Assembly: GCA_965230505.1 (NCBI GenBank)
Contig: OZ246006.1
Location: forward strand, 3,453,752 to 3,517,751
DNA from: Kangiellaceae bacterium
GTDB lineage: Bacteria; Pseudomonadota; Gammaproteobacteria; Enterobacterales; Kangiellaceae
Length of the DNA: 64,000 nucleotides
Direction of reading: 5' to 3'
Below are positions 1 to 64,000 of the stretch, one piece after another; the stretch's first letter is position 1, and the number at the start of each line of letters is the position of its first letter. The position numbers and the translations under genes are program-made. The notes beneath the pieces are model-generated. The model had not been told where the DNA came from. It worked only from the letters and a program-made list of their open reading frames with translations, and did no database searches.

Positions 1-286
1 ATTTGGCTGGAGCCGAGACAAGGCGATTCAATATATGTTGGACAATACCGGGCTTGGACAAAAAGCGGTAGAAGCACAAATCGATCGTTATATTACTTGG
101 CCAGCTCAAGCATTGTCTTACAAAATTGGTGAGTTGAAAATTAGAGCGATTAGAAAAAAAGCTGAGACTATTTTGGGTAATCAATTTGATGTGCGCTCTT
201 TTCACGATACCGTAATTGGCAATGGGTCGGTTCCTATTGCGGTGTTGGAAGAGTTAGTTGATGAGTGGGTTGAGAATCAGCGATGA
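1..286 (+). CDS. C-terminal fragment of DUF885-family protein (gene starts upstream of window)
   Basis: ORF runs from window edge. C-terminal motifs (ITWPAQALSYKIGE...SFHDTVIGNGSVPIAVLEE) typical of DUF885. Confidence 0.5.
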   Translation, partial: FGWSRDKAIQYMLDNTGLGQKAVEAQIDRYITWPAQALSYKIGELKIRAIRKKAETILGNQFDVRSFHDTVIGNGSVPIAVLEELVDEWVENQR

Positions 287-292
287 TAAAAT

Positions 293-342
293 GGAGCTGG
301 GAGCTGGGAGCTGGGAGCTGGGAGCTGGGAGCTGGGAGCTGG
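293..342. repeat. Heptanucleotide tandem repeat (GGAGCTG)x7
   Basis: Seven perfect head-to-tail copies read directly, intergenic, ~50 bp upstream of the chaC start. Confidence 0.95.
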
Positions 343-391
343 AATAAAAAAGTTTCTAGTTGCTAGATAAGAGTGAAGAATTAAAAAAAGT

Positions 392-970
392 ATGTCTCAC
401 AATACTATTGACCAAAACAAAGAACGCCAAATCTTAAGTCATTATGATGAGATTTGGTTGTTTGGTTATGGGTCATTAATTTATAAAGTTGATTTTCCTA
501 TTCTTGATAGTCAACCCGCTTTAATTAAAGGCTGGAAGCGCCGATTCTGGCAGGGTAGCCATGATCATCGTGGAACTCCAGATAAGCCGGGAAGAGTGGC
601 GACCTTAATTGAAGCCGCCGGAGAGCATTGTTTTGGCATGGCTTACCAAGTCACAGAAGAAGAGTTTGAGCATCTCGATCATCGTGAGAAAAATGGTTAT
701 TTACGCTATGAGGTTGATATTTATTTTACTGATTCCAGTCCCTCTCAATCAAAAAAGGGGCTGGTCTACATTGCGCCCACTGACAATGAAGCGTTTCTTG
801 GGGCTGCGTCGGAGTTAGAAATCGCCCAACACATCAGTCAGTCTGCTGGCCCAAGTGGAGATAATTCGGAATATGTTTTTTTACTGGCAAAGGCGTTGAA
901 GGAAATGGAGGTTGAAGACCCTCATTTGTATTCTATTGAAAGTTATCTTAGAGAGTTGGAAAACTCGTAA
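392..970 (+). CDS. chaC: ChaC-family gamma-glutamylcyclotransferase
   Basis: 192 aa. N-terminal YGSL motif and the GxKRxF-like region (LFGYGSLIYK...GWKRRFWQGSHDHRG...PGRVATLIE) characteristic of the ChaC/GGCT fold. Confidence 0.75.
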   Translation: MSHNTIDQNKERQILSHYDEIWLFGYGSLIYKVDFPILDSQPALIKGWKRRFWQGSHDHRGTPDKPGRVATLIEAAGEHCFGMAYQVTEEEFEHLDHREKNGYLRYEVDIYFTDSSPSQSKKGLVYIAPTDNEAFLGAASELEIAQHISQSAGPSGDNSEYVFLLAKALKEMEVEDPHLYSIESYLRELENS

Positions 971-1288
971 GTCAGGTTATCTATAGGCCTGCGTAGAGCC
1001 TTTAGCGAATACCCACAACGCTACGCGGGGCACGCTGACCGGACAATGAACTATCATGCCAAAACGATTACTATTGATTCTGCTATCGCGTCGGGTTTCC
1101 TTCGTCTACCCGACCTACCTGAGTCAAGAACCTTCGCCAAAGAGAAGTAGACAAACTTGCAGATTTTTGAATGTTAAATTTAGTCCGCTTTAGGCCGAAA
1201 GCAAGCACGCTATTTATGGCTGTAAGTATAACAAATATGTCGGAACGATAGCTCTGTTCCGAGCTTCCAATAGGAACTTAATTAAACA

Positions 1289-3160
1289 TCAATTAATAAT
1301 CTTTTCTAGCTTAAAAAAAGCTGTGAATGAATCACAAATCTTATTAATATCTACATCCGGCGCTACAGCCACTCTCACAATATAATCTTTATCCGCTTCT
1401 TTGGTGGTTCCTTGAGTAGAAGTTGCAGGGATAGTCCAATAGGTCCCTTTTAGCTGTCCATAGCTCACACAGTATTTACAATCCTTCGGATGCTGAGTGA
1501 TCATATAATTGATTAGTTTTAAATTAAGATCTCTTTTATATTCCTCACGCTCCACTGAGGTATTTCCAACAGTCGGTAAATCTAAAGAAAATACAGAAGG
1601 GGTAAAGCCTTGTTCTGCTAACTCATTAGAAACAAAATTGATTTTAGATTCAGGTAACGTTTCTTGGATATGATTGACAAAAGTGAGGGTGTTTTCATAA
1701 GCCCTTGCAATCCTAGCTGGCATTGATGGCATGTTCTCAGCTAAAGTATTTAATTGATGATTGACCGCTCGGTTATCCGATAAATCTAGATGTTTTTCTA
1801 TTAGCTTCTGAATATTCTCCGCTTGTTGATTAGCGGCGCAATAACCCGCAATACAGCGTCCACCGCTTGGAAATTTTGAGCCACTTGAAAACGAGATCAC
1901 TTTAACGCCAGCCAAGGTACTTTCGTTATGTAATAACTTAACATTGGGACAAAATGTTTGGTCTACCATAAAAGTTGGAGCGATCGCAGCGGTATTGTTT
2001 GGGGTCAATCGATGCTTGGCTAAAGCCTTTCCTAAGTCTTGCATATCAGGGACTTCAACTCGCGGATTAGTGGGAATTTCTGCTAAAACCAATGGCACGC
2101 CATCGAGTTCTGCGACTTGCTCTAGTGCGACTTCAAGACTAGCAACCAGCTCTTGACCACCGTCGACCAGTAAATCAATGATATCGGCTGAGGGAATAAG
2201 TTCTGCTACTCGGCGCGCTTGATCGTTAGTGCCGCCATAGCAATTTGGTGGCAGTATGATTTTTAATGGCTTGCCGGGATGATTGACTAAGGCATTTTCA
2301 ACTAAACCCATCATAATGGCGTATTGAATCGAGAGCCCGCTGGAGGCTATTAACGGCGCGAGATCTGTTCCGGTATTTTCTCTTATACTAGTCTCAATTT
2401 TTTGCATTGCGCCAGCTGTCAAACTTTCAGCTTCAATATGTTCCTGCTTGGTTATTTCTCGTAGAAGATTTAGCGCGTTTGGTGGCGTCATCGCTATCGA
2501 CTCTCGGCGCCTGACATGTTGAACGCCTTTGACTAGGTCTTCAACCACTGATTGATCGGCTGAGTTGTGGATTACAATGGCACTGCCGAATTCTGCATGT
2601 AAGTTAATACTCGCATCGACTGAGTCATTAATGGTGATGGCCGAATCGAATGGTAAATCAGTGACTAACAAGTTGATATTATTTGGTTTGCTTGCAATCT
2701 CAGCGATTTCATTAATAGCCACTAGATCAAAATCATAACCATAGATACTCTCTAAGCGTTGGACATCAACTAGCGGGGAGTTTTTGCTCAGATGATAAAT
2801 AGTCGTTTGCTTGCCAGTGAGCTTATTCATTCTCAAAATAGCTAGGATCGGCATTGTTTTTGAGGAAAAGGTAATCACTTGTTCAGCACTAACTTGATTG
2901 ATCTCCGCTAACAGCCACTCCAAGACGCTAGAAAGCTGATGGCCTAAGCGAATATAGTCATAGGCTGTTGGAAGCTCTGACAATTCGTTTGCAGAGGTAA
3001 TTGATTCTAGCGAGAGCTCTTGTAATTGTTCTAGAAACTGAGATTTAGCTTTTGATTCGTCATAAATGTCTAGTCTGTGAGTAGTAAGCTCTAGCCAATC
3101 TGATGGCAGGTGATCGAGCAAATTGTTTATCGCTTTAAAGCTTTGCTGAGATGACGTCAT
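1289..3160 (-). CDS. Hypothetical 623-aa protein, possible PLP-fold enzyme
   Basis: Long uninterrupted ORF. The SFSSGSKFPSGGRCIAG segment weakly resembles the lysine-PLP site of Cys/Met-metabolism enzymes. No firm family call. Confidence 0.4.
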   Translation of the reverse strand: MTSSQQSFKAINNLLDHLPSDWLELTTHRLDIYDESKAKSQFLEQLQELSLESITSANELSELPTAYDYIRLGHQLSSVLEWLLAEINQVSAEQVITFSSKTMPILAILRMNKLTGKQTTIYHLSKNSPLVDVQRLESIYGYDFDLVAINEIAEIASKPNNINLLVTDLPFDSAITINDSVDASINLHAEFGSAIVIHNSADQSVVEDLVKGVQHVRRRESIAMTPPNALNLLREITKQEHIEAESLTAGAMQKIETSIRENTGTDLAPLIASSGLSIQYAIMMGLVENALVNHPGKPLKIILPPNCYGGTNDQARRVAELIPSADIIDLLVDGGQELVASLEVALEQVAELDGVPLVLAEIPTNPRVEVPDMQDLGKALAKHRLTPNNTAAIAPTFMVDQTFCPNVKLLHNESTLAGVKVISFSSGSKFPSGGRCIAGYCAANQQAENIQKLIEKHLDLSDNRAVNHQLNTLAENMPSMPARIARAYENTLTFVNHIQETLPESKINFVSNELAEQGFTPSVFSLDLPTVGNTSVEREEYKRDLNLKLINYMITQHPKDCKYCVSYGQLKGTYWTIPATSTQGTTKEADKDYIVRVAVAPDVDINKICDSFTAFFKLEKIIN

Positions 3161-3614
3161 CTCTATACCTCAAAATATGAATGTTTCTAATGGTTTATAC
3201 GAAAAGATCATGGACTTGTTTTAATGGCAAATCAAGCACAGATGACTCTATATGGGGACATTTAGTGACAAACTCAAACCAAAGTATGCCGCAATTTTAA
3301 TATCGACTACACATACTTGCTTCTAAAGGTTATTTAGCGAAGCTTGCATAATTGAGCCCGCGAAATTAGAATGTGCTTGAAATTAACTAATGGTATCAAA
3401 AAAATTGTTCAATAACTCGACTAACCAACAGCGTATTTATCTGCAAACAGAGAATCTCTCTGAAGGGATAGTCGTGTCGATCCGTTCTTGGAAGAGTGAA
3501 GGGAACAGTTTAAGTACAGGTAGTCATTTATTGTAGAAACACTTCTAACTTTGGAAGTGTTAGCTTCTAAAGTTTAAAATTATAAGATTGGATTAAACAA
3601 TCAAATTTATTTGA

Positions 3615-3649
3615 AACGCCGGAAGCTGAAGAGCCCCGGCGTTTTTTTA
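3615..3649 (+). terminator. Rho-independent terminator-like hairpin
   Basis: AACGCCGG / CCGGCGTT stem followed by a 7-T run. Confidence 0.7.
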
Positions 3650-4125
3650 TGTCCAAGGATGGACGGTATTAAGAAAATGCAGGAGCAATTTTCTGTTATG
3701 TCCAAGGATGGACGGTATTAAGAAAATGCAGGAGCAATTTTCTGTTATGTCCAAGGATGGACGGTATTAAGAAAATGCAGGAGCAATTTTCTGTTATGTC
3801 CAAGGATGGACGGGCAGTTTCCAAGGATGGACGGGCAGTTTTTTGTTCCAGACAAAAACTGCACTTCCTACATCCATGTAGGTCGTATTCGGAAAATGCA
3901 GGAGCAATTTTCTGTTATGTCCAAGGATGGACGGGCAGTTTTTTGTTCCAGACAAAAACTGCACTTCCTACATCCATGTAGGTCGTATTCGGAAAATGCA
4001 GGAGCAATTTTCTGTTATGTCCAAGGATGGGTGGGCAGTTTATTGTTCCAGACAAAAACTGCACTTCCTACATCCGTGTAGGTCGTATTCGGAAAATGCA
4101 GGAGCAATCTTTTGCTTTGTCCATT
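3650..4125. repeat. Tandem repeat array: 3 x 49-bp units then 3 x ~121-bp units
   Basis: The unit GTCCAAGGATGGACGG..AAAATGCAGGAGCAATTTTCTGTTAT repeats with period 49. The long units are the same unit carrying an embedded ~65-nt double-hairpin (REP-like) element. The predicted ORFs here are repeat artefacts. Confidence 0.9.
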
Positions 4126-4177
4126 GACTAACAAATTTACAAAAATAAAATCAAATATAGTAATTAAAGGAAAAAAT

Positions 4178-4290
4178 ATTGACGACTAAACATCAAATAT
4201 TAGCGTAGTAGGTTTGGAATTGAATGGGTCTGTTTCAAATAATATTAAGGGAATTCACTGAATACTAGGTGAAGGAATAGACTCAATTTG
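4178..4290. repeat. ~110-bp dispersed direct repeat, copy 1
   Basis: ATTGACGACTAAACA.CAAATATT.GCGTAGTAGGTTTGGAATTGAATGGGTCTGTTTCAAAT.ATATT.AGGGAATTCACTGAAT occurs again at 5392-5505 at roughly 90% identity. Confidence 0.85.
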
Positions 4291-4627
4291 AAATTCTGTA
4301 ACCTATTGAAAAAATAATGAAAATAATTGATATTTGCTGTTGACAGAGTGGCGTTTAAAAGTATTTAATACTCGGCAAATCGGAAACACGAATTAATATA
4401 CAAAAACTTGAGAAGAGAAATTGAAGCGATGAAATATCAAATAGAGACACAATTTAAAGACGCAAGAGAACAACAGTTCTCTCGCCAGTCTTTGCTCTGT
4501 TTATTGAGTAGTCCGCTAGACGGATCAAAGAATGGCAAACAACATTCTATATTAAATTAACTCGCTTCCTTATTTGGAAGCGCAGGCTTCCGGATAAGAA
4601 GAATTCAACTCACACCTGCATTCTCTA

Positions 4628-4660
4628 AAGCCGCAAGCCTAAAAACTTGCGGCTTTTTTA
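4628..4660 (+). terminator. Rho-independent terminator
   Basis: AAGCCGCAAG-loop-CTTGCGGCTT followed by TTTTTT. It is followed by a fragment (TGTCCATGGATGGACGGTATT) of the 49-bp repeat unit. Confidence 0.75.
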
Positions 4661-4755
4661 TGTCCATGGATGGACGGTATTCCGCAAGGAGCCATGGATG
4701 GCGGTGGGGTATTTTCGAACAATCAAATCTGCAAGAAGAATAATAGTCGTTATTG

Positions 4756-4832
4756 GGGTAACCATAGCTTAATGGTAAAGCTTCGGATTGTGGGTCCGAA
4801 TGATACGGGTTCGAATCCGGTTGGTTACCCCA
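4756..4832 (+). tRNA. tRNA-His (GTG)
   Basis: Manual cloverleaf. 8-bp acceptor stem with an extra 5' G pairing to C73 (His hallmark). D arm AGCT/AGCT. Anticodon stem TCGGA/TCCGA with loop TTGTGGG. T-loop TTCGAAT (one G-G mismatch in the T-stem). Confidence 0.7.
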
Positions 4833-4859
4833 ATGATGATTAATGAGAAAAAGATTAAC

Positions 4860-5032
4860 GCCCAGGTGGTGCTCAACTCTTTATAGAGAACCGAGCATAC
4901 GCGGCGGATTTAGAATCCGTTTATTGAGAGTTCGACGAGCTATGTAGGAACATCGCCGAACATCGGAAGAATGACGATGGCACGAAAGTGTGAAGACCAA
5001 GGATGGTCTGAATAATCTCTCCTTGGGCACCA
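4860..5032 (+). ncRNA. tRNA-like RNA with a conserved ~80-nt insertion in the T-loop (copy 1)
   Basis: Acceptor GCCCAGG/CTTGGGC with discriminator A and CCA. T-stem GAGAG/CTCTC. The T-loop starts TTCGA, then holds an 80-nt conserved element before closing. The D and anticodon region is non-canonical. Confidence 0.6.
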
Positions 5033-5052
5033 AATTTAGAAAGTTGAAGCTT

Positions 5053-5116
5053 TGAGTAGGTCAAAGTCCTGGTCTTGAAAATCAGTGGAACCTTAGTTGG
5101 TTTGGGCTCTACTCAT
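5053..5116 (+). ncRNA. Truncated tRNA-Ser(TGA)-like element
   Basis: 7-bp acceptor TGAGTAG/CTACTCA. Anticodon arm CTGGT-CTTGAAA-ATCAG. No T-arm. 64 nt. Confidence 0.35.
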
Positions 5117-5151
5117 TTTTATCTGGGGGCCTCCGGCTTCCACAGTTTAAC

Positions 5152-5240
5152 TGGAGAGTAATCCGTGATGGTGATCGGCGTCGTTTGCTAAACGAATGGA
5201 AGGCAATGTCTTTAAGGTTCAATTCCTTTTCTCTCCGCCA
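5152..5240 (+). ncRNA. Degenerate tRNA-like element (acceptor, T-arm and CCA present; anticodon arm non-canonical)
   Basis: GGAGAG/CTCTCC acceptor, TTCAATT T-loop, G discriminator and CCA. The central hairpin TCGTT-TGCTA-AACGA has a 5-nt loop. Confidence 0.4.
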
Positions 5241-5391
5241 ATTTAATGCGCCGGTGATGGCGATAAATATTACGAGCGAGGCATACATGCAATTTTAAAA
5301 GCAGGTTTTGACTTGCTCTTAGAAACTGTATCGAATCTCCCTCGGCGTAACAAATTTAGTATAGGTAATTGTAAAACTAAAAAGGAAAATA

Positions 5392-5505
5392 ATTGACGAC
5401 TAAACAACAAATATTTGCGTAGTAGGTTTGGAATTGAATGGGTCTGTTTCAAATTATATTGAGGGAATTCACTGAATTTTGGGTGAAGGACCAGTCTCAA
5501 CTCTG
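5392..5505. repeat. ~110-bp dispersed direct repeat, copy 2
   Basis: Matches 4178-4290. Confidence 0.85.
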
Positions 5506-5552
5506 ATGTTTGTAAGTTGTTGAAATAAAAGAATAAAAATAAAAATAAACTG

Positions 5553-5581
5553 TTGACGTACTGAAATTCCGATGGTTAAAT
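5553..5581 (+). promoter_or_regulatory. Sigma-70-like promoter (TTGACG-N17-TTAAAT)
   Basis: Good -35 hexamer, 17-nt spacer, AT-rich -10. No protein gene immediately downstream. Confidence 0.45.
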
Positions 5582-5693
5582 ACACAGCAAGAAATGAGTG
5601 ACATCCTTTGATATTAAAGATAAAAATTATTCTCGAGTCACAATATAGATTGTTTTTATTCAATCTTAGATAGATAGCTAAATAGAGTTAAAC

Positions 5694-5804
5694 ATGAAAA
5701 TGACAAACAACGATATACACGTGAAACAGCAAGGGCCTATATGGTCAGGTGTGTATTGTTACGCCAAATTTATGCGCAGAATTGAAGATACAAATATAGA
5801 TTAA
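5694..5804 (+). CDS. Possible 36-aa small ORF within a ~310-nt promoter-terminator unit
   Basis: ATG...TAA reads MKMTNNDIHVKQQGPIWSGVYCYAKFMRRIEDTNID. Weak RBS. Lies between the promoter at 5553 and the terminator at 5856. Confidence 0.2.
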   Translation: MKMTNNDIHVKQQGPIWSGVYCYAKFMRRIEDTNID

Positions 5805-5855
5805 GCTTCGAAGATAAATTTCGAGGCTAGTAATGAGTCTCGAAGGGAAATTAGA

Positions 5856-5891
5856 AACCTGGTTGAGACGATTCTTAACTAGGTTTTTTTA
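5856..5891 (+). terminator. Rho-independent terminator
   Basis: AACCTGGTT...AACTAGGTT stem followed by TTTTTTT. Confidence 0.6.
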
Positions 5892-6003
5892 TTTGGGATT
5901 TATAAAAATGTTTTTGAAAAAATTATTTGGAAAAGATGTTTTTGACATACAAGCGGCTTAACAGTCGCAATCAATTTAAAAATTGTCGCGGCTATAAATA
6001 ATA

Positions 6004-6094
6004 GCAGCGTAGTTTAAGGGTAAAACAGCGGGTTTATACTCCGTAGCAACAGATAATTGGCTGATCCGAGTTCGAGTCTCGGCGCTGCTACCAA
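6004..6094 (+). tRNA. Type-II-like (long variable arm) tRNA with anticodon TAT
   Basis: Perfect 7-bp acceptor AGCAGCG/CGCTGCT, A discriminator, CCA. D-stem GTTT/AAAC. Anticodon stem GCGGG/TCCGT with loop TTTATAC. 21-nt variable region. T-arm CCGAG-TTCGAGT-CTCGG. Confidence 0.5.
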
Positions 6095-6350
6095 ATTAAA
6101 AATTAGTATTATTAGATCAGATAAACATGAAAACGATTGTTAAACAAAAACAGATTATCAAACCGACGAATTGTTGGTGCGGTGATGTGCGTCCCGAACA
6201 AGGGAGTTGTCTCTTAATAGGTACTGGTAATCGCATGTATAAGATTTTTAATAGTTATGACAAACAAGGTGCCAGAGGTGCACCTATGTAACTCTGCAAG
6301 TTTTTGCTTGCGAGTTACGAAAAGTTTCTCTCGAGTATAGTGAAGTCGAG

Positions 6351-6380
6351 CCCGAGAGATAAAATCCTCGGGTTTTTTTA
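6351..6380 (+). terminator. Rho-independent terminator
   Basis: CCCGAG...CTCGGG stem followed by TTTTTTT. Confidence 0.7.
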
Positions 6381-6570
6381 TGCCTCTATCGTGGGCAACG
6401 TTCTTTAACAAATTAGGTTTCGCAAAAGAGTAAGAGCAGTCTGTTTGATGCTCGCAAGATTTTTTAAAAAGGATGGCGGGAGATGTGGATCTCGATCGGA
6501 TTGTAACCCCGACGCGCAAGCATGGCTGCTGGGGGGGGCGCACGTCTTCGACTCCAGGGTCATCCACCAG

Positions 6571-6646
6571 AGCAGGTGTAGTGTTAACGGCAGCACGTTT
6601 GGCTTCCACCCAAAAAGTTCGAGTTCGAATCTCGAGATCTGCTCCA
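6571..6646 (+). tRNA. tRNA-Gly(TCC)-like, non-canonical D region
   Basis: Acceptor AGCAGGT/ATCTGCT (one G-U). Anticodon arm TTTGG-CTTCCAC-CCAAA is perfect. T-arm TCGAG-TTCGAAT-CTCGA. Spacing around the D-arm is irregular. Confidence 0.45.
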
Positions 6647-6654
6647 AATTTTAT

Positions 6655-6730
6655 AGCGGGTCGGTGTAGTGGTTAACATAGAGGATTCATATTCCTCTGA
6701 ACGACAGTTCGAATCTGTCACCCGAAACCA
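6655..6730 (+). pseudogene. tRNA-Met(CAT)-like, probable pseudo-tRNA
   Basis: Anticodon arm GAGGA-TTCATAT-TCCTC. T-arm GACAG-TTCGAAT-CTGTC. CCA encoded. Only 5 of 7 acceptor pairs form, and positions 8-9 are CG rather than the usual U8. Confidence 0.45.
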
Positions 6731-6738
6731 TTATTTGT

Positions 6739-6814
6739 AGCAATGTAGCTCAGTTGGTAGAGCACACCCTTCATACGGGTGAGAGCACTGGTTCGAATCC
6801 AGTCATTGCTACCA
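6739..6814 (+). tRNA. tRNA-Met (CAT) (elongator or Ile-lysidine type, not distinguished)
   Basis: Canonical cloverleaf. AGCAATG/CATTGCT acceptor. GCTC/GAGC D-stem. CACCC-TTCATAC-GGGTG anticodon arm. ACTGG-TTCGAAT-CCAGT T-arm. A discriminator and CCA. Confidence 0.85.
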
Positions 6815-6821
6815 AATTTAT

Positions 6822-6978
6822 CTGGGATTAGCTCAGTCTGGTCAGAGTCCTCCGTTTGGAACGGAGATGTCGAAGGTTCAACGAGCATCGTAGGAACGAT
6901 GCCGAATATCGGAAGAATGACGATGGCACGTATGTGTGAAGACCATGGACGGTCTGAATAATCCTTCATCCCAGACCA
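6822..6978 (+). ncRNA. tRNA-Pro(TGG)-like gene with a conserved ~85-nt insertion in the T-loop (copy 2)
   Basis: Acceptor CTGGGAT/ATCCCAG with discriminator A and CCA. D-arm GCTC..GAGT. Anticodon arm CTCCG-TTTGGAA-CGGAG. T-stem GAAGG/CCTTC encloses TTCAA, then the insert, then AATAAT. The insert is about 85% identical to the one at 4860-5032. Confidence 0.65.
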
Positions 6979-7001
6979 ATTAATTTGTGAATAATAAACA
7001 A

Positions 7002-7122
7002 GGGGAAGTAGCTCAATTGGGAGAGGCAAGTTTTTGCTCCTGCAAAACTTGCACTTCCTACGTCCATGTAGGTCGCCACGCTTGCAAGTTTTCGGTTGTG
7101 AGTTCGAGTCTCATCTTCTCCA
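7002..7122 (+). ncRNA. tRNA-like gene carrying a REP-like double-hairpin insertion in the anticodon region
   Basis: Acceptor GGGGAAG/CTTCTCC. T-arm GTGAG-TTCGAGT-CTCAT. The interior holds GCAAGTTTTTGC-TCCT-GCAAAACTTGC plus ACTTCCTACGTCCATGTAGGTCG. The same element sits in the 3650-4125 array. It is flanked by the direct repeat GCAAGTTTT. Confidence 0.55.
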
Positions 7123-7131
7123 CTACATTAA

Positions 7132-7207
7132 GGGTGTATAGCTCAAATGGTAGAGCGACTGCCTGTTAAGTAGTTGGTTGAAGGTTCAAATCCTTCTGCG
7201 CCCGCCA
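7132..7207 (+). tRNA. tRNA-Asn (GTT)
   Basis: GGGTGTA/TGCGCCC acceptor (two G-U pairs). GCTC/GAGC D-stem. ACTGC-CTGTTAA-GTAGT anticodon arm. GAAGG-TTCAAAT-CCTTC T-arm. G discriminator and CCA. Confidence 0.8.
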
Positions 7208-7293
7208 ATTTAATGAATCGCGATGGTGAAATACAACTGAGGTTTCACCCTACAGACCCGTCACGGTGAAAGCCCGACTCAGTTATCTTTAAA

Positions 7294-7369
7294 CCCCGGA
7301 TAGCTCATTTGGTAGAGCACATGCCTGATAAGCGTGAGGTGGCTGGATCGTAACCAGCTCTGGGGACCA
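7294..7369 (+). tRNA. tRNA-Ile (GAT)
   Basis: CCCCGGA/TCTGGGG acceptor. GCTC/GAGC D-stem. CATGC-CTGATAA-GCGTG anticodon arm. T-arm GCTGG/CCAGC with an atypical loop ATCGTAA. A discriminator and CCA. Confidence 0.7.
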
Positions 7370-7377
7370 AATTTATT

Positions 7378-7453
7378 AGCACTTTAGCTCAATTGGTAGA
7401 GCGCCTGTTTTACACACAGGAGGTCGACTGTTCGATTCAGTCAAGTGCTACCA
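7378..7453 (+). tRNA. tRNA-Val (TAC)
   Basis: AGCACTT/AAGTGCT acceptor. GCTC/GAGC D-stem. CCTGT-TTTACAC-ACAGG anticodon arm. GACTG-TTCGATT-CAGTC T-arm. A discriminator and CCA. Confidence 0.85.
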
Positions 7454-7459
7454 GTTTAT

Positions 7460-7536
7460 GGGTTGCTAGCTCAATTGGTAGCAGCATCCGGCTTTTAACC
7501 GGAAGGTTCCGAGTTCGAATCTCGGGCGGCCCACCA
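7460..7536 (+). tRNA. tRNA-Lys (TTT)
   Basis: GGGTTGC/GCGGCCC acceptor (two G-U pairs). Anticodon arm TCCGG-CTTTTAA-CCGGA. T-arm CCGAG-TTCGAAT-CTCGG. A discriminator and CCA. The D-stem has one C-C mismatch. Confidence 0.75.
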
Positions 7537-7605
7537 AACATTCCAACATCACGAACCGAGGTGTGATGATACTTTTTGACGGTGGAAGTCCGTACTCGGT
7601 ATAGG

Positions 7606-7692
7606 ACACGAGTATACAAGTGGTCAAAGTAACCAGACTTTCAATCTGGTCTTATGAATAGTTCGCGGGTTCGAATCCCGTCTCGTGTGCCA
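7606..7692 (+). tRNA. Type-II-like tRNA (15-nt variable arm) with anticodon TTC
   Basis: Perfect acceptor ACACGAG/CTCGTGT, G discriminator, CCA. 3-bp D-stem. Anticodon arm CCAGA-CTTTCAA-TCTGG. T-arm GCGGG-TTCGAAT-CCCGT. Anticodon and architecture do not match any standard isoacceptor. Confidence 0.5.
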
Positions 7693-7697
7693 TATTT

Positions 7698-8037
7698 AGC
7701 TCCGTGGTGTAGTTGGTAACACTCAAGATTTTGATTAGGTACTTGGTATGACTGGTTAACGTGATTTCAGAACAATGTTTTCAGGTTAGTGCGAGGCGTA
7801 TTGTGCAGGAAATGGTATTCCCTTTTCAAACGATACAACGAAGCAATAATTTGAAAAAAATTGTTCCCGAAGGGCGGTTCCAGAAATTGCAAGCTATGTT
7901 GTTGTACTCCCTTGAATTGGCTACGGCCAGTCCTGCGGTCGTACGCCTAATATCTTACAATTTCTTGATTCGCTGAAGTCACGTTAACCAGTCATACCAA
8001 GTACTTATCGTTGGTTCGAACCCAGCCAGAGCTGCCA
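7698..8037 (+). ncRNA. tRNA-like scaffold whose anticodon-arm position holds a ~270-nt insertion with 27-bp perfect terminal inverted repeats
   Basis: 5' part: acceptor AGCTCCG, D-arm GTGT-AGTTGGTA-ACAC, then CAAGA-TTTTGATTA. 3' part: T-arm GTTGG-TTCGAAC-CCAGC, acceptor CAGAGCT, G, CCA. Between them lie GGTACTTGGTATGACTGGTTAACGTGA and its exact reverse complement. Confidence 0.6.
7738..8007. mobile_element. MITE-like insertion (27-bp perfect TIRs, ~215-bp core, possible TTA duplication)
   Basis: TIRs at 7738-7764 and 7979-8005 are perfectly complementary. The 71-aa internal ORF has no recognisable features. Confidence 0.5.
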
Positions 8038-8077
8038 AATACTAAACTAAAACTTCATGCCTTAAGGAGGATAAATC

Positions 8078-8389
8078 ATGAAACTATATTTAGACGATGT
8101 TCGTCCTGCTCCAGCAGGATGGAAGTTAGTGCGCTGGCCACAGGAAATGATTGAGCTTTTGATGACTGGTGCAGTCACGGATGTCAGCTTAGATCACGAT
8201 CTAGGCGATGACAAACGAGGTACTGGGTACGATGTAATTACTTGGCTGGAAAAAGCAGTTGTCGATTATGGATTAGTACCGCCAAACATTAAAGTTCATT
8301 CTGCGAATGTTCCGGCAAGAAAACGAATGGAGCGAGGGATTAAATCAGTTAACCACCTTTACCAATTTAGAAGTCGGTACCATTCATAA
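8078..8389 (+). CDS. Cyclic-phosphate processing receiver (CPR) domain protein
   Basis: 103 aa. The N-terminus MKLYLDDVRPAPAGW and overall size match the CPR-domain small-protein family recurrently linked to RNA-repair loci. Strong AGGAGG RBS. Confidence 0.65.
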   Translation: MKLYLDDVRPAPAGWKLVRWPQEMIELLMTGAVTDVSLDHDLGDDKRGTGYDVITWLEKAVVDYGLVPPNIKVHSANVPARKRMERGIKSVNHLYQFRSRYHS

Positions 8390-8536
8390 TTTTACTTTCT
8401 AACGGAAGTTAGGATTTTTTGTGAATCCCGCAATGGGATTCTAATAGGGAAATCTGCCGTACACGGACGTTTCTTTTAGTACAAAACTCAGAGCGAAAAC
8501 TAATTTGCTATACTTAACATAACAAGGAGAACGATT

Positions 8537-9115
8537 ATGCAAGCTCAGATCTTGCGACTTAACAAAGCTGGTCAAGCAATGGAGTGGATTAACTTTGAAT
8601 CCGCGGCTTGTTTGTACTCTAAAGATCAAGTGTTGTGGACATTTGGTAAAACTGCTGCACGTCTTAATGGTGGCCATTCGAGACTAACTGGACAACGGTC
8701 TTTTCTTGATATCGCTTCGGTAATCGCTACCGATGGTCAAATCCATCAACGCCATAGCCGTGTACCAGCTTTAAGCAACTACGCGTTATTCCAGCGAGAT
8801 GAGCATTTGTGTATGTATTGCGGAAAGCCTTTTAGTCGTTCAGAGTTAACTCGTGATCATGTTATTCCGCAGGCTCGAGGTGGAAAAAATACTTGGACCA
8901 ATTGTGTCGCGGCATGTAAGCCTTGTAATAATTTTAAGGGGTGTCGTACACCGGAAGAAGCTCACATGAGCCTAATAGCCATTCCATTCCGACCTAATAT
9001 TTCTGAGTACTTAGCTTTAGCGAATAGAAATATACTGGCCGATCAAATGGAGTTTTTGGTGAAAGGATTTTCAAATAATATGCTAGAAAAAGTAAAGCGT
9101 GAGAACAAAAAATAA
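8537..9115 (+). CDS. HNH endonuclease
   Basis: CMYCG...LTRDHVIPQARGG..W.N.VAAC..CN..KG zinc-finger/HNH signature. Good RBS (AAGGAG). Confidence 0.85.
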   Translation: MQAQILRLNKAGQAMEWINFESAACLYSKDQVLWTFGKTAARLNGGHSRLTGQRSFLDIASVIATDGQIHQRHSRVPALSNYALFQRDEHLCMYCGKPFSRSELTRDHVIPQARGGKNTWTNCVAACKPCNNFKGCRTPEEAHMSLIAIPFRPNISEYLALANRNILADQMEFLVKGFSNNMLEKVKRENKK

Positions 9116-9194
9116 ATGGTTAACCTAGGTTAACCATTTCAATTGTTTTGCTAATTCAACAAAGCGTTTAAATAATTATTGAGCTTAAAATATT

Positions 9195-10111
9195 TTAGTT
9201 TTTTGGTCTAAGTTTTTCAATAACCTTCGCGTCTACCCAAAAGGTGTCTACGTTATCTTTATCAATATTTCGATTAAAGAATAGATATTTTCCATCTGGT
9301 GTTACCTGAGCTGCAAACTCCGACGCTGGTGTATTAATTTCACCACCCAGCTTAATTGCCTGCCCCCATGCTCCGTCTTTTTGTCTAAAGCTGATAAATA
9401 GATCAGCATTGCTATCCGAGCTATTCCTTTGTCCATCCCAGATAATGTAGCTTTCATCTTGAGCAATAAAAGGATGCGCATTATATCGACCAGTATTAAT
9501 TTCTTTAGGTAGTGGCTTAGAGGCTTGCCGCACACCATCGACTATTCGTGAAATTCGTAATACACTATTTTCTTGAGCTTCATCAATTACCAATGTACCT
9601 TTGTCCGAAGCTGTTACTCGCATAATTCGGATGTCTTCAAAGTCTGCGCCAAGTCTTTTAGGAACAGACCAACCGGATTTAGTGCGTTCTTTATAACTTC
9701 TGCCAAAATACATTTTTCTTCCATCAGTTGATAAAGTTGGGGTTCCTCTTCTCGGCCCCAAAATACGTTCCAGCCATCGATTATCCTTATTTTCGAGAAC
9801 CACAAATTCTTGTTTTGGTTTGGTTTGGTATCAAGGTCTACTTCCCTGACGAAATAAACCTCATTTAAACTAGGTGCAAATACCACACCGTATTCCCATC
9901 CCTTGGTTGAAATAATACCGGGAGCAAAAACTTCGGGAGTTAAACCAGGAGGCTTTTGCCCGAGGTAAGGGCCTGTGAGGTTTGTTAATTTGTTTTGACT
10001 AATAACCTTGCTACTCAAGGTTAGTGAACCAAGTAATAAAACGATTGAAACAAAAGATATTTTCATATTTCTCTCTCTATTTGGTAAAGACAGGTAGAAC
10101 GGCATTTTCAA
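9195..10111 (-). pseudogene. Periplasmic TolB-like beta-propeller protein, frameshifted (two overlapping ORFs)
   Basis: ORF 9614-10111 carries the signal peptide and the first propeller repeats. ORF 9195-9803 continues in another frame (PDGK-type repeats). The frames switch at a (CCAAA)3 tract near 9830-9850. Confidence 0.5.
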
Positions 10112-11294
10112 TCTGGGTCATGATTTGATCGTCTCTGTCATGGCCGGTGATTACGATAGTTAAGTTAAGCTCTGCGACGACAATCACACGTTGTCCACCT
10201 CCACCCCATGCGAATGTTGCGTCATAGCTTTTACCTTCAACCACCAGTGGTGCTTGATACCAAAAATAACCATAACGGTAACTATCCGGCATCCAGTCTT
10301 CCGTTGGATTAACCAAACCGCTGGTTGCCTTTTTAAGGTAGTCTGCAGAAATAAGCTGCTCGCCGTTCCACTGACCGTTGTTAAGAACCACGCTGCCTAA
10401 TTTGAGCATATCGCGCGAAGTCAAGCTGACCATCCATCCGGCTTGGGGGAGTCCGCTGATGTGTTTGTCCCAGCTGTAGTTAGTGATGCTCAATTTATTT
10501 AGAATTTCATTTTTGATGAACGCTTGAGCTGTACCGGGCACAACCGCGTCGATCACCGTCATCACTAGCATTGGGTTATAATTACCATACAAATAAGTTT
10601 GGGACTCAGCAGTAATCGGTTTACTTTTTTCGAGAAGGGTTTGAACGAGACCCTGGCCTTTTAAGATTTCGGGTGTTTCTTTCTCAAGCGCTTGCCACTC
10701 TTCGCGATTCACACTAAGCCCACCGTGCATTGTTAAGGCTTTATGCAAAGTGATATTTTCCGCTCCGCCGGTAAACTTGGTTGGATCTAAGTCTTTTAAA
10801 AAACTGACCAATGGTTTGTTTAAATCGGCCATGCTTAAATAGCCCAACTGAATAGCACGACCCACAGCTAAACTAGTGTAAGCCTTGACGGCCGACGCTT
10901 GTGGATGAGGTAAGTTGATACGGCCACGCAAGTAATAAGATTCAAATATTAGTTTGTCTTTGTGGGCAATTAGCAGACTGTCGTAGTTTCCATGTTTCTT
11001 GTCCGCGATTTCTTTTGCTAGCTTAATAATTGTTTTTGCTTTTCGGCCATCAGAAGATAATTTCCCCACCTGAATGTTGTCTTTTCGAACCGCTGGGCTA
11101 GGATCTATATAGGCCTTTTCAAGCACTGATGTATCCCGAAATGATAGCTTGGCTTCAGCCGCTGTCGCTTCAGGTGCTTTGTGGTTCTTTGCATTAGTAT
11201 CTGCCATCGCAAAATTGCTAAGGCTGACAGAGAGAAAGCTCGCGACGACATACTTATATATTGTTTTAAAAGGTAAACTGAAATTGATTCTCAT
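10077..11294 (-). CDS. Serine hydrolase, beta-lactamase/PBP family
   Basis: Signal peptide, then an SxxK motif (SAVK), in a 405-aa protein. Confidence 0.75.
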   Translation of the reverse strand: MRINFSLPFKTIYKYVVASFLSVSLSNFAMADTNAKNHKAPEATAAEAKLSFRDTSVLEKAYIDPSPAVRKDNIQVGKLSSDGRKAKTIIKLAKEIADKKHGNYDSLLIAHKDKLIFESYYLRGRINLPHPQASAVKAYTSLAVGRAIQLGYLSMADLNKPLVSFLKDLDPTKFTGGAENITLHKALTMHGGLSVNREEWQALEKETPEILKGQGLVQTLLEKSKPITAESQTYLYGNYNPMLVMTVIDAVVPGTAQAFIKNEILNKLSITNYSWDKHISGLPQAGWMVSLTSRDMLKLGSVVLNNGQWNGEQLISADYLKKATSGLVNPTEDWMPDSYRYGYFWYQAPLVVEGKSYDATFAWGGGGQRVIVVAELNLTIVITGHDRDDQIMTQIENAVLPVFTK

Positions 11295-11347
11295 AGTGAT
11301 CCCTATTGGCTAATTACGATATTAGTTAATTAAATTACTGGTTTTGT

Positions 11348-12229
11348 CTATTTAGACTTCTTTGATTGTAAGTTGGACAGCCATTTCACACTCTGCACAC
11401 CCATTAATGGGAACGAATCACTATGGCCAGATGCTTCGACAACCGTATGGGTTATCGAGGATATACCTTTATAATTTTTGATTTTTAGTTGGCTAATAAA
11501 ATCATCGACATAGGGGCTCAGTTCCTTTTCTAGTTCACCATATGAAATTAAGACGTTAATTCCTAACGGTTGACGGTTTAAAGCGGGATGGGGTTGTGCA
11601 AGGAGTTCTGGACCGCTACGCCAAATGCTTGGACTGCCGAGAATGTAGTTTTTAAATGTGGTGGGTTGTGTCATTAAAGCGTAGGTACCAAATACGCCAC
11701 CTGCAGAAAAGCCGAAATAAGTGCGATTGTCAGGTTCAGTACGATATGTGTTTTCTACAAACTTGAATACGTCATTACGAATAAAAGCGAGGTGATTAAT
11801 CGCTTGTCCAAATTTATACTTGGCCTGCCTTTCAGGGTTGCTCGATTTTCTGAATGAGTAATCACGCATTCGACTAACATGGGCACCACGCTCTTTCAAA
11901 AGTGCTTCTTCAACATCCTTTTGCCAGGATATACCAACTAGAATAACGTCTTCCATCATGAAGAACGTGGCAGAGGATAACAGTTCAATATGCCAGACAG
12001 CATCAGTAAAATAAATAACTGGGTATTGCTTGTCCTCATTTTCCTCATAGCTTTCTGGCAGCTTGATAAGAAGTTCGTATTGTTTGTTCGATTGTGTGTC
12101 CTTGATTGGGACAACCTGGATGCTAGGCATAATGTATGATTTGTGTTCACTTGCACTAGCACTGATAAAAGGCAACAAAAACAACAAAACTAAGACTAAA
12201 CACTTTTTTATATCCATTAATCTACTCAC
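11348..12229 (-). CDS. Alpha/beta-hydrolase esterase
   Basis: Signal peptide. GFSAGG nucleophile elbow (GxSxG). Enterochelin-esterase-like size. Confidence 0.7.
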   Translation of the reverse strand: MSRLMDIKKCLVLVLLFLLPFISASASEHKSYIMPSIQVVPIKDTQSNKQYELLIKLPESYEENEDKQYPVIYFTDAVWHIELLSSATFFMMEDVILVGISWQKDVEEALLKERGAHVSRMRDYSFRKSSNPERQAKYKFGQAINHLAFIRNDVFKFVENTYRTEPDNRTYFGFSAGGVFGTYALMTQPTTFKNYILGSPSIWRSGPELLAQPHPALNRQPLGINVLISYGELEKELSPYVDDFISQLKIKNYKGISSITHTVVEASGHSDSFPLMGVQSVKWLSNLQSKKSK

Positions 12230-12442
12230 CTATATGGTTAAAAAGCTCAAAAGAACTTGTTTGAAACTCAACAACAAATTCAATCTAAAGGATTGCATTA
12301 CGAAACACCTGACGTCTGGCTGATTTTTAAATGACGTTAGACTGAAAGGTCAATTAAGTGATAATTATCAAATAGTTACAATCTTAGGTTTAGGAGGTTT
12401 GAAAGTTTGTGCTAGTATGACTCAGCCGGTTGTCGGTGACTT

Positions 12443-14701
12443 ATGTCGCCAATTTATTACTTGGATAACAAAGCTATGGCTGCAAAATACTGGGTAGGTG
12501 ATTTTTTCGTCGATTTAACTCGAAATCAGATCACTCAAAAAATGGACTCCAAAACGATTCCACCGAAAGCATTGGCGGTTTTAACCTGCCTGGCTAAGAA
12601 TGCCAACAGCGTGGTTAGTCATGAGCAAATTTTGTCCGAAGTTTGGCCGGATACGGTAGTAACACCAAATACCCTGCAAAGAAGCATTGCTCAACTCAGA
12701 AAAGCGTTAGGTGAGGATAAGAAAAACCAATCTTATATTAAGACTCATGCTAAACAAGGTTATAGTTTAGAGGTTGAAGTGCGATGGCAAGAGAACGCAA
12801 GCCAAGAATCCACTAATGAAAATGAATCTCTCGATATTTCAGCGTCGCTTTTAAACCAAGAGTCGGTTTCCCCTGATAGTGAGAGTCAAGTAGACCCAAG
12901 TGTGCAGTCGCCGGATAGGAATAAAGACGTTGGCGTTCAAAACAAGAGTAGCTTCAAGCTAATTGGGATTTTCTTAGGTTTTGCTATTGTCGGACTAATA
13001 GCAACCATAGTTCTCTCATCCAAAAGCCCAGCAGGATTAACGGTTGGTGAAATTCGCTCTCTGACCAATACCGATAACAAAGAACTAGCGAGTATTTACT
13101 CACCTGATGGTCAATATGTGGTCTTCCATCGCTATTCAGAAGAGTTCTGTTTAAATAATATATGGGCAAAAAATCTCGAAACTCAGCAAGAAATAAAACT
13201 AACGAGTAGTTATGACTCTTATGGAAGTCATAGTTTTTCTAAAGACGGCAAGAAGCTAGTTTTCGTTCAATCTGGTAATTGTGATCAACCCGTTACTCAG
13301 AAAAAGTGTTACAAGTTGATGGTCTTAGACTTTCAAAAAGCACTGCAATCGCCTCAGACTGCACAAGAGTTACTTGAGTGTAAGAATTCAATTATTCGCA
13401 GCCCTAAGTGGTTAAACAACAACGATATTGCGTTATTGCAAAAGAAAAGCGATCGTTGGAAGCTTATTAAATATTCAATTAGCGACAATAAGACCCGATT
13501 GTTCTATGAAGTTGAGGATGGTGATTTATTAGACTATGAGTATTCGTCCAAAGATGATCTTCTTGCGTTAACGAGTATCCGTGAAGATGGCAAAACCTAT
13601 CTCGACGTACTTAATTCAGAAGGCAAGCTTTTATCAAGCCATCAACTCCAACGACCACCCGAGATTGCCAAGTTTAAATCGATATATCCTAATTTTATGC
13701 CGGACGGAGAACAATTAATTTTCAGCACCGGGAGACAGCTATTTACCTTGTCATTTGATGGAAAAATATCCAACATTAGTATCCCTTTGGATGAACCAAT
13801 GGGCTCCCCAAAGTTTCATCCCACAGAAAAACGAATGCTCGCAATTAAAGGGCATTACGATAGCGATATTGCGACCATTCCATTTTCAAGACTTGCAAAA
13901 ATGAGTATCAGTAATTCTGCTAGCTCGAGTAATGAAGTTAGTTCGAATCTTGATAATGCTTTAATCAAACTTTCTATTTTCGAAAGATCAAATCAAGGCG
14001 AAGATAACGCGCAGTTACAACCGAACGGTAAGTTAATTGCGTTTAAGTCAGAGCGCTCTGGTGAAGATCAACTTTGGATTTCTGATGGCTCCACGCCACG
14101 ACAAATTTCAAATTTCCCTGCGGATACTTTTATGTTTGGCATGGATTGGGCCGCAGACGGTAATAGTATTCTAGTCAATGTGGATAAAGAGCTTGTTAAG
14201 GTGTTTTTAGATTCGACTACCCACCCCATAAACTTTGACTTTCCAGTATTACAGCTTTATCAATGGAATAGCATAGACAATACAGCATTGCTTTCGGCTC
14301 GCATAAAGGGAGTTCGAAAACTGATAGAGCTCAATTTAATCGACTTAGAGTATACGGTTATCACAGATAAAGTGGTGGTTTGGGCTGGTACTACCGATAG
14401 CGGACAACTGATCTATACGGATAAAATGGATCGATTTTGGACTCCCGGTCCGGCAGAGGATCAAATAATTGAAAAGCTAGAGTTTCAAGGAAGTGCAAAA
14501 CGCTTTGTTGTTAACAATGAGACCATTTACGGAATTAACGATAAGCTACAGCTTTGGTCGTATAATTTGAAGAGTAAATTTTACAAAGTGCTCGGGAAGG
14601 TTTCTAATGATCTTGATTACATCACAGACGCAAACCATGAAAGTTTATTATTCTCAGTAAAAATTGCTGCCAGAAAAGAGGTGGTTGAGTTATCTTATTG
14701 A
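12443..14701 (+). CDS. CadC/ToxR-like membrane transcriptional regulator with periplasmic beta-propeller domain
   Basis: N-terminal OmpR/PhoB-type winged helix (ALAVLTCLAKNANSVVSHEQILSEVWPD...LRKALGED). One TM helix. C-terminal TolB-like repeats. Confidence 0.8.
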   Translation: MSPIYYLDNKAMAAKYWVGDFFVDLTRNQITQKMDSKTIPPKALAVLTCLAKNANSVVSHEQILSEVWPDTVVTPNTLQRSIAQLRKALGEDKKNQSYIKTHAKQGYSLEVEVRWQENASQESTNENESLDISASLLNQESVSPDSESQVDPSVQSPDRNKDVGVQNKSSFKLIGIFLGFAIVGLIATIVLSSKSPAGLTVGEIRSLTNTDNKELASIYSPDGQYVVFHRYSEEFCLNNIWAKNLETQQEIKLTSSYDSYGSHSFSKDGKKLVFVQSGNCDQPVTQKKCYKLMVLDFQKALQSPQTAQELLECKNSIIRSPKWLNNNDIALLQKKSDRWKLIKYSISDNKTRLFYEVEDGDLLDYEYSSKDDLLALTSIREDGKTYLDVLNSEGKLLSSHQLQRPPEIAKFKSIYPNFMPDGEQLIFSTGRQLFTLSFDGKISNISIPLDEPMGSPKFHPTEKRMLAIKGHYDSDIATIPFSRLAKMSISNSASSSNEVSSNLDNALIKLSIFERSNQGEDNAQLQPNGKLIAFKSERSGEDQLWISDGSTPRQISNFPADTFMFGMDWAADGNSILVNVDKELVKVFLDSTTHPINFDFPVLQLYQWNSIDNTALLSARIKGVRKLIELNLIDLEYTVITDKVVVWAGTTDSGQLIYTDKMDRFWTPGPAEDQIIEKLEFQGSAKRFVVNNETIYGINDKLQLWSYNLKSKFYKVLGKVSNDLDYITDANHESLLFSVKIAARKEVVELSY

Positions 14702-14818
14702 GAATAGTTTAATCTTAGCGAATTAATGTTGCCGGCTTTCTCTAAAGAACTTTCTAATCAACTATCGCTTTTAGGCGGCTTGAATAGCCGCCTGTTAATT
14801 ACAAACTTGAAGTGTAAT

Positions 14819-16438
14819 TTAATCTTGATACTGGTACCCGATCTGTTCGAGAAGGTCTAATAGTTTTGCATTAAACTCCAAGTGCGCTTCACTACTTGAT
14901 TGACCAAACCAAGCAATCGTACGGATTTCCAGTGGGTCAATATTGTATGCCGCCGATCCCCAAAAACCACCATGACCGGTATAGTGATAGGTTTTGCCAC
15001 TACTTGAAGCAATATCAACGAACCCTAAGCCCAAACCATAAAAATCTCCGCTATCGTCTATTTTCCAGTTCTTCCATTCGTTAACAAGTGTTTCATCTTG
15101 TATGATTTCTTCATTCTCTATTGCCGCGAAAAAACGGTTGAGATCTGCTAGAGTCGACACCAAGCCCCCGCCAGCCCACGCAAAGGATGTGTTCATTTCA
15201 ATTTGAAGGATGTTGTGATTCGCATAGTAGTTTTCAGGTAAATCAGAACCAAAAATTTCTTCCGTCACGAATATTAAATGATCAACGGGTGTTGAATCGT
15301 TTGCTTGATGAAACTCCATATAGGTATTAGACATTTCCAGAGGTGTGAATAGATGAGTGTTCATCAAATTATGCAGGTTTTCGCTGGCGATTTTTTCCAT
15401 GATAATGGCGAGTAGGTCGGTGTTGCTATTGCCATAATGATGTCTCTCTCCCGGAAGAAACTCTAAGTCTTGAGTAAGCCCTCGATTGAGTATATCGCTC
15501 AGGATTAATTCGGGGGTCCATAGATTAGGTAGAGTATTATTTGGGTCACCATTTAACGCAGCGTCAAAAGATAATGTATCAGGTGCTTGGGCGTCACTCA
15601 AATAAGAAATAAAATCATTGATTCCACTAGATTGGTCCATCAGTTGACGTATTGTTATCTGGTCGCCCCGTTTTACACCATCTTTTACATGCAAGTCTGC
15701 CACTGTCCAGTCACCGGGTAAATCACTGTCGCTTAACAGCTCACCAATGGGGGTATCCAATTCGAAATGGCCGATTTCGATGAGTTTAAGGGCTAAGGCT
15801 ACGGTGACTGTTTTACTAATACTGGCTATTCGAAAAGGGGAGTCGACCGTCATCGGAATTTGAGAATTCTGTTGCTCTAAACCGCGTGCCGATGCCCACT
15901 TAAAATCCAGTCCGTCAAATTCGAGTGAAAAGGCCATATTGGCGGTGAGCGATTGATTGGCACTAAAAACATCATCAAGGATCTGTTCGAGTTGCGGGGA
16001 AAGGAATTCTGCAAGGGGTTGAACATCTATTGTAACGTCAGCGGTATCAGATAATCCGCCACTATCGGTGGCGACTAATTGAAATTGATATTCGCCTGTC
16101 GTTTTCGGTGCTAAGAACAGAAGATTGGCTGAACCGACCGGATCAATTAATAAAGTAACGTTCTCGGGGCCGCTAACTTGAGTCCATTGTGTCCGAGCTA
16201 GGTTATCATTTGGATCGGTAACGCTTGCCGCTAAACTTACTTGCGTGTTCTGATATCCTACCTTATTTGTTTGCGAAAGGTTGATGACTGGTGCAACGTT
16301 CTCCTCACTACCACCACCTCCACCACAGGAAATTAGCCCAATTAAAGATAGAGGGATGATTAATAATGCAATCGATTTATTTGTTGATAGCGTATTTATA
16401 AACTGGCGGGGCGAGCAAATTCTCATTTCTTCTCTCAC
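14819..16438 (-). CDS. Lipoprotein serine hydrolase, beta-lactamase family
   Basis: Lipobox LISCGGGG. N-terminal Ig-like domain. SISK (SxxK) and YGN motifs. Confidence 0.75.
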   Translation of the reverse strand: MREEMRICSPRQFINTLSTNKSIALLIIPLSLIGLISCGGGGGSEENVAPVINLSQTNKVGYQNTQVSLAASVTDPNDNLARTQWTQVSGPENVTLLIDPVGSANLLFLAPKTTGEYQFQLVATDSGGLSDTADVTIDVQPLAEFLSPQLEQILDDVFSANQSLTANMAFSLEFDGLDFKWASARGLEQQNSQIPMTVDSPFRIASISKTVTVALALKLIEIGHFELDTPIGELLSDSDLPGDWTVADLHVKDGVKRGDQITIRQLMDQSSGINDFISYLSDAQAPDTLSFDAALNGDPNNTLPNLWTPELILSDILNRGLTQDLEFLPGERHHYGNSNTDLLAIIMEKIASENLHNLMNTHLFTPLEMSNTYMEFHQANDSTPVDHLIFVTEEIFGSDLPENYYANHNILQIEMNTSFAWAGGGLVSTLADLNRFFAAIENEEIIQDETLVNEWKNWKIDDSGDFYGLGLGFVDIASSSGKTYHYTGHGGFWGSAAYNIDPLEIRTIAWFGQSSSEAHLEFNAKLLDLLEQIGYQYQD

Positions 16439-16501
16439 TTAAGTTAATCATTAGTATTAAGTAAGAGTCTTAGTTTTGTGAAATTCCTTCGAAAATATTT
16501 T

Positions 16502-19282
16502 TCAAAAACTCCAAATAAAACCAAGAGATGGTATTAATGGGAAAGTAGAATTTCCATTAAGTTCAATTGACTGTATAGTACCTTGCTCGGTAAAAATGGG
16601 TTCGACATTATCAAAACCGGAAGAGTTACTTTGATTAAATAAATTCAATACTTCGAAAAAATACTCGAGTCTGCTATTGAGGAGTTTTTTCTGACAACCA
16701 TAACGTAAGTCCGTTCTAAAATAGCTGGGTGATTGTTTCAGATAATTCGATTCGGCGATTAAGTATGGGCGAGTCTGATCAAACGCTTGACCTTCTGGAT
16801 TGATTCTAATGCCAGTTGTTCGCCAGCCACTATGATAACTATTAATCCAGTTAACGCTGCAGCCTGAATCTGTCGAATAGCTACCGATAAAACTTAACGC
16901 GTGGCGTTGCTCCCAAGGACGAGAAACTGGTTGACCGTCTATACTATCCTTCGCTTCACTCAGCGCATAGTGAATGCTCCAATTGAATCGTCCATTTCCT
17001 GATTGCGCTAAGCTCATTTCTAACCCATTGGCTTTGGCACTCTCTGGCCAAACTTGGGCGCGAAGGTCATCCGCTTCATAAAATAGGTTATTTATTCCCA
17101 GTAAATTTTCATAACGGGGGCGTAGATTATTGTAAGACTTGCTATAAAGCCCCCAATCAAATCTTAATGAGTCGGAGAGCTTTTTTGTGTAAGAGAAGTT
17201 TACTTGACTGACTTTTTCAGCATTATTGAAAGCTGATTGGCCATCTTGAATTGCCAGTTGGTGAATCCCCTGTGATTGATGAAATATACCCCACGAAAAG
17301 CGAATATTTGAACCACTTTCGGTTAAGTATTGAAGATTAAGCCGTGGGCTTAATTGAGTATCATTGGTATAACTTTGTTTATCCCAACGAATCCCAGACT
17401 CAATAGATAAACCCTTAGTTAGCTTTAATAAGTGGGAGAGGTATGCGGCAGTTGTATTGCCCTTTGGAGTCAGGTTGTCACTTCTAATTATTAACTCAGG
17501 TTGAGAGTTTATCGGGGAGAAGTAATTGAATAATTGAAACGTAGAGTTGTAGAGGTATTCGGCTTCGAGTTGTTTATATTCCATTCCAGCTTTTAGCAAT
17601 TGGTTCTCCGCCAACTTTATTTGCCAGTCTTGCTTTAGGATATCGAATTTCCAGGTTAATCTATCGTCCACACTATAAAACTCTTCAGCTTGTTCTATTT
17701 GGGAATTTCCAAGAATAAACAGCTGATTTTGTTCAAACCCACTGCGATTATTTTCTAATTCTGCGGTTCCTATTAATAGCTTAGAGCTGATTGCGTCAGA
17801 CCAATCTGTTTTTAAATTTAACCAAAAGTGGCTAGCCAAAGAGTCGGAACTTAAAGCTGTTGCACAGCGGTTTATGCAGGTATCTTTATCAAGGTTAAGT
17901 AAGGTATGAATCGATAGTGTGTTGCTATCTGACAGAACAAATTCTGACTTAGCAAATAGGTCAATATATTCTGGTTGAATATCTTCAGCTTCAACTTCTG
18001 AGGTGGCGGTGACTAACTCAATATACCCTCGTCTAGCTGAAGCAAACCATCGATAGTCTTCATTAAGAAACGTACCGCTGCCTTTGACTTTTGCATCGAG
18101 AAAGTTAGCCCCGATAGCATAAGGTGAGATCGAGTCTCCATCAGCGGACTGAAGTTCGATGATTCCGCTTAAGTGCTCACCATAACTAACCGGCGCACCA
18201 CCAGTAATGATGTTTGCATCCTTGATAGCAAAGGAGTCAATTACTCCAAAGTAACTTCCTAGCCCTTGTAAATGGAACGGATTTTCTAATGGCATACCAT
18301 CCAAGAAATACTTGTTTTCATAGGGCGCGCCCCCGCGAATTCGTAATTCTGCCGACGCATCGCCGCCCGCTATTCCTGGAAAATGAACCGCGGCGCGATT
18401 AACATCATTCGCAAGATGCGAGAGCTCCTCTATCTTTCTTTGATTGAGATGATGATTTTGTGAAGAGTCGAAGTACTCAATGTCGTAACGGCTAGTTGAT
18501 ATCACGATTTCATTAATGGGGACTTGGTGAAGTTTAAATTTCTCCGTATTGCTAAACGTCGGGTTAGAGATTAGATTGGCTTTTGACTTAGCTGCCTGGT
18601 TGGCGTTTGACACCGAATCACGAGGAGTAACGATGAACGAGTCATTTTTATATCCCGGTGCTGAAATAAATAGGCGATATTGCGCGGCACTTAAATTATT
18701 TAAGATGAAGCTACCGTCATTGAAGCTTCGTGCCTTCAATGTGATTTCTAATCTATTTTGCTCGCTCTGGTCGAATATTGGCTTTGCTAAAATAGTAGCA
18801 TTGGGGATTGCGAGTTCAGTCTGTGAGTCAATGATTTTTCCGCGGTACTTATCAACAATAAGGTTTTTAATATCTGTTTTATTAAGTGAACGTATGACGA
18901 TATGTCCACTTTCTAATTGTTCAGGATAAAGTTTAAATTGAATTAACAGATCTTGAATTAGCGCAACACCTTGTTTGCGTTTCGGTTCCGATAGAATAGT
19001 CATAGAGTTTGTTATCAACTCACTGCTATAAATTAAGTTATACCCTTGACGTTTTAATTGTTTAAGGACTTCGTTTAAAGAACGTCCACTAAAAATTGTG
19101 GGTTCCACTCTAGCAGAGTCTGATTCTTCCGAAAGAGATACTGGCAGTTCAATTGGTGGCGTTTTATCTTCTGAGCGAACATGAAGCGTCGAGGAAGCTA
19201 ATAAAGCTGCTACATAAAGGACTATCCTTTTATTGGTCGGTACTCTGTCCATTTTGTTGGCATTCATTAAGAATCTAGGCAT
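16502..19282 (-). CDS. TonB-dependent outer-membrane transducer (FecA-type, with STN signalling domain)
   Basis: 926 aa. N-terminal STN-like domain. Plug and barrel. C-terminal aromatic residue (…IWSF). Confidence 0.75.
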   Translation of the reverse strand: MPRFLMNANKMDRVPTNKRIVLYVAALLASSTLHVRSEDKTPPIELPVSLSEESDSARVEPTIFSGRSLNEVLKQLKRQGYNLIYSSELITNSMTILSEPKRKQGVALIQDLLIQFKLYPEQLESGHIVIRSLNKTDIKNLIVDKYRGKIIDSQTELAIPNATILAKPIFDQSEQNRLEITLKARSFNDGSFILNNLSAAQYRLFISAPGYKNDSFIVTPRDSVSNANQAAKSKANLISNPTFSNTEKFKLHQVPINEIVISTSRYDIEYFDSSQNHHLNQRKIEELSHLANDVNRAAVHFPGIAGGDASAELRIRGGAPYENKYFLDGMPLENPFHLQGLGSYFGVIDSFAIKDANIITGGAPVSYGEHLSGIIELQSADGDSISPYAIGANFLDAKVKGSGTFLNEDYRWFASARRGYIELVTATSEVEAEDIQPEYIDLFAKSEFVLSDSNTLSIHTLLNLDKDTCINRCATALSSDSLASHFWLNLKTDWSDAISSKLLIGTAELENNRSGFEQNQLFILGNSQIEQAEEFYSVDDRLTWKFDILKQDWQIKLAENQLLKAGMEYKQLEAEYLYNSTFQLFNYFSPINSQPELIIRSDNLTPKGNTTAAYLSHLLKLTKGLSIESGIRWDKQSYTNDTQLSPRLNLQYLTESGSNIRFSWGIFHQSQGIHQLAIQDGQSAFNNAEKVSQVNFSYTKKLSDSLRFDWGLYSKSYNNLRPRYENLLGINNLFYEADDLRAQVWPESAKANGLEMSLAQSGNGRFNWSIHYALSEAKDSIDGQPVSRPWEQRHALSFIGSYSTDSGCSVNWINSYHSGWRTTGIRINPEGQAFDQTRPYLIAESNYLKQSPSYFRTDLRYGCQKKLLNSRLEYFFEVLNLFNQSNSSGFDNVEPIFTEQGTIQSIELNGNSTFPLIPSLGFIWSF

Positions 19283-19288
19283 GGATAA

Positions 19289-20344
19289 CTATTCAACTGA
19301 AGACGATTGGTTGACGTTTACAATCAAAGTCTTGCCGTTCAGTTCATACTTTAATCGAGTTGCAGAAAACACTACTTTAAGTGCTTGTTCGAGATCCAAT
19401 GATTCTATATCGCCATGCAGAAGGATGTTCCTGCTTTGTTGCTCCGTGTCCCGAGTAAATTCAATTTTTAATGCATATTCTCGACTGACCCAAAGTAAAT
19501 ATTGATGAAGTGACTTTCCCTCTAATTCAAACTGTGGTGCAAGTGCATGGATCCATTTCCAACTACTATCATTGGCATCTATGGTATTGGTTTGAGAGCT
19601 ACCTGATGGAAGTGTTGTTAATTGGTAACCTGATTGCAATGTTTGACTGCCATAATTGGAGTTGAAGTTAATACTACCTTCTCTAACTCGAATGCTAAGA
19701 GCATTAGATTGACTCTGCACTTCAAACTGGGTTCCGGTATTTTTTATAGTCCCATGTGCAGTGGTAATTTCTATTTGGCTGTGTTTGGCTTTCTTAGAGG
19801 ATTCGAAATAAATCCGACCCGACTGCAGCAATAAACGATTAGCATCGTTAAACGTTACTTGGCTATTACTATCAAGCCTAAGGTTACCAATTGTGGGAAG
19901 TAAAACAGTCGCACTTCCAGAGGCCGTTGTTGTAATACTGCTACCCGAAATCAGTCGCGAACCGGGCCGGGCTGCTATCTGTTCTTGCTGATTAGAAAAG
20001 AGCGCAATATCGCCGTGTACTTGCTCGAGTAGAATTGCTTGAGTTGTATTGTCATCGCTAAACAGTAATCCCCATAATGATAAAAACAAAATACTTGCAG
20101 CTAACGCCATTGGGGTTTTGTGATTCCAGATATTCGGTTGTTGTGTTGCAGTACTTTTCTTCCAGTGAGAATGTAGCTCTTTCCTAATCCGAGCTTTACT
20201 GGTTTCAGATGCCATTTCTCTGACATCTGCATGTTTAAGAATGTCATCAATAGCGATGTTTTTAGCCTTGTCGAGTTTGTCTGCCTCTGACTGAGGCCCG
20301 CTTGTCTCTGTCTCGAGCGTTGTTGGCTTTTTAGTCAAACTCAT
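19289..20344 (-). CDS. FecR-family anti-sigma/transmembrane sensor
   Basis: Position between the ECF sigma and the TonB transducer. Single TM. FecR-like periplasmic region. Confidence 0.7.
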   Translation of the reverse strand: MSLTKKPTTLETETSGPQSEADKLDKAKNIAIDDILKHADVREMASETSKARIRKELHSHWKKSTATQQPNIWNHKTPMALAASILFLSLWGLLFSDDNTTQAILLEQVHGDIALFSNQQEQIAARPGSRLISGSSITTTASGSATVLLPTIGNLRLDSNSQVTFNDANRLLLQSGRIYFESSKKAKHSQIEITTAHGTIKNTGTQFEVQSQSNALSIRVREGSINFNSNYGSQTLQSGYQLTTLPSGSSQTNTIDANDSSWKWIHALAPQFELEGKSLHQYLLWVSREYALKIEFTRDTEQQSRNILLHGDIESLDLEQALKVVFSATRLKYELNGKTLIVNVNQSSSVE

Positions 20345-20946
20345 TGTTGATCTGCCTCGGTTTGGTGAGCTTCAAAAAGACTAAGGAAAATATCTTCAAA
20401 TACCGGCCTAGCGCGAGAGAGCATTGATTCAATGCTTTTAGCACTGGTTTGCATATGTTGTGCAATCTCTTTCACGGATAACCCTTGTATATATTTTTTC
20501 TCGATGACAAATGCATACTTTGTCGGAATGCTATCGAGAGTCAGATGCACAAATTTATTTAGTTCTTGCTGCAAATAGCTATTTTCTGGCTCCTGTTGCA
20601 GCGAAATGCACAAAGATTCCATTTCCGCCTTGAATTGAGGATTATCATCAATTAAGACCGGCTGCCGATTAGATTTACGATAGAAGGCGCTAAGTTCATA
20701 GCGGCAGAATGTGCATAACCATGAGTAGAGTGGTGCCTCAGCGCGATAGCTGGTTAATTTGTCGATAGCTTTACATAACGCCGATTGCACAATATCTTCG
20801 GCTAAATCAGATTGTCCACTACAACGAACCAGCACAAACCGATAGAGCCGATCAAAATACTCTTGATAGAATTGATCGAAGGCTGCCTCGTCTCCTTTAA
20901 GAAGCTTCTTAACTAGCTGTTTGTCGTGATTTGGCTTGCCAAACAT
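20341..20946 (-). CDS. ECF RNA polymerase sigma factor (FecI-like)
   Basis: Sigma-70 regions 2 and 4. 4-bp overlap with the FecR-like gene. Confidence 0.85.
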   Translation of the reverse strand: MFGKPNHDKQLVKKLLKGDEAAFDQFYQEYFDRLYRFVLVRCSGQSDLAEDIVQSALCKAIDKLTSYRAEAPLYSWLCTFCRYELSAFYRKSNRQPVLIDDNPQFKAEMESLCISLQQEPENSYLQQELNKFVHLTLDSIPTKYAFVIEKKYIQGLSVKEIAQHMQTSAKSIESMLSRARPVFEDIFLSLFEAHQTEADQQ

Positions 20947-21297
20947 TACGTTTGTTCTCTATATCCTTGGCGATGGTTAACAGTAAGAGTCCTTCGTTTC
21001 TATAATCCTTCGAAAATAGTTAAATAATTAACCTGCAGTCACCGAAAGACTAAGTTAATCAATTTATGGGCATAAATATTACTTGAGAAATATGGCTTGA
21101 ACAAATGAGGCCAACGTTGATTTATTTGTCTGATGAGTAATTGATTAATGTGACAGATTAATTTAGGCTCTAACTGTTTGAGATTATGGAATATTATGGA
21201 TGTTAAAACGTTGTATTTTATCAGCATTCTCTGCTTGACTATCAACCGCTAAGAAAGCACATAATATTTACTATTGAATTAAAAAGGATATTAAATT

Positions 21298-21723
21298 ATG
21301 AATAAACCAAATGGTGCGGGTGGCACAAATGGCGGCATAGGACGCTATCTAATAGGATTAGCCTTAATGTGCGTTGGTGGATACTTATTTCTTAACAAAG
21401 TGATGGTGTCTACTGGGGCTTTTTCTCGTGGTTTTGGTATGGGGACTCACCTGTACAGTATGGGAGGTGGCTTTGCCGTTACCGGTGGAATGATTTTAAT
21501 CCCATTCTTTATTGGTATTTTTATGATTTTTTGGAATAGCAAGAATATTTTTGGTTGGTTGTTGAGTGGTCTAAGTGTACTGGCGCTAATTGCAGGAATT
21601 ATTGTAAATATAAGAATGACCATCATGCCTATGACGGCTTTTGATATCCTTGTCATAATTGTTCTGATGGCGGGTGGCGCCGGAATGTTCTTTAGTTCGT
21701 TACGTAATTTTGACTCGAACTAA
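21298..21723 (+). CDS. Small integral membrane protein
   Basis: Four hydrophobic helices, glycine-rich. Confidence 0.5.
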   Translation: MNKPNGAGGTNGGIGRYLIGLALMCVGGYLFLNKVMVSTGAFSRGFGMGTHLYSMGGGFAVTGGMILIPFFIGIFMIFWNSKNIFGWLLSGLSVLALIAGIIVNIRMTIMPMTAFDILVIIVLMAGGAGMFFSSLRNFDSN

Positions 21724-21748
21724 ATCTTAGAATCGGAAGAATTAATCC

Positions 21749-22429
21749 TTGAGTTTACGCACTTTTATTCGATCAAAGCGATTTTTTGATATATCAACAA
21801 CGATCCTAATTCTTTTAGCGGTATTTTTTTTATGGAATACCTTGGTGACTTATCCACTCAAAATTTTAGTGGTATTCTTCCATGAATCATCTCATGGATT
21901 AGCAACGCTGCTTACCGGTGGAAAAATACTGGCGTTTGAATTAGTTCCTCAAGCGGGAGGTCATGTCGTCTCTGCTGGCGGCAATCGATTTATAACACTG
22001 ACGGCTGGATATTTGGGTTCGCTGTTGTGGGGAGTCGCTATTTTTTATATTGCGGTTTCCTCCAATAAGGATCGCCTTATGATGGGGGGATTAGGGGTAT
22101 TGTTACTGGTTATCACTTTATTATTTGCCAGTAATTCATTTGCAATGTTATTCGGTGTTTCAACCGGTGTTGCAATGTTAGTCTCATCAAAATACTTATC
22201 AATTAAAGTTAATGATTTCTTACTCAGAGTAATCGGCTTAACAAGCATGATGTATGTACCGTTGGATATTTATAGTGATACTATTCAGCGTTCTTACTTG
22301 CCATCTGATGCGTTTATGTTGGCGCAGGAGTTTGGAGGCACCACTTTGTTATGGGGTGGCGTTTGGTTAATGTTGAGTATTTTTACGATATTCTATAGTT
22401 TAAGAAGATTGTTTCGAGCAAAGAAATAA
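21749..22429 (+). CDS. Integral membrane protein with HExxH motif (M50-like?)
   Basis: FHESSHG inside a TM segment. Polytopic. Confidence 0.45.
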   Translation: MSLRTFIRSKRFFDISTTILILLAVFFLWNTLVTYPLKILVVFFHESSHGLATLLTGGKILAFELVPQAGGHVVSAGGNRFITLTAGYLGSLLWGVAIFYIAVSSNKDRLMMGGLGVLLLVITLLFASNSFAMLFGVSTGVAMLVSSKYLSIKVNDFLLRVIGLTSMMYVPLDIYSDTIQRSYLPSDAFMLAQEFGGTTLLWGGVWLMLSIFTIFYSLRRLFRAKK

Positions 22430-23098
22430 GTGGTCATTGAAATCGCATTGGCTCCATCTAATTCTTTTTAGAAGAGCTTGATTTTCTTTGCTTTTGCAAT
22501 TAGACTTCTCGCGACTTACAAATATAGTCATCCATTCATCTAACGCAAAGGAGAAAAAACTATGTTTTATAATCAAATCTTTTGCTGGGTTTTCTTCGAG
22601 TCTTAACACTCTTCTTATTGGCTTGTGTATTAATCGAAAATAAGCCAGCAAAAAACACAACCGTAAGTCTTATAGCTAATAATTAGCCGTTATTGTATCG
22701 CTTTGAATTCATTGCGAGGCTTTGTGCTGTTTGAAAGCTATTCACTAGTTAATAAAAGATTCAATCTAACCTTGTAGGCCAAAGCCCAAAGGTTTGGAGG
22801 TGCATCATGCGTTTTAATAAATCAAATCAACATTTCTTTTTTCGAAAGGACTAGTAAACGTCGAAAAGGATTCCCTTCTGAAACTCAAGTTAAACGTGGC
22901 TATCGAGTGGTACACGGAAACAAAGAGCTATGTGAAAAACTAGGTAGGAATGATCCATGCCCATGTTTATCGGGTCGAAGATTTCAAGCAGTGTTGTTTG
23001 AGCTCTGGCCGATATGATGGTGCGGTTCGAGACTATTATTATAGGGAATAAACCAAGCTAACTAAAAAAACGCGGTACAAAAAGTACTGCGTGCCCGT

Positions 23099-23830
23099 TT
23101 GTGGAAAAAGGAAAATATTATGAGACCAACATACAATAGAAAAACCTCACCCAAGGTTATTGGTGGGCATGTACAAAGAAAGAATAACTATACTAAAACT
23201 GCAAGACTAGGCTATGTAATTGATAGAGTTCGGCCGAATAGAGGGTATATTCATGTCGTTAGCAAAAAAGAAATTCACGACTTTACGGATATTATTCCAG
23301 ATTGGGAAAAAGTTTCCGAAGGTATAGAGTCGATATTTCTAGATCAAGAGGACGAATATACTGATGGATATTATAGGCACTTTGAAAATGAAGGAACCGG
23401 TGTAATTTGGCTCTGCGCATGGCCGAAAGATCTTTGGGTAGAACATAGCGAGTCTTATTATCAGGAGCACAAATGGATCCTCGATATTCTAGGCGTAGTT
23501 TGCGAGAAGGGCGAAAAACAGCGAGAGATTGAAACCTCTAAAGAAAGAGGTGCTGAAGAAAGTAATACTGATGAAAGTAACATCGAAGAACATCAGATAG
23601 AGCCCGAATTTATTTGGACATGCTATTTTACTCTTCAGCAAGCAAAGGCATTTACCTTGATGCATATTTTTCTTCACGAACTTGGTCATCATGTTGATAA
23701 GCTAAGAAGTAAGAAGAAAAATATTATCAGAGGAGGGGAGCCGTTTGCGGAAAACTACGCTAATAGACGTTTTTATGAACTGTGGAGCAGTTACATCAAG
23801 TTATTTGGAAATCCTAATTTGTCCACATAA
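23099..23830 (+). CDS. Hypothetical protein with C-terminal HELGHH zinc-hydrolase-like motif
   Basis: 243 aa. No family recognised beyond the HExxH motif. Confidence 0.45.
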   Translation: MWKKENIMRPTYNRKTSPKVIGGHVQRKNNYTKTARLGYVIDRVRPNRGYIHVVSKKEIHDFTDIIPDWEKVSEGIESIFLDQEDEYTDGYYRHFENEGTGVIWLCAWPKDLWVEHSESYYQEHKWILDILGVVCEKGEKQREIETSKERGAEESNTDESNIEEHQIEPEFIWTCYFTLQQAKAFTLMHIFLHELGHHVDKLRSKKKNIIRGGEPFAENYANRRFYELWSSYIKLFGNPNLST

Positions 23831-24174
23831 GATCTGAGGAAGGTCTCTGAAAGCCTATCTTAATGGATAGGTTTTCAGAGTAATCAAAATTAATCTGTGC
23901 AAATTTTGCAGTTGCAATTATGTAATCGATTGATTAAACTTCGCGCCAACTTGACGTTAGTCATATTTTCTATCACACGTAAACAACCGCAAAGGAGATT
24001 AAAAAATGAATTTAAATAATATCTTTTGCAGGTCACTTCAAAAGTAATTTCGGTTTTAATCAAGCTTTTTCTGCTTACCCATAAAGCCTAAAATATTCTT
24101 ATAATTAGGCCTGCTCATTCCAATAATAGTTTTTAAACTATTAATTTTATAGCTATTAATTTAGGGATTGAACT

Positions 24175-25344
24175 ATGGGCAATCACAATGGATTTAATAT
24201 CCAAACATTGTCTGCGAGCGTTAATTTAATCGCCAATGCAGACACTTGGATCGAAGGTAAAGCGATCCAACAATTACAAAAAACAGCAGAGTTAGAAGGG
24301 GTTGTTAAGGCAGCAGGTATGCCGGATCTACATCCAGGAAGAGGTTATCCAATTGGCGCTGCTTTTTTAACGAAAAACAAAATTTACCCCGCTCTTATCG
24401 GGAATGATATAGGCTGCGGTATGACTTTATGGGCCACTGATATTAAAGTTAGAAAGGTGAACCTTGATAAATTTGAGAAGCGTCTTGAAAGTATTGATGA
24501 GCCGTTAACTGCAGACTGGCAAGACTATATCTCTGAAAGATATCGAAATAAAGCGTTATCTTCCAGCGGGTTTGAAAGAGCGCTCGGGACAATAGGAGGA
24601 GGGAATCATTTTGCTGAGCTACAGCGGCTTGATCAAGTCATTGATGAAGCGATTGTTAGTGAACTAGAAATTGATAAGAAGCATTTAGTCTTGTTAGTTC
24701 ACAGTGGCTCTAGAGGATTAGGCGAGCGTATTTTAAGAGCACATGTTGATAGTTTTGGTCATGCAGGCTTAGCGACTAATAGCGATGAATGTAATCAATA
24801 CATTGAACAGCACAACATGGCGATTAAGTTTGCGGAAATTAATCGTGAGTTAATCGCAAAGCGAATGCTTGATAATTTGCATGCCAAAGGAAAGGTGCTT
24901 TTGGATGTCAATCATAACTTAGTGACTGAAAAAATGATCGATAATCAATCGCACTGGATCCACCGCAAGGGAGCGACCCCTGCTGATTGTGGCTTAGTGA
25001 TGATGCCAGGTTCGAGAGGGGATTATAGTTACTTAGTGCACCCGAATGTTGATGCAGAGCTTGGATTTGAAAGTCTCTATTCGCTAGCGCATGGCGCAGG
25101 ACGTAAATGGATGCGGACTGAATGCAAAGATCGATTGTCAAAACGGTATCGACAATCGGACTTAGAAAGAACCGCACTAGGTAGTCGTGTTATTTGTAAG
25201 AATAAGGCACTGATTTTTGAAGAAGCACCTGAGGCTTACAAGCCAATATCATCAGTGATAGCGGCTATGCAGGAAGCGGGCTTGATTAAATTGGTGGCAC
25301 GATTTAAACCTGTTTTAACGTATAAAACAAGCGGAGGCTGCTAA
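24175..25344 (+). CDS. rtcB: RtcB-family RNA ligase, release-factor-H-coupled type (RtcB2)
   Basis: Metal/GTP-site motifs DLHPGRG, GCGM, GGGNHF, HSGSRGLG, HGAGR. Stop overlaps the prfH start. Confidence 0.9.
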   Translation: MGNHNGFNIQTLSASVNLIANADTWIEGKAIQQLQKTAELEGVVKAAGMPDLHPGRGYPIGAAFLTKNKIYPALIGNDIGCGMTLWATDIKVRKVNLDKFEKRLESIDEPLTADWQDYISERYRNKALSSSGFERALGTIGGGNHFAELQRLDQVIDEAIVSELEIDKKHLVLLVHSGSRGLGERILRAHVDSFGHAGLATNSDECNQYIEQHNMAIKFAEINRELIAKRMLDNLHAKGKVLLDVNHNLVTEKMIDNQSHWIHRKGATPADCGLVMMPGSRGDYSYLVHPNVDAELGFESLYSLAHGAGRKWMRTECKDRLSKRYRQSDLERTALGSRVICKNKALIFEEAPEAYKPISSVIAAMQEAGLIKLVARFKPVLTYKTSGGC

Positions 25345-25988
25345 TGATTTTATTACAACTATCCGCTGGGCAAGGTCCTGCTGAGTGTTGCCTAGCAGTT
25401 GCCAAAGCCATGGTTTTATTAGAGAAAGAAGCAAAGAAGTTGGATGTTATTCTTAGTCTGGTAGAAGAGGTTAATGGCCTCGAACGAAGGACTACTAAGT
25501 CGGCATTATATCGCTTAGAGGGAAAGGCATCATCAGAGCTAGCGCAAAAATGGAGTGGAACAATGCAATGGGTTTGTCAAAGTCCTTATAGGCCAAAACA
25601 TAAAAGAAAGAACTGGTTCTTTACGGGTAGTTATAGTGAACATGCCGAGATGAATTTCTCTAAAGCGATCACCTATGAAGCTTGTCGCTCTTCTGGACCG
25701 GGTGGGCAACATGCTAACAAGACAAGTTCAGCTGTGCGAGCGACTCATCTTGATTCGGGTATTTCTGTCAAAGTTCAATCAGAACGCAGTCAGCATATGA
25801 ACAAGCGATTGGCGAAAGCTTTGATTGAAGTGAAATTGGCTGAAAGCCAAAGAGATTCGGAACAGATAGAAAAAGGCAATAGACATAAGTCTCATCATTC
25901 GATTGAGAGAGGAAATGCAATTAGAGTCTTTAAAGGACCCGATTTTCTAACTGTAGTCACTGATGAGGAACAACGAAATGAGGTATAG
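25344..25988 (+). CDS. prfH: Peptide chain release factor H
   Basis: MILLQLSAGQGPAECC N-terminus and SGPGGQHANKTSSAVRATHL GGQ motif. Close to E. coli PrfH. Confidence 0.9.
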   Translation: MILLQLSAGQGPAECCLAVAKAMVLLEKEAKKLDVILSLVEEVNGLERRTTKSALYRLEGKASSELAQKWSGTMQWVCQSPYRPKHKRKNWFFTGSYSEHAEMNFSKAITYEACRSSGPGGQHANKTSSAVRATHLDSGISVKVQSERSQHMNKRLAKALIEVKLAESQRDSEQIEKGNRHKSHHSIERGNAIRVFKGPDFLTVVTDEEQRNEV

Positions 25989-26358
25989 AAGAGTGACTCC
26001 TCAAGAAAAAAAGATTAGGGATTACCTATACCAAACGACTAATTGTTATGGGTATAACGACAAAAACTCTAGAATTGCTATTCGAAAGAATAAAGCATCG
26101 AACTCGCGTACTTATCGAAGAAAGGTTCAAGGTGAGTTAGGGAGAGTTTTTGATGATCTTGACATGGTCGAACATCAAATAGCATGTATTAGGAGGGGGA
26201 ATTGGAAAAAATTTCCTGACGAGTGTTTATTAAAGTCATTTGAACATAAGTGGTCTGATAACAGTCGTACTTGTCATCTTGAAGATGATAAACGAACACT
26301 ACAAAATGAAGCGTTAAAACGGCTTAATAAGATTAAGACTCGTGAGTATTGGTATTAA
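25963..26358 (+). CDS. Hypothetical basic 131-aa protein
   Basis: ORF overlaps the prfH 3' end by 26 nt. Lys/Arg-rich. No family recognised. Confidence 0.35.
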   Translation: MRNNEMRYRRVTPQEKKIRDYLYQTTNCYGYNDKNSRIAIRKNKASNSRTYRRKVQGELGRVFDDLDMVEHQIACIRRGNWKKFPDECLLKSFEHKWSDNSRTCHLEDDKRTLQNEALKRLNKIKTREYWY

Positions 26359-26528
26359 TTTTTTAAACTACTGTTATAGCTTTTTGGATAACGAATAAAA
26401 CAGGAGAATGAAAGTAGTACTTTCAGCAATGAGTATGTAATACCTAGCAAAACAACAATAAGGAAGTATAAGGGACTCTACTTCAATTAAGAAGAGTCTG
26501 TCACAATGCATTTAAAAGGAGTAGGACT

Positions 26529-27242
26529 ATGAATACTCAAGTGAAAAATAGGCGATTTAAATATCCGAGGACCATGCATTTACCATGGTCTCCGGGATTT
26601 ACAGACGATGATGTAAAAGGAGCAAGTTCAGAAATCTTTAATGGTCGAGAGGTTGTCATCACGGAAAAAATGGACGGTGAGAATACGACGTTATATAACG
26701 ATCATACTCATGCTCGTTCAATCGATAGTCGTCATCACCCATCTAGAGATTGGCTAAAGCGATGGCATGCAGAGTTCGCACATGAAATTCCATCCGGTTG
26801 GAGAATTTGCGGAGAGAATCTTTATGCGCAGCATTCAATTGTTTATGACAAGTTAGAAAGTTATTTTTATGGCTTCTCGATATGGAATGACAAAAATTAT
26901 TGCCTTAGTTGGGATGAAACCTTGGATTGGTTTCGTTTGCTCGAAATTACAACGCCAAAGGTGATCTATCGAGGGCTTTGGGATGAAAAACTTGTCCGTA
27001 GCATCAAGTTAGATACAGATGTCGTAGAAGGTTATGTTGTGCGGCTAGCCGAGCAATTTGATTTTGATAGTTTTAACTCTAGCGTTGCCAAATGGGTAAG
27101 AAAAGGACATGTACAAACGGATAAACACTGGATGCATGCAGAGCTGAAGCTAAATGGTTTAGCTGAAGTTAAATTCGAACACCAACTTGAGCCGTATAAA
27201 GCGACAATAGAAAATAAGGAGGTATCGAATGAAACCAAATAA
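26529..27242 (+). CDS. ATP-dependent RNA ligase (RNA_ligase/Rnl-type nucleotidyltransferase)
   Basis: YPRTMHLPWSPG N-terminal motif and KMDGEN (KxDG lysine-adenylylation motif I). Confidence 0.7.
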   Translation: MNTQVKNRRFKYPRTMHLPWSPGFTDDDVKGASSEIFNGREVVITEKMDGENTTLYNDHTHARSIDSRHHPSRDWLKRWHAEFAHEIPSGWRICGENLYAQHSIVYDKLESYFYGFSIWNDKNYCLSWDETLDWFRLLEITTPKVIYRGLWDEKLVRSIKLDTDVVEGYVVRLAEQFDFDSFNSSVAKWVRKGHVQTDKHWMHAELKLNGLAEVKFEHQLEPYKATIENKEVSNETK

Positions 27243-28497
27243 AAACAAAAAAGTAAATGCTTGGTTAAACGAGTTAGCCTCCAAGGCTAAACCTGATGTT
27301 AACGAATGCATTGAATACTTGGGCGAGAACTTTGAGTGGCTATACGAACTCAAAAATACACCTCAAGATCCTGAGTGGCACGCTGAAGGAAACGTACACA
27401 TCCACACAGATATGGTGCTCGCAAAGCTTTACAATTTGCTGGATAACGAAGCTTCTCATCTTAACGGCAAGCAACGACAAGCATTGATACTGGGCGCGCT
27501 TTTCCATGATATAGCTAAACCTATGCGGACGAAGAAAATAGAGATTAACGACGTTTTGCGAGTGGTTAGCCCACAACATGAATCAGTTGGTCGCTCCTAT
27601 CTAGCCTTTAAGCTAATGGAGTTGGAGCTTGAATTTGATGTAGTTTGGAATGTCTTAGGTTTAGTTGGAGAGCACCATATGCCAAAGTTGTTGGCTGTTA
27701 GAAACAAGGCAAAGGGTGATTACCTTGCTCTATCTCGGCGAGCAAACCTCGAACTCTTGTATTGGTTAGAAACCGCGGATATGAAAGGCCGAAGTTGCCC
27801 CGATTTGCCTTTGCAGCTACAACATTTGGCGGAATTTAAAATGTTTGCTGAAGAATATGGTGTTTGGAATAAACCCCATGAACTTGAGCAGGATTTTCTC
27901 AAGCTAGTTGAAGCTGAGAGTGACTCCATGGCGAGCTATATTCAGGCGTATGCTGTGTCAGAGTTAGAAAGTGGTGTTATTTCTCTACCCATTGAGGCGG
28001 TCGCTCGCACATTTGAATATAGGGAAAGCTATTCGAACTTGGTAGTCATTTGTGGTCCGAGTGGTTCAGGAAAAACCACTTGGATAGGAAATAACTGTGC
28101 AGACCATGTGCTGATTTCTCTTGACGATATAAGAGAAGAAATCAACGGAGATCGTAGAAGCCAGAAAAACAAGGGAAAGGTCATTCACCTTGCTCGAGAC
28201 CGACTGAAGCAGGCCTTGCGGAATAAACAAGATGTCGTTTGGGATGCGACTAATCTGCGCTCAGATTTCAGAAAAATCATTTGTGATCTCGGGCGTGATT
28301 ATCATGCCTTAGTCACCATTGTTTTGTTTATGTTGCCGGAGTCAATTATTTACCAAAATAATCGAAATCGAGAGTATGCGGTTCCGGAAGATGTATTGCT
28401 TAAGCAGTTTGAAGATTTTCAGTTTCCGTTAGTCAATGAGGCGCATTATTTTCAGATTGTTGGTGAGAAGGGGGAACTGCTTTTTTCGAACGAATAA
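27229..28497 (+). CDS. HD-domain phosphohydrolase fused to P-loop polynucleotide kinase (Pnkp-like RNA end-healing enzyme)
   Basis: HD motif (H...LFHDIAKP) in the N-terminal half. GPSGSGKTT Walker A and kinase-like C-terminal half. Start overlaps the ligase gene. Confidence 0.7.
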   Translation: MKPNKNKKVNAWLNELASKAKPDVNECIEYLGENFEWLYELKNTPQDPEWHAEGNVHIHTDMVLAKLYNLLDNEASHLNGKQRQALILGALFHDIAKPMRTKKIEINDVLRVVSPQHESVGRSYLAFKLMELELEFDVVWNVLGLVGEHHMPKLLAVRNKAKGDYLALSRRANLELLYWLETADMKGRSCPDLPLQLQHLAEFKMFAEEYGVWNKPHELEQDFLKLVEAESDSMASYIQAYAVSELESGVISLPIEAVARTFEYRESYSNLVVICGPSGSGKTTWIGNNCADHVLISLDDIREEINGDRRSQKNKGKVIHLARDRLKQALRNKQDVVWDATNLRSDFRKIICDLGRDYHALVTIVLFMLPESIIYQNNRNREYAVPEDVLLKQFEDFQFPLVNEAHYFQIVGEKGELLFSNE

Positions 28498-28593
28498 AGA
28501 CTATTACAAGGATTAGACCATGAGATATCGTTTAATTTTAAAAGAAAAGGGATTTGTTATCCATTAGTTAAATTCAACTAATGGAGAACAAAA

Positions 28594-28797
28594 ATGAAAT
28601 GTAATTATTTTCGCTACCCCAATAGCACCAATGAAATGCGACAGTTCTATGCGTCTAATGACAATGAACTAGGAATCCGTATTAAAGTTCGAGGAAGAAG
28701 AAGGCCTAAAAGGTTACCGAATTCTTGGGATGATATTAATTCAGAGAATCAACGGTGCTGGAAGACTCGGCGCAAAAATCAATGGAAAGTCACTTAG
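28594..28797 (+). CDS. Small basic hypothetical protein (67 aa)
   Basis: GGAG RBS 8 nt upstream. No similarity recognised. Confidence 0.3.
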   Translation: MKCNYFRYPNSTNEMRQFYASNDNELGIRIKVRGRRRPKRLPNSWDDINSENQRCWKTRRKNQWKVT

Positions 28798-28988
28798 AAC
28801 TAGTTCTGGTGACTTTCTATTAATTAAATCTCAGATGACGGACGATTCTAATTTATGGCAACCCGATACGGTGATTGAATCAAAGACCATTGTATCTGCT
28901 AGATAGTGCATTGTCGGGTATCGCTACAAGCTCAACACCGACCTACTTTGAGTCGACTTGTGTTTCTAGGATAATGGGCCGCCCAAAA

Positions 28989-29762
28989 TTAGAGCACCCG
29001 ATGAAATAACTCATTCAACTCCTCAAAGTCGAAACTTCTCCCCAATTCAGTGCCACTATAATCTTCAAGCCTTTCAAGCTGAGAGGTAATAAACTGATTA
29101 ATAACAGGTACCGCCGGCGCAATCTCTTTTTCCATGGCTTGCTTTTTTCGCTCGATCAAATCGGTAATTGCTAAATCAAGTTCGGAACCTGTCTCAAGCA
29201 TTTGCCTGAGAGTATCAAACTCAATGGGTGCTGGCGTACGATACTTCTCCATCCACAAGATCGAGAGCAACGGTCTTAAAACGTAAAAATATTTCTTAAG
29301 TGGAACCATTGGTTTACGCAAATATCCTCTATAGTTGGTTTTAGCCATACTTCGATAATGGTATATCCCTTTATTAATCGAGTAGCTCGACGCCAGCATT
29401 TTCCTAGCAGACTCAGCGAATACTCCGTCGTCTCGATAGACAATAGATGAGTGCAGCCATTCAACAAATGAAGGGTTGGATTTTTTGAACAGCCTTAATG
29501 CTTTGCGAACATCCCATCCGCTGATATCTATTTCATCGACAATCGGGTATTCGATAACGTCGCGTTTCTCCTCGAGATCAACAGCGACATACCAATCTTT
29601 GGGATGGGCATAGATAAACCTGACATCATAGTCACTGTTAGGTGAAGCAAACCCCCAGGCTCTACTGCCTGATTCGACAGCGTAGAGGACTTTTACATTG
29701 TGCTCTTGTTCTGCAGCATCGATTCTTCGTTGAATTTCTTGTTCTATTTCTTTTGGTATCAT
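28989..29762 (-). CDS. RlaP-type (pol-beta superfamily) nucleotidyltransferase
   Basis: GSRAWGFASPNSDYDVRFIY nucleotidyltransferase core, typical of the RNA-repair-associated PF10127-like family. Confidence 0.65.
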   Translation of the reverse strand: MIPKEIEQEIQRRIDAAEQEHNVKVLYAVESGSRAWGFASPNSDYDVRFIYAHPKDWYVAVDLEEKRDVIEYPIVDEIDISGWDVRKALRLFKKSNPSFVEWLHSSIVYRDDGVFAESARKMLASSYSINKGIYHYRSMAKTNYRGYLRKPMVPLKKYFYVLRPLLSILWMEKYRTPAPIEFDTLRQMLETGSELDLAITDLIERKKQAMEKEIAPAVPVINQFITSQLERLEDYSGTELGRSFDFEELNELFHRVL

Positions 29763-29795
29763 GGTAATACTTCTTTGTTATTCGTTCTATTCAGT

Positions 29796-30767
29796 TTATT
29801 CGTTTATTTGCTTGGTGACCAACCGGTTCTTATCCAAGTGATATCTATCAAGATCATTAGCCAACCAAAGGTTACCCCTAAAATATTGCTTAGCTTCGTT
29901 TTCAACCTCGTCAATAGAATCGGATTTATCACTGTCAGGCTGATAGCGCGCACTGAAGTGAGTAAGAATCAAATTCTTAATACCCGATTGCTCCGCAAAT
30001 TGAGCGACTCTCTTAGCGCAACTGTGTTGTGGTCCTGAACCTACTTTTTCTGAAACAGCGCTAGTGTAGGTCGACTCATGAACCAATAGGTCCGCTTCTT
30101 TTGCCGCTTGCGCTAAAAGGTCTGGGGTATCATTATCACCACCGATAACGATCTTTCTCGCTCTCTCTAATGGTAAATAGCAATCGGTGGCTTGGATTTC
30201 TTGTCCATTGTCTAGCGTAATTGACTGACCACTTTGAAGCTGACCCCATAAAGGTCCTCGTTCAATACTCAGTTTTTGTAACTTATCAACATCCAATCGA
30301 TTTGAGCGATTATTCTCAGTGAAGCTATAAGCAAAACTCGGCACTCGATGAGAGAGTTCAATCGCTTCGATTTTAAATTCCTTATCCTTATCATATAAAC
30401 CAAGTGATTCCGCAGAAACAAACACTATCGAGTAATTTAAGTATGTATCGGTTAGCTTAAACGTTGATGTAACGAATTCTTCGATACCTTTTGGCGCAAT
30501 AATAGTTAATGGCTCAGTGCGACCTGTCATTGCGGTAGTTGCTAGTAGTCCCGGTAATCCGTAACAATGGTCACCATGCACATGAGTAATGCATATTGTC
30601 TTTAAGTTTTTTAAAGACAGTTTTGTATGCAATAGTTGATGTTGCGTGCCTTCGCCACAATCGATTAGGGTCCATGATTTGCTGTCTTGTTTTTTTAATG
30701 CAAGACCGCTGACATTTCGGGATTTTGTTGGGACTCCGGAGGAGGTTCCTAAGAATGTGATTTCCAT
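29796..30767 (-). CDS. rnz: Ribonuclease Z / BN (tRNA 3' endonuclease, metallo-beta-lactamase fold)
   Basis: FLGTSSGVPT..RNV, DCGEGTQHQLLHT, HVHGDH..GLPGLL. Near-collinear with E. coli RNase BN. Confidence 0.85.
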   Translation of the reverse strand: MEITFLGTSSGVPTKSRNVSGLALKKQDSKSWTLIDCGEGTQHQLLHTKLSLKNLKTICITHVHGDHCYGLPGLLATTAMTGRTEPLTIIAPKGIEEFVTSTFKLTDTYLNYSIVFVSAESLGLYDKDKEFKIEAIELSHRVPSFAYSFTENNRSNRLDVDKLQKLSIERGPLWGQLQSGQSITLDNGQEIQATDCYLPLERARKIVIGGDNDTPDLLAQAAKEADLLVHESTYTSAVSEKVGSGPQHSCAKRVAQFAEQSGIKNLILTHFSARYQPDSDKSDSIDEVENEAKQYFRGNLWLANDLDRYHLDKNRLVTKQINE

Positions 30768-30948
30768 ATTGTTCTATCTTTTTGAGTTATAAATTAAATT
30801 TTAAGTTCAAAAGCGTTTCGCATCGCTTTGCTTGTATGCGACCTACTTTTGCCAAGAGCTGCAAAAATAGGCAAAAGAGCCCTCGTTTCAGCGAACTAGA
30901 ACAGTGCTTGTTGCAAGTTTTAACAAAATTTCCACATCTAGCTTGTTG

Positions 30949-31388
30949 TAAGCGAATCAAAGGGAAGAGAAAAACTCGCTGCGCTCAAACAATTCTCTTC
31001 CTATTCTTTGATTCATTCATTTCAGGTTGCCGTTCACAAGCACTAGGCAGAAAGGCATGATTTCCTAGCTCCCTTCGACTCTGCTCAGGACACCGCGCTT
31101 CGACTCCGCTCAGGGCAACGCCCAGCACATTTTTTAACTTTTGACCTTCGCCCAGTGCCTACGAACGAGACATTGAAACTCATGAATTCAAAGGTCAGAA
31201 GGAGAGTTGTTTGAGCACCGCGAGTTCTCTCCTTCCTTTGAATTCACTTTCAACAAGTTCCTAGACTGAAATCATGTTTTAGCTTTCAAAGTTCTCCAGA
31301 CTAGTTCGTTTAACGTGAAGCGCTTTTGCATACTTTTGGGGCTTAAGCCAAAAGTTTGTCGCAGTCAGAGCGCAGCGCTGCGAAACGC
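30949..31388. repeat. ~440-bp structured repeat, copy A
   Basis: About 80% identical to 34484-34888. Contains two mutually inverted long hairpins and a palindromic stem CTTTTGG..CCAAAAG. Confidence 0.85.
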
Positions 31389-31427
31389 CCTTAAAAAAGA
31401 AAGCGGGAAATCCCTTTCCCACTCCCA

Positions 31428-32573
31428 TCATCTCTCTGCAATCTTAACCATATCCTTCATAACTCCCTCCAATCCATTGTAAACAGTCATTTGGTCAATC
31501 TTACCAGTAATTCGTTCCAATACCTCTAATTCCTTTAGACGCATTAGAGTTGCATTGCCTTCCATTACCTTTGCCGTGTTATGCAATGAGCGTGTCGCCT
31601 GAGTTTCTTCGCGACGTTTAATTAAGTTAGCTTCGGCACATTTTTGTGCTTCAACCACTTGATTTAAAATGCTCTTCATATCACCTGGCAAGATAATGTC
31701 TTTCACACCGACATCCAATACTTGTAGTCCGTAGGTGAGGGCTTTTTCCTTGATCTGCTTTTCTACTACTTGATTCACAATATCCTTGTCTTGCAATATA
31801 GCATCAAGTGTTCGAGTACCAACTACTTCTCTTAATGCCAGTTGAAATTCTCGATACAAGAATTCAGAATGGTTCTTAAGCAAAGTAGCAACTTTTTCAG
31901 TTTCAGCAATTTTGTAACTTGCAGACAAGTTAACACGCAAACTAACTCGATCTTTGGTCAGTATTTCTTGACCGCTGACTTCCATGGTTTGCAAGCGACA
32001 ATCCAATCGAGTGACCTCGATATTTCGATTGAAACGCCAGTATCCATAGTTGCCTGGTTGCAAAAGGCTTTCAAGCTTTCCGTTAACTTTCAAAAGCCCA
32101 ACATGGTTATCTGGGACTTCGATGTAGTAGATTGCACTCACGCCGGCGCTATAAATGGTACTTACTTTATTGCGGACTAGTGCAGCAAGTAATTTTCCAT
32201 CAACTTGAAAGCGATCCTCTATATCAAGAATCTTAACTTCGACTTTGACTGCCAAATTCCAGTACATTTTAAACGTGTTTGGTGCAAGTATATCTACCAG
32301 CTTATCGTCAAAATAAACGACACCAACTTGATTTTCCTTAATATCAAAACTAATAACTTGCTCGCCTAAGTGCTCACCGTAAGCGGTTATCAAGAAGCGT
32401 CCCAAGTGGTGATTCAATTCCGCTTTAGTAATATCATAGCGAAACAGGGTCACCGCGCCGGATAAATCAAACACTCGATGTTGGCCTGGTTCGAGTATTT
32501 TTTCAAATCTGTTTTTTCTAAATGCCAATACACGTTCGTTATCAGCCACATTAATTATTTTCATTCCTAGCAT
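31428..32573 (-). CDS. SPFH/band-7 (slipin-like) domain protein
   Basis: C-terminal 200 aa show the SPFH pattern (TKDRVSLRVNLS...LREVVGTRTLDAIL...GLQVLDVGVKDIILP). Confidence 0.7.
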   Translation of the reverse strand: MLGMKIINVADNERVLAFRKNRFEKILEPGQHRVFDLSGAVTLFRYDITKAELNHHLGRFLITAYGEHLGEQVISFDIKENQVGVVYFDDKLVDILAPNTFKMYWNLAVKVEVKILDIEDRFQVDGKLLAALVRNKVSTIYSAGVSAIYYIEVPDNHVGLLKVNGKLESLLQPGNYGYWRFNRNIEVTRLDCRLQTMEVSGQEILTKDRVSLRVNLSASYKIAETEKVATLLKNHSEFLYREFQLALREVVGTRTLDAILQDKDIVNQVVEKQIKEKALTYGLQVLDVGVKDIILPGDMKSILNQVVEAQKCAEANLIKRREETQATRSLHNTAKVMEGNATLMRLKELEVLERITGKIDQMTVYNGLEGVMKDMVKIAER

Positions 32574-32969
32574 CTTCGTTCTCCTTATCTAATCTACAAC
32601 GATGCTTGTCTGTTGTTCTTCCTAATAAGTCGGCTTCCTGCAACTAGCTTGTAATGACTACTTAGGAATACTGGGAAATGAACTGAGAGGAGAGTAACTT
32701 AGTTGCATTAAGCATTAGTTTTATTTCCCCAACGAGGTTGTAAAAACTAAACGAATACAAGTCCGTTGCTCTCATCAGTTTACTTCGCGGCAAGCCAACC
32801 CATAGTGATTGGTCGATAGTTGCGGTGGAGCAATTTTTAGAGTTAAATCAATGTTGCTGATTAACTCCGCTACTCGCTGCACAGAAGCCTGGGTGTTTCT
32901 CTGAGGAGTCGAACCTCAACCTTTCGGTTTACCGGCTATTTTTTAAAAATAGAATCGATTTTCAGTCGA

Positions 32970-33046
32970 TGGTTACTTAGGTCGGAATCGAACCGACTAC
33001 CTATAGAGTAAATATCTATTGCTCTACCCAAATGAGCTACAAAGTA
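32970..33046 (-). ncRNA. tRNA-Lys(TTT)-like gene with A33 and one acceptor mismatch, located inside the rtc operon
   Basis: On the minus strand: TACTTTG acceptor, GCTC-ATTTGGGTA-GAGC D-arm, ATAGA-TATTTAC-TCTAT anticodon arm, GTCGG-TTCGATT-CCGAC T-arm, CTAAGTA-A-CCA. Confidence 0.5.
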
Positions 33047-33226
33047 GTGGTGTCTAGAATTAATAATCAAACTTGGTATACAGAAAGGTATGCCCGCTGC
33101 ACCAGACTGACCCGAGTGTTTATCCTCAGCAATCAGAGCTGCTAAATTTGTCATTATTTCCTAAACGCTTTTGGAAAAGCAGAATGACTATTCTGACTTT
33201 TCGCATTCTTTTTTAAATTTGTGATC

Positions 33227-34264
33227 TCAAGATTTTAGTCCCGTGATTACCACTTTCACTGTGTCTTCATCTATTTCGGTCACGCTAATGGCGTTGTCAA
33301 TAAATCGATTGATCACATCTATATTCGTTGTTACATGCTCGCTCATAGAATGAGTAATAAAGCTTCCGCCTTTACTTAAGACCATTGGCAACAATAGCTG
33401 ATCGGCTAAATGTTCACCAACCACAGCTTTTGAATTAAGAAATCGATTCAATTTTTTAATCGCTTTACCAGCGACTCGCTCAGCAGTGACTCCTTTTTGT
33501 GCCACTTCATCAAATAATTCTGTCGTATTCTCAAACTCTAAGCTCAATGAAATTAAGTTGCCGGGACCAAATGCCTCGACTTCTTTTTCAAGTAGCTCTT
33601 CAGAACTCCAATTCAATTTTTGAACAACTTTTTTCAACTCTCTTTGACTCACCGACATTGGGATCTTTGAAGTAAAAGTTGTGGCGTTCCTTGCCACTAG
33701 ATCACCTCTATCTAACATTTTTAACCTTCTTGTTTCTTTTTTCGGCTTAATGATTGCTGTCCACTGACCACCACCATTAGGGTAGAAACCATATCTGTCT
33801 AGCTTGCAGTCAACCCTATGTCCAATCTTACTAATCGCTTTATTAAAGCTCTTAGTAATAAACTCATAACTAGGCGCTTGCATATTGTGAGTACCGCCTT
33901 CCAAACTCACAGATGATTCTCCTTCAGCTTGAAGTAATGCTGGTAAGATGGTTTGGAAAACCAAACTAGTACTACCTGCCGTACCGATAGCAAATCGATA
34001 CTCCCCACATTTTATTTTCCCTGGAGCGAAGTCGATATAACTTGATTTAAGTTCATCACCCTCGACCTGAGCATCACAGATTGTTTTAGCTGCTCGAACG
34101 CAGGTTAAGTGCTGGCGGAGTAGCCCTGGTTTTTTTCTTCCTGCTCGAATGTTTTCAATTCGAATGGGAGTTTGTAAACACATTGATAGAGAGAGGGAAG
34201 TGCGGAGGATTTGTCCACCGCCTTCGCCTTGGCTGCCATCAATAGTGATTTTTTGCTTATTCAT
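33227..34264 (-). CDS. rtcA: RNA 3'-terminal phosphate cyclase
   Basis: IDGSQGEGGGQILRTSLSLS and near-collinearity with E. coli RtcA. Confidence 0.9.
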   Translation of the reverse strand: MNKQKITIDGSQGEGGGQILRTSLSLSMCLQTPIRIENIRAGRKKPGLLRQHLTCVRAAKTICDAQVEGDELKSSYIDFAPGKIKCGEYRFAIGTAGSTSLVFQTILPALLQAEGESSVSLEGGTHNMQAPSYEFITKSFNKAISKIGHRVDCKLDRYGFYPNGGGQWTAIIKPKKETRRLKMLDRGDLVARNATTFTSKIPMSVSQRELKKVVQKLNWSSEELLEKEVEAFGPGNLISLSLEFENTTELFDEVAQKGVTAERVAGKAIKKLNRFLNSKAVVGEHLADQLLLPMVLSKGGSFITHSMSEHVTTNIDVINRFIDNAISVTEIDEDTVKVVITGLKS

Positions 34265-34483
34265 TTCATTCTCGTCAATTTTTATTTAAGTGCCTATTTC
34301 GCAGCGCTGCGCTCCGACTGCGGCAGTTTTTTGCTCCTGCAAAAACTGCATACCGGTCATCCGTGACCATAACTTACTTTTGCCCAAAGCGGCGAAAGTA
34401 ACCAAAAGCGCTTTCCGTTTCAGCGAACTAGTTATTTACTTGTTGTTAGTTCACCTATTATTTTTACGGCTTTACTTGCTGTG

Positions 34484-34888
34484 AGCGAATCTAAGGGAAG
34501 AAAAAAACTCGCTGCGCTCAAACAATTCTCTTCCTATTCTTTGATTCGTTCATTCCACATTGCCGTTCACAAGCACTCGGCAGGAATGCGATACCTCCTA
34601 TCTCCTATCTCCTATCTCCTAGCTCCATCTGTTCTTTTATCTTCCGCCCAGTGCCTACGAACGACACATTGAAACTCATGAATTCAAAGAACAGAAGGAG
34701 AGCTGCCTGAGCACCGCGAGTTCTCTCCTTCCTTTGAATTCACTTACAGCAAGTTCCGTCACGGAAATTGGGTATGTACTCTAAGCAAATTCGAATCAAG
34801 TTCGTTTTAACGTGAAGCGTTTTTGGCTACTTTTGCCGCTTAGGGCAAAAGTGACTCGCATGCAAGCGCAGCGATGCGAAACGCCTTT
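34484..34888. repeat. ~440-bp structured repeat, copy B (contains a (CTCCTAT)x4 microsatellite at 34596-34623)
   Basis: Homologous to 30949-31388. The palindromic stem shows a compensatory change (CTTTTGC..GCAAAAG versus CTTTTGG..CCAAAAG). Confidence 0.85.
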
Positions 34889-34930
34889 GATCTTCAAAGC
34901 TGTTTAAATCAGCTAAAAAGCTGACCCAAA

Positions 34931-36181
34931 CTACCCCTTAACACATACAACCTGCTTCAAAGTATGTACTACTTCAACCAAATCACTCTGTGCTTCCATG
35001 ACCTTATCAATATCCTTATAAGCTGATGGTGTCTCGTCAATCACATCCTTATCTTTTCGACATTCAACACCTTTGGTTGCTTGCAAATGTTCTTCCATTG
35101 AAACCACTTTTTTAGCTTGGGTTCTTGACATCACTCGCCCTGCGCCATGACTACAACTACAAAAGCTATCTTGGTTTCCGAGTCCCCTAACTATGAAGGA
35201 TCTTGCTCCCATACTTCCGGGAATAATCCCCATCTCACCCTCCCTGGCTCTCACTGCTCCTTTCCTCGTCACAATGACATTCTTACCAAAGTGATGCTCC
35301 CTTGAGATGTAGTTATGATGACAGTTCACCGCTTCTAAACTTGCCTCAAACTCAAAGCTCAAACTTGATTTAACTGCGGCAATCACTCTTTGCATCATCA
35401 CCTCTCTGTTAGTTCTTGCGAAGTTTTGAGCCCACTCAACAGCTTCTACATAATCGTTAAAGTGGTCGCTTCCTTCAGGCAAATAGGCCAAATCTTTATC
35501 CGGCAAGTTGATATGCCAACGTTGCATATCTTTTTTAGCCTGTTCGATAAAGTGAGTTCCAATTCTGTTTCCCACACCTCTCGAACCGCTATGTAACATA
35601 AACCAAACTTGATTTTTTTGGTCTAAGCAGACTTCGATAAAATGGTTTCCAGTTCCCAATGTTCCTAAGTGTGCTACGTTGTTAGTGTTCTTTAACACAG
35701 CGTGTTTTTCACATAATCGATCAAAATCTGGCGACAGGTTTTTCCATGCTCCAATAACATCAGCCGGTAAATCATTCCATGAGCCTTTATCTCTTCCTCG
35801 TCTCGCTCGAGCTGAACGTCCATGTGGTACTGCTGCCTCAATGGCGGTTCTAATCGCAAACAAATTGTCAGGTAGTTGACTAGCATTCATCGACGTTTTA
35901 ACGGCCATCATTCCGCAGCCGATATCAACACCAACCGCCGCTGGAATAACCGCACCTAATGTTGGCACTACGCTTCCAATCGTCGCACCTTTACCAAGGT
36001 GAACGTCCGGCATAGCAGCGACCCATTTATGGATAAAAGGCAGAGAAGCAATATTCTTCAACTGTTGTCTGGCTTTATCTTCAAACGGTACACCTTTGGT
36101 CCAAGACTTAATCGGTACACCGGTTGATTGCATGACTTCGTAGTTTGCCGGAGTTGCTTTTGTTTCAGTATTAATTTCCAT
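34931..36181 (-). CDS. rtcB: RtcB RNA ligase (canonical)
   Basis: HLGKGATIGSV, GVDIGCGM, GTGNHFIE, HSGSRGVGN, CSHGAGR. 416 aa. Confidence 0.95.
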   Translation of the reverse strand: MEINTETKATPANYEVMQSTGVPIKSWTKGVPFEDKARQQLKNIASLPFIHKWVAAMPDVHLGKGATIGSVVPTLGAVIPAAVGVDIGCGMMAVKTSMNASQLPDNLFAIRTAIEAAVPHGRSARARRGRDKGSWNDLPADVIGAWKNLSPDFDRLCEKHAVLKNTNNVAHLGTLGTGNHFIEVCLDQKNQVWFMLHSGSRGVGNRIGTHFIEQAKKDMQRWHINLPDKDLAYLPEGSDHFNDYVEAVEWAQNFARTNREVMMQRVIAAVKSSLSFEFEASLEAVNCHHNYISREHHFGKNVIVTRKGAVRAREGEMGIIPGSMGARSFIVRGLGNQDSFCSCSHGAGRVMSRTQAKKVVSMEEHLQATKGVECRKDKDVIDETPSAYKDIDKVMEAQSDLVEVVHTLKQVVCVKG

Positions 36182-36240
36182 TTTGTTCTCTTTTCTTATC
36201 TTCTAAAGCTAATAACTCGATTTAATTGACAACCTAACAT

Positions 36241-36258
36241 AGCGAGCAGCGTGCCAAC
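36241..36258 (-). promoter_or_regulatory. Sigma-54 promoter for rtcB (TGGCAC-N5-TCGCT on minus strand)
   Basis: The reverse complement of 36241-36257 reads TTGGCACGCTGCTCGCT. The GG and GC elements sit at consensus spacing, about 60 nt upstream of the rtcB ATG. Confidence 0.6.
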
Positions 36259-36363
36259 TTTTTTAATTTTAAAATAAAATCCTCTAACTTGCTGTTATAT
36301 AAAGGTTTTAAATCTTTTGCAGAAATTCGATAGTCTCAAAAGTGATATCAGTTTATTTTGATA

Positions 36364-36400
36364 AATATCGAAAAAGATAATAAAATATCGTAAAAGATAT
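36364..36400. promoter_or_regulatory. Two 17-bp direct repeats (AAATATCG[A/T]AAAAGATA), candidate RtcR binding sites
   Basis: Tandem near-identical repeats 3 bp apart. They sit between the sigma-54 promoter and the divergent rtcR start. Confidence 0.35.
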
Positions 36401-36421
36401 CAGGTTGCCGGTAGGAATAAA

Positions 36422-38017
36422 ATGAAAACCACTGTAATTAGTATTTTAGGGACTAATTTAGATAGAAGAGGGCGTAATGCAATACGTTGGGACAAGTGGC
36501 GACCCAATATCGCCTTGTGTCAGCAGGAAGATTTGATTGTCGACAAATTGGTGTTATTACATGAGCCAAATTTTGAAAAATTAGCGGTTCAAGTTAAGGA
36601 TGATATTAAGGTAGTCTCGCCGGAAACAGAAGTGGTGTTTTATTCGGTGGATTTTTCCAGTCCTTGGGATTTTGAGTCGGTTTATAGTCAGCTTTATGAT
36701 TTTAGTCAGAAGCATCAATTTAATACAGAGCAAGAAGAGCTCTTGATCCATATCACTACCGGCACTCATGTTGCTCAAATTTGTTTGTATCTGCTTACTG
36801 AAACTCATTACCTGCCAGGTAAGCTTTTTCAAACATCGCCTGGTAATAAAGACAATCCGACCGCAGGTAATTATCAAATCATTGATTTGGACTTATCTAA
36901 ATATGATCAAATTGCATCGCGCTTCAACCAAGAAAGATTGACTGGCGCTGACTTTTTGAAATCTGGAATTGAAACAAGAAATATCAAGTTCAACAAGATG
37001 ATACAGCAAATCGAAAAGGTTTCTCTACTCTCTAAAGAGCCGATGTTAATTACCGGTGAAACCGGCGCGGGTAAAACTCGACTGGTAAAACGTATTTATG
37101 AATTAAAACAAAAACGAGGACAAGTCACGGGTAAGTTTGTGGTAGTCAATTGCGCCACTTTAATCGGCGATAAAGCAATGTCAGCATTATTTGGGCATAG
37201 TAAAGGTGCTTTTACTGGCGCATTAAATGCTAGGAATGGCTTATTAAAGGAAGCGGATGGTGGTTTATTATTTCTGGATGAAATTGCAGAGTTAGGTCTT
37301 GATGAGCAAGCAATGTTGTTAAAGGCTATAGAGGAAAAAAGCTATCTGCCCTTGGGAGCTGACAGTGAAGTAAAAAGTAACTTTCAATTGATCGCCGGAA
37401 CCAACCACAATATCAATGAGACCGTTGCCAAAGGAGGGTTTAGAGAGGATTTATTAGCTAGAATTAACCTTTGGAGCTATCAGTTACCATCACTCAAAGA
37501 CCGAATAGAAGACTTAGAACCTAACTTAGACTTTGAACTTAGACAGTTTGCCAAAAAAGCCGGTCACATGGTTAGCTTCAACAAAGCTGCACGAACTCTT
37601 TATTTGAACTTCGCCAAATCACCAGAAGCACTTTGGAGTGCAAATTTTAGAGATTTAAACTCCAGTGTGACTCGAATGGCGACCTTATCGGAAGGAGGGA
37701 GAATTTCGGAAAACGAAGTTAAAGAGGAAATTATTAGATTAAAACAGCAATGGCTAGGGCAGGTTAGAATTGCCGAGGAACCCGAGCAAACTGCAATTGA
37801 TATACTTGGGGCTAACCGAGCCAAAGAGTTAGACAATTTGGAAAAATATACTTTAGTAGGGGTTCAAAGCATTTGTCGCCAATCCAACTCAATGGCAGAA
37901 GCCGGTAGAAAGTTATTCAATGTTTCTCGTTTAGAAAAGAAGTCGAAAAATGATTCTCATCGTTTGAAGCAGTTGTTGACCAAGTACGGTTTGACTTTTG
38001 AAGAGCTGAAGAGCTGA
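36422..38017 (+). CDS. rtcR: Sigma-54-dependent transcriptional regulator RtcR
   Basis: N-terminal CARF-like domain (LVLLHEP...ITTGTHVAQIC). AAA+ sigma-54 activator core (GETGAGKT, GAFTGA). C-terminal HTH. Collinear with E. coli RtcR. Confidence 0.9.
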   Translation: MKTTVISILGTNLDRRGRNAIRWDKWRPNIALCQQEDLIVDKLVLLHEPNFEKLAVQVKDDIKVVSPETEVVFYSVDFSSPWDFESVYSQLYDFSQKHQFNTEQEELLIHITTGTHVAQICLYLLTETHYLPGKLFQTSPGNKDNPTAGNYQIIDLDLSKYDQIASRFNQERLTGADFLKSGIETRNIKFNKMIQQIEKVSLLSKEPMLITGETGAGKTRLVKRIYELKQKRGQVTGKFVVVNCATLIGDKAMSALFGHSKGAFTGALNARNGLLKEADGGLLFLDEIAELGLDEQAMLLKAIEEKSYLPLGADSEVKSNFQLIAGTNHNINETVAKGGFREDLLARINLWSYQLPSLKDRIEDLEPNLDFELRQFAKKAGHMVSFNKAARTLYLNFAKSPEALWSANFRDLNSSVTRMATLSEGGRISENEVKEEIIRLKQQWLGQVRIAEEPEQTAIDILGANRAKELDNLEKYTLVGVQSICRQSNSMAEAGRKLFNVSRLEKKSKNDSHRLKQLLTKYGLTFEELKS

Positions 38018-38028
38018 AGAGCTGAAGA
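38000..38028. repeat. Octanucleotide tandem repeat (GAAGAGCT)x3.6 spanning the rtcR stop codon
   Basis: Read directly. The stop TGA at 38015-38017 lies inside the tract. Confidence 0.9.
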
Positions 38029-38148
38029 ATTTGGAAATTTAATGGGCGTTTAAAAAGAAGACATTACTTGAAACTATAAATTTTGTAGGCAAAAAAATGC
38101 CCGCTCTGCAGCGGGCTAACATCACACAGTAGGAGGAATTAAGTGATT

Positions 38149-38409
38149 CTATTTGGCTTTAAGAATTTTTTTCATCTTGTCGTAAAATTCTGCCAGTGTT
38201 TTCTTTTCCTGATAATCCAGCGACAGCTTTCCATGAAATAACAGAGTAAGGGTTAAATCTTTATAACCGATATAACAAGTGTATCCGTCGTAATCGTGCC
38301 AGGCTTTAACGCCATTGAGTTGATACTCTGAGTCAATACGTTTGCCTTTAGTGAGTATTTCATTGAACGCTGACAAATTGTCCATTAAGGTGATTTGGTG
38401 CTCATTCAT
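38149..38409 (-). CDS. Hypothetical small protein (86 aa)
   Basis: Begins MNEHQ. Paired with the next gene, 21 bp apart. A terminator hairpin at 38100-38122 lies downstream. Confidence 0.4.
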   Translation of the reverse strand: MNEHQITLMDNLSAFNEILTKGKRIDSEYQLNGVKAWHDYDGYTCYIGYKDLTLTLLFHGKLSLDYQEKKTLAEFYDKMKKILKAK

Positions 38410-38430
38410 CTCTATACTCGTCGTTCATTA

Positions 38431-38706
38431 TCAAAAATAAATCGTTTGTCCGGTTAGTTTTTGGCTCTCAGCACCACACATTTCGTCATAGGCGGATTGA
38501 AACTCAAGACACGCAGAAGAGTAGTTAATACTTTTTAAATACTCTTTTGCTAGAGTTAATGAGCGGAACTTTGTAACACCAGTTGTTTCAGACAATGCTA
38601 CGAAGTCATCTTTATCAGTCATTGCCCCAACTAGGTAGTGGGGGGAATCTGCCAAACCGAGAATTGTTGGCTTTACGCTATTAACCTTAGCTTGTTGCTC
38701 ATTCAT
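38431..38706 (-). CDS. Hypothetical small protein (91 aa)
   Basis: Begins MNEQQ. Adjacent to the previous small gene. Confidence 0.4.
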   Translation of the reverse strand: MNEQQAKVNSVKPTILGLADSPHYLVGAMTDKDDFVALSETTGVTKFRSLTLAKEYLKSINYSSACLEFQSAYDEMCGAESQKLTGQTIYF

Positions 38707-39022
38707 TATTAAAACCCGCTGATTAAACTTATTAGTAGTTACGCTTGTAGTCTAGAGTTGGATCATCTTTTTAGAGGTTTTCAGGAAATTGACCTAATTA
38801 ATGCTTTTGCGATGTAAATGTTAGAAGCTTTATCCTGAAGTGGAGAGCAAGTGGATGAACTGCTCAGCCGAGGCTCCGCAAGAGGTTGGAAATAGCGAAA
38901 TGTAAGCTTGCGAAACAGCTGTCTATATGTTGTTGATTAGACGGGGGAAGGAACCCTTTGAAGGTAAGCTTTGAGGATTGATGGGACAACGACTGCAGGC
39001 TTGTCCCAGCTATCTTAGGCGG

Positions 39023-39541
39023 TTATTTGCTCTTATTTAAAACCTCAAAGGTCTCTAGCAACTCTTTAGAATGAGTATCCGGATCAACCGATTCAAAGTG
39101 CTTCACTATGGTTCCTTCCGGATTCACTATAAATGTTTGTCGGCTAGGATGTGGCCAGGGCAAAATTCTATCAACGTCCATGGCTTTTGAAAGCGTCTTA
39201 TCGACATCGGCTAACAGAGTAAACGGCATTTCATAGGTGTCGGCAAAGTCTTTGTGGGACTCAACATCATCATAGCTCACGCCAATAATTTCTATATTGT
39301 TGGCTTGGTATTTAGCATAGTCATCCACAAAATTTTGGGCTTCTACGGTACAGCCTGGGGTTTTGTCTTTTGGATAAAAGTAGACAACTTTCCATTTGCC
39401 CGCAAAATCGGAGTTTTTCTTTAAGTTACCATTTTGGTCGGCGAGCTCAAACTGGGCGAATGGCTGCCCTTCCCACCGGTTACTGTTGGCTTGCGCCTGC
39501 ACGCTGAATATAAAAACTAAAAGTGTAACAAGTGTTTTCAT
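39023..39541 (-). CDS. Secreted redoxin/peroxiredoxin (AhpC/TSA-Bcp family)
   Basis: Signal peptide. YPKDKTPGCT active-site context. Confidence 0.75.
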   Translation of the reverse strand: MKTLVTLLVFIFSVQAQANSNRWEGQPFAQFELADQNGNLKKNSDFAGKWKVVYFYPKDKTPGCTVEAQNFVDDYAKYQANNIEIIGVSYDDVESHKDFADTYEMPFTLLADVDKTLSKAMDVDRILPWPHPSRQTFIVNPEGTIVKHFESVDPDTHSKELLETFEVLNKSK

Positions 39542-39892
39542 TATTTTAACTCTCTGTTTTATCTGTGATATCTAGACTATGTATAGCAATTAGTGCCGAA
39601 TCACATTGATTTAAAAGGTAAATTTAACAAATTTTTTAGCTAAAGTCGCTGTTTATTAAAACCGTTTAACTTCTCTAGTATCTAACAAGTTAGCTTGTTA
39701 TGAGGTAATACTATTAGGAAAAACTAGTCAATCGACTAAACTTTACTATTAGGAGTTTTAGCCGCTCGGTAAATAAAAACTTGGCAAAAGTCTAACAATG
39801 TCGGTCCAGCGTTAGTGTCTACGAGGAGCGAGACTAAATAGATCGCTAGATAGCCTATTGCCAAGTGGGATTTCGAGCAAATGGACTAAGGA

Positions 39893-41830
39893 GTGAAGGT
39901 TATGATAAAACGAAATATCATTCACATTGTCACTAGTGTTGGCCTTGCCTTTTTGGTCGTTCTCTTCTTTGTCGATTGGTCTGTAAAAGATATCTATCGG
40001 GAGAATAATCGACAGACACTTCAGCATTACGCTATATTGGTCTCTCAAGTCGAACGACTGATTGAACAGATTTCTCATGAACAAGTTGAACCGAGCTATC
40101 CGCAGTTGGAACAACTTAGTCTCATAGAGCAAGTGGTTGGATGGGAGCTAGCCAATCCTAATGGTCAGGTCATTGCGAGCTTTCAGCGTAATCAACTGAT
40201 TGAAATGAGCAGCGGCGTATCGCGCGTTTTTTATTTACCCGATGCTGATAATAATAAAATAATGCCTTTGGTCGTTCATTTTGATTTGACCACTTTAGCA
40301 GAAGACATCACTCTATTAACGGTTGAAAGCTTAAGCATTATTTTTGTTTTAATAACAATAATTGCTGTTATAACTTACCTTAGTTTACGATGGGTTATTC
40401 AATTAGAAGGCTTTTCGAAAGATGTATTGGTCAGTGGGAAACAAACGCCACACTCCGATTTGGTTGTGCATAACATCGTTGGCTTTACCCTTAGCCAGCT
40501 AATACTCAATAATCGCTTACTTTCAAAATCAAAATCAGAATTAACCAATCAGATAAGGCGTACCACTTATATCGATCAAGCTACGGAGTTAGGCAATCAT
40601 CTTTTTTTTAAAGCAGAGCTTCAAGTCAGATTACACAATCAAGATGAAATAGAGTCCGGATTAGTTGTGATTTTAGCTTTTGTGATAGAGGATGAACAGA
40701 ATCTAACGCTCGCGGAGCATCAACAAATCGCAATTGCTAACTGCTTAAAAAAAGCCATTGATTCAATTGACAGCGCAATAGTCGCTAAACTGAAAGAAAA
40801 TGAATTTGTGTTATTGTTACCCAACTTTACGGAGGCCAAAACTGATCAGTTTTGCAAAAAACTAGTCAGGGATTTATCTAACCAAGTCTATACCAAGCCG
40901 GAAGAGCTTCACCATTTTGTAGATATTGGCATTTCAACTTACAAGCAAGGGTTTGATTATTATCATGTGATGGCGGAGGCTGATCTTGCACTTAGAAATG
41001 CACAGTTACAAGGCGCCAATAATTGGTATGTATACGGTGAACCGTTACCCCAAACTAAATCAAAGGGGCGTCTAAAGTGGCAAAGTTTTCTTCGCAATGT
41101 ACTGGATAGAAGAAAGATTTCACTGTATTGCCAACAGCTTCATTATTTTAATCAATCGGACACCCACCATCATGAAGTACTTGCACGAATTCAAGATGGC
41201 GAGGAGTTACTTCATGCTGAGAGTTTTATAGCGATGGCTTATCAATGTGGCCTTTCGGTTGAGTTTGATCGGCAAATAGTTAATGCGGTAATCAATCATC
41301 TTTTATATGAACCTAATAATGCCAAACCAACCAATATTTCAATAAACATATTTGTTCCAAGTCTAATGAATCAGGCTTTTAGCGACTGGTTAATAACCAA
41401 GCTTTCAAACAATCCTAAAGTGGCTAGTAGGCTCATTTTTGAGGTATCGGAGAATTTGTTAAGTAAGCATATTCAGGATATCTCGCAAATAATGAAACAG
41501 TTGTCCGAGTTAGGTGCCAGATGGTGTATCGAGCATTTTGGTTCGATAGGCGAGGATCAACGTTATCTCGATATTACAAAAGTCGATTTTGTTAAAATTG
41601 ATCGCAGAATTATCAATAATATATCGGAGTCTTTATCACAACAGCTGTTATTCAACTCTATAATTGTTTCGTTAAAACCGAGAGGAATTACTCTGATTGC
41701 AGAAGGGGTAGAAAAATCAGAAGATGCGACCTACATTGAACAAACTGAAATTTCTGCGGCTCAAGGATATCTTTACTATCAGCCCCGTGAGATGAGTTTT
41801 GACCCGACCATTAAGTTAGCGAGCAATTGA
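39893..41830 (+). CDS. Membrane-anchored EAL-domain protein (c-di-GMP phosphodiesterase-like) with degenerate GGDEF-like middle domain
   Basis: EVLAR, DFVKIDR and AEGVE..GYLY EAL motifs. Two TM helices flank an N-terminal sensor region. Confidence 0.7.
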   Translation: MKVMIKRNIIHIVTSVGLAFLVVLFFVDWSVKDIYRENNRQTLQHYAILVSQVERLIEQISHEQVEPSYPQLEQLSLIEQVVGWELANPNGQVIASFQRNQLIEMSSGVSRVFYLPDADNNKIMPLVVHFDLTTLAEDITLLTVESLSIIFVLITIIAVITYLSLRWVIQLEGFSKDVLVSGKQTPHSDLVVHNIVGFTLSQLILNNRLLSKSKSELTNQIRRTTYIDQATELGNHLFFKAELQVRLHNQDEIESGLVVILAFVIEDEQNLTLAEHQQIAIANCLKKAIDSIDSAIVAKLKENEFVLLLPNFTEAKTDQFCKKLVRDLSNQVYTKPEELHHFVDIGISTYKQGFDYYHVMAEADLALRNAQLQGANNWYVYGEPLPQTKSKGRLKWQSFLRNVLDRRKISLYCQQLHYFNQSDTHHHEVLARIQDGEELLHAESFIAMAYQCGLSVEFDRQIVNAVINHLLYEPNNAKPTNISINIFVPSLMNQAFSDWLITKLSNNPKVASRLIFEVSENLLSKHIQDISQIMKQLSELGARWCIEHFGSIGEDQRYLDITKVDFVKIDRRIINNISESLSQQLLFNSIIVSLKPRGITLIAEGVEKSEDATYIEQTEISAAQGYLYYQPREMSFDPTIKLASN

Positions 41831-42227
41831 ATAAAAGGCCAATGCTCGCTGCAATATTATCTCAATAGCTAATAATATTTAGCACTATTTTCTTGGGTTA
41901 CCAGTTTATTTTTCAGCGAGTCCAATGATTATCTCACTTTTGGTATATTGCTATTGAATATATAAATTAGATCTTCTAAGAATCGTTATCAAATAAAATT
42001 AAAAAATACAAGTTAAATTAATATAGATTGAGAGCTTCATCTCTTAAAAATGTCCGAATGTCTATATTTACGTTGCTTTTTTAAACTAAACCGCTAGAAT
42101 TGTTTTAATTGAGGCAGTCATGCGGATTCGTTATTGGTTGCCCAGACTTTTTTAGATTTACTCTAGAGAAAGATTTTGGGTTCGACTTATTTAGAAACTT
42201 TATGACTGGTTATAAGAGGAAACGAAA

Positions 42228-42443
42228 GTGAAAAAGACCAACGAAAGCTCCAACTTTGAAGTGATTAATGGCGACATAGCTTATGTCGGACCGGAGCGCA
42301 GAGTTGATCGCCGCAGAGAGAAAGGGCACGAACGGGTAGAGCGTTTGTTGAAGAACTTTGGTTTGGACCGTCGCTTAAGTACCGATCGTCGGCGGAAAGA
42401 TAGTTCTTGGTTTCTAACTTCGAAAAAAGTTGTTAATCTTTAA
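42228..42443 (+). CDS. Arg-rich small hypothetical protein (71 aa)
   Basis: ORF followed by a strong terminator at 42467-42491. Confidence 0.35.
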   Translation: MKKTNESSNFEVINGDIAYVGPERRVDRRREKGHERVERLLKNFGLDRRLSTDRRRKDSSWFLTSKKVVNL

Positions 42444-42466
42444 AACTCGGTAAAACTCCTCTTAAG

Positions 42467-42491
42467 AAACCGACTCTTGTCGGTTTTTTTT
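42467..42491 (+). terminator. Rho-independent terminator
   Basis: AAACCGAC-TCTT-GTCGGTTT followed by a T run. Confidence 0.8.
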
Positions 42492-42508
42492 CGCCTAGTA
42501 AAAGGTAA

Positions 42509-43456
42509 ATGATTCTAAGAATGACCCAAGAACCCTTAAATAAAACCATTACAATCAATGAATTAGACAAAGAATTAAGTCGCTCCTCTATTCAAGAACT
42601 TGCTCTATCAACTAACTCGGCAACATCATATCGGTTAGATATAAAAAGAGATGATCTTATTCATGGCGTCATATCTGGCAATAAGTGGCGTAAGTTAAAG
42701 TACTTGTTGCAATCTGTTGAAAACAAAGGAATTCGACGTGTTGCTGCAATGGGAGGAAGGTATTCCAATTTTTTACACGCATTAGCTTATGTTTGCCATT
42801 TATTGGGTTGGGATTGCCAGTTATATGTGAGGGGCTATCAAGAGCAACCACTAACTCCAACACTTATAGATTGTGAAACTTGGGGAGCAAGGTTAAATTT
42901 TGTCAATCGAGCAGAATTCCAAACGCTTCGTTCGGTTCCTCCGAAACTAGATAACAACACATACTGGATTCCAGAGGGAGGCCTTCAATTCGAGTCTACT
43001 TTGGGAGTTGCGGAACTGATAGAAGAGCTTGTCGAACCTTATGATTATATCGTCATAGCCAGTGCCACCGGAACCAGTGTTGCCGGGCTGGTGAAAGGGT
43101 GTGACAAATCTCGTGACCAGCTTGCAGCCAAGCAAACTGAAGTGATTGGGATAGGGGTACTGAATAATCAAGAGCAGCAAATTGCTGATGTGAAAATGTT
43201 AATCGGCGAGGCGAAAACACCGTGGCAGATAAAATCAGGTTATGAATTTGGAGGCTTTGCTAAGAAATCCTCAATCATTCAGGACTTTTGTTTGTGGTTT
43301 AATCACCAATATTCAATCCCAATCGAACCGATTTATAGCGGGCGATCTTTCTTTGCGGTATTTGATTTAATGAAAAAGAATTATTTTAAGCAAGGCTCAC
43401 GAATTTTATTGATCCATTGTGGAGGTCTTCAGGGAGCTCGCGTTCTGGGCGATTAG
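42509..43456 (+). CDS. PLP-dependent ACC deaminase/D-cysteine desulfhydrase family enzyme
   Basis: SGNKWRKLKYLL signature. Confidence 0.75.
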   Translation: MILRMTQEPLNKTITINELDKELSRSSIQELALSTNSATSYRLDIKRDDLIHGVISGNKWRKLKYLLQSVENKGIRRVAAMGGRYSNFLHALAYVCHLLGWDCQLYVRGYQEQPLTPTLIDCETWGARLNFVNRAEFQTLRSVPPKLDNNTYWIPEGGLQFESTLGVAELIEELVEPYDYIVIASATGTSVAGLVKGCDKSRDQLAAKQTEVIGIGVLNNQEQQIADVKMLIGEAKTPWQIKSGYEFGGFAKKSSIIQDFCLWFNHQYSIPIEPIYSGRSFFAVFDLMKKNYFKQGSRILLIHCGGLQGARVLGD

Positions 43457-43509
43457 CCAGCAATTTTTAATTGCAAGATGATCATTGCTCTAATTAAAAA
43501 TTTGACTAA

Positions 43510-44586
43510 TCAAATGATCATCATTACTGAATAATCTAGATCTAATACCACGTCTGAATGATAGCGAGTTCTCGAGTTTTCAGTGGTGTACAAGGTTTCA
43601 ATTTTACTCGGTATATTATTTTTAATTCCCAGCATTCTAACTCGAACCAATCCCAAATCTTTTCTACCATTAATCGTCTGTTTATCCAATATTTCGCTTT
43701 GACAGTAAATGGTATCTCCAGCAAAACTCGGGTTACAGTGAGTTCCGCCATTGATTGCCGACAACCAGGTTGCATTTCCTAAACCGTTATAGCTAAGCGC
43801 CCGACAGATAGAAATAATGTGTCCACCGTAAACTAATCGCTTCCCGTGGGGAGAATGATCCATCATTGTTTGATCAAAGTGGACTCTCGCGTTGTTTTGA
43901 TAAAGGCGAGTTGCTAATGAATGATCAGAATCATTGATGGTCATACCGTCGCGATGGAATAAAACGTCACCGACCTGAAAATCATTAAACTTAGCTTGTG
44001 AATCACTGTAGTGTGCTTTCCAACTGGAGAAATTAATAGATGCTGGTAGGTTTTGCTGTTTGAAATCGACTTGTTGTTTTAATTCTGGTAGCTGATTGAA
44101 GGAATTTTCAGCCTTAGAGTTCTTTTCCTTCTTGTGTACCATTACCCATCGTTTCCAGCTAACCACCACTTCATCATGTTGATTTAATGCCGATGAATGG
44201 ACATAAACGACTCCTGTTTTGCCATTGGAATTTTCTTTCAAACCAATCACCTTACTAGTCACAGAAAGAGTGTCTCTAGCATAACAAGGGATATTAAAAC
44301 TTACTTCTGCATAGCCCAAATTTGCCACTGCATTCAGAGAAATATCATTCACGCTTTTTCCAAAGGCGATATGAAAAACTAATAAGTTGTCTAGGGGCGT
44401 ATTTTCAAAACCGACGCTGGCAGCAACTGTTTGAGCGCAAAATAAAGGATATCGGCTTCCTGTGAGAGCTAGGTAAAGTGAAGCATCGCCTTCAGTGATG
44501 GTTCTAGGCACACCATGGGTCAGTGTTTGTCCCAGCTCAAAATCTTCAAAGAAATTGCCTTCTGACAATAAAGTTTTTTTTGTCAT
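43510..44586 (-). CDS. Double-MaoC (hotdog) enoyl-CoA hydratase, mesaconyl-CoA hydratase-like
   Basis: About 350 aa with two hotdog halves. Overlaps the next gene by 4 bp. Confidence 0.6.
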   Translation of the reverse strand: MTKKTLLSEGNFFEDFELGQTLTHGVPRTITEGDASLYLALTGSRYPLFCAQTVAASVGFENTPLDNLLVFHIAFGKSVNDISLNAVANLGYAEVSFNIPCYARDTLSVTSKVIGLKENSNGKTGVVYVHSSALNQHDEVVVSWKRWVMVHKKEKNSKAENSFNQLPELKQQVDFKQQNLPASINFSSWKAHYSDSQAKFNDFQVGDVLFHRDGMTINDSDHSLATRLYQNNARVHFDQTMMDHSPHGKRLVYGGHIISICRALSYNGLGNATWLSAINGGTHCNPSFAGDTIYCQSEILDKQTINGRKDLGLVRVRMLGIKNNIPSKIETLYTTENSRTRYHSDVVLDLDYSVMMII

Positions 44587-45479
44587 TTTTCGGGACCGAT
44601 TAATTCGTTTTGGCCTAACTCTTTCACTTGGTTATACAAAGCGATAACTCGACGAGCCCAAAGCTCTAAACTCGGTTCAATTAACCGGTCATCAATCACG
44701 GCAACACTTTTACCCATTTCGTGAGCACTGGCAATCGCTTCAATTATTTTCTTGGCGCGTTTAATATCTTCACCTTTCGGGGTAAAAGCGTCATTGTTAT
44801 AAGCTAGTTGCACCGGATGAATGACGGCTTTGCCATCAAATCCTAAATCGCGTGCTTGGCGACAGGAAAATTCGCAGGCTTCTATATTTTTCAAATCAAA
44901 ATGTGGACCATCAATAATACATTTATCATGTGCCCTTGCACCTAATACCGTCATGGATAAACTGGTTAACAATCCCATACGATCGAGAGTCATATTGATT
45001 CTCAATGAGTTGGCTAAATCGGTTGTACCCAGTACGATTGCAGATAACCTATCACTTGCTCCGGCAATTTCTTCACTCCGTAAAACACCTTTTGGACTTT
45101 CTATATTTGCCATTACAGGCAGCCGCGACCCACCCATTTCATCCATAGTGGCAATGGCTGCTTTCATTTCACCACCACTTTCTACATGTGGAAAAAGAAC
45201 GCCATCTATTTCTAGTTTGACAGCCGCTCTTAAGTCGTCCATTCCCCAATCGGAATCTAGAGAGTTTATTCGAATGATCTTTTCGGAATATCCGAAATTC
45301 GGATTTTCAAATGCTTTAACTAAAAGCTCTCTAGCTTCGGTTTTTTTTGAAGGTGGCACTGATTCTTGTAAATCAAAAACAATGCAGTCCGCTGATAGCT
45401 GTCGAGATTTTTCAATATGCCGTGCTTCATGAGCAGAGACATAAAGAACGCTTCTGCGCGGTCGGTATTGATAACTCAT
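44583..45479 (-). CDS. CitE/HpcH-family CoA-ester lyase (malyl/citramalyl-CoA lyase-like)
   Basis: Size and CitE-like motifs. Confidence 0.7.
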   Translation of the reverse strand: MSYQYRPRRSVLYVSAHEARHIEKSRQLSADCIVFDLQESVPPSKKTEARELLVKAFENPNFGYSEKIIRINSLDSDWGMDDLRAAVKLEIDGVLFPHVESGGEMKAAIATMDEMGGSRLPVMANIESPKGVLRSEEIAGASDRLSAIVLGTTDLANSLRINMTLDRMGLLTSLSMTVLGARAHDKCIIDGPHFDLKNIEACEFSCRQARDLGFDGKAVIHPVQLAYNNDAFTPKGEDIKRAKKIIEAIASAHEMGKSVAVIDDRLIEPSLELWARRVIALYNQVKELGQNELIGPEK

Positions 45480-47167
45480 TGTGATTGACTCCTTTTGCTT
45501 TGAAGTTCCAAAAGCATTTGTTTTCTGAGTACTTTTCCATTTTTGGTACGAGGAAAATCTTGGTAAAAATGAACTAGTTTCGGCGCTTTATATTTCGCTA
45601 ATTTTTGCTTGCCGAAATCAAGTAATTCTTGTTCAGTTAAATGACTGTCTTTGTGAAGAATAACACAAGCACTTACCAACACTTTATCTGGTCCTAGCTC
45701 TTCTCCCAATGCAACGCAGTCTGCAATTGCAGGGTGAGTTTTTAGAACTCTCTCAATTTCGTGTGGAGAGACTCGGTAGCCGAATGTATTGATGATGTCA
45801 TCTTTACGACCTAAAAACCAAATGTATCCGTCTTCATCGGTTCTTGCGTAGTCCCCTGTGAAAAAGTAACCGTCATGCTTGGCCTTGTTAGTTTCGTCGG
45901 GCAGTTGCCAGTAATTTAAAAATAATCCAGGATCGTCCTCCGGAATAGCAATCATTCCTTCTTCATTAACCGCTGCCGGAGAGCCGTCACCAGATAAAAT
46001 TTGCACCTGATGCCCCGGTTGAGGGAAGCCGGCCGCACCTGGACGGATAGGACGATCAATTCGTTGCGAGATATAATAAGAAAACTCGCTCATGCCAATC
46101 GCTTCAAATACATCTTGCTCAAACCTTTCTCGCCATGCTGCTAACATTTCATCAGATAAATGTTCACCAGCACTCATGCAGTGCCTTAAGGATGGAACAT
46201 CTTTGGCAGCAAAATTAGTTTTTTGAATGATTTGTCGGTAAATGGTAGGCACACCAATAAAAATAGTACACTGATGTTTCTTAATGAGTTCCGGCCAAGT
46301 ACTGGCATCGTTTTTACCTTCATGCACGATAACAGTATGCCCATGAAATAATGGATCCATTAATGCTGAACCTAAAACATAAGTCCAGTTGAACTTGCCA
46401 GAGTGCATGATTCTGTCACCCGGCTTAAAGTCAAACCAATAACGGCTAGCAGGTAGTCGACCAATCAATGAACGATGAGCATGTAGCACACCTTTTGGAA
46501 ATCCGGTAGTTCCCGAGGTATAAACCAAGTAAGCTGGGTCATTGGCTTTACTGTTAACGATTTGTTGGCTGGCATCGGTGTTTTTTAATTTTTCAGTTAA
46601 ATCAATTAACTGTATGTCACTACCCGCTGAATCTATCGGCATAGGGCCTTCGCCAGCGAGTAAAATTGCTTTCAAGTCGGTCGACTCACTAACGATTGAA
46701 CTTAACTCTGACCACATTGATTTGGCAGCAATTAACACTTTTGCACCAGAGTCTTTTGCGAGATAAACAACTTCAGAGGCGGCCAATAACGTTGATGTTG
46801 GAACTGCGATAGCACCCTGTTTTAGACAGCCGAAAAAACTCTCGGGATAGTCTGTGGAGTTAGGCAGTCTAATCAGAACTCGATCGCCCACATCGACACC
46901 AAGCTCATTCAATAGGGTGACTATTTTGCCGCTTTTTTGATCGAGCAGAGAATAACTGAGCTCCTTAGTGCCTAGCTGATCATCTTCGACGACTAAAGCG
47001 GTATTCTCGGAATTTTCGCTGTTCGCATGGCGAGTAACACACTCTCTCGCAATGTTGAAATGCTCTGGAACATGCCACTGCGCGCTCAAATGACTGTGGC
47101 TGTCCGGTTCGGTTAAATATTGATTGAGTGGGTCCATATTAAATTCTTCCGTAGGGCCAGTTTTCAC
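45476..47167 (-). CDS. AMP-dependent synthetase/ligase (acyl-CoA synthetase)
   Basis: YTSGTTGFPKG AMP-binding motif. Confidence 0.85.
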   Translation of the reverse strand: MKTGPTEEFNMDPLNQYLTEPDSHSHLSAQWHVPEHFNIARECVTRHANSENSENTALVVEDDQLGTKELSYSLLDQKSGKIVTLLNELGVDVGDRVLIRLPNSTDYPESFFGCLKQGAIAVPTSTLLAASEVVYLAKDSGAKVLIAAKSMWSELSSIVSESTDLKAILLAGEGPMPIDSAGSDIQLIDLTEKLKNTDASQQIVNSKANDPAYLVYTSGTTGFPKGVLHAHRSLIGRLPASRYWFDFKPGDRIMHSGKFNWTYVLGSALMDPLFHGHTVIVHEGKNDASTWPELIKKHQCTIFIGVPTIYRQIIQKTNFAAKDVPSLRHCMSAGEHLSDEMLAAWRERFEQDVFEAIGMSEFSYYISQRIDRPIRPGAAGFPQPGHQVQILSGDGSPAAVNEEGMIAIPEDDPGLFLNYWQLPDETNKAKHDGYFFTGDYARTDEDGYIWFLGRKDDIINTFGYRVSPHEIERVLKTHPAIADCVALGEELGPDKVLVSACVILHKDSHLTEQELLDFGKQKLAKYKAPKLVHFYQDFPRTKNGKVLRKQMLLELQSKRSQSQ

Positions 47168-48335
47168 GAATCACATGTATCGGCAGAAGTTTAAGCACTT
47201 TCATTGCAAACTGTTTATCTTGCTCGGTTAATGACTTAAGTGCATAAGCTCGCAGTAAGGTTTGTAGTGCTTTACCGAACATTGGAGGATCTAGCATTTC
47301 ACCCTCGAACTTTATCGCACCACCCAGTAAAGCATCGGCTTCAATGGCTGCTTTTAGCATTTGTATGTTGCGCTTTATGATGAGTGGTGAAGGGGTAAAA
47401 GCGACTTTACATAAATGAATATGATAAGGATGAATGACCTGCTTTCCGGTGAGCCCCATCTGAGCTTCAACAGTGGCGTGTCGATGAACTACGTGGGATT
47501 CATGGTCGCCGTGAAGGTCTAACCAACGTCTAACATCATGTGGCTCAATATTCTGGTCGGGCATTGGGGTTTCATTGATTAACACTTCAACACCACCGAT
47601 AACACCTTTACCTGCTATTCGAGCTTCTAATAACAAGTTTCGCAAATAGGTTTTTAATTCATCGATCCAGCCTTCTGGTGTAAGGTGGATAGCCATTGCT
47701 TTTGAAAAGTCATGGATTCCAAAAACAACATGTTTGACCGTTGAAAACTGCATTAATTCTGGTGCCAATTTGAGCGATCGCGGATGTTCAATAATTGGCT
47801 GAATTTCTATCTCTGGATTAACACCTACGAGCCAAGCTGAAAGGTCCCTTATTTCTGCCGCACCATACATTTCGCCGGCCTTAGCCAGAACGATTACATC
47901 GACATGCTCACCAACCTCGCGAATTAACTCGAGATCTTTTTCATACTCTTCGGTTCGAAAAGGGTTGATCCGCAGGGCAATTTGAAATTTTCTTTCAGGA
48001 AAGTTCGGCAATTCGTTTCTTAATAACTCTCGACTCATTTCTTTTTGTCGACAGCCATCCTCTAGATCAAACAGTAAGGTGTGCGCAGGACATTTGTGGG
48101 CATGTTTACGAATACGAGCAACCGCCTGCTCCATCGTTTCATATTCGCTATCTTTAGGAGAGTACTTTACTGGTGGATAGTAAAGTTGAATGCCAGGCCA
48201 AAAGCCACCTAATACATCTTCTTCGTTTACGTGCTCGAGAAACTCGTTGTAGCTATTCATGGTATTTTCCCGTGAAGTTGTTATTACCGACTCTAGAGAG
48301 TTTTGTAGAAGTAGCGGAATTTCTACTTTACTCAA
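47139..48335 (-). CDS. HpcH/HpaI aldolase/citrate-lyase family protein
   Basis: LLFDLEDG motif. Confidence 0.6.
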   Translation of the reverse strand: MSKVEIPLLLQNSLESVITTSRENTMNSYNEFLEHVNEEDVLGGFWPGIQLYYPPVKYSPKDSEYETMEQAVARIRKHAHKCPAHTLLFDLEDGCRQKEMSRELLRNELPNFPERKFQIALRINPFRTEEYEKDLELIREVGEHVDVIVLAKAGEMYGAAEIRDLSAWLVGVNPEIEIQPIIEHPRSLKLAPELMQFSTVKHVVFGIHDFSKAMAIHLTPEGWIDELKTYLRNLLLEARIAGKGVIGGVEVLINETPMPDQNIEPHDVRRWLDLHGDHESHVVHRHATVEAQMGLTGKQVIHPYHIHLCKVAFTPSPLIIKRNIQMLKAAIEADALLGGAIKFEGEMLDPPMFGKALQTLLRAYALKSLTEQDKQFAMKVLKLLPIHVIRENWPYGRI

Positions 48336-48655
48336 CTGGTCGGATGTCTTAACCTGTTTGAATGAATCATACCTATTTCAATCGAAAATTCAAACAATTG
48401 TTTGAAAATGACTAAAAATCACACTTTATTTGTGGCTCTTAATCAATCGAGTGATTTGATTCTATCTCAAAAATATCTGCTTTTGTCCCTTTTATAGCGG
48501 CAATATGACTAAAGTCTAGTTAGGTTTTGTTGCAAGTAAACCAGATTATTGAGATAAATACCCTAAGCCAGTTTAACGATTATTTAAATGTACTTGCCAA
48601 ATATGATTAACTAATATTTTAGGCAAGGCAGCCAACGAGTTTTAAGGAGCACACC

Positions 48656-49648
48656 ATGTCTACACTTGTTCACCCAAATCAAGCTTTGTTTGAAGCTGAA
48701 AAGCCTTTTCCAGTGATCCCTAGTTGTGAGCATTTTGCTGGGAGCGAAAAATTAATGCTTAAAGCATTGGAAATGCAATCAAAGATTGGTCCAGTGTTTG
48801 ATATTACTTGTGATTGTGAAGATGGTGCTGCAGCAGGGCAAGAATCAGAGCATGCGGAAATGGTGGCTAGAGTTATTTCAAGTGAGCAGAATTTGCATAA
48901 TATGATGGGGGTACGAATTCATGACTTTAGTCACCCTCATTGGAAAGCCGATGTTGATATTTTAGTCCCAAAAATTGGAAATAAGGTAGCCTATATTACG
49001 CTGCCTAAATGCACTCAAGCTTTCCAAATTGAAGCAATGGTTGGTTACATAAAGAAGGTCGCAAAAGAAAATAATATAGAAAGAGAAATTCCAATTCATG
49101 TGCTGATAGAAACTCATGGTGCATTAAAGGATATTTGGAAAATTGCTGAAGTTGATTGGATTCAAGTCTTGGATTTCGGCATGATGGATTTTGTTAGTGG
49201 GCATTATGGTGCCATTCCTGCCGCTTGTATGCGTAGCCCCGGTCAATTCGAACACCCCTTATTGGCGAGAGCTAAAACCGAATTAGTGGCTGCAGCATTG
49301 GCCAATGGTATTGTGCCAGCGCATAACGTTACCCTCGATCTAAAGAATGTAGAGCAAACTAAAAGCGATGCTTCCATTGCGAGAAACCAATTTGGTTTTA
49401 TGCGGATGTGGAGTATCTACCCAACCCAAATAGAAGCCATTGTAGAAGCGATGCAACCGGATTATTCTGAAGTTGAGGACGCTCAAGGGATTTTGCTGGC
49501 TGCTCAGGATGCTGATTGGGGACCCATTCAATATAACGGTGAGTTACATGATAGAGCGACCTATCGATATTTTTGGCAACTACTTCAACGAGCATCCATT
49601 TCTGGTTTAACGCTAAGCGATGAAGTAAAATCGAGGTTCTTTTCCTAA
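48656..49648 (+). CDS. HpcH/HpaI aldolase/citrate-lyase family protein
   Basis: ITCDCEDGAAAG motif (DxEDG variant). Confidence 0.55.
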   Translation: MSTLVHPNQALFEAEKPFPVIPSCEHFAGSEKLMLKALEMQSKIGPVFDITCDCEDGAAAGQESEHAEMVARVISSEQNLHNMMGVRIHDFSHPHWKADVDILVPKIGNKVAYITLPKCTQAFQIEAMVGYIKKVAKENNIEREIPIHVLIETHGALKDIWKIAEVDWIQVLDFGMMDFVSGHYGAIPAACMRSPGQFEHPLLARAKTELVAAALANGIVPAHNVTLDLKNVEQTKSDASIARNQFGFMRMWSIYPTQIEAIVEAMQPDYSEVEDAQGILLAAQDADWGPIQYNGELHDRATYRYFWQLLQRASISGLTLSDEVKSRFFS

Positions 49649-49652
49649 TAAT

Positions 49653-50111
49653 TTGAGTATCCAAATGGACCCATTGGAACATTTCAAGCGGCTTGAAAAT
49701 ATGTATCAAGCCGCTCCCCTAAACGATTTTTATTCACCAGTGATGACTGTTTCAAAAGGGCAAGCAGAAATCTCGATCGAACTAGCCCCTAAACTTTTTC
49801 ATGCCGGGCAAGCCGTTCATGGTTCGGTTTATTTTAAGATGCTGGATGATGCTGCTTTCTTTGCTGCAAGTTCATTAGAGCCTGATTTTTTCGTGCTAAC
49901 CACGTCATTCACAACCTACTTAACAAAACCGATTTCTAAAGGCACAATGAAAGCTGTCGGAAAAATAGCCAATTACAATCGAACTCAATTTATTGCCGAA
50001 GCTATTGTTTACAACTCTCGAGAACAGGAAGTCGGCAGAGGTAATGGGATCTTTGTAAGAAGTAACAAAAAGTTAATGGATGTTGCTGGTTATCAGGACA
50101 GTATAGAGTAA
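49653..50111 (+). CDS. PaaI-type hotdog thioesterase
   Basis: HGSVYFKMLDDAAFFA core. Confidence 0.7.
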   Translation: MSIQMDPLEHFKRLENMYQAAPLNDFYSPVMTVSKGQAEISIELAPKLFHAGQAVHGSVYFKMLDDAAFFAASSLEPDFFVLTTSFTTYLTKPISKGTMKAVGKIANYNRTQFIAEAIVYNSREQEVGRGNGIFVRSNKKLMDVAGYQDSIE

Positions 50112-50289
50112 CAGTTCTTGCTTAGCTTACTACCTGTGGAGCTTTAAGTCTTATTGATTGTTTCAAGCAGTAATTCTTCCTCTTAATACAATAAATTTTC
50201 ATTCAGTTTGAATTCAGTTCAAAAAAATTAATATGCGCTCGTGGTTAATCGAACCACAAATATTCTAATTTAATTAAGGAATTGAAATA

Positions 50290-50841
50290 ATGAAAAAGAC
50301 AATAATCGCTAGCGCAGTATTATCTGTTATATCTTTTGGTGCAATGGCAGAAAGTCCATCGTTTGATAATGTTGAAGTTGGATATACGGAGTTCGATTTT
50401 GATGGGGCTGATGTCGACGGGTTCGAATTAAAAGGTAGCAAATTAATTGCAGATGATTTTTATCTTAAAGGTGATATCGCATCACTTTCAGAGTCGAGGC
50501 TTGACTGGAGACTAACCAAGATTGGTGTTGGCTACAAAAATGATTATTCCAGCACTTCATCATTCTTTAGTGAAGTCAGCTACGCTAGAGTCGATGTTGA
50601 TACGGACTTTGATGATGGGGACGAAGATGGTTTTGAAGTTGCCGCAGGTATTCGTAGCATGCTGTCAGATAAGCTAGAAGCAAAAGCTGCAATTGAGTAT
50701 ACCGATATTGATGGAGATGACATAACATCGCTGGTAATAGGCGGCGCGTATAATTTTACTAGCAATATGGCGGTTTATGCCGATTACTCTTATGATTCAG
50801 ACGTCAGTGCTTACGCTGTTGGGGTAAAGTTCAACTTCTAA
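50290..50841 (+). CDS. Small outer-membrane beta-barrel protein
   Basis: Signal peptide. Alternating hydrophobic strands. C-terminal F. Terminator after the stop. Confidence 0.55.
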
Positions 50842-50950
50842 TAGTTCACTCAATAGGTATAGAGAGCCCAGCTTAGCTGGGCTTTTTTGTGTTCGTTATA
50901 AAAGTGCGATACAGTGGTGGTTTATCGATTTAATAAGGGCATTATCACCT

Positions 50951-52240
50951 GTGAAAAGATTACTCTCTTTAACGCTAGTATTAGTGTTGACTATTTCTTG
51001 TTCATTGCAAGCCAAAGATTATTTATTGCACGTTGGAAAAATGATTGACGTGGAAAATCTGAAAGTAAAAAAGAATCAGTCTATTAGAATTTCAGGGAAT
51101 AAAATCACTTCGATTGAAAGTGGATTTAGCCAAGCCAAAGAAAATGAGACTCTACTTGATTTAAAAAACAAGACAATAATGCCAGGTTTAATGGATATGC
51201 ATGTGCATATATCCGGCCAAGGTTCTAAACAGTCTTATGCAGAGAAATTCTTTTTGTCTAGCGCCGATGTTGCTCTAAGAAGCACCTCATACGCTAAAAA
51301 GACCTTGCAAGCTGGATTTACTACTGTCAGAGATCTAGGTGATCATTCGCCCGGTGTCGTGGTATCACTGCGAAAAGCGATAGCTAATGGCTATGTAGCT
51401 GGACCGAGAATCTATGCAGCAGGAAAGAGTATTGCCACCACGGGTGGACATGCCGATCCTACTAACGGGGTGCGCCCAGACCTAATGTCAGATCCCGGGC
51501 CGAAACAAGGAGTCATTAACGGACCAGACGAGGCAATTAAAGCGGTAAGGCAAAGGTATAAAGAAGGTTCGGATGTTATTAAATTAACCGTGACCGGAGG
51601 CGTTCTAAGTCTTGCCAAGAGCGGTTCAAACCCACAATTTACCCAAGAAGAACTTAATGCAGTCGTTAAGGCTGCGAAAGATTATGACTTTGTTGTCGCT
51701 GTACACGCTCACGGCGCAGAAGGAATGAAACGCGCGGTAATCGCAGGAGTCGATTCCGTTGAACACGGTACTTATATGACTGACGAAGTGGCGCGACTAA
51801 TGACGAAAAAAGGTACTTATTATGTGCCTACAATTACTGCAGGAAAATGGGTAGCAGAAAAAGCAGCGATTGATGGTTATTATCCAGCGATAGTGCAACC
51901 TAAAGCCGCGGCTATTGGACCGCTAATTCAAGATACATTTGCTCGCGCATACCAAAAGGGTGTCAAAATAGCTTATGGAACAGATGCAGGCGTGTTTCCT
52001 CACGGCTTAAACGGTCGAGAGTTTAAGTATATGGTTGAGGCTGGAATGCCGGCGATTGAAACCATTCAGTCGGCTACTTTGAATACCGCTAAGTTGCTTC
52101 GAATCGAGGACAAGCTTGGTAGTATAAAGGTTGGAAAATTAGCTGATTTGGTGGCGGTTGATGGTGACCCCCTTAAGAACATTAGTTTGATGGAGAGTGT
52201 TTCTTTTGTGATGAAAGATGGGGTTGTTTATAAGCAGTAG
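50951..52240 (+). CDS. Periplasmic metal-dependent amidohydrolase
   Basis: MDMHVHI metal-binding motif. Signal peptide. Confidence 0.75.
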
Positions 52241-52385
52241 CAAGCAGAGCTTCTTCTTTCCTATTTTTTTTACGGATGTAATAACTAGTTTAGGGAGAGT
52301 TTTTGGTTGATGTGTTTTGGCTGCAATTTTTCGAAAAGCGGACATGCTTGTTGTTCTTTTTAAAGAAACAAATCTAAGTTCAATA

Positions 52386-52477
52386 CTTCGACTGCGCTCA
52401 GCAACCGTTTGTTTAGCGCTGCGAAACCGCCCGTAAAGAAATCAAGATACTAAATAGGTTGCTGAGCGCTGTCGAAG
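52386..52477. repeat. 21-bp-arm inverted repeat with a 50-nt spacer, related to the repeat A/B family
   Basis: CTTCGACTGCGCTCAGCAACC pairs with GGTTGCTGAGCGCTGTCGAAG. The spacer contains GCGCTGCGAAACCGCCC, also present in repeats A and B. Confidence 0.8.
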
Positions 52478-52557
52478 CATTGATTTTGATTTTCGTTTGG
52501 ATTTTAGCTCTTATCAAAGGATAATATGAAGTGTCTGATAAATTGCAATAACCTGAG

Positions 52558-53130
52558 ATGAGTCCTCAGTTTTCAAAGCAGACGTTGTGCTGTATTCTTA
52601 CATCAAATAATCTGCCCCTTATTGAATTACAAGGAATCTTTATGCAGAGTTTTATTTTTATATTTACCTTTCTTTTTGCTGGAAGTTCATTTGCTACTGA
52701 AGACTTAACTGAGCAAAATGAAACTGTTTTGAAAGTTGCGAGGAAATATTATGAAAGCAACTTTAATGGCATAGTTCTCAAGTTTTCAGATTACTACTCG
52801 AAACAATACCATTCATCAGGTTGGATTAAACTTCTTGGCTCCGAAAAAGAGTTTGCTAATAAGCATAGAGAATATGCAAGACAAAGAGGTGGAATCAAGA
52901 ATATCAGTATGAGCGTCAAGGGTTCGATACAGGGGCTAGTATCTATTGATACTACTGTACTTTTTGTTAATAAAGAGACAAAGGAGAATAATAGCTGCTG
53001 GCTACTCGAAGACGGTAGGTGGAAGATGCATAACTCTTGTTTAGACATAGCTTTACATGATAAACCATCGACATCAGAGGAAGAGAAGGAAATGGCAGGG
53101 GAGTTAAAAAAGCTGTTAGAAGGAAATTAA
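52558..53130 (+). CDS. Hypothetical secreted protein
   Basis: Signal-like hydrophobic N-terminus. No family recognised. Confidence 0.4.
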   Translation: MSPQFSKQTLCCILTSNNLPLIELQGIFMQSFIFIFTFLFAGSSFATEDLTEQNETVLKVARKYYESNFNGIVLKFSDYYSKQYHSSGWIKLLGSEKEFANKHREYARQRGGIKNISMSVKGSIQGLVSIDTTVLFVNKETKENNSCWLLEDGRWKMHNSCLDIALHDKPSTSEEEKEMAGELKKLLEGN

Positions 53131-53481
53131 GAATGTCACAGCATATGAAGTAATGTCAGCAAATGGCTGGCTCAAGACTAAAATGTCGAGTGAAATTTTG
53201 TGGTTTTTGATTAAGAACTAGCCTAAAGCTGATATTGGACTGCATTCATAAATCAAATAACCTTACCCCATTGAAGTTTTTATTTATATGCTTCGAATAT
53301 TGCGAGCTCATTTCGAGAGCAATCAATATACATCCATTTTTCAGTTGTTTAGTATTCTAGGGCTTTTATCTTCTAGTTTAAATAATTGTCGAGGAAGAGT
53401 TAAATGCGAATAGTATAAGCGCTTATATATGTTATAGTCCCACCTTATTCAAAATATACTAATAAACGGATAACACATACA

Positions 53482-54879
53482 ATGGAACACTACGCCCAGC
53501 TCATAATTAGCCATACCGATAAATCTAAGCAGAGCCAACTTAGAAATTTAATTGAAGAAATGCAGTCAGGGCTAAATTTTGACAAGCTAAATGATTTACT
53601 TGTGCCTTTTGGTCAATCTGTAAATGTTGATGAGTTTAGGGCGCTCACCGATATAGGCGATCAGCATTATTTACAGCCCGAGTCTATTGATAAAGTTGAT
53701 TCTTACGATATTTATAACTTCGTACATGGTTCAAGCTCTGTCGAGTTTACCGAAGCGTTCTTAGAAATAATCGACAAATTAATTCCCAATGTTGATGCTA
53801 GAGCTTACATTCAGGCAGATGAAGATCCATGGGAGCAATTTATAAGAATTAAAAGCGGTGAGCTTCTCAGTGAAGAACACGTTCCTTTTGAAGATGAAGA
53901 GTTAGATACTGAAGTTATCACTAGCGGGTGTTACGTTTGGTTCCATGAGTCATTACCTGAAAGCTTTGATTTCGGATATCTAGCAAAATCCAAGAACAGC
54001 AATATTGCGGCCGATTCAGAAACTTCAGAAGAAGGGGAGCCGCCACTGGGTGGAACTCTGGACAACGAATCAATTGAAGATTTTCTTTCTGAACTACAGA
54101 AAAAAGAAGATGACTTTGGATATGTCTCGGTAGATTTTAAACTTGCAAAAAAACCAGAAGCTAAAATAAAAAATCAAGTCAAAAAAATTGTTCGCGCTAC
54201 CTTTGAAGAGGGATCATGTAGCGGCAAAGTAAAAAGTGCAGACGATCGATTTTTATTCTATTTTGGTGGCTACGTTTATAATTGTTCCCACTCGATTGCA
54301 TTTAACAACGAGATGGTCGATGAAGTCTTTGACGTTCTCGAAAGCATAGGCGCCGAAGATATCATTATTCGCATACAGCTTGAAATTCGGGATGACGAGC
54401 CAGTGGGCTATTATATCTGCTTCAAAGTAGGAGAGAGTATTAAGATTCGATTCAAAGGTATAAATGGTTTTTGTAGAAAATTCGATGCAAGGGCTGTTCA
54501 ATTGCATAATGCGAACAACTACATAAATCGTTTACGTGCATCGTTTCCAATTAAAGAAGAAATATTTAACCAAACGAAATCTAGTCGACAAGAAAAAGTC
54601 GATAACTATATGCGCTTTTGCGAAGAAAACGATCTAGAAATACATGAAGGCTTCGATGAAGAATTTTTCTTTAGCCGATTTATTGTTTTCGATAGTGTGG
54701 CTAATAAAATAGTTGATACCGCTTATGGTGAAGTCGAAGACCTATGTATTAAGCTAGGCAACGTGATTGCCAAAAGTAGTAATGATTCTTTTAATACAGA
54801 AGGATACAAAATATATGATACCATCTTTGATAGAGTCTATAGCTTTGATGAAGCGCATCAATGGAAAAATGTAAATTAA
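53482..54879 (+). CDS. Hypothetical acidic protein (465 aa)
   Basis: Long ORF. No recognisable motifs. Confidence 0.5.
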   Translation: MEHYAQLIISHTDKSKQSQLRNLIEEMQSGLNFDKLNDLLVPFGQSVNVDEFRALTDIGDQHYLQPESIDKVDSYDIYNFVHGSSSVEFTEAFLEIIDKLIPNVDARAYIQADEDPWEQFIRIKSGELLSEEHVPFEDEELDTEVITSGCYVWFHESLPESFDFGYLAKSKNSNIAADSETSEEGEPPLGGTLDNESIEDFLSELQKKEDDFGYVSVDFKLAKKPEAKIKNQVKKIVRATFEEGSCSGKVKSADDRFLFYFGGYVYNCSHSIAFNNEMVDEVFDVLESIGAEDIIIRIQLEIRDDEPVGYYICFKVGESIKIRFKGINGFCRKFDARAVQLHNANNYINRLRASFPIKEEIFNQTKSSRQEKVDNYMRFCEENDLEIHEGFDEEFFFSRFIVFDSVANKIVDTAYGEVEDLCIKLGNVIAKSSNDSFNTEGYKIYDTIFDRVYSFDEAHQWKNVN

Positions 54880-54991
54880 ACAGGTAACGGGCTAAAAGCG
54901 ATCACAAAACATACCTAAACCGATACTTCAGCCTATCTGCAATTCAGACGCTTAAAATTGTGTTGACTTAGGTATTGTAGGAGGCGACTAA

Positions 54992-56297
54992 GAGACTATA
55001 AATAAATCTGTGTAATTGTCTATCATTAGAACCAGAAATGGTTAAGGATAGACATTATGAATAGAAAAGAACTCGAAGCCTTTGCGCGAGAAGCAGCGAA
55101 AGGCATGAAAACCGAACAAGATCTGAATGACTTCAGGAAGATCCTCACTAAAGTGACGGTCGAAGCAGCCCTCAACGCTGAACTCGATCACCATCTCGGT
55201 TATGGTAAGAATGAGCCCTCTCAATCAGACAATTATCGTAATGGTTCAATGAGTAAAACGCTGAGAACCGAAGATGGTCAGTTTGAAGTCGATACCCCTC
55301 GAGATAGAAACGGTGATTTTGAACCTCAACTGGTCAAGAAGAATCAGACTCGATTTACATCGATGGATGATAAGATTCTTTACCTCTATGCTAAGGGGAT
55401 GACCACTCGTGAAATCGTCGCAACGTTTAAAGAAATGTACGACGCAGAGATATCTCCTACGCTCATATCCAAGGTAACCAATGCCGTCATAGAAGAAGTC
55501 ATTGAGTGGCAATCTCGGCCGTTAGAGCCGGTTTACCCAATTGTTTACTTGGACTGTATAGTCGTCAAAATCCGACAAGATAAGCGAATCATTAATAAAT
55601 CATTTTACTTGGCACTCGGGGTTAACATGGATGGCCATAAGGATTTACTCGGCATATGGCTATCGGAGAACGAAGGAGCCAAGTTCTGGCTTAACGTCCT
55701 GACAGAGCTTCAAAATCGTGGTGTTAAAGACATATTAATCGCCTGTGTTGATGGCTTGAAAGGATTCCCTGATGCCATTAATTCGGTATTTCCTGAAACA
55801 CAAATTCAATTGTGTATTGTTCATATGGTTCGTAATTCGTTGAAGTATGTTGTCTGGAAAGACTATAAGGCCGTCACCAGAGATTTAAAGCGAATTTACC
55901 AATCCATTACAGAAGAAGAGGCTCTGCTTGCCCTAGACGAGTTCTCTGGACGTTGGGATGATAAATACCCTCAAATCAGTCGCTCCTGGAAAGCGCACTG
56001 GGATAACTTGAATACCTTGTTTATTTATCCTGAAGAAATACGCAAAGCGATTTACACAACCAATGCCATCGAATCACTTAACAGCGTGATCCGAAACGCA
56101 TTGAAAAAACGAAAACTATTTCCAACTGATGACTCTGCAAAGAAAGTGATTTATCTAGCGATTCAAGATGCTAGTAAGAAGTGGACAATGCCGATCAGAA
56201 ATTGGAAATTAGCCCTCAATCGATTTATGATTGAATTTGAAGCCCGCTTAGCGGACTATATTTAAAAATGACAATTACACAGAATCGTTTACAGGCT
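54992..56297 (+). mobile_element. IS256-family insertion sequence (1306 bp) with 9-bp target-site duplication GGCGACTAA
   Basis: Imperfect terminal IRs (GAGACTATAAATAAATCTGTGTAATTGTC and GAGCCTGTAAACGATTCTGTGTAATTGTC). Identical 9-mers at 54983-54991 and 56298-56306. Confidence 0.75.
55057..56265 (+). CDS. IS256-family (mutator-type) transposase
   Basis: 402 aa. The N-terminus and DDE region are typical of IS256. Confidence 0.9.
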   Translation: MNRKELEAFAREAAKGMKTEQDLNDFRKILTKVTVEAALNAELDHHLGYGKNEPSQSDNYRNGSMSKTLRTEDGQFEVDTPRDRNGDFEPQLVKKNQTRFTSMDDKILYLYAKGMTTREIVATFKEMYDAEISPTLISKVTNAVIEEVIEWQSRPLEPVYPIVYLDCIVVKIRQDKRIINKSFYLALGVNMDGHKDLLGIWLSENEGAKFWLNVLTELQNRGVKDILIACVDGLKGFPDAINSVFPETQIQLCIVHMVRNSLKYVVWKDYKAVTRDLKRIYQSITEEEALLALDEFSGRWDDKYPQISRSWKAHWDNLNTLFIYPEEIRKAIYTTNAIESLNSVIRNALKKRKLFPTDDSAKKVIYLAIQDASKKWTMPIRNWKLALNRFMIEFEARLADYI

Positions 56298-56790
56298 CGG
56301 CGACTAATGGCATTAGTTGTCTCACATAAATCGTTATCTTTTCAGTTCTCAGTGACCGCTATGAAAAACAACTGAGTGACAGCTTTAGAAGTGGTCTTTT
56401 TAGAGTATACCCAAATAGAACAAGCCTAAATCGGTCTGTTTTAGAATTGCAACACCACCTATAATAGATCGATATTATAGTACCACTTAAAACAGACTAG
56501 AATTTCAAGTCAAAATAGCAAATGGATGGTTACTTAAAAGTATCAACAGCAGTAGATATTTTATGTTTCGAGGCAATTGGCTAATGTCCGCTTCTGGCCG
56601 AATCCTGAATAACTCACGATTTGTGATAAATGTCTGCTTTATAGTATGTTCCTGCCGTAGTGTCAGATCAAATAGAGACTTGATTAAAAATTTGTAAGCT
56701 CGAGTCTCAACTTTCTCAGATAAAGATAAATCGCAGTAAATATCATTCTGCTCAAAGCCAAGCTACGACAACCAGTTTATAAAAACAAAA

Positions 56791-56812
56791 ATGCCCGCTA
56801 AAAAGCGGGCAA
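56791..56812. terminator. Bidirectional terminator hairpin
   Basis: GCCCGCT-AAAA-AGCGGGC with A/T tracts on both sides. Confidence 0.6.
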
Positions 56813-56836
56813 TTTAATTGCTCAAAAACAGCTCGA

Positions 56837-57787
56837 CTAAAGTTGATAGGCCACTGCGTTTTTCAAAAGCTTATCCTTCGAAGAACAATCACTAACATCA
56901 TCGTAATCAAAAACATAAACTTGATCTTTATTATTTTCAAAGTTTGAAAATATAAGTGTGACATGTTCATTTTTTTCAAGAGCCCTTAGCGTCGAACCAT
57001 AATCACAAAGTGTACTGATTATTAGATTGGCTTTTTTGTTGTTTTTTTCTCTAACCTTTTGGTATTTTTTTTCTTTGTACTCTTTCATTGTTTTCTTGTA
57101 AAGAGCTTGCTCTTCGCTCAATTTTGCCATTTGCTTTTCTAGCTCAGCTCGGCGCTTATTAAGCTCGGAAGATTCTTCACTATTGTGTTTAGCTTCTCTT
57201 TCCAGTTCTCGAATAGCGCGTTGCATATCTCTAATTTCCCTGCGACTTTCTCTTTGCTGATCTCTTAGCTCTTCCATTGCATTTCTGTATTCTTCATAGG
57301 CTTCCATTTTTTCTTCCCAAGCATCGACTTCATCTACTGGGCGTGGAGAGCGGGGGGCTCTTGGTGTATCATTAAACTCACTATCTATTTCGGCGAAAGC
57401 TTCTGAGACCTCACTGGCAATGGAGCCAACCAGTCGACCAACACCTTGACCAAAGGCTTGCCAATCATCGGCACTACCAAATTCAGAGCTACTAAAACTA
57501 AAGGTAAAAACCATGCCTTGTTTAGCTAAATAAGTCGCTTGAGTCGTGCCAGAACGACCTGGAAAAACAGAGTTGGAATTGCTTAGCTTGGCATCCGCTA
57601 AAGAAGTATCAAATATCTTGCTCATTATTCTTAATTCTTTTTGCGCTCGGTCATAGTCATTGGCTGAGGCCACCAAGCTAGAACATGCTAGGGCACTGGA
57701 TAAGCCAACCAAAGCAATTTTTTTAAATTGGCGTGTTAAAAGATTGTTGCTTAGTTTTGGTAATACTTTATGGGTAAGTTGCTTCAT
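56837..57787 (-). CDS. Periplasmic coiled-coil protein
   Basis: Signal peptide. Long E/R/K-rich heptad region. Confidence 0.5.
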   Translation of the reverse strand: MKQLTHKVLPKLSNNLLTRQFKKIALVGLSSALACSSLVASANDYDRAQKELRIMSKIFDTSLADAKLSNSNSVFPGRSGTTQATYLAKQGMVFTFSFSSSEFGSADDWQAFGQGVGRLVGSIASEVSEAFAEIDSEFNDTPRAPRSPRPVDEVDAWEEKMEAYEEYRNAMEELRDQQRESRREIRDMQRAIRELEREAKHNSEESSELNKRRAELEKQMAKLSEEQALYKKTMKEYKEKKYQKVREKNNKKANLIISTLCDYGSTLRALEKNEHVTLIFSNFENNKDQVYVFDYDDVSDCSSKDKLLKNAVAYQL

Positions 57788-57840
57788 AATTCGTTACTCA
57801 CTTTAAATAGTTAAATTCACAGATACGGTTAACGGATAAC

Positions 57841-58530
57841 CTACAGTTCATTGGCTTGCTGCACGCTTCCTTCATCACCTACTGATTGGATCAATTGATT
57901 AATCGCCTGATTGTTCTCAATTTGATTATCGGCTAGGTATGCGAATTGTTGGTCAACGTTTTTTAGGTCTTCATATCGTTGTGATTGCCAGCCTGTCATA
58001 ACAAATTTAATATCTTGCTGTCTTTCATCTCGATTCTTTTCTAGCCAAGTAGCTAGTCTCAATTTGGTTCGATTGTCTTGTTGCTCTAAAGCTGTTTTTA
58101 GTTTCACTTCAAATAACTTTTCTTGGGTTTGTTTATAGCTAGCTAATTGTTCGTCGACCATTTTTTCGATTTTTGATTCTGCCTGATTACCACCAAAGCT
58201 AATGGTTAGCCCTTGCTCGCCTGTATTGATTTCTAATTGAAACACCACCATCAAAACAGCGAGCGTGGATGTCGCCATCGATGCCCAATTAAGCCAATTG
58301 TTTTGTTTCACTGGTGGTCGCACGGCATAGCGAGTACGATGCCATTCAGGCACTTCCTGTTGTTGCCACTCATGAGACATTTGATAAAGCTGCAAACATT
58401 GGCGGTAAGTCGCCTGGCAGTCTTCACACTGTTCGATACAGCTTTGAACTTGCTGTTTTAATTCGATTGATAATTTGTCTTCGATAAAGTCATTGATGTG
58501 GTCAATAACTAACTGATGATCACATAACAT
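57841..58530 (-). CDS. Anti-sigma factor (zinc-finger, single TM)
   Basis: CxxC...C cluster near the N-terminus. TM helix. 11-bp overlap with the ECF sigma gene. Confidence 0.55.
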   Translation of the reverse strand: MLCDHQLVIDHINDFIEDKLSIELKQQVQSCIEQCEDCQATYRQCLQLYQMSHEWQQQEVPEWHRTRYAVRPPVKQNNWLNWASMATSTLAVLMVVFQLEINTGEQGLTISFGGNQAESKIEKMVDEQLASYKQTQEKLFEVKLKTALEQQDNRTKLRLATWLEKNRDERQQDIKFVMTGWQSQRYEDLKNVDQQFAYLADNQIENNQAINQLIQSVGDEGSVQQANEL

Positions 58531-59104
58531 TTTGAATCTCCGAGTAACCTTTTAATTTTGTTAATGCTGCGTAGAGGCGCGTTTTAACGGTGTTAATTGA
58601 CGTGCCGGTTTGATGACTAATTTCATCAAAAGTAAAGTGTTGAAAGAATTTGAGTTCAACCACCAACTTCTGTTCCTCTGGTAATTTTTCCAGCACTTGT
58701 TTTATATGCTGATTATTCTTCGCCATTTTATACTCTTCTGCCGGATCTTGATGATGAGAACCCGCATGGTGCTGCTCTGGTGAGTGGTAGCTTTCTTCAG
58801 TGACTTCTCCCGCGTGGTGTAGCGGATTGCGACCGCGAGAGCGTAAAAAATCGGTAGTTTTATTGGCAGCAATTCGCATCATCCAACCTTTAAATTGGTT
58901 TTGACCACGATAACTAGGTAGGTTGCGATAAGTTGCCAAAAATACCTCCTGCATCAAATCCATTGCGTCTGAACGGTTAAATGTCATTCTTAAGCAATAG
59001 TTATAAACTAACCCTTCATATCGTTTAACCAAACTCACCCAGCTACGCTGAGAACCGGCCAAGGCCTTTTCTATTAGTTTTTCGTCTTTATTTAGTTGAA
59101 ACAT
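58520..59104 (-). CDS. ECF RNA polymerase sigma factor
   Basis: Regions 2 and 4. Confidence 0.85.
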   Translation of the reverse strand: MFQLNKDEKLIEKALAGSQRSWVSLVKRYEGLVYNYCLRMTFNRSDAMDLMQEVFLATYRNLPSYRGQNQFKGWMMRIAANKTTDFLRSRGRNPLHHAGEVTEESYHSPEQHHAGSHHQDPAEEYKMAKNNQHIKQVLEKLPEEQKLVVELKFFQHFTFDEISHQTGTSINTVKTRLYAALTKLKGYSEIQNVM

Positions 59105-59367
59105 GTGGTTTCCATGCTATTCCCGTCCTAAGAATCTTCGCTTAGCCGTGTGGCTAGTTCAAGTAGAATTATTGGTTAAGTCGTTCGAGGAAGGCAAATA
59201 GTTTGAAGGAGGCGTTAATTTATTTGAAATTTAATGATATCTGTGGACTACCCTGGGCTGCTTAGCGGTTCCCAGATGGAGTTAAGTTCCAATCGCTTGT
59301 CCAATCCTATCGTTTGATAAACGGATGATTGGTTTAGATTGATTAAACGCTGATCAGAAAACGCCGA

Positions 59368-60543
59368 TCAATGAATTAGAGCTGCTTTTCTTAGCTCTCC
59401 ATCTATCAATTGAGTTAACAATAACGATGTAAATGCTAAACCAGCTCCGAGATAAAAAACAAGTGAAGGGCTATAAAGCCACAAAATGCCAAAACTAGCA
59501 GGGATCACCACCGCTGCAATGTGGTTGATAGTAAAGCTAACCCCAGACGACGCTGCAATATCTTTGGGATCAGCTATTTTTTGAAAGAAGGTTTTTAACG
59601 CAATGGCTAAGGCAAAAAACAAATGATCGACAACATAAAGTCCTGCAGCGATATTTGGATCTTCCACCAAAGCATAACCAACAAACACAAAAATCAGTCC
59701 AATATATTCAACAGTAAGTGCTTTACGTTCGCCGATATGACCAATCCAACGTCCGATTTTTGGCGCTATGTAGAGGTTCATTAAATGGTTAATAATAAAA
59801 AGCAATGCGATATCAGAGGCCAGGTATTGGAATTTTTCAACCATCATAAAGCCAGCAAATACCATAAAGATTTGGCGCCTTGCTCCACTAAAAAAGGTCA
59901 GCAAGTAGTAAAGCCAATAACGTTTTCGAACAATTAATTTTTTATGTTGTTCAACGGGTGAATCGAAACTGGGAAAGGAAAACCACAACCACACAAAAAG
60001 TAACAGTCCTGCACCGCCGAAAATAAAGTAGGCGGTAGAGAATTCCACCGAAAGTAAACTAAACAATACCCAAATTGCCGCGTAAGTAATCAACGCGGCA
60101 AATGCCTTTACTGAAATGAGTTGGCCTAACACCGCCGGCGCTTCTTGTTTGCTTAACCATTGGAGTGATAAAGAATTATTAATAGTTTCAAAATAATGAA
60201 AACCGATCGACATTAAAACCGTCGTGGCATACAGGCCAATTTCAAATGGAAATAATCCGGTGATAGTCACGCCGATGGATAGTACGCACAAGGAAAGTAG
60301 GGCGAAGGTTTGTTCCTTAAGGACTAACAACACAAAGATGGCGGTAAATGCCAAAAAGCCTGGTACTTCTCTTAAGCTTTGCAGCATGCCGATTTCAGCG
60401 CCGGTAAAGTTCGCTTTTTCCACCGCAAAATTGTTCAGCAGTGCGGCCCAAGCTGAAAAAGTTAAGGTCATTAAGATTGACGTTATGATTAAAAAAGCTT
60501 TTTTGGTTTGCCAAGGCTTCACTTGCACTGTCTGAGCTCTCAT
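59368..60543 (-). CDS. MFS-type transporter
   Basis: Twelve predicted TM helices. Confidence 0.6.
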   Translation of the reverse strand: MRAQTVQVKPWQTKKAFLIITSILMTLTFSAWAALLNNFAVEKANFTGAEIGMLQSLREVPGFLAFTAIFVLLVLKEQTFALLSLCVLSIGVTITGLFPFEIGLYATTVLMSIGFHYFETINNSLSLQWLSKQEAPAVLGQLISVKAFAALITYAAIWVLFSLLSVEFSTAYFIFGGAGLLLFVWLWFSFPSFDSPVEQHKKLIVRKRYWLYYLLTFFSGARRQIFMVFAGFMMVEKFQYLASDIALLFIINHLMNLYIAPKIGRWIGHIGERKALTVEYIGLIFVFVGYALVEDPNIAAGLYVVDHLFFALAIALKTFFQKIADPKDIAASSGVSFTINHIAAVVIPASFGILWLYSPSLVFYLGAGLAFTSLLLTQLIDGELRKAALIH

Positions 60544-60598
60544 CGGTTGAAGTTGGTAAGTTGTAATTTGAAGAAAATCAATTATAGCGATAGAATTA

Positions 60599-61471
60599 AT
60601 GGCATTCTATCGCCAAAAAGACGAATTATTTATCAAATCGGACACAGTTTGGACCCACGGTCAGTCAGGTTTTCAGGCCAAATCTTTAGCTCGCCCCGTG
60701 GTTGCGAGAGTGTCTGAGATGCCAGAGAACTATCTAGTCGAACAACATCAACACCCATGGGGCCAGTTGGCCTATTGCTCTAGAGGAATAATGAAAGTTG
60801 AAGTACCGGGGGCTAGTTTTATCATTCCGCCTAAAAGAGCTTTGTGGTTGCCAAAATTTACTCCGCACACAGTTTCGACCAAATTCGGTTTAAGCTTTCG
60901 TTCACTCTACATTGACAATAGCTTGTCTGGCGCACTTCCAGAAAAGACTGAAGCGCTTACCGTGAATAACTTACTGCGAGAATTAATTTTGAGTGTTGCT
61001 GAGTGGCAAGAAGACTACGAGCTGACTGAACAAAAGCAACGGCATATTGAATTTTTACTTGATCAGCTCGACCAAGCGCAAAAAGCACCGCTTTCCTTAA
61101 ACATGCCAGGGGACAAGCGATTAGTAAAAATCACAAACTATATTTCTGAGCATCCTGGCGATAATACCTCGCTGCAAACTTGGTCAGAAACTGTCGGTGC
61201 AACCCCAAGAACGATTAATCGGTTGTTTCAAAAAGAGACTAATATGGGGTTCATTGAATGGAGACAAAGATTACGCATTCTTTTTTCATTAGAGCGCATT
61301 GAAAAAGGCGATAAAATTTCTAATGTCGCATTGGATTTAGGTTATGAATCTGATTCAGCATTTATTAGTATGTTTAAAAAGCATATGGCGGTGTCACCAA
61401 AGCAATACTTTAAATCAAATTCTCTGGTTTATTCAAACGCCAAGGGCTGGACGCCAGAGAACTCGATTTAA
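60599..61471 (+). CDS. AraC-family transcriptional regulator
   Basis: Cupin-like N-terminus and AraC HTH C-terminus. Confidence 0.85.
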   Translation: MAFYRQKDELFIKSDTVWTHGQSGFQAKSLARPVVARVSEMPENYLVEQHQHPWGQLAYCSRGIMKVEVPGASFIIPPKRALWLPKFTPHTVSTKFGLSFRSLYIDNSLSGALPEKTEALTVNNLLRELILSVAEWQEDYELTEQKQRHIEFLLDQLDQAQKAPLSLNMPGDKRLVKITNYISEHPGDNTSLQTWSETVGATPRTINRLFQKETNMGFIEWRQRLRILFSLERIEKGDKISNVALDLGYESDSAFISMFKKHMAVSPKQYFKSNSLVYSNAKGWTPENSI

Positions 61472-61485
61472 GCCTGTAAAAATAG

Positions 61486-62715
61486 CTATATTTGACCAAT
61501 TTCATGTAGGTGATAAAGATAAAATCCTCCACCAATAACCGCCAGTGTCCCTAATACTGCAAATGTAATTTTCACCCAACTCCAAGGTCGTTCTCCTTGA
61601 ACTTCTCCGGTTCTTGCATTGACTAAAAAGCGATAAATTTTTTCTTTGTAACGGTAAGCACTTAACCAAACGGGTAGTAGAATATGCTTAAACGATATAT
61701 TGTTATGTTGAGTTTTGACGGTAAAAATTCGTTGCTCATCGCCACCGATATGACGCCTGATGGTCTCTCGAATGGTTTTGTCCATTACGTCTTTGGCAAG
61801 TTCAAATCCTTGCTCCAAATCCACTTGATAACTTTCCGCTTTAAAGCCACTTAAATAGTCGTCTTTGTAGCTGACTAGATTATTTAGGTCCCACGGCTCT
61901 AATTCTCTTGTATACTTTTCAGGCAATGATTTACTCGCCACTATAAGCACATCGTCGAAATCATCGGTGACAGTTCCTGAGGCTGGGTACCAACGAGTTT
62001 TTCTGACCTGGACTGTGTAAGTTTCTGTTTTTCCATCGGAATTAGTTCGAGTTCGAGTTTCGGTGACATAATAATAAACTCCACGCTGACCAGTATAATA
62101 AGTGAGAGTGTCAGCATCGTAAGTCCAGTGAGGTACGTAAACACCTTTTACTGCTACCTCAAGCTTGGCTTTTTTCTTCAGAGCGTTTGGTGCAAACCAC
62201 AAACTATTCAGCCATTTTTTATAGCTTTCTTTTGCGGCTCGCTTTTTAATTTTAAAGGGCAACAAAGAGCGGGGTTTGAGCTGTTTTTTTGATTTCGCGG
62301 TAGTCACAATTTCGGTATCGCAAAAAGGGCAGTTTTGCGAGGTGACATTGGCTTCTGAAGTAGACTCTGCCCCGCAAGAGGTACACTTAATAAACAGCTT
62401 TTCTTCGGTGACTTCATTGTCTTGCATTTGCGCTAAATGCTGATGAAAGTCTAGCTCAACAATTTCTTCTTCACATTTTGGAATTGCATTTTCAAAATCA
62501 CAGTATGAGCACTTCAGTACGCTGGTTCCAGGTGCATAAGTTAGTTTGGCACCACATTGTTTACATTTAAATTCGCTTGATTGTGTTTCAACCGCAGCTT
62601 GAGCTTCGTCGGCGTCAAAATGGTTCGCTGATTCACTTTCAGATTGGTTTAAAGGAGGAGGAGTCGAGGGCATAGAAAATCCTGTTCTAAAATACTTAAC
62701 TAGAAAACCGGCCAC
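61486..62715 (-). CDS. Zinc-ribbon protein with C-terminal TM anchor
   Basis: Three CxxC..CxxC pairs. C-terminal hydrophobic helix. Confidence 0.5.
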   Translation of the reverse strand: MAGFLVKYFRTGFSMPSTPPPLNQSESESANHFDADEAQAAVETQSSEFKCKQCGAKLTYAPGTSVLKCSYCDFENAIPKCEEEIVELDFHQHLAQMQDNEVTEEKLFIKCTSCGAESTSEANVTSQNCPFCDTEIVTTAKSKKQLKPRSLLPFKIKKRAAKESYKKWLNSLWFAPNALKKKAKLEVAVKGVYVPHWTYDADTLTYYTGQRGVYYYVTETRTRTNSDGKTETYTVQVRKTRWYPASGTVTDDFDDVLIVASKSLPEKYTRELEPWDLNNLVSYKDDYLSGFKAESYQVDLEQGFELAKDVMDKTIRETIRRHIGGDEQRIFTVKTQHNNISFKHILLPVWLSAYRYKEKIYRFLVNARTGEVQGERPWSWVKITFAVLGTLAVIGGGFYLYHLHEIGQI

Positions 62716-62743
62716 CTGGAAATGACCGGGTTGAATAACTCAA

Positions 62744-63856
62744 TTACTGTGGTGGAAGCGGTGGAGGAACTGCCGAAAATAACCCTTTGGTTTCTTCAAC
62801 TTCAGAGGCTTTGCTCCAGTTTGCCATTCCTTCAGTCCAGACTAGGCTATCTCGATTGACTGAGCCATCTTTCACCAATGATTGCATCTGTGCGATAGAC
62901 ATAGGTCCTTTTGATTCACCGTTAACCGCCACGTGAAATTGTTTTTCTTGAGGTAGAGGTGGGGGAGCGGAAACATTGGGATTGCTATTGTTGGCCTGGT
63001 TAGCCTGATTGCTGGTTTGACCCATTTGGTTGGCCATGGCAAAACCCATTCCCATGCCCATTCCGCCGCCTGCCATACCATCATTTTCAGCCGCTTTTTC
63101 CATCGCGGTGGCCGCTTGAAATTGAGTATATTGATTGAGGTTTCCAACGATCCCCATGCTGGTTCGTTTATCTAAAACTTCTTCCACCGCTGGTGGTAGA
63201 GAAATATTTTCGACCAACATTTTGGTAATATCAATACCATATGCGAGGAAGTCGTCATGGATTTTACCCGTGATAAATTCGCCGAGTTCGTCATAGTTAG
63301 CAGCCATATCGAGTACGGGAATTTTTGCTTCACCAACAATATCGGCAAAACGCGAAACAATTAAGTTACGCAGTTGGTCAGTTATTTCGTCAGTTGTAAA
63401 TCGTCCATCAGTACCGACTATTTCTTTGATAAAAGCTTCTGGGTTGCTGACTTTAATGGCGTAAGTACCAAATGCTCGAATTCTTAACGGACCAAACTCA
63501 GGATCTCTCAAAGTGATTGGGTTTTTGGTTCCCCATCTAAGATCGGTAAACCGCCTAGTATTAATAAAATAAACTTCTGCTTTGAAGGGGCTATGAAATC
63601 CGTGTTTCCAACCTTGCAGGGTCGAAAGTATCGGTAAGTTGTCAGTTTCTAGGGTATAGTCACCCGGCTCAAAAATATCAGCCAGCTTACCTTTATTGAT
63701 AAACACTGCGACTTGCGATTCCCGTACAATCAGTTTTGCGCCCATTTTGATTTCATTTTCATGACGCTCGAATCGATAAACCATAGTGTCGCGACTGTCA
63801 TCAGTCCATTCGATGATATCGATAAATTCGCCGCGTAACTTGTCAAAAAATCCCAT
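62744..63856 (-). CDS. SPFH-domain protein with C-terminal DUF4339/GYF-like domain
   Basis: SPFH-like N-terminal half. GM-rich linker. FHVAVNG...WTEGMANW C-terminal module. Confidence 0.65.
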   Translation of the reverse strand: MGFFDKLRGEFIDIIEWTDDSRDTMVYRFERHENEIKMGAKLIVRESQVAVFINKGKLADIFEPGDYTLETDNLPILSTLQGWKHGFHSPFKAEVYFINTRRFTDLRWGTKNPITLRDPEFGPLRIRAFGTYAIKVSNPEAFIKEIVGTDGRFTTDEITDQLRNLIVSRFADIVGEAKIPVLDMAANYDELGEFITGKIHDDFLAYGIDITKMLVENISLPPAVEEVLDKRTSMGIVGNLNQYTQFQAATAMEKAAENDGMAGGGMGMGMGFAMANQMGQTSNQANQANNSNPNVSAPPPLPQEKQFHVAVNGESKGPMSIAQMQSLVKDGSVNRDSLVWTEGMANWSKASEVEETKGLFSAVPPPLPPQ

Positions 63857-64000
63857 AACCCGTTTCCTCTTTAATCACTTATTAATAAGCTCAAGCCTCC
63901 AATGTTGGCTTAGTGTAGCAAACTGCTAACGACTCAACTATTGGAAAATTCCCAGAAATAGCCAAATTGACAAAGTGATATCATAATGATATCTTTATGT

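What the first reader, a model, noticed from the sequence alone, without database searches (positions are those of the whole stretch)
4750..9115. tRNA array mixing canonical tRNAs with many degenerate or non-canonical tRNA-like elements, followed by CPR and HNH genes
Within about 3.3 kb there are six canonical tRNAs (His, Met, Asn, Ile, Val, Lys) and at least nine tRNA-like elements. These are a truncated Ser-like, a Gly(TCC)-like with an odd D region, a pseudo-Met, scaffolds with insertions, and type-II tRNAs with odd anticodons. The array ends at a cyclic-phosphate-processing receiver (CPR) gene and an HNH nuclease gene. Several encoded isoacceptors (His, Asn, Lys) are classic targets of anticodon nucleases such as colicin E5 and PrrC/RloC. 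An island that supplies spare tRNAs plus RNA-repair enzymes fits a conflict or counter-defence role. The tRNA-like variants might serve as decoys or regulatory RNAs.
Basis: partly seen in the sequence, partly recalled or inferred. Interest (0 to 1): 0.6.

Follow-up and report, generated by a model that had tools for sequence, protein, structure and literature searches.

The report
Decaying accessory tRNA array with structured inserts
This is an extra, fast-changing operon of spare tRNA genes sitting in a large RNA-repair island of a marine Kangiellaceae bacterium. Most of its odd "tRNA-like" pieces are broken or interrupted copies of tRNAs that are intact in sister genomes. Two are interrupted by a previously undescribed 79-base folded insert, always at the same spot in the T loop.

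Summary
Window 4758-8037 carries 20 same-strand tRNA-derived units, followed by a cREC ("CPR") gene and an HNH gene. ARAGORN of the units and Rfam.

Related Kangiellaceae loci show what the odd units are. They are named tRNAs (Leu, Ser, Tyr, Pro, Ala, Gln) that are intact in sister arrays but decayed or interrupted here.

Three kinds of structured insert do the interrupting:
- a 79-nt module ("Tins"), always after T-loop nucleotide 58, seen in six tRNA species;
- a 51-nt two-hairpin module ("Dins") after the D stem;
- a 272-nt element with a 35-bp stem inside tRNA-Gln.

The array belongs to the known kind called long accessory tRNA arrays with a neighbouring HNH and rtcB linkage. The same window also holds rtcR-rtcB-rtcA, RtcB2-PrfH, an RNA ligase, a kinase/HD protein and RlaP. 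In other genomes the same array-cREC-HNH cassette sits directly inside those clusters.

The "spare tRNAs plus RNA repair" reading is therefore supported by context. The "decoy" reading is not supported. The T-loop insert is the new item, and I could not resolve how it moves or whether it is removed from the RNA.

The parts
3640..4125 (+). Tandem array of hairpin modules (49-nt x3.4 and 100-nt x3) upstream of the tRNA array. It holds the xCCA-NGGA-YGGx hairpin also found in the T-loop insert, and the Dins-like module.
   Evidence: TRF. The motif CCANGGAYGG occurs 11 times in the window, all on the + strand and all within 3650-6950. There are 22 GGA in 486 nt against a background of 1 per 86 nt. 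Weak Rfam CsrB hit, 18.3 bits, E 0.015.
4758..4832 (+). tRNA-His(GTG), intact
   Evidence: ARAGORN; Rfam 61.3 bits
4860..5032 (+). tRNA-Leu(TAG) with an enlarged D loop and the 79-nt T-loop insert Tins (4936-5014)
   Evidence: Alignment to the insert-free Leu-TAG of L011/L012. L005 has the same allele without Tins. Model R1 scores 104 bits.
5036..5148 (+). Remnant of tRNA-Ser(TGA): T arm disrupted, no CCA
   Evidence: Read against the intact-looking copy in L010. No ARAGORN or Rfam call.
5152..5240 (+). Ser(GCT)-like type II tRNA, conserved in relatives
   Evidence: Rfam tRNA-Sec model 40.5 bits, below its gathering score of 47. Present in L005, L010, L011 and L012.
5245..5352 (+). Remnant of tRNA-Leu(TAA)
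   Evidence: Homologous to the ARAGORN-called Leu-TAA of L010. Absent from L011/L012.
6003..6093 (+). Type II tRNA with anticodon TAT, of the phage type
   Evidence: ARAGORN and Rfam 58.3 bits. Identical in L011/L012. About 90% identical over 60 nt to tRNA-Ile(tat) of T5-like vibriophages.
6473..6569 (+). tRNA-Tyr(GTA) with a 17-nt insertion that destroys the 5' strand of the T stem
   Evidence: Alignment to the ARAGORN-called Tyr of L006/L011/L012
6572..6646 (+). tRNA-Gly(TCC), intact
6655..6730 (+). Met(CAT) tRNA with a mismatched top of the acceptor stem, and one extra mismatch in this window
   Evidence: Rfam 43.5 bits. Sequence comparison with L011/L012.
6739..6814 (+). tRNA-Met(CAT), intact
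   Evidence: Rfam 73.4 bits
6822..6978 (+). tRNA-Pro(TGG) interrupted by Tins (6882-6960) after T-loop nucleotide 58
   Evidence: Removing Tins gives an ARAGORN tRNA-Pro. The insert-free ortholog in L011/L012 differs at 1 of 78 nt. The MFE fold keeps the cloverleaf, with the insert branching from the T loop.
7002..7125 (+). tRNA-Ala(TGC) interrupted by the 51-nt Dins module (7026-7076) after the D stem; the 3' end is CTA, not CCA
   Evidence: Rfam 34.7 bits. Alignment to the intact Ala of L011. Dins covariation.
7132..7207 (+). tRNA-Asn(GTT)
7219..7283 (+). sp1: conserved pseudoknotted spacer RNA after tRNA-Asn
   Evidence: Helices A and B are paired in 7 of 7 lineages, with 3 and 4 covarying pairs
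7294..7536 (+). tRNA-Ile(GAT), tRNA-Val(TAC) and tRNA-Lys(TTT)
7547..7600 (+). sp2: second spacer with the same architecture, after tRNA-Lys
7606..7692 (+). Type II tRNA with anticodon TTC
   Evidence: ARAGORN and Rfam 55.7 bits. Identical in L011.
7694..8037 (+). tRNA-Gln(TTG) interrupted by a 272-nt element (7736-8007) closed by a 35-bp inverted repeat
   Evidence: the repeat finder I1. Intact Gln in L006/L011. Same element in L012. Its core is inverted relative to the tRNA in L022/L023, where the arms differ in sequence but stay complementary.
8078..8389 (+). cREC (cyclic-phosphate processing receiver) protein, 103 aa
   Evidence: Pfam PF20274, E 3.9e-28. Homologs.
8537..9115 (+). HNH endonuclease, 192 aa
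   Evidence: Pfam HNH_5 and HNH. The family is conserved at full length across Gammaproteobacteria.
23099..28497 (+). RNA-repair cluster: unknown 243-aa protein, RtcB2, PrfH-like RF-1, unknown 131-aa protein, RNA ligase, HD + polynucleotide-kinase-like protein
   Evidence: tblastn; Pfam
28989..38017 (.). RlaP, tRNase-Z-like MBL, Band7, a lone tRNA-Lys-like gene (32970-33046), RtcA, RtcB (all on the - strand) and RtcR (+ strand)
   Evidence: Same gene order as L017, where the tRNA array lies between Band7 and cREC-HNH-MBL.

Best explanation
**What it is.** The region is an accessory, horizontally mobile tRNA operon cassette: array, cREC, sometimes tRNA-Cys, then HNH. It is of the 'long tRNA array' kind. 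It sits in the chromosome of a Kangiellaceae gammaproteobacterium as part of a larger RNA-damage response island.

**Inferred function.** When the cell's tRNAs are cut or translation is stressed, the operon supplies a second, phage-like set of tRNAs with encoded CCA ends. The neighbouring enzymes (cREC, RtcA/RtcB, RtcB2-PrfH, Rnl, kinase/HD, RlaP) heal and seal broken RNA ends.

**What is shown.** The array turns over quickly. Whole genes are gained and lost between close relatives. In this window about half of the units are decayed or interrupted copies of tRNAs that are intact elsewhere.

**The inserts.** Three small structured modules, confined to this locus, do the interrupting. The most distinctive is the 79-nt Tins:
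- It lands precisely after T-loop nucleotide 58 in six different tRNA species.
- It folds into four hairpins on the tRNA-sense strand.
- It comes and goes without scars between near-identical genes.

I read these modules as locus-specific mobile hairpin elements that mostly inactivate the tRNA they enter. I do not read them as designed decoys.
For: **Array and proteins:**

**Same chromosomal site, different content in relatives**:
- L011 has 17 ARAGORN tRNAs, L012 has 11, the window has 10 and L006 has 6.
- The flanking genes are the same in the window, L011 and L012.

**Cassette at other sites.** It lies beside rtc or RtcB2-PrfH genes in L017, L020 and L022, and elsewhere in Pleionea L013.

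**RNA-repair genes in the window itself:**

**Window-specific lesions:**

**Tins:**
- 11 copies score at least 97 bits, all in T loops.
- Excision restores the ARAGORN-called tRNAs Pro, Arg and Cys.
- Presence or absence differs in otherwise 77/78-identical Pro genes.
- 95.7% of cells are paired. P1 has 3 doubly compensated pairs, and G.U pairs occur only on the sense strand.

**Dins:** 98% paired, 7 doubly compensated pairs. All four tRNA hosts are visibly damaged.

**Modules are local to the locus:**

**Literature:**
- Long arrays, adjacent HNH, rtcB co-regulation and induction under translational stress in Anabaena (PMC8421152).
- cREC predicted to be a 2',3'-cyclic-phosphate phosphoesterase linked to RNA ligases (PMC7824862).
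Against: - No expression, aminoacylation or induction data exist for this organism.
- The housekeeping tRNA set is not in the window, so 'spare' is inferred.
- cREC activity is a published prediction and has not been tested.
- The HNH family and cREC each occur without arrays in distant taxa, so neither is an obligate partner of arrays.
- Three Tins hosts (Pro in the window and in L006, Arg in L011) are otherwise perfect tRNAs. This pattern is what a removable intervening sequence would also produce.
- A mobile DNA element with a 5-6-nt target should also be found outside T loops, and it is not.
Confidence: 0.6

Rival explanations
1. Tins, and perhaps Dins, is a true RNA-level intervening sequence. 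This would be a new kind for bacteria: not a group I intron and not in the anticodon loop. The precursor would be cut at both borders and the exons rejoined by the co-located sealing enzymes (RtcB, or Rnl with kinase/phosphatase and cREC). That would give a normal T loop, TTCRAAT.
For: - Precise removal restores canonical tRNAs.
- Several hosts keep perfect stems and CCA.
- The structure is sense-strand specific.
- The insertion point after nucleotide 58 is the place where nucleotides 59-60 bulge out of the T-loop fold (established tRNA structure). It is also a known site of non-canonical archaeal introns (my knowledge).
- Two RtcB paralogs and an Rnl ligase are in the same island.
Against: - No bulge-helix-bulge pairing can be drawn at the borders (my reading of alignment A1).
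- No splicing endonuclease was seen.
- No Rfam ribozyme or intron family matches, even at E up to 10.
- Five of ten hosts carry other lesions: an acceptor deletion in L010 Leu; TCA for CCA in L005 Met; T56 in the L005 hosts; and TCC for CCA in L012 Cys.
- Any insertion without target duplication restores the gene when it is deleted in silico.
Confidence: 0.15
2. The insert-bearing units are functional chimeras. The tRNA body would serve as a stable, RNase-P-processed scaffold displaying GGA-loop hairpins. These would bind a CsrA/RsmA-type protein or another hairpin-binding factor. Together with the upstream GGA-hairpin repeats they would form a sponge or regulator.
For: - Hairpin P4 reads C-A-N-G-G-A-N-G in all 10 copies, and its only variable positions are the two N. 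This matches the published CsrA/RsmE site consensus (my knowledge).
- The same hairpin is repeated 9 times upstream, always in sense orientation.
- There are two independent weak Rfam hits to the Csr/Rsm clan: CsrB at E 0.015 and PrrB_RsmZ at E 0.3 over the Tins of Leu.
Against: - Both Rfam scores are far below the gathering scores (18 bits against 71 and 44).
- No csrA gene is in the window or the loci.
- Dins carries the complementary UCC motifs on the same strand.
- Hosts decay, which a scaffold under selection should not do.
Confidence: 0.1
3. One reading: the degenerate tRNA-like units are maintained as decoys that soak up anticodon nucleases or other tRNA-targeting toxins.
For: - The context is RNA repair.
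- Operonic tRNAs acting as sponges for toxin RNases was proposed for Anabaena (PMC8421152).
- His, Asn, Lys and Met persist even in the smallest arrays.
Against: - The degenerate units are not conserved as such. Each lesion is private to one or a few genomes, while the intact form is found in sisters.
- Several units have lost the anticodon arm geometry that a nuclease would recognise (Ala, Gln, Leu-TAA remnant).
Confidence: 0.08
4. The array is an inert remnant of a T5-like phage tRNA cluster with no present function.
For: - The best DNA matches outside the lineage are tRNA genes of Demerecviridae phages.
- Those phages have similar arrays with small ORFs between the tRNAs.
- Much of this window's array is decayed.
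Against: - No phage structural or replication genes flank it.
- The cassette is kept next to RNA-repair genes in several genera.
- Many member tRNAs are identical between L011, L012 and the window.
- The spacer RNAs show compensatory evolution.
Confidence: 0.07

Closest known systems
[quoted passage not shown] PCC 7120 (Santamaria-Gomez et al. 2021, PMC8421152)
   Same: - Many same-strand, tightly packed tRNA genes additional to the normal set.
- Frequent insertions, deletions and some pseudogenes.
- An HNH endonuclease gene next to the array.
- Genomic and regulatory linkage to rtcB and other RNA-processing genes.
- A proposed role in surviving translational stress.
   Different: - The host is a gammaproteobacterium.
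- The HNH lies downstream and is preceded by cREC.
- Arrays are shorter, from 6 to about 20 units.
- tRNA genes are interrupted by small structured modules at the T loop and D stem, which that paper does not report.
- Homology of this HNH to all8564 was not tested.
tRNA clusters of T5-like phages (Demerecviridae), e.g. Vibrio phage Thalassa
   Same: - The type II tRNA with anticodon TAT is about 90% identical.
- Arrays of about 25 tRNAs have small ORFs in between.
- Phage tRNAs are known to counter tRNA-cutting defences (my knowledge).
   Different: - There are no phage genes around the array here.
- The spacer RNAs sp1/sp2 and the inserts are absent from phage and viral collections.
rtc RNA-repair operon with embedded tRNA-like RNAs (Salmonella rsr-yrlBA-rtcBA; PMC7790460, PMC4201824)
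   Same: RtcR-RtcB-RtcA with tRNA-like RNA genes in the operon. In L017 the whole array lies between Band7 and cREC. In this window a lone tRNA-Lys-like gene lies between rtcA and Band7.
   Different: Rfam YrlA scores only 24.6 bits against a gathering score of 69. No Ro60/Rsr gene was seen. Most of the RNAs here are ordinary tRNAs.
[quoted passage not shown]
   Same: An intervening sequence in a bacterial tRNA-type gene. For tmRNA, one in the T loop.
   Different: Tins is 79 nt and has no group I core. There is no Rfam Intron_gpI hit. It sits in the T loop of tRNAs, not the anticodon loop.
Non-canonical archaeal tRNA introns (Thermoproteales), which are mobile between tRNA genes
   Same: Short inserts at positions such as 58/59 and in the D-arm region. 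Their presence or absence varies between related tRNA genes.
   Different: This is a bacterium. No bulge-helix-bulge motif and no EndA are evident. Resemblance recalled from my knowledge, not tested beyond inspecting the borders.

Membership tests
Long accessory tRNA array (L-array) | Ten or more tightly packed tRNA genes on one strand | tested here: met
   20 tRNA-derived units in 3.3 kb. 10 are called by ARAGORN here and 17 in the sister locus L011.
Long accessory tRNA array (L-array) | Accessory: patchy, variable content, horizontally moved | tested here: met
   Content differs among the window, L006, L011 and L012 at one chromosomal site. The cassette is at other sites in L013, L017 and L020. 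The housekeeping set itself is not visible.
Long accessory tRNA array (L-array) | HNH endonuclease gene adjacent | tested here: met
   Pfam HNH_5/HNH at 8537-9115. Homology to the cyanobacterial all8564 was not tested.
Long accessory tRNA array (L-array) | Linkage to rtcB / RNA-processing genes | tested here: met
Long accessory tRNA array (L-array) | Silent normally, induced by translational stress; tRNAs are charged | not testable with these tools
   Needs expression data
cREC (PF20274) | Profile match above the curated cut-off | tested here: met
   98.4 bits against a cut-off of 27. The acidic residues of the receiver fold are visible in the translation (LDDV, SLDHDLGDD).
cREC (PF20274) | 2',3'-cyclic phosphate phosphoesterase activity | not testable with these tools
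   Only a prediction in PMC7824862
Group I intron in tRNA | Catalytic core recognised by Rfam Intron_gpI; located in the anticodon loop | tested here: not met
   No hit at E up to 10 over 4400-8200. The insert is 79 nt and lies in the T loop.
Small self-cleaving ribozymes (hammerhead, twister, twister-sister, pistol, hatchet, HDV-like) | Match to the Rfam covariance model | tested here: not met
   None listed at E up to 10. My manual mapping of the hammerhead and HDV cores onto Tins and sp1 failed.
Archaeal-type spliced intron | Bulge-helix-bulge at the exon-intron borders | tested here: not met
   The 5' border abuts helix P1 and the 3' border is an unpaired CUGARUA tail. No 3-4-3 motif can be drawn.
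Csr/Rsm sponge RNA (clan CL00106) | Several GGA motifs in hairpin loops on the transcribed strand | tested here: met
Csr/Rsm sponge RNA (clan CL00106) | Rfam family score at gathering threshold | tested here: not met
   CsrB 18.3 bits against 71; PrrB_RsmZ 18.6 bits against 44
REP / MITE-type dispersed repeat | Many copies dispersed over the genome in both orientations; target duplication or conserved terminal repeats | tested here: not met
   All 11 hairpin motifs lie within 3.3 kb on one strand, with 0 in the other 60 kb. The Tins core was found only inside arrays in the genome and metagenome scans. No duplication at the borders.
Bacterial Y RNA (YrlA) | Rfam YrlA at gathering score | tested here: not met
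   24.6 bits against 69

The most novel reading that the evidence does not exclude
Tins is a new class of bacterial tRNA intervening sequence: 79 nt, in the T loop, not a group I intron. It would spread among tRNA genes of RNA-repair-linked arrays and be excised from the precursor by a cut-and-reseal pathway using the neighbouring RtcB/Rnl/cREC enzymes. That would give bacterial RtcB a natural splicing substrate. A related variant of this reading is that the insert-bearing tRNAs are natural tRNA scaffolds displaying protein-binding GGA hairpins.
Probability: 0.2. Interest if true: 0.85.

Novelty: new variant of a known kind. Interest (0 to 1): 0.55.

Why it matters
- **Natural substrates of bacterial RtcB.** These substrates, and the biological role of long tRNA arrays, are open questions. 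This locus places an array, cREC, two RtcB paralogs, PrfH, an RNA ligase, a kinase/phosphatase, RlaP and RtcR within 35 kb. It also shows the array cassette moving as a unit between those clusters in different genera, which makes the functional link directly testable in culturable relatives (Aliikangiella, Pleionea).
- **The inserts.** The position-specific, structured T-loop and D-stem inserts have no described counterpart in bacterial tRNA genes. If they are removed at the RNA level, they would be the first bacterial tRNA introns that are not group I introns. If they are DNA elements, they are an unusually target-specific, locus-confined mobile hairpin family.
- **The decoy idea.** For the finding as written, the main lesson is sobering. 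Most of the 'non-canonical tRNA-like elements' are decay products.

Tried and rejected
- **Exact-sequence look-ups.** Those for the window's cREC and HNH found nothing. Relatives had to be reached through homologs.
- **Scan of viral contigs with the 19-mer Tins core.** It gave only two chance coding hits.
- **Further scans of public collections.** The degenerate Tins core gave no viral hit and a single metagenome hit, and the sp1/sp2 core gave no viral hit. More diverse copies could not be collected.
- **Known RNA families for Tins, Dins, sp1 and sp2.** Rfam at E up to 10 gave nothing but tRNA-related and noise-level hits.
- **Manual ribozyme and promoter mapping.**
  - The hammerhead core onto Tins did not fit.
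  - The HDV-like topology onto sp1 did not fit. The strand order disagrees, and J4/2 would be a single A.
  - The pistol topology onto sp1/sp2 did not fit.
  - A sigma-54 promoter reading of the invariant TGGCAC in Tins was rejected, because the spacing to the next element varies with the loop length.
- **T56 as decay.** I considered T56 in Tins hosts as proof of decay after insertion. I rejected this for the Cys hosts, because insert-free Cys genes in L013 and L017 also have T56.
- **Dispersed repeat.** A genome-wide REP-like repeat was rejected for the 64-kb window.
- **Coding potential of the 71-aa ORF inside the Gln element.** All six frames give similar tblastn hits, so there is no evidence of coding.
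- **Promoter scan.** It was not enriched over shuffles.
- **Base composition.** It shows no island signature.
- **Distant homologs.** Distant cREC and HNH homologs have no arrays nearby.

Full report
**1. Observation**

ARAGORN calls ten + strand tRNAs between 4758 and 7692. Rfam's tRNA model reaches its gathering score for these and for 7002-7122. Below threshold it gives a type II tRNA at 5152-5237 (tRNA-Sec model, 40.5 bits) and a tRNA 5' part at 6822-6894.

The ORFs at 8078-8389 and 8537-9115 are a cREC domain protein (PF20274, E 3.9e-28) and an HNH endonuclease (HNH_5, E 1e-18). Every intact unit ends in an encoded CCA followed by an 8-9-nt A/T spacer.

**2. Where the window comes from**

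The flanking genes are chromosomal, not phage: ChaC, a PLP enzyme, a beta-lactamase-fold protein, an esterase and an OmpR-C/PD40 regulator. Only individual tRNA genes match phage records.

A scan of one genome per species for a 19-mer from the repeated insert hit three Kangiellaceae assemblies, each inside a related array. Homologs of cREC and HNH are named from Kangiellaceae, Aliikangiella and Pleionea. The organism is therefore most likely a Kangiellaceae gammaproteobacterium.

**3. What the odd units are**

I fetched nine independent related arrays through the cREC homologs and the pattern scans. I aligned the window with L011, L012 and L006, which share its chromosomal site. Each 'tRNA-like element' has an intact counterpart elsewhere:

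| Window unit | Identity | Lesion here | Intact counterpart |
|---|---|---|---|
| 4860-5032 | Leu-TAG | 79-nt insert in the T loop; enlarged D loop | L011/L012 have a plain 77-nt gene; L005 has the enlarged-D-loop allele without the insert |
| 5036-5148 | Ser-TGA remnant | T arm disrupted, no CCA | intact-looking in L010 |
| 5245-5352 | Leu-TAA remnant | decayed | ARAGORN-called in L010 |
| 6473-6569 | Tyr-GTA | 17-nt insertion removes the 5' strand of the T stem | L006, L011, L012 |
| 6822-6978 | Pro-TGG | the same 79-nt T-loop insert | L011 gene without the insert, 77 of 78 nt identical |
| 7002-7125 | Ala-TGC | 51-nt insert after the D stem; CTA for CCA | L011 |
| 7694-8037 | Gln-TTG | 272-nt element closed by a 35-bp inverted repeat | L006, L011 |

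The Gly gene and the two type II genes (anticodons TAT and TTC) are identical in relatives. The TAT gene is about 90% identical to tRNAs annotated in roughly 40 T5-like vibriophages, whose arrays also carry small ORFs between tRNAs.

ARAGORN counts across the arrays are 17 in L011, 11 in L012, 10 in the window and 6 in L006. The array is thus hypervariable, and this window holds an especially decayed version.

**4. The T-loop insert (Tins)**

The two window copies (4936-5014 and 6882-6960) are 86% identical. With the relatives there are ten distinct copies.

- **Position.** All lie after GTTYRA of the T loop, that is, after nucleotide 58.
- **Hosts.** They sit in six tRNA species: Leu, Pro, Met, Arg, Cys and one unassigned.
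- **Restriction to arrays.** A covariance model (R1) finds these copies at 97-107 bits. It finds nothing else in 261 kb except 11-19-bit echoes in the upstream repeats. Scans of the genome, metagenome and viral collections found the core only inside such arrays.
- **Effect of removal.** Deleting the 79 nt in silico restores the ARAGORN-called tRNAs Pro (three genomes), Arg and Cys (two genomes).
- **Fold.** Four hairpins are paired in 95.7% of cells. P1 has three pairs with changes on both sides. The other helices vary only by G.U wobbles, which would be mismatches on the opposite strand. The sense-strand fold is well defined: -24.3 kcal/mol, z -2.7, 32% of the ensemble. The whole Pro + Tins RNA still folds as a cloverleaf.
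- **Hairpin P4.** It reads CANGGANG in all copies.

**5. The other modules**

- **Dins (7026-7076).** This is a two-hairpin module, 98% paired, with seven doubly compensated pairs. It lies after the D stem in Ala (window), Met (L005, L006) and one rearranged gene (L023). All four hosts have further defects. The same module recurs in the tandem repeats at 3640-4125 and after terminators in L011.
- **The shared hairpin.** The xCCANGGAYGGx hairpin occurs 11 times in the window. All copies are on the + strand and all lie between 3650 and 6950. These modules are therefore local to the locus, not a genome-wide repeat.
- **The Gln element.** It is also present in L012. In L022/L023 its 190-nt core is 70% identical but inverted relative to the tRNA. 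There the arms have a different sequence yet remain complementary.
- **sp1 and sp2.** Two non-tRNA spacers (7219-7283 and 7547-7600) follow tRNA-Asn and tRNA-Lys in every lineage that has those genes. They form an H-type pseudoknot with covarying pairs.

**6. Context and function**

tblastn and Pfam show two further clusters in the window:
- At 23.1-28.5 kb: an unknown protein, RtcB2, a PrfH-like release factor, an unknown protein, an RNA ligase and an HD + kinase protein.
- At 29.0-38.0 kb: RlaP, a tRNase-Z-like MBL protein, Band7, a lone tRNA-Lys-like gene, RtcA, RtcB and RtcR.

In L017 the array-cREC-HNH cassette lies between Band7 and the MBL gene of that same rtc operon. In L020 it lies next to RtcB2-PrfH-ligase. 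In L022 RtcB2-PrfH is 5 kb away. In most lineages a tRNA-Cys gene sits between cREC and HNH, but it is missing here.

Published work describes the following:
- Long tRNA arrays with an adjacent HNH gene, rtcB co-regulation and induction under translational stress (PMC8421152).
- cREC as a predicted cyclic-phosphate phosphoesterase linked to RNA ligases (PMC7824862).
- RtcR activation by damaged tRNAs, and tRNA-like Y RNAs in rtc operons (PMC7790460 and PMC4201824, seen only as titles and abstract openings in the listing; the detail is from my knowledge).

From this I infer, but cannot show, that the array supplies replacement tRNAs during tRNA damage while the neighbouring enzymes repair ends.

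**7. Mechanism of the inserts**

*Shown.* Tins is position-specific, sense-strand structured, confined to these arrays, and gained or lost without scars between nearly identical genes.

*Inferred.* It is a mobile module that usually inactivates its host. Five of ten hosts carry extra lesions, and all Dins hosts do.

*Against a simple DNA transposon.* A 5-6-nt target should also occur outside T loops. There is no target duplication, and no terminal repeats are present.

*Against an RNA intron.*
- There is no bulge-helix-bulge motif.
- No ribozyme or group I signature is found.
- No splicing endonuclease is evident.

I give the RNA-level reading about 0.15 and the GGA-hairpin scaffold reading about 0.1.

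**8. Comparison and novelty**

The array is a new member of the long-tRNA-array kind, in a new phylum-level setting. It has an unusually complete RNA-repair neighbourhood. The inserts are not described in the literature I could search. [quoted passage not shown] Overall this is a new variant of a known kind.

**9. Verdict**

- The repair/conflict context is supported.
- The decoy idea is not supported.
- The T-loop insert is a real, unexplained and testable novelty.
- Interest: 0.55.

Noticed in passing
window 23099-38017: A large RNA-repair supercluster: an unknown protein, RtcB2, a PrfH-like release factor, an unknown protein, an Rnl-type RNA ligase and an HD + polynucleotide-kinase-like protein; then RlaP, a tRNase-Z-like MBL protein, Band7, RtcA, RtcB and RtcR.
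   Followed up: yes
window 32970-33046 (-); L017 5452-5524: A lone, A/T-rich tRNA-Lys(TTT)-like gene sits between rtcA and the Band7 gene inside the rtc operon. A tRNA gene lies at the same place in L017. It is only distantly similar to the array's Lys gene.
   Followed up: partly
window 3640-4125: Tandem repeats (49 nt x3.4, 100 nt x3) made of GGA-loop hairpins (GUCCAAGGAUGGAC, GCAGGAGC) and Dins-like hairpins, placed right after a terminator. GGA density is 1 per 22 nt. There is a weak CsrB model hit (18.3 bits, E 0.015). This may be a Csr/Rsm-like RNA or a protein-binding repeat.
   Followed up: partly
window 7219-7283 and 7547-7600: Two conserved spacer RNAs (sp1 after tRNA-Asn, sp2 after tRNA-Lys). 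Each has an H-type pseudoknot plus a hairpin with loop UGAAAGY, and both share GGUGAAAGUCCG. Helices covary across seven lineages. No Rfam family matches, and they are not found in viral contigs.
   Followed up: partly
window 7736-8007; L012 9570-9840; L023 729-993; L022 77-266: A 272-nt element with a 35-bp closing stem lies inside tRNA-Gln, just upstream of cREC. Its core is inverted relative to the tRNA in L022/L023, where the arms differ in sequence but stay complementary. It may be an invertible switch or a hairpin-ended mobile element.
   Followed up: partly
L013 10499-10573, L012 10380-10560, L020 7300-7460, L022 762-836; window 8390-8536: A tRNA-Cys gene lies between cREC and HNH in most relatives. 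It often has T instead of the universal C at position 56, and twice it carries Tins. It has been deleted in this window, in L006 and in L011.
   Followed up: partly
window 7294-7369: tRNA-Ile(GAT) has the T loop ATCGTAA. The usual T54...A58 pair appears swapped to A54...T58. The gene is identical in L011.
   Followed up: no
window 4177-4275 and 5393-5490 (also L010, L011, L012): A roughly 100-nt block (ATTGACGACTAAAC...GGTTTGGAATTGAATGGGTCTGTTTCAAAT...) is duplicated upstream of two promoter-like regions. Each region precedes a short possible ORF and a terminator that lead into tRNA sub-clusters. This may be a leader or attenuator arrangement.
   Followed up: no
window 4860-4935; L005, L010: One allele of tRNA-Leu(TAG) has an extra small hairpin inside the D loop, and the hairpin covaries between genomes. 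The other allele (L011, L012, L013) is a plain 77-nt tRNA. Both lack the long variable arm expected of bacterial tRNA-Leu.
   Followed up: no
L017 14463-14574 (-): An Rfam group II intron domain hit (56 bits) lies at the edge of the locus, near the EF-G-like gene.
   Followed up: no

Follow-up and report, generated by a model that had tools for sequence, protein, structure and literature searches.

In bacteria, the only interruptions of tRNA genes known to us are self-splicing introns of group I, rarely of group II, that sit in the anticodon loop, and we know of no protein-dependent tRNA splicing in Bacteria. In archaea, introns of the T arm are known at positions 53/54, 56/57 and 59/60 (PMC4090602), and the tRNA arrays of cyanobacteria have been described with no T-loop inserts reported (PMC8421152). 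Here we describe two tRNA-like genes, el1 and el2, from a 64-kb stretch of Kangiellaceae DNA (the window), in which a structured module of exactly 79 nt sits between T-loop nucleotides 58 and 59. The first-pass annotation knew of no bacterial tRNA intron class at this position, and our search agrees, since no Rfam intron family matches.

Both elements lie where that annotation had placed them (Table 1), and the intact acceptor stems, discriminator, CCA and T stems that it assigned to each are all present, the discriminator being A and each T stem 5 bp long (acceptor GCCCAGG/CTTGGGC and T stem GAGAG/CTCTC in el1, CTGGGAT/ATCCCAG and GAAGG/CCTTC in el2). It had also described a nearly identical T-loop block of 80-85 nt; the shared block stands, at ~87% identity (alignment; BLAST E=8e-24), and its length is corrected to 79 nt, with boundaries set by uninterrupted orthologues. 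The two modules differ at 11 of 79 positions and have in common the 20-mer GGAAGAATGACGATGGCACG, found at 4965 and 6911 only against a chance expectation of 0.01 matches. The junction pattern is TTCRA-insert-AT, with an ambiguity of 1 nt because the insert ends in A. One carrier is a tRNA-Pro(UGG) and the other has a non-canonical body, as first described; the latter proved to be Leu(UAG)-like, with a D arm expanded by a long D stem plus an internal hairpin.

Table 1. Features of the locus, numbered from the first nucleotide of the window.
Feature	Position	Strand	Basis
Upstream tandem array of hairpin units	3647-4123	+	
tRNA array hosting el1 and el2, ~20 tRNA/tRNA-like genes	4758-8040	+	comparison with L015, L018
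el1, Leu(UAG)-like class-I tRNA carrier, module and encoded CCA	4860-5032	+	sequence, orthologues
el1 T stem 5' strand GAGAG and T-loop nt 54-58 TTCGA (exon, 5' junction)	4926-4935	+	
el1 module, 79 nt	4936-5014	+	covariance model R1 115 bits; fold z = -3.7
el1 module parts	P1 4936-4958, P2 4961-4979, P3 4980-4991, P4 4994-5009, tail GAAUA 5010-5014	+	
el1 T-loop nt 59-60 (AT) and T stem 3' strand CTCTC	5015-5021	+	
el2, tRNA-Pro(UGG) carrier, module and encoded CCA	6822-6978	+	orthologues, ARAGORN after insert removal
el2 module, 79 nt	6882-6960	+	covariance model R1 112 bits; fold z = -2.7
el2 module parts	P1 6882-6904, P2 6907-6925, P3 6926-6937, P4 6940-6955, tail GAAUA 6956-6960	+	
cREC (cyclic-phosphate processing receiver domain) gene	8078-8389	+	Pfam PF20274, E=3.9e-28
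HNH endonuclease gene	8537-9115	+	Pfam HNH_5, E=1e-18

Comparison with related loci (given here by their L numbers) shows that the module is a true insertion, because close relatives have the same tRNA-Pro and tRNA-Leu genes uninterrupted. Orthologues of el1 without the insert are found in L003 (7480-7556), L015 (769-845) and L008 (9378-9454), and the exons of el2 are 98-100% identical to the uninterrupted tRNA-Pro genes of L003 (9122-9199) and L015 (2459-2536). The module is present in the el1 orthologue of L004 (7020-7190), which shares the expanded D arm, and in the el2 orthologue of L017 (4943-5099). These empty sites in relatives strengthen the earlier view that the block, found in the T-loops of two different tRNAs, is a discrete module. 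Its insertion explains the failure of standard tRNA finders on these genes: as encoded, neither element passes as a tRNA in ARAGORN or with the Rfam tRNA model (RF00005), which gives 22.7 bits to the 5' part of el2 (threshold 29) and nothing to el1. Once the insert is removed in silico, ARAGORN calls el2 tRNA-Pro(tgg) and still gives no call for el1. Of the 8 genes tested, 5 give an ARAGORN-positive tRNA whose T loop has 7 nt once 78-79 nt are removed, and the Cys gene of L003 is called with an 8-nt T loop. The Pro, Arg, Phe and L024 Cys carriers become perfect tRNAs in this way, the Leu-like carriers (el1 and the L004 gene) have lost the tRNA form and kept the module, and the L003 Cys carrier keeps the module with CCA absent.

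Ten distinct copies of the module, 78-79 nt long, were recognised in at least five tRNA identities (Leu-like, Pro, Cys, Arg and Phe, plus one further tRNA-like carrier), all ten at T-loop position 58/59 and on the tRNA sense strand. Thus no fewer than five tRNA species have received the module, always at this very point and in the same orientation, and empty sites exist; the module is structured and behaves as an insertion element specific to the T-loop. All copies lie in Kangiellaceae tRNA arrays adjoining cREC and HNH genes. Scanning 185,579 species genomes brought up the Kangiellaceae T-loop copies and two chance hits in unrelated non-tRNA sequence, and nothing else; scans of IMG/VR (a 19-mer and two degenerate patterns) gave two chance hits only, both in coding sequence, and phage and plasmid collections searched by BLAST had no match to the module. 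The 64 kb contain numerous TTYRA sites outside tRNA genes, and none of them has a module copy. A common MITE at random non-tRNA sites, named by that annotation as the finding that would speak against it, was looked for; no non-tRNA copy was seen, and structural covariation is present. A strict split-T-arm search of the loci recovered the module-bearing genes and a few AT-rich chance hits only, and therefore these loci hold no second family of T-loop inserts. Among close relatives the module is sporadic and therefore dispensable. Copies cluster by tRNA type, and on this ground, together with the differences between el1 and el2 at 11/79 positions, concerted evolution within a genome was rejected.

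The consensus fold of the module consists of four hairpins, P1-P4, around a junction with purine-only linkers (GA, AA, GA). Each module folds alone into this structure (z = -2.7 to -4.5), it is the minimum-energy fold of el1, and 96.6% of cells pair in it versus 28-36% with partners slid. Compensatory changes are found at 12:32, 15:30, 17:28, 18:27 and 43:47, four of these pairs being in P1, and G-U pairs, including the invariant G55-U66, mark the sense strand. What had been taken for compensatory changes in the first reading of this DNA are loop differences with no compensation, the real covariation being that of P1, and the CCGA/TCGG hairpin drawn there is contradicted by the pairing of C32 and G33 with G12 and C11 (G-C to U-A covariation); that hairpin takes uncompensated changes and was rejected. 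Unpaired nucleotides are conserved as well, with 20 of 29 positions invariant. All copies show an unchanging GGA in the loops of P1, P2 and P4, the only change in the tail G85 A86 R87 U88 A89 is A/G at 87, and the P3 loop has 8 variants among the 10 copies. Four orthologous pairs were compared, and in two of them the tRNA exons have diverged more than the module (module versus exons, 6.3% versus 27.3% for Cys and 8.9% versus 18.6% for Leu). With exons 27% divergent, the Cys orthologues still have the same anticodon loop, and the Leu orthologues agree over 17 nt of the anticodon arm. On this sequence evidence, the module acts as RNA in the sense of the tRNA, and purifying selection has kept it since it was inserted.

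The window is chromosomal DNA of a Kangiellaceae-like gammaproteobacterium, not phage, and megablast of the array against phages returned single tRNAs only. All array genes lie on one strand and several are degenerate or interrupted; those for Ala, Gln (by a 35-nt inverted-repeat element) and Tyr are visibly decayed or interrupted. In every related locus cREC marks the 3' end of the array by synteny and the HNH gene always adjoins it, and in L003 and L024 a tRNA-Cys with the module lies inside the cREC-HNH spacer. An exact look-up of the cREC protein of the window returned no record; its relatives at ≤68% identity occur in phage or unrelated contexts with no arrays, and the covariance model, with filters off, found no module near these relatives, nor in the arrays of Pleionea or L012. 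The locus also encodes RtcA, an RNA ligase with HD/kinase and two RtcB proteins (24175-25344 and 34931-36181). The RtcB and ligase/kinase genes that had been called nearby are thus present, but at a distance of 16-30 kb. In L012 the array is directly 3' of RtcR-RtcB-RtcA, and arrays without the module have the same repair genes. Upstream, the hairpin GUCC-AAGGAU-GGAC of the tandem array is the same motif as P4 of the module; the recurrence of CCAAGGATGG at 3650-4125, pointed out earlier, was confirmed. A CCANGGAYGG hairpin recurs 11 times, confined to the + strand and to the array region.

The reading that we favour, with a probability of roughly 0.4, is that the module is a functional RNA domain carried by tRNAs. 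Retention in the mature RNA seems the most likely fate, because the insertion point directly follows the 5-nt T-loop motif, tolerating exit of the strand from the loop. The module would be functional cargo, transcribed within the tRNA precursor and shown at the tRNA elbow, and the tRNA would be its carrier, to which it would owe transcription unit, end processing and stability. Its three invariant GGA loops may form a platform for protein binding; the candidate partner that can be named most concretely is a CsrA/RsmA-type protein, because P4 reads C-ANGGAN-G, which we take to match the CsrA consensus. As in a Csr/Rsm sponge, several GGA motifs are exposed in loops; the PrrB_RsmZ model (RF00166) aligns weakly to P1 and P2, at 18.6 bits and below its gathering score of 44, and tblastn found no csrA gene in the sequence examined. 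A carrier role is supported by el1, the L004 gene and the L003 Cys gene, which keep the module while tRNA features are lost. Against it, the anticodon arms are conserved beyond the needs of a mere scaffold, the exons of the Pro, Arg, Phe and L024 Cys carriers are still perfect tRNAs once the insert is removed and the module is dispensable; moreover, a helix T54-C56:G85-R87 is possible, and each junction would lie exactly two unpaired nucleotides beyond it in the 3' direction, a placement that points to excision.

Excision is the main alternative and one that we regard as possible, if somewhat unlikely. The module would then be an intron, possibly with cargo, and RtcB, or Rnl together with Pnkp-like healing, would rejoin the exons. 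In the pre-tRNA, T54-T55-C56 would pair over 3 bp with G85-A86-R87 of the module, both junctions would lie two unpaired nt 3' of this helix on opposite strands, and cutting at both sites by an endonuclease or by the RNA itself would leave exons that form a normal tRNA. The symmetry of the junctions about the helix fits this proposal, as do the changes seen within it, which are only wobble-compatible (C56U, and in two copies A87G), the near-invariant tail, the conserved anticodon arms and the 7-nt T loops that ARAGORN sees in five of eight genes once the insert is removed. The RNA repair genes of the locus and the L012 array placed after RtcR-RtcB-RtcA are circumstantial support in the same direction. 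However, the canonical bulge-helix-bulge (4-bp helix, two 3-nt bulges) was rejected: in the best arrangement of this kind a 5' GA^C stretch leads into a junction, the helix is the 3-bp T54-C56:G85-R87, the 3' bulge has 4 nt (UA^AU), and a multi-helix junction stands in place of the inner helix. Among ORFs of ≥120 aa in the 64 kb, Pfam found no EndA-like gene (tRNA_int_endo domain). Protein-dependent tRNA splicing would also lack the bacterial precedent, as far as we know, module-free arrays have the same repair genes, protein-mediated splicing needs no strong interior conservation, and the Leu-like carriers would yield no canonical tRNA. Archaeal precedents do exist for T-loop introns, intron transposition and intron-borne sRNA (PMC4090602), and the freed 79-nt RNA may function alone, like the box C/D RNA of the archaeal tRNA-Trp intron. 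Rather doubtful, by the same estimate, is the fuller proposal of a first non-group-I intron class in bacterial tRNA, mobile, excised at two symmetric sites by an endonuclease or by its own catalysis, rejoined by RtcB and bearing a 79-nt regulatory cargo.

It is improbable that the module is a selfish DNA-level insertion that disrupts redundant tRNA genes of the array and gives a functionless RNA, either as a miniature element that a transposase, for instance a single-strand one of the IS200/IS605 type, moves in trans to sites 3' of TTYRA or by spread through recombination driven by the HNH endonuclease of the array. Its sporadic presence among close relatives, its insertion directly 3' of a pentanucleotide with target duplication absent, the visible decay or interruption of the Ala, Gln and Tyr genes and the constant proximity of the HNH gene would all suit such an element. 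However, the module ends, CGAGC.../...GAATA, form no terminal inverted repeats, neither the 64 kb nor the species-wide scan holds a non-tRNA copy, and the window has no Y1 transposase or reverse transcriptase. Strand-specific G-U pairs and compensatory stem changes also stand against a DNA-level element, as do copies that cluster by tRNA type and are conserved in place while exons diverge. A MITE with inverted repeats was rejected, and of the marks of MITEs and IS200/IS605-type miniature elements the module shows neither inverted repeats nor target duplication, its copies were seen in T-loops only, and the window has no Y1 transposase.

A new small self-cleaving or self-splicing ribozyme, with a compact five-way junction as its catalytic core, in which neither the purine linkers nor the P2 loop vary, cutting one or both junctions for RtcB to seal, is very improbable: the well-conserved unpaired nucleotides, the purine-only junction, the ~80-nt size and the linked RtcB, a ligase that seals a 2',3'-cyclic phosphate to a 5'-OH, would fit, but a small ribozyme normally cuts a single site where two are required here, Rfam ribozyme and intron families give no match even at E up to 5, and the check for self-cleaving classes advised by the first-pass annotation matched no family (hammerhead, twister, twister-sister, pistol, hatchet, HDV-like and hairpin, over 3300-8600 at E up to 5 and over 4900-5040 at E up to 10). 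A group I intron was rejected, as Intron_gpI of Rfam gives no match at its gathering score, nor with E relaxed to 5, and the insert has 79 nt.

A small conserved structured module targets the T-loops of many tRNA species, in an array tied to RtcB, RtcA and cREC. If it is retained, tRNAs would be natural scaffolds through which a regulatory RNA domain is expressed and displayed; excision would mean an unrecognised tRNA splicing pathway in Bacteria and a natural substrate for RtcB. Either way, the module is a defined RNA with empty-site controls for testing the biology of stress-induced tRNA arrays.

Among known systems, the non-canonical bulge-helix-bulge introns of archaea (Thermoproteales and others) share with the module an intervening sequence in the tRNA T arm, highly similar inserts in different tRNA species, which imply transposition (PMC4090602), junctions two unpaired nt past a short helix on opposite strands, and an available RtcB-type ligase; the tRNA-Trp intron with its box C/D RNA further shows that a functional small RNA can be housed within an intron (PMC4090602). 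The module differs in its bacterial host, its 3-bp helix, 4-nt 3' bulge and missing inner helix, with no EndA found in the window, and it is 79 nt long, highly structured and conserved in sequence, whereas most introns of archaea have 12-25 nt and vary freely. Bacterial group I introns are likewise sporadic, structured, sense-strand RNA elements of tRNA genes that are conserved after insertion, but they exceed 200 nt, occupy the anticodon loop and have a P3-P9 core, which the module lacks. MITEs, REP-type repeats and IS200/IS605 hairpin repeats are also small, hairpin-rich, placed beside a short target with no obvious duplication and polymorphic in presence; unlike them, the module has no terminal inverted repeats and no transposase nearby, is confined to the T-loops of one array family and has a strand-specific structure.

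The host array itself resembles the L-array type of tRNA operon (PMC8421152) in its ~20 genes on one strand, its insertions, duplications and decay, and its linked HNH and RNA-repair genes, RtcB among them; it differs in belonging to Kangiellaceae, in the cREC-HNH pair that follows it and in the small ORF-terminator units that precede it. In YrlA, the Y RNA of the rsr-rtcBA operon, and in engineered tRNA scaffolds, a tRNA fold frames another RNA domain, and YrlA has a genomic link to the Rtc repair system as well; unlike YrlA, the elements described here have true acceptor ends with CCA, and their cargo is in the T-loop and does not replace the anticodon stem. The array does have weak matches to the YrlA family of Rfam, at other positions. 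Finally, Csr/Rsm sponge sRNAs such as RsmZ (RF00166) are free-standing; the module is embedded in a tRNA and scores below the gathering score of the RsmZ model, and its parts other than GGA are conserved too; even so, the module has several short hairpins with GGA loops, its P4 fits C-ANGGAN-G, SL2 and SL3 of the RsmZ model align to its P1 and P2 and, as in Csr/Rsm sponges, there are many repeats of one hairpin motif, that of P4, all on one strand of the locus.

Each of two tRNA genes in the window, a Leu(UAG)-like gene and tRNA-Pro(UGG), carries a module of 79 nt (78-79 nt across copies) between T-loop nucleotides 58 and 59, and the module is a true insertion. tRNA-Pro(UGG) is uninterrupted in the related loci L003 and L015 (cREC 96-97% identical), where it matches the exons of the window gene at 98-100% and differs by exactly 79 nt, between TTCAA and AT. 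L003, L015 and Pleionea also have the Leu(UAG)-like tRNA without an insert. The positions given for both genes by the first-pass annotation hold, as does its common block between TTCRA and AT of the two T loops (~87% identity, E=8e-24); a 20-mer of this block occurs in these 2 genes and nowhere else in the 64 kb, against a chance expectation of 0.01. The module has neither inverted repeats nor a target duplication, and neither a Y1 transposase nor a reverse transcriptase was found in the window. The window also encodes an IS256/Mutator-family transposase, with no relation to the module.

A degenerate 22-mer scanned against one genome per species (185,579 species) matched only Kangiellaceae T-loop copies, plus 2 chance hits in unrelated non-tRNA sequence. 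One metagenome scan gave a further Arg copy, and the module was absent from the phage, plasmid and IMG/VR collections searched. The covariance model built for the module scored 103-115 bits on 12/12 copies, the next best hit reaching 23 bits, and no other insert family emerged when tRNAs interrupted at 58/59 were sought under strict criteria. The copies comprise ten distinct module sequences, and their carriers at least five tRNA identities and one unassigned gene; all lie at one position and on one strand, with none at non-tRNA sites among the copies found. Copies group by tRNA type, differing at 3-7 of 79 positions between orthologues and at 8-16 between types; therefore the insertions are old, and their patchy presence in part reflects mosaic recombination of the arrays.

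RNAalifold and pair counts give four hairpins, P1 to P4, joined only by GA, AA and GA linkers. Pairing cells amount to 96.6% in this consensus versus 28-36% with partners slid, and four P1 pairs as well as the 43:47 pair show compensatory changes. A CCGA/TCGG hairpin with compensatory loop changes had been proposed earlier, wrongly: the change is G12-C32 to U12-A32, and that hairpin also has uncompensated changes. Covariation neither supports nor contradicts P2, P3 and P4, since these are nearly invariant; their few changes are wobble-type (U36-G54, U39-G51, G71-U82). The G-U pairs, including the invariant G55-U66, are compatible with the tRNA strand only. Isolated modules each fold to the consensus (z -2.7 to -4.5), and folding of the full elements yields the cloverleaf arms beside it.

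Features of the window and related loci (L numbers); positions are those of the window unless a locus or module columns are named
Feature	Position	Remarks
Tandem array	3647-4123	49-nt unit x3.4, then 100-nt unit x3
Repeated units before tRNA blocks	4153-4660; 5367-5890; 6100-6380	
Small ORFs of repeated units	4429-4560; ~5694-5805; 6127-6291	
Post-terminator GGA-loop hairpins	4661-4705; L015 1930-2040; L012 8130-8170	
tRNA array	4758-8040	plus strand
Leu(UAG)-like carrier	4860-5032	acceptor stem GCCCAGG/CTTGGGC, T stem GAGAG/CTCTC, discriminator A, CCA; insert 4936-5014
Ser(UGA)-like element	5040-5130	3' of Leu-like carrier; no normal T arm
tRNA-Ile(UAU)	6003-6093	91 nt, long extra arm
Degenerate tRNA-Tyr(GUA)	6440-6570	variable arm enlarged, 5' T-stem strand lost; intact gene L015 2125-2207
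Pro(UGG) carrier	6822-6978	acceptor stem CTGGGAT/ATCCCAG, T stem GAAGG/CCTTC, discriminator A, CCA; insert 6882-6960
tRNA-Ala(UGC) two-hairpin insert family	7002-7122; L018 1395-1520; L023 ~410-470	uninterrupted L015 2909-2984, L018 501-576
Structured spacers	7210-7290; 7540-7605	directly upstream of tRNA-Ile(GAU) and tRNA-Glu
tRNA-Gln(UUG)	7700-8037	inverted repeats of its insert 7736-7770/7973-8007; uninterrupted L015 3557-3631
cREC gene	8078-8389	3' of array
HNH endonuclease gene	8537-9115	after cREC
RNA-repair set	24175-38017	
tRNA-Lys(UUU)	32970-33046	minus strand; in repair set
IS256/Mutator-family transposase gene	55057-56265	
Module P1	columns 11-33	bulged A, loop UAGGAA
Module P2	columns 36-40/50-54	additional pair 43:47
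Module P3	columns 55-58/63-66	
Module P4	columns 69-74/79-84	loop ANGGAN
Cys(GCA) carrier	L003, L024/L025	within cREC-HNH spacer
Arg(ACG) carrier	L015, L018, L021	
Phe(GAA) carrier	L018	
Pro(UGG) carrier	L017	
Leu-like carrier	L004	
Carrier without assigned identity	L023	

GGA is invariant in three module loops, and P4 reads C-ANGGAN-G, the form of a CsrA/RsmA-type site; the GGA loops and P4 offer a lead on cargo function, with candidate CsrA/RsmA-type binding. P1 and P2 align with the Rfam model for RsmZ at 18.6 bits, far under its threshold of 44. All 11 CCANGGAYGG hairpins of the window are on the plus strand within 3653-6943, and related arrays show this strand bias too. Units of the tandem array consist of GGA-loop hairpins (GUCC-AAGGAU-GGAC; ..UGC-AGGA-GCA..), and its 100-nt unit also has UCC-loop hairpins (..UCCAG.., CCUAC-AUCCAU-GUAGG), the GGA and UCC loops being pairwise complementary. 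The array matches no Rfam family and, from its sequence, may be either a repeat that pairs with itself or a sponge RNA of Csr/Rsm-like type. Intrinsic terminators, too, have GGA-loop hairpins (GUCCAUGGAUGGAC and GCCAUGGAUGGCG) immediately 3' of their T-run; at the third terminator the window lacks a ~125-nt block found in L015, so these hairpins are presence/absence insertions as well.

A phage origin of the window was rejected, its genes being chromosomal (ChaC, TonB-dependent receptor, FecR with ECF sigma factor, beta-lactamase-fold enzymes). Every related locus has the order gene-free tRNA array, cREC, HNH, and the nearest cREC proteins are from Kangiellaceae and Pleionea; cREC denotes the cyclic-phosphate processing receiver domain. 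Cyclic phosphate ends have been proposed as its substrate (PMC7824862), and work on cyanobacteria has described long tRNA arrays that have a linked HNH gene and share their regulation with rtcB (PMC8421152). In L012 the unit lies directly 3' of RtcR-RtcB-RtcA-Band7, with a suppressor-like tRNA (anticodon UUA) between RtcA and Band7, in the place equivalent to tRNA-Lys(UUU). The dense RNA-repair set of the window comprises RtcB with a PrfH-like RF-1 protein, an RNA ligase with an HD/kinase protein, RlaP, an MBL-fold protein, Band7, tRNA-Lys(UUU), RtcA, RtcB and RtcR.

Other array genes are altered in different ways. The second insert family consists of two hairpins, with UGCUCCUGC and GUCCAU as their loops, placed between the D and anticodon stems of tRNA-Ala(UGC); the window copy, thus interrupted and ending in CTA rather than CCA, is likely a pseudogene. 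The GUCCAU loop of this copy and the P4 loop AUGGAC in the Pro carrier are exact reverse complements. tRNA-Gln(UUG) is split after ~nt 39 and has a degenerate 3' half. The ~270-nt element inserted there has terminal inverted repeats of 35 nt and, unlike the T-loop module, looks like an ordinary MITE. The Ser(UGA)-like element has a counterpart only in L004, where a module-bearing Leu-like carrier is present too; the two were probably inherited jointly, as one cassette. The 5' part of tRNA-Ile(UAU) shares 85-92% identity with tRNA-Ile genes from many Vibrio phages, which hints at tRNA exchange with phages. Each repeated unit has a 162-nt promoter-like segment (4153-4314 and 5367-5528 are 81% identical), a small ORF and an intrinsic terminator, and hairpin GCTCGCTTCCTTATTTGGAAGCGCAGGCTTCCGGATAAGA after the first ORF is conserved in L008, L012 and L024; these units may work by leader-peptide attenuation, which would couple array expression to translation status. 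The structured spacers end in ACGGUGAAAG(C/U)CCG(A/U)ACUC(A/G)G and recur in L015, L018, L024 and Pleionea.

Evidence for excision and for retention of the module pulls in opposite ways. Our leading, still tentative reading (probability roughly 0.4) is that it is a functional RNA domain carried by the tRNA, which would probably stay in the RNA and bind protein. T-loop motifs allow a strand to leave the loop directly after the 5-nt motif, and the insertion point is immediately 3' of it. Somewhat less probable, and on the whole doubtful, is an intron that is excised and may bring cargo with it. Neither window carrier is detected by ARAGORN or by the Rfam tRNA model. In silico removal of the insert turned 6 of 8 genes tested into ARAGORN-positive tRNAs, with a 7-nt T loop except in the L003 Cys gene. 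Carrier anticodon arms are conserved, several RNA ligase genes are linked to the array, and both junctions lie exactly two unpaired nt 3' of a possible helix, T54-T55-C56:G85-A86-R87, whose changes are wobble-compatible only. However, the junctions depart from the canonical bulge-helix-bulge, the window has no EndA-like gene, and these repair genes also accompany module-free arrays. In the oldest carriers, the Leu-like genes of the window and L004, the D arms are rebuilt, with covariation of their own, and these genes are no longer tRNAs even with the insert taken out.

Conservation inside the module also bears on its role. The P3 loop has 8 variants among 10 copies, so free sites are near saturation, and 20 of 29 unpaired positions are invariant. 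Between orthologues the module diverges by 6.3% versus 27.3% in the exons (Cys), 8.9% versus 18.6% (Leu), 6.3% versus 5.1% (Pro) and 3.8% versus 0% (Arg). The module interior is therefore constrained in place, which, judged from these alignments, would not be expected of junk DNA or of a passive intron spliced by protein. A selfish DNA insertion is improbable, and a new ribozyme more improbable still.

In the literature searched, neither T-loop inserts in bacterial tRNA genes nor tRNA arrays of Kangiella had been reported. The module failed every family test run, and it would be a new class if splicing were shown. It comes closest to archaeal non-canonical tRNA introns and to ncRNAs scaffolded on tRNA. 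Its junctions, two unpaired nt 3' of a short helix, echo the archaeal bulge-helix-bulge (PMC4090602), but the module differs in having a 3-bp helix, a 4-nt bulge and no inner helix.

Follow-up and report, generated by a model that had tools for sequence, protein, structure and literature searches.

The window analysed here, a 64,000-nt stretch of DNA, belongs to a bacterial chromosome (~40% GC) and not to a phage. It carries a tRNA array (~4750-8040), which is directly followed by a gene for the receiver-domain protein cREC (8078-8389) and then by an HNH endonuclease gene (8537-9115). cREC is uncharacterised but is predicted to process cyclic phosphates in RNA-repair systems (PMC9503650, PMC7824862); those of the closest homologues of the cREC protein that are named carry Kangiellaceae names. 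After the array, a dense RNA-repair island (8078-38017) encodes RtcB2-PrfH (24175-25988), an Rnl-type RNA ligase (26529-27242), a protein with HD and AAA_33 kinase domains (27229-28497), RlaP (28989-29762), a metallo-beta-lactamase (29796-30767), RtcA (33227-34264), RtcB (34931-36181), and RtcR (36422-38017). A lone tRNA-Lys(UUU) gene lies on the minus strand at 32970-33046, and nothing in Rfam matches the 667 nt that separate rtcA from rtcB. Long tRNA arrays are known to adjoin RNA-processing genes, and rtcB is co-regulated with the array in Anabaena (PMC8421152). One proposed role of accessory tRNA arrays that neighbour RNA-repair genes is to let cells or phages withstand toxins that cut tRNAs (PMC8421152, PMC12803027).

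Structured modules in tRNA genes of the array

At least six array tRNAs contain a module of 83 to 86 nt, here called T88, inserted almost exactly between T-loop nucleotides 58 and 59 and always in the tRNA sense. It occurs in the window at 4935-5017 and 6880-6965 and in related loci (L001, 10458-10539; L002, 2705-2786; L006, 519-602; L007, 7095-7177). Its hosts are Leu-UAG-like, Pro-UGG, Cys-GCA, Arg-ACG-like, and other tRNAs, with intact alleles in sister strains. T88 is predicted to fold into four hairpins with covarying stems and with GGA in two hexaloops, and its only match in Rfam is a weak one that is RsmZ-like. With two RtcB genes nearby, T88 could be a tRNA intron that is not of group I, or else a protein-binding module carried on tRNAs, and it may be of more interest than the tRNA-Gln insert described below.

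Just upstream of the array, tandem repeats at 3647-4123 (49 nt × 3.4 and 100 nt × 3) form hairpins with GGA loops (GTCC-AAGGAT-GGAC and GAAAAT-GCAGGAGCA-ATTTTC) and look like a sponge RNA of the CsrB/RsmZ type. Part of the 100-nt unit recurs in a tRNA-like gene at 7002-7125, which has G3:U70, an A73 discriminator, and no encoded CCA, and in which an insert of ~50 nt with two conserved hairpins takes the place of the anticodon/variable region. This gene scores 34.7 bits with the Rfam tRNA model and has a weak local tmRNA match; a covarying homologue lies inside a larger scaffold in L006 (360-617).

Other genes of the array have features of their own. The leader and trailer of tRNA-His (4744-4842; TAGTCGTTATTGGGGTAACCA and TGGTTACCCCAATGATGATTA) pair for 18 to 21 bp past the acceptor stem, and the pairing is conserved at the homologous sites in L001, L007, L017, and L022, which suggests an extended processing stem. 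A long-arm tRNA at 5152-5237 scores 40.5 bits on the tRNA-Sec model, for which the threshold is 47. A tRNA-like sequence with a good acceptor stem that ends in CCACCA (6473-6571) had gone undetected. In a more distant array (L037, 4549-4646), the anticodon stem (ACTTGG/CCAAGT) of a 98-nt tRNA, which otherwise has a Glu-like body, surrounds ~29 nt rather than a 7-nt loop, a further case of an enlarged anticodon region in such arrays.

A 270-nt insert interrupts a tRNA-Gln gene

The chromosomal array lies within the RNA-repair island of what resembles a marine gammaproteobacterium of the Kangiellaceae, and its last or next-to-last gene, an accessory one, encodes tRNA-Gln. In many loci this gene stands beside a tRNA of 87 nt whose anticodon is UUC (Glu) and whose variable arm is long, which in the window lies at 7606-7692. 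Positions 7698-8037 of the plus strand of the window read as a tRNA-Gln(UUG) frame in two parts. The 5′ part (7698-7736) consists of the acceptor 5′ strand AGCTCCG (7698-7704), followed by U8 and G9; the D-arm GTGT-AGTTGGTA-ACAC (7707-7722), followed by nucleotide 26; the 5′ strand of the anticodon stem, CAAGA (7724-7728); the anticodon loop TTTTGAT (7729-7735), with the anticodon TTG at 7731-7733; and T39 (7736), the last tRNA base before the insert. The 3′ part (8007-8037) consists of a variable-loop remnant, ATC (8007-8009; (T)ATC if counted from 8006), the T-arm GTTGG TTCGAAC CCAGC (8010-8026), the acceptor 3′ strand CAGAGCT (8027-8033), and G73 with CCA (8034-8037). Pair 3:70 of the frame is C-G. 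A first-pass annotation of this DNA had described the acceptor, D-arm, T-arm, and CCA as intact; all are present, with one C·A mismatch between the two acceptor strands. Neither ARAGORN nor the Rfam tRNA model calls a tRNA at 7698-8037.

To compare alleles, we collected 34 related loci by way of cREC homologues and cluster members. The tRNA-Gln site is empty in 19 loci, which have an intact gene, and occupied in 14, including the window. In two of the empty loci, L016 and L023, the tRNA-Gln sequence to either side of the insertion point is the same as in the window: the 5′ part of the window matches at 39 of 39 nt, and the 3′ part is the same as in these alleles, which we call type B. Their gene reads AGCTCCG TG GTGT AGTTGGTA ACAC T CAAGA TTTTGAT TCTTG CATC GTTGG TTCGAAC CCAGC CAGAGCT G CCA. 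ARAGORN calls the intact alleles tRNA-Gln(ttg), including those of L016, L023, and L034; the tRNA-Gln sequence of L034 is the same, to either side of the insertion point, as that around the second form of the insert (see below). Since such intact alleles exist, the window allele is an insertion, and the empty site that the first-pass annotation had proposed to look for is found in relatives. The same alleles settle what is absent: nucleotides 40-44 (CTTG plus one base) are gone, as had been claimed for the 3′ strand of the anticodon stem, and the variable loop, which had been thought absent too, is partly kept. We also considered that the T-stem had evolved in compensation after the insertion, and we rejected this idea; GTTGG/CCAGC is a feature of the type-B allele and is present without any insert in L016 and L023.

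The insert itself occupies 7737-8006 (270 nt) and substitutes nucleotides 40-44 (CTTG plus C/T). It exists in two forms. The first, F1, is found in the window, L001, and L019, with cores that are 93-96% identical. The second, F2, is found in 11 loci that stem from several samples (L005, L006, L027-L033, L035, and L036). The F1 junction reads GATT[AGGTAC...GTACTT]ATC, against GATTCTTG(C/T)ATC at the empty site, and the F2 junction reads GATTCTT[AGTGTAC...GAAGT]ACAGG, against GATTCTTGTATCACAGG in L034. Thus, F2 lies 3 nt farther along the same tRNA-Gln gene than F1, and five tRNA nucleotides are replaced in each case (40-44 in F1, 43-47 in F2). In all 11 F2 loci, the core aligns to F1 solely as the reverse complement, with ~70-71% identity, and the sequence of the central mini-hairpin (see below) is common to F1 and the F2 inserts of the L027 type. 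The array around these alleles is highly mosaic, loci being 68 to 98% identical in short stretches of their flanks.

The insert is predicted to fold into a closing stem with two long arms

The insert is bounded by inverted repeats of 35 nt that are 94% complementary (7736-7770 and 7973-8007), where the chance expectation is none. A 27-bp repeat within them had been called perfect; it matches at 26 of 27 positions, G7738 standing opposite T8005, which would form a G·U pair in RNA. A related half-site that had been reported at about 6228 has only TAGGTACT and GGTA in common with the repeat, which is at chance level, and falls within a conserved 54-codon ORF. A BLAST search of the window with the insert gave nothing but chance matches of 12-16 nt.

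The minimum free energy (MFE) fold of the insert has an energy of -136.5 kcal/mol (z = -8.8 relative to shuffled sequences) and consists of a closing stem of 31-35 bp and two long arms of ~100 nt each. The closing stem, H1, which has 33 bp in the MFE fold, pairs a left arm (7737-7769) with a right arm (7974-8006), as indicated by the inverted-repeat search, the fold, and covariation. In the MFE fold, arm A (helices H2-H4, 7770-7866) ends in an apical loop at 7816-7819, a central mini-hairpin sits at the three-way junction (7867-7873, inside TTCCCGAAGGGCG), and arm B (helices H5-H7, 7874-7973) ends in a C(UACG)G tetraloop (7922-7925). Enforcing the acceptor, D, and T stems gives -135.7 kcal/mol, compared with -136.5 for the MFE. 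Because this cost is only 0.8 kcal/mol, a tRNA-like top half whose anticodon arm is replaced by a giant arm is feasible in the model.

We asked whether the insert belongs to a known class of RNA or protein gene. No family in Rfam matches it on either strand. Group I introns, tmRNA, Y RNA/YrlA, and ribozymes were rejected, as none has an Rfam match at the site, in F1 or F2, on either strand. In particular, the group I intron core (RF00028) has no match at E values up to 1 in either form on either strand, ARAGORN detects no tmRNA at the site, and the resemblance to Y RNAs that had been drawn earlier finds no YrlA or Y RNA match in Rfam at 7698-8037. Protein coding was likewise rejected: indels disrupt a 71-codon ORF (7761-7976) in F2 as well as in L001 and L019, Pfam has no match for this ORF, and no ORF in the insert is conserved among copies. 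The arms were also considered as guides directed at phage or other targets. Their matches in the phage collection have E values of about 5, which is chance, and there are none in the window.

The junctions bear on a further possibility, that the insert is a true tRNA intron, self-splicing or else cut by an endonuclease and sealed by RtcB, whose removal restores tRNA-Gln. Its position close to the anticodon arm of a tRNA gene would suit an intron, as would the two RtcB genes, RtcA, and the Rnl-type ligase in the window. Besides the missing group I match, the junctions show no bulge-helix-bulge motif, and the F2 core is reversed. Because nucleotides 40-44 (F1) or 43-47 (F2) are gone, no excision or re-ligation can restore a canonical anticodon stem and variable loop. 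We consider an intron that yields functional tRNA-Gln highly implausible.

Features for and against a mobile element

The first-pass annotation had read the insert as a recent MITE-type insertion. More broadly, it could be a classical MITE or a hairpin mobilised as single-stranded DNA, like REPINs or IS200/IS605 elements, for which the tRNA-Gln gene was a preferred target, struck twice in opposite orientations. The insert does have MITE-like traits: it is small (270 nt) and non-coding, it has long terminal inverted repeats (35 nt at 94%), and it is present in some strains and absent from others. Two separate events would account for the opposite orientations and for the 3-nt offset between the junctions. 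G·T wobbles are concentrated on one strand of the element, and in both forms, read in the orientation of the element, TTTGA precedes the conserved GTAC terminus at a distance of exactly 4 nt, although this last match was noticed post hoc.

Several observations argue against such an element. Comparison with the empty alleles reveals no direct repeat, and hence no target-site duplication, at the F1 or F2 junctions; five target bases are replaced instead. The ends to which a transposase binds are usually conserved, whereas the terminal repeats here have diverged between F1 and F2 and yet remain paired. A profile search of 348,867 bases of related loci found the element at the tRNA-Gln site only, and the search for further copies that had been suggested earlier gave none elsewhere in the window. 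The sole transposase of the window (Transposase_mut ORF, 55057-56265) belongs to an intact IS of the IS256 family (54993-56298), whose terminal repeats are imperfect and 29 bp long and whose 9-bp target duplication is GGCGACTAA. The ends of this IS are unrelated to the insert, and we rejected it as the parent.

A search of eight arrays for other long inverted-repeat inserts found none. Public collections were scanned by exact match, which would miss diverged copies and even the F2 inserts of the L027 type. A 20-mer from the arm gave 0 matches in viral and 0 in genome collections, and a 21-mer from the core also gave 0 in each. The same core 21-mer has five matches in metagenomes that have neither repeats nor tRNA context and are attributed to chance, and a core 17-mer has two chance matches in viral contigs, both within coding sequence. 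Among GenBank phages, the region has no homologue apart from a tRNA. The junctions, the diverged ends, the single occupied site in the sequences searched, the unrelated IS, and the age of the insert (see below) make a mobile element improbable.

The insert is old and its structure is maintained

The cores of F1 and F2 are ~70-71% identical, a value near to but a little lower than that of the adjacent cREC DNA of the same lineages (76-77%). Divergence within F1 likewise parallels that of the flanks. Because its divergence tracks that of the flanking genes, as expected of resident sequence and not of a recent arrival, the insert is, by this measure, as old as the split between the F1 and F2 lineages. 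The near-perfect repeats point to ongoing maintenance rather than to youth.

We aligned five sequences, with F1 as is and F2 reverse-complemented, and examined covariation. The alignment contains 103 predicted pairs in seven helices, and 96.3% of its cells are standard pairs. Thirty-three pairs are changed on both sides (2-5 with slid partners), and none of 500 shuffles equalled the observed covariation. In H1, 13 of 31 pairs are doubly changed and 98% of cells are paired; the corresponding fractions of doubly changed pairs are 8/21 in H2, 2/8 in H3, 7/21 in H5, 2/8 in H6, and 1/7 in H7. The terminal repeats are the least conserved part of the insert. The closing stem has kept its length, with GTAC conserved at its outer end and TTCAG/CTGAA at its inner end; in the middle 23 bp, only 11 of 23 positions are common to F1 and F2, yet the stem is fully paired in each. 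The pattern extends to close relatives. Between the window and L019, both F1, there are 25 differences, 20 of them in paired columns, and 14 make up seven doubly changed pairs, including TGG->AAC with CCA->GTT. Identity between F1 and F2 is 72% in internal loops and bulges, 66% in helices, and 0% in apical loops.

Two processes could be the source of this covariation: selection on a folded single strand, or correction of one arm against the other at the DNA level. Template switching in quasi-palindromes is a DNA-level process of the latter kind, in which one repeat arm is corrected against the other. The conservation of more than 100 pairs, and of bulges as well, exceeds what a merely tolerated insert would need and could hint at a function.

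Orientation and strand of the insert

The two orientations raise the possibility of an inverton, in which a recombinase would turn around the 200 bp that lie between the inverted repeats and thereby switch expression of the locus. Inverted repeats of 33-35 bp around ~200 bp have the right architecture, and both orientations occur in nature. In the assemblies, however, orientation follows lineage, 11 of 11 F2 loci being one way and 3 of 3 F1 loci the other, each form with its own arm sequence. Furthermore, no recombinase was found among the window ORFs of ≥150 aa that were scanned, and promoter-like matches inside the insert are at chance level. We therefore regard a switch of this kind as very unlikely.

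We compared the strands to determine which is better suited to folding as RNA. In every copy, the element's own strand has 8-10 G·U pairs (10-11 when counted on the tRNA-sense strand of F1) and 0-1 C·A mismatches. This strand is tRNA-sense in F1 and antisense to the tRNA in F2. F1 folds better on its tRNA-sense strand, by 8-17 kcal/mol; the two strands of F2 fold equally well, and the consensus energies of the two strands are close (-108.8 and -103.0 kcal/mol). On the tRNA-sense strand, F2 has C(UUCG)G tetraloops, and the apical loop of arm B is UACG in F1 and UUCG in F2; aligned in the orientation of the element, this loop differs at 4 of 4 positions. These strand signals conflict; RNA-level selection on the tRNA-sense transcript, combined with an inversion in the history of F2, would fit all of them.

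These signals are pertinent to the idea that a tRNA scaffold displays the insert as a functional structured RNA, the Y-shaped 270-nt domain being the working part. The tRNA frame would provide processing by RNase P, a CCA end, and stability, and the domain would serve the island, for example, as a decoy or binding platform. This idea accounts for the very strong conservation of structure, bulges included, for the G·U pairs and better folding of the F1 tRNA-sense strand, and for the UNCG-type tetraloops on that strand in both forms. It also has parallels in the sense-oriented structured modules that other tRNA frames of the array hold (T88, in at least six tRNAs, and the hairpin module at 7002-7125) and a possible setting in an island that encodes two RtcB proteins, RtcA, RtcR, an Rnl-type ligase, RlaP, PrfH, and cREC. 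On the other hand, because the F2 core is reverse-complemented, the F1 and F2 transcripts differ in their loop and bulge sequences. On the tRNA-sense strand, F2 keeps about seven positions as C·A mismatches. The element is missing altogether from many close relatives, and no homologue was found outside the lineage in GenBank phages or in exact-match scans of public collections. On balance, we consider a functional RNA possible but doubtful.

Discussion

That the tRNA-Gln gene of the window carries an insertion is real; the interpretation of this insertion as a recent MITE is largely wrong. Our preferred reading, to which we assign a probability of roughly 45% and which is accordingly tentative, is that the insert is an old palindromic insert resembling an rRNA intervening sequence (IVS), located in a dispensable tRNA gene of the array, co-transcribed as a hairpin, and spread by recombination. 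Under this reading, the insert would have entered the site once or twice, long ago, and would have persisted and been transferred between alleles by homologous recombination in the mosaic array. The opposite orientations of F1 and F2 would reflect either one inversion across the insert's own inverted repeats or a second insertion. The insert would be transcribed together with the tRNA, and a self-contained hairpin would be extruded from an otherwise intact acceptor/D/T frame. By analogy with the IVSs of 23S rRNA, RNase III processing of the long stem is plausible; the enzyme would probably cut the duplex, with no re-ligation to follow. The interrupted gene, at least in F1, would be expected to yield no normal decoding tRNA.

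A related proposal assigns the insert work as an RNA in one of two ways, either as a stable Y-shaped RNA released by RNase III-like cleavage or as a whole, 340-nt tRNA-scaffolded RNA that serves the island. We judge this unlikely, and slightly more so than a functional RNA in general. If release occurs, what is left may be a two-piece tRNA-like molecule joined by the stub of the stem, in effect a bacterial "tRNA intervening sequence," possibly tied to the surrounding repair genes for RtcB, RtcA, Rnl, and cREC.

Whichever reading applies, the locus indicates that tRNA genes of an array can hold large inserts of conserved structure over long periods. It also provides a natural set of alleles (empty, occupied forward, and occupied reverse) that is suited to tests of transcript fate. 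Processing like that of IVSs, if it takes place, would bring to tRNA a phenomenon known from rRNA. A functional RNA in this position would be a natural counterpart of the engineered tRNA scaffold, and a working insert together with T88 would make accessory tRNA arrays expression platforms for other structured RNAs. If the insert is merely a tolerated palindrome, it cautions against dating insertions by the perfection of their inverted repeats.

The insert can be compared with four kinds of known systems. Like group I tRNA introns and archaeal introns with a bulge-helix-bulge (BHB) motif, it adds ~250 nt to a tRNA gene close to the anticodon. It differs from them in that it has neither an intron core nor a BHB motif, its junctions are imprecise with 5 nt lost, and one lineage has it in reversed orientation. 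With tmRNA, YrlA, and engineered tRNA scaffolds it shares a frame of acceptor and T-arm with CCA in which a long helix leading to a large domain replaces the anticodon arm. Unlike tmRNA, it has no Ala identity (3:70 is C-G, not G·U) and no tag reading frame, and unlike both tmRNA and YrlA, the locus derives from an ordinary tRNA-Gln gene by insertion.

MITEs and palindromic repeats such as Correia, ERIC, RPE, and REPIN elements are also small and non-coding with long terminal inverted repeats; they form hairpins when transcribed and may sit in genes, including RNA genes. The insert differs from MITEs in the lack of a target duplication, in ends that vary between its forms, and in the single site found occupied in the sequences searched. 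No parent IS is present in the window, and the insert is old and has diverged together with its locus.

The closest likeness is to the IVSs in 23S rRNA of Salmonella, Leptospira, and Coxiella. To our knowledge, known IVSs reside in rRNA and not in tRNA. In both cases, hundreds of nucleotides substitute a few nucleotides of a helix of the host RNA, the terminal repeats form a near-perfect stem (~28 bp in IVSs), the predicted fold is very stable, and the insert is sporadic among strains and resident in a gene for a stable RNA. The IVS of Coxiella is 428-444 nt long with a ΔG of -143 kcal/mol. Its terminal repeats pair, apart from one mismatch and one bulge, in a stem of 28 bp; RNase III cuts this stem in the middle without re-ligation, and such elements are sporadic (PMC4990558). 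As in IVSs, complementary termini close the insert by a long duplex (>20 bp), here the covarying H1 of 31-33 bp. Excision by RNase III in mid-stem is a feature of IVSs that is only predicted by analogy for the tRNA-Gln insert. The differences are that IVSs lie in helix 9, 25, or 45 whereas the host here is a tRNA-Gln gene, that there is no sequence similarity, that the insert occurs in two orientations, and that a tRNA split at this point may not work. The tRNA-Gln insert is thus best read as an IVS-like palindrome that occupies a tRNA gene in two orientations, with unusually strong covariation and a restricted distribution.
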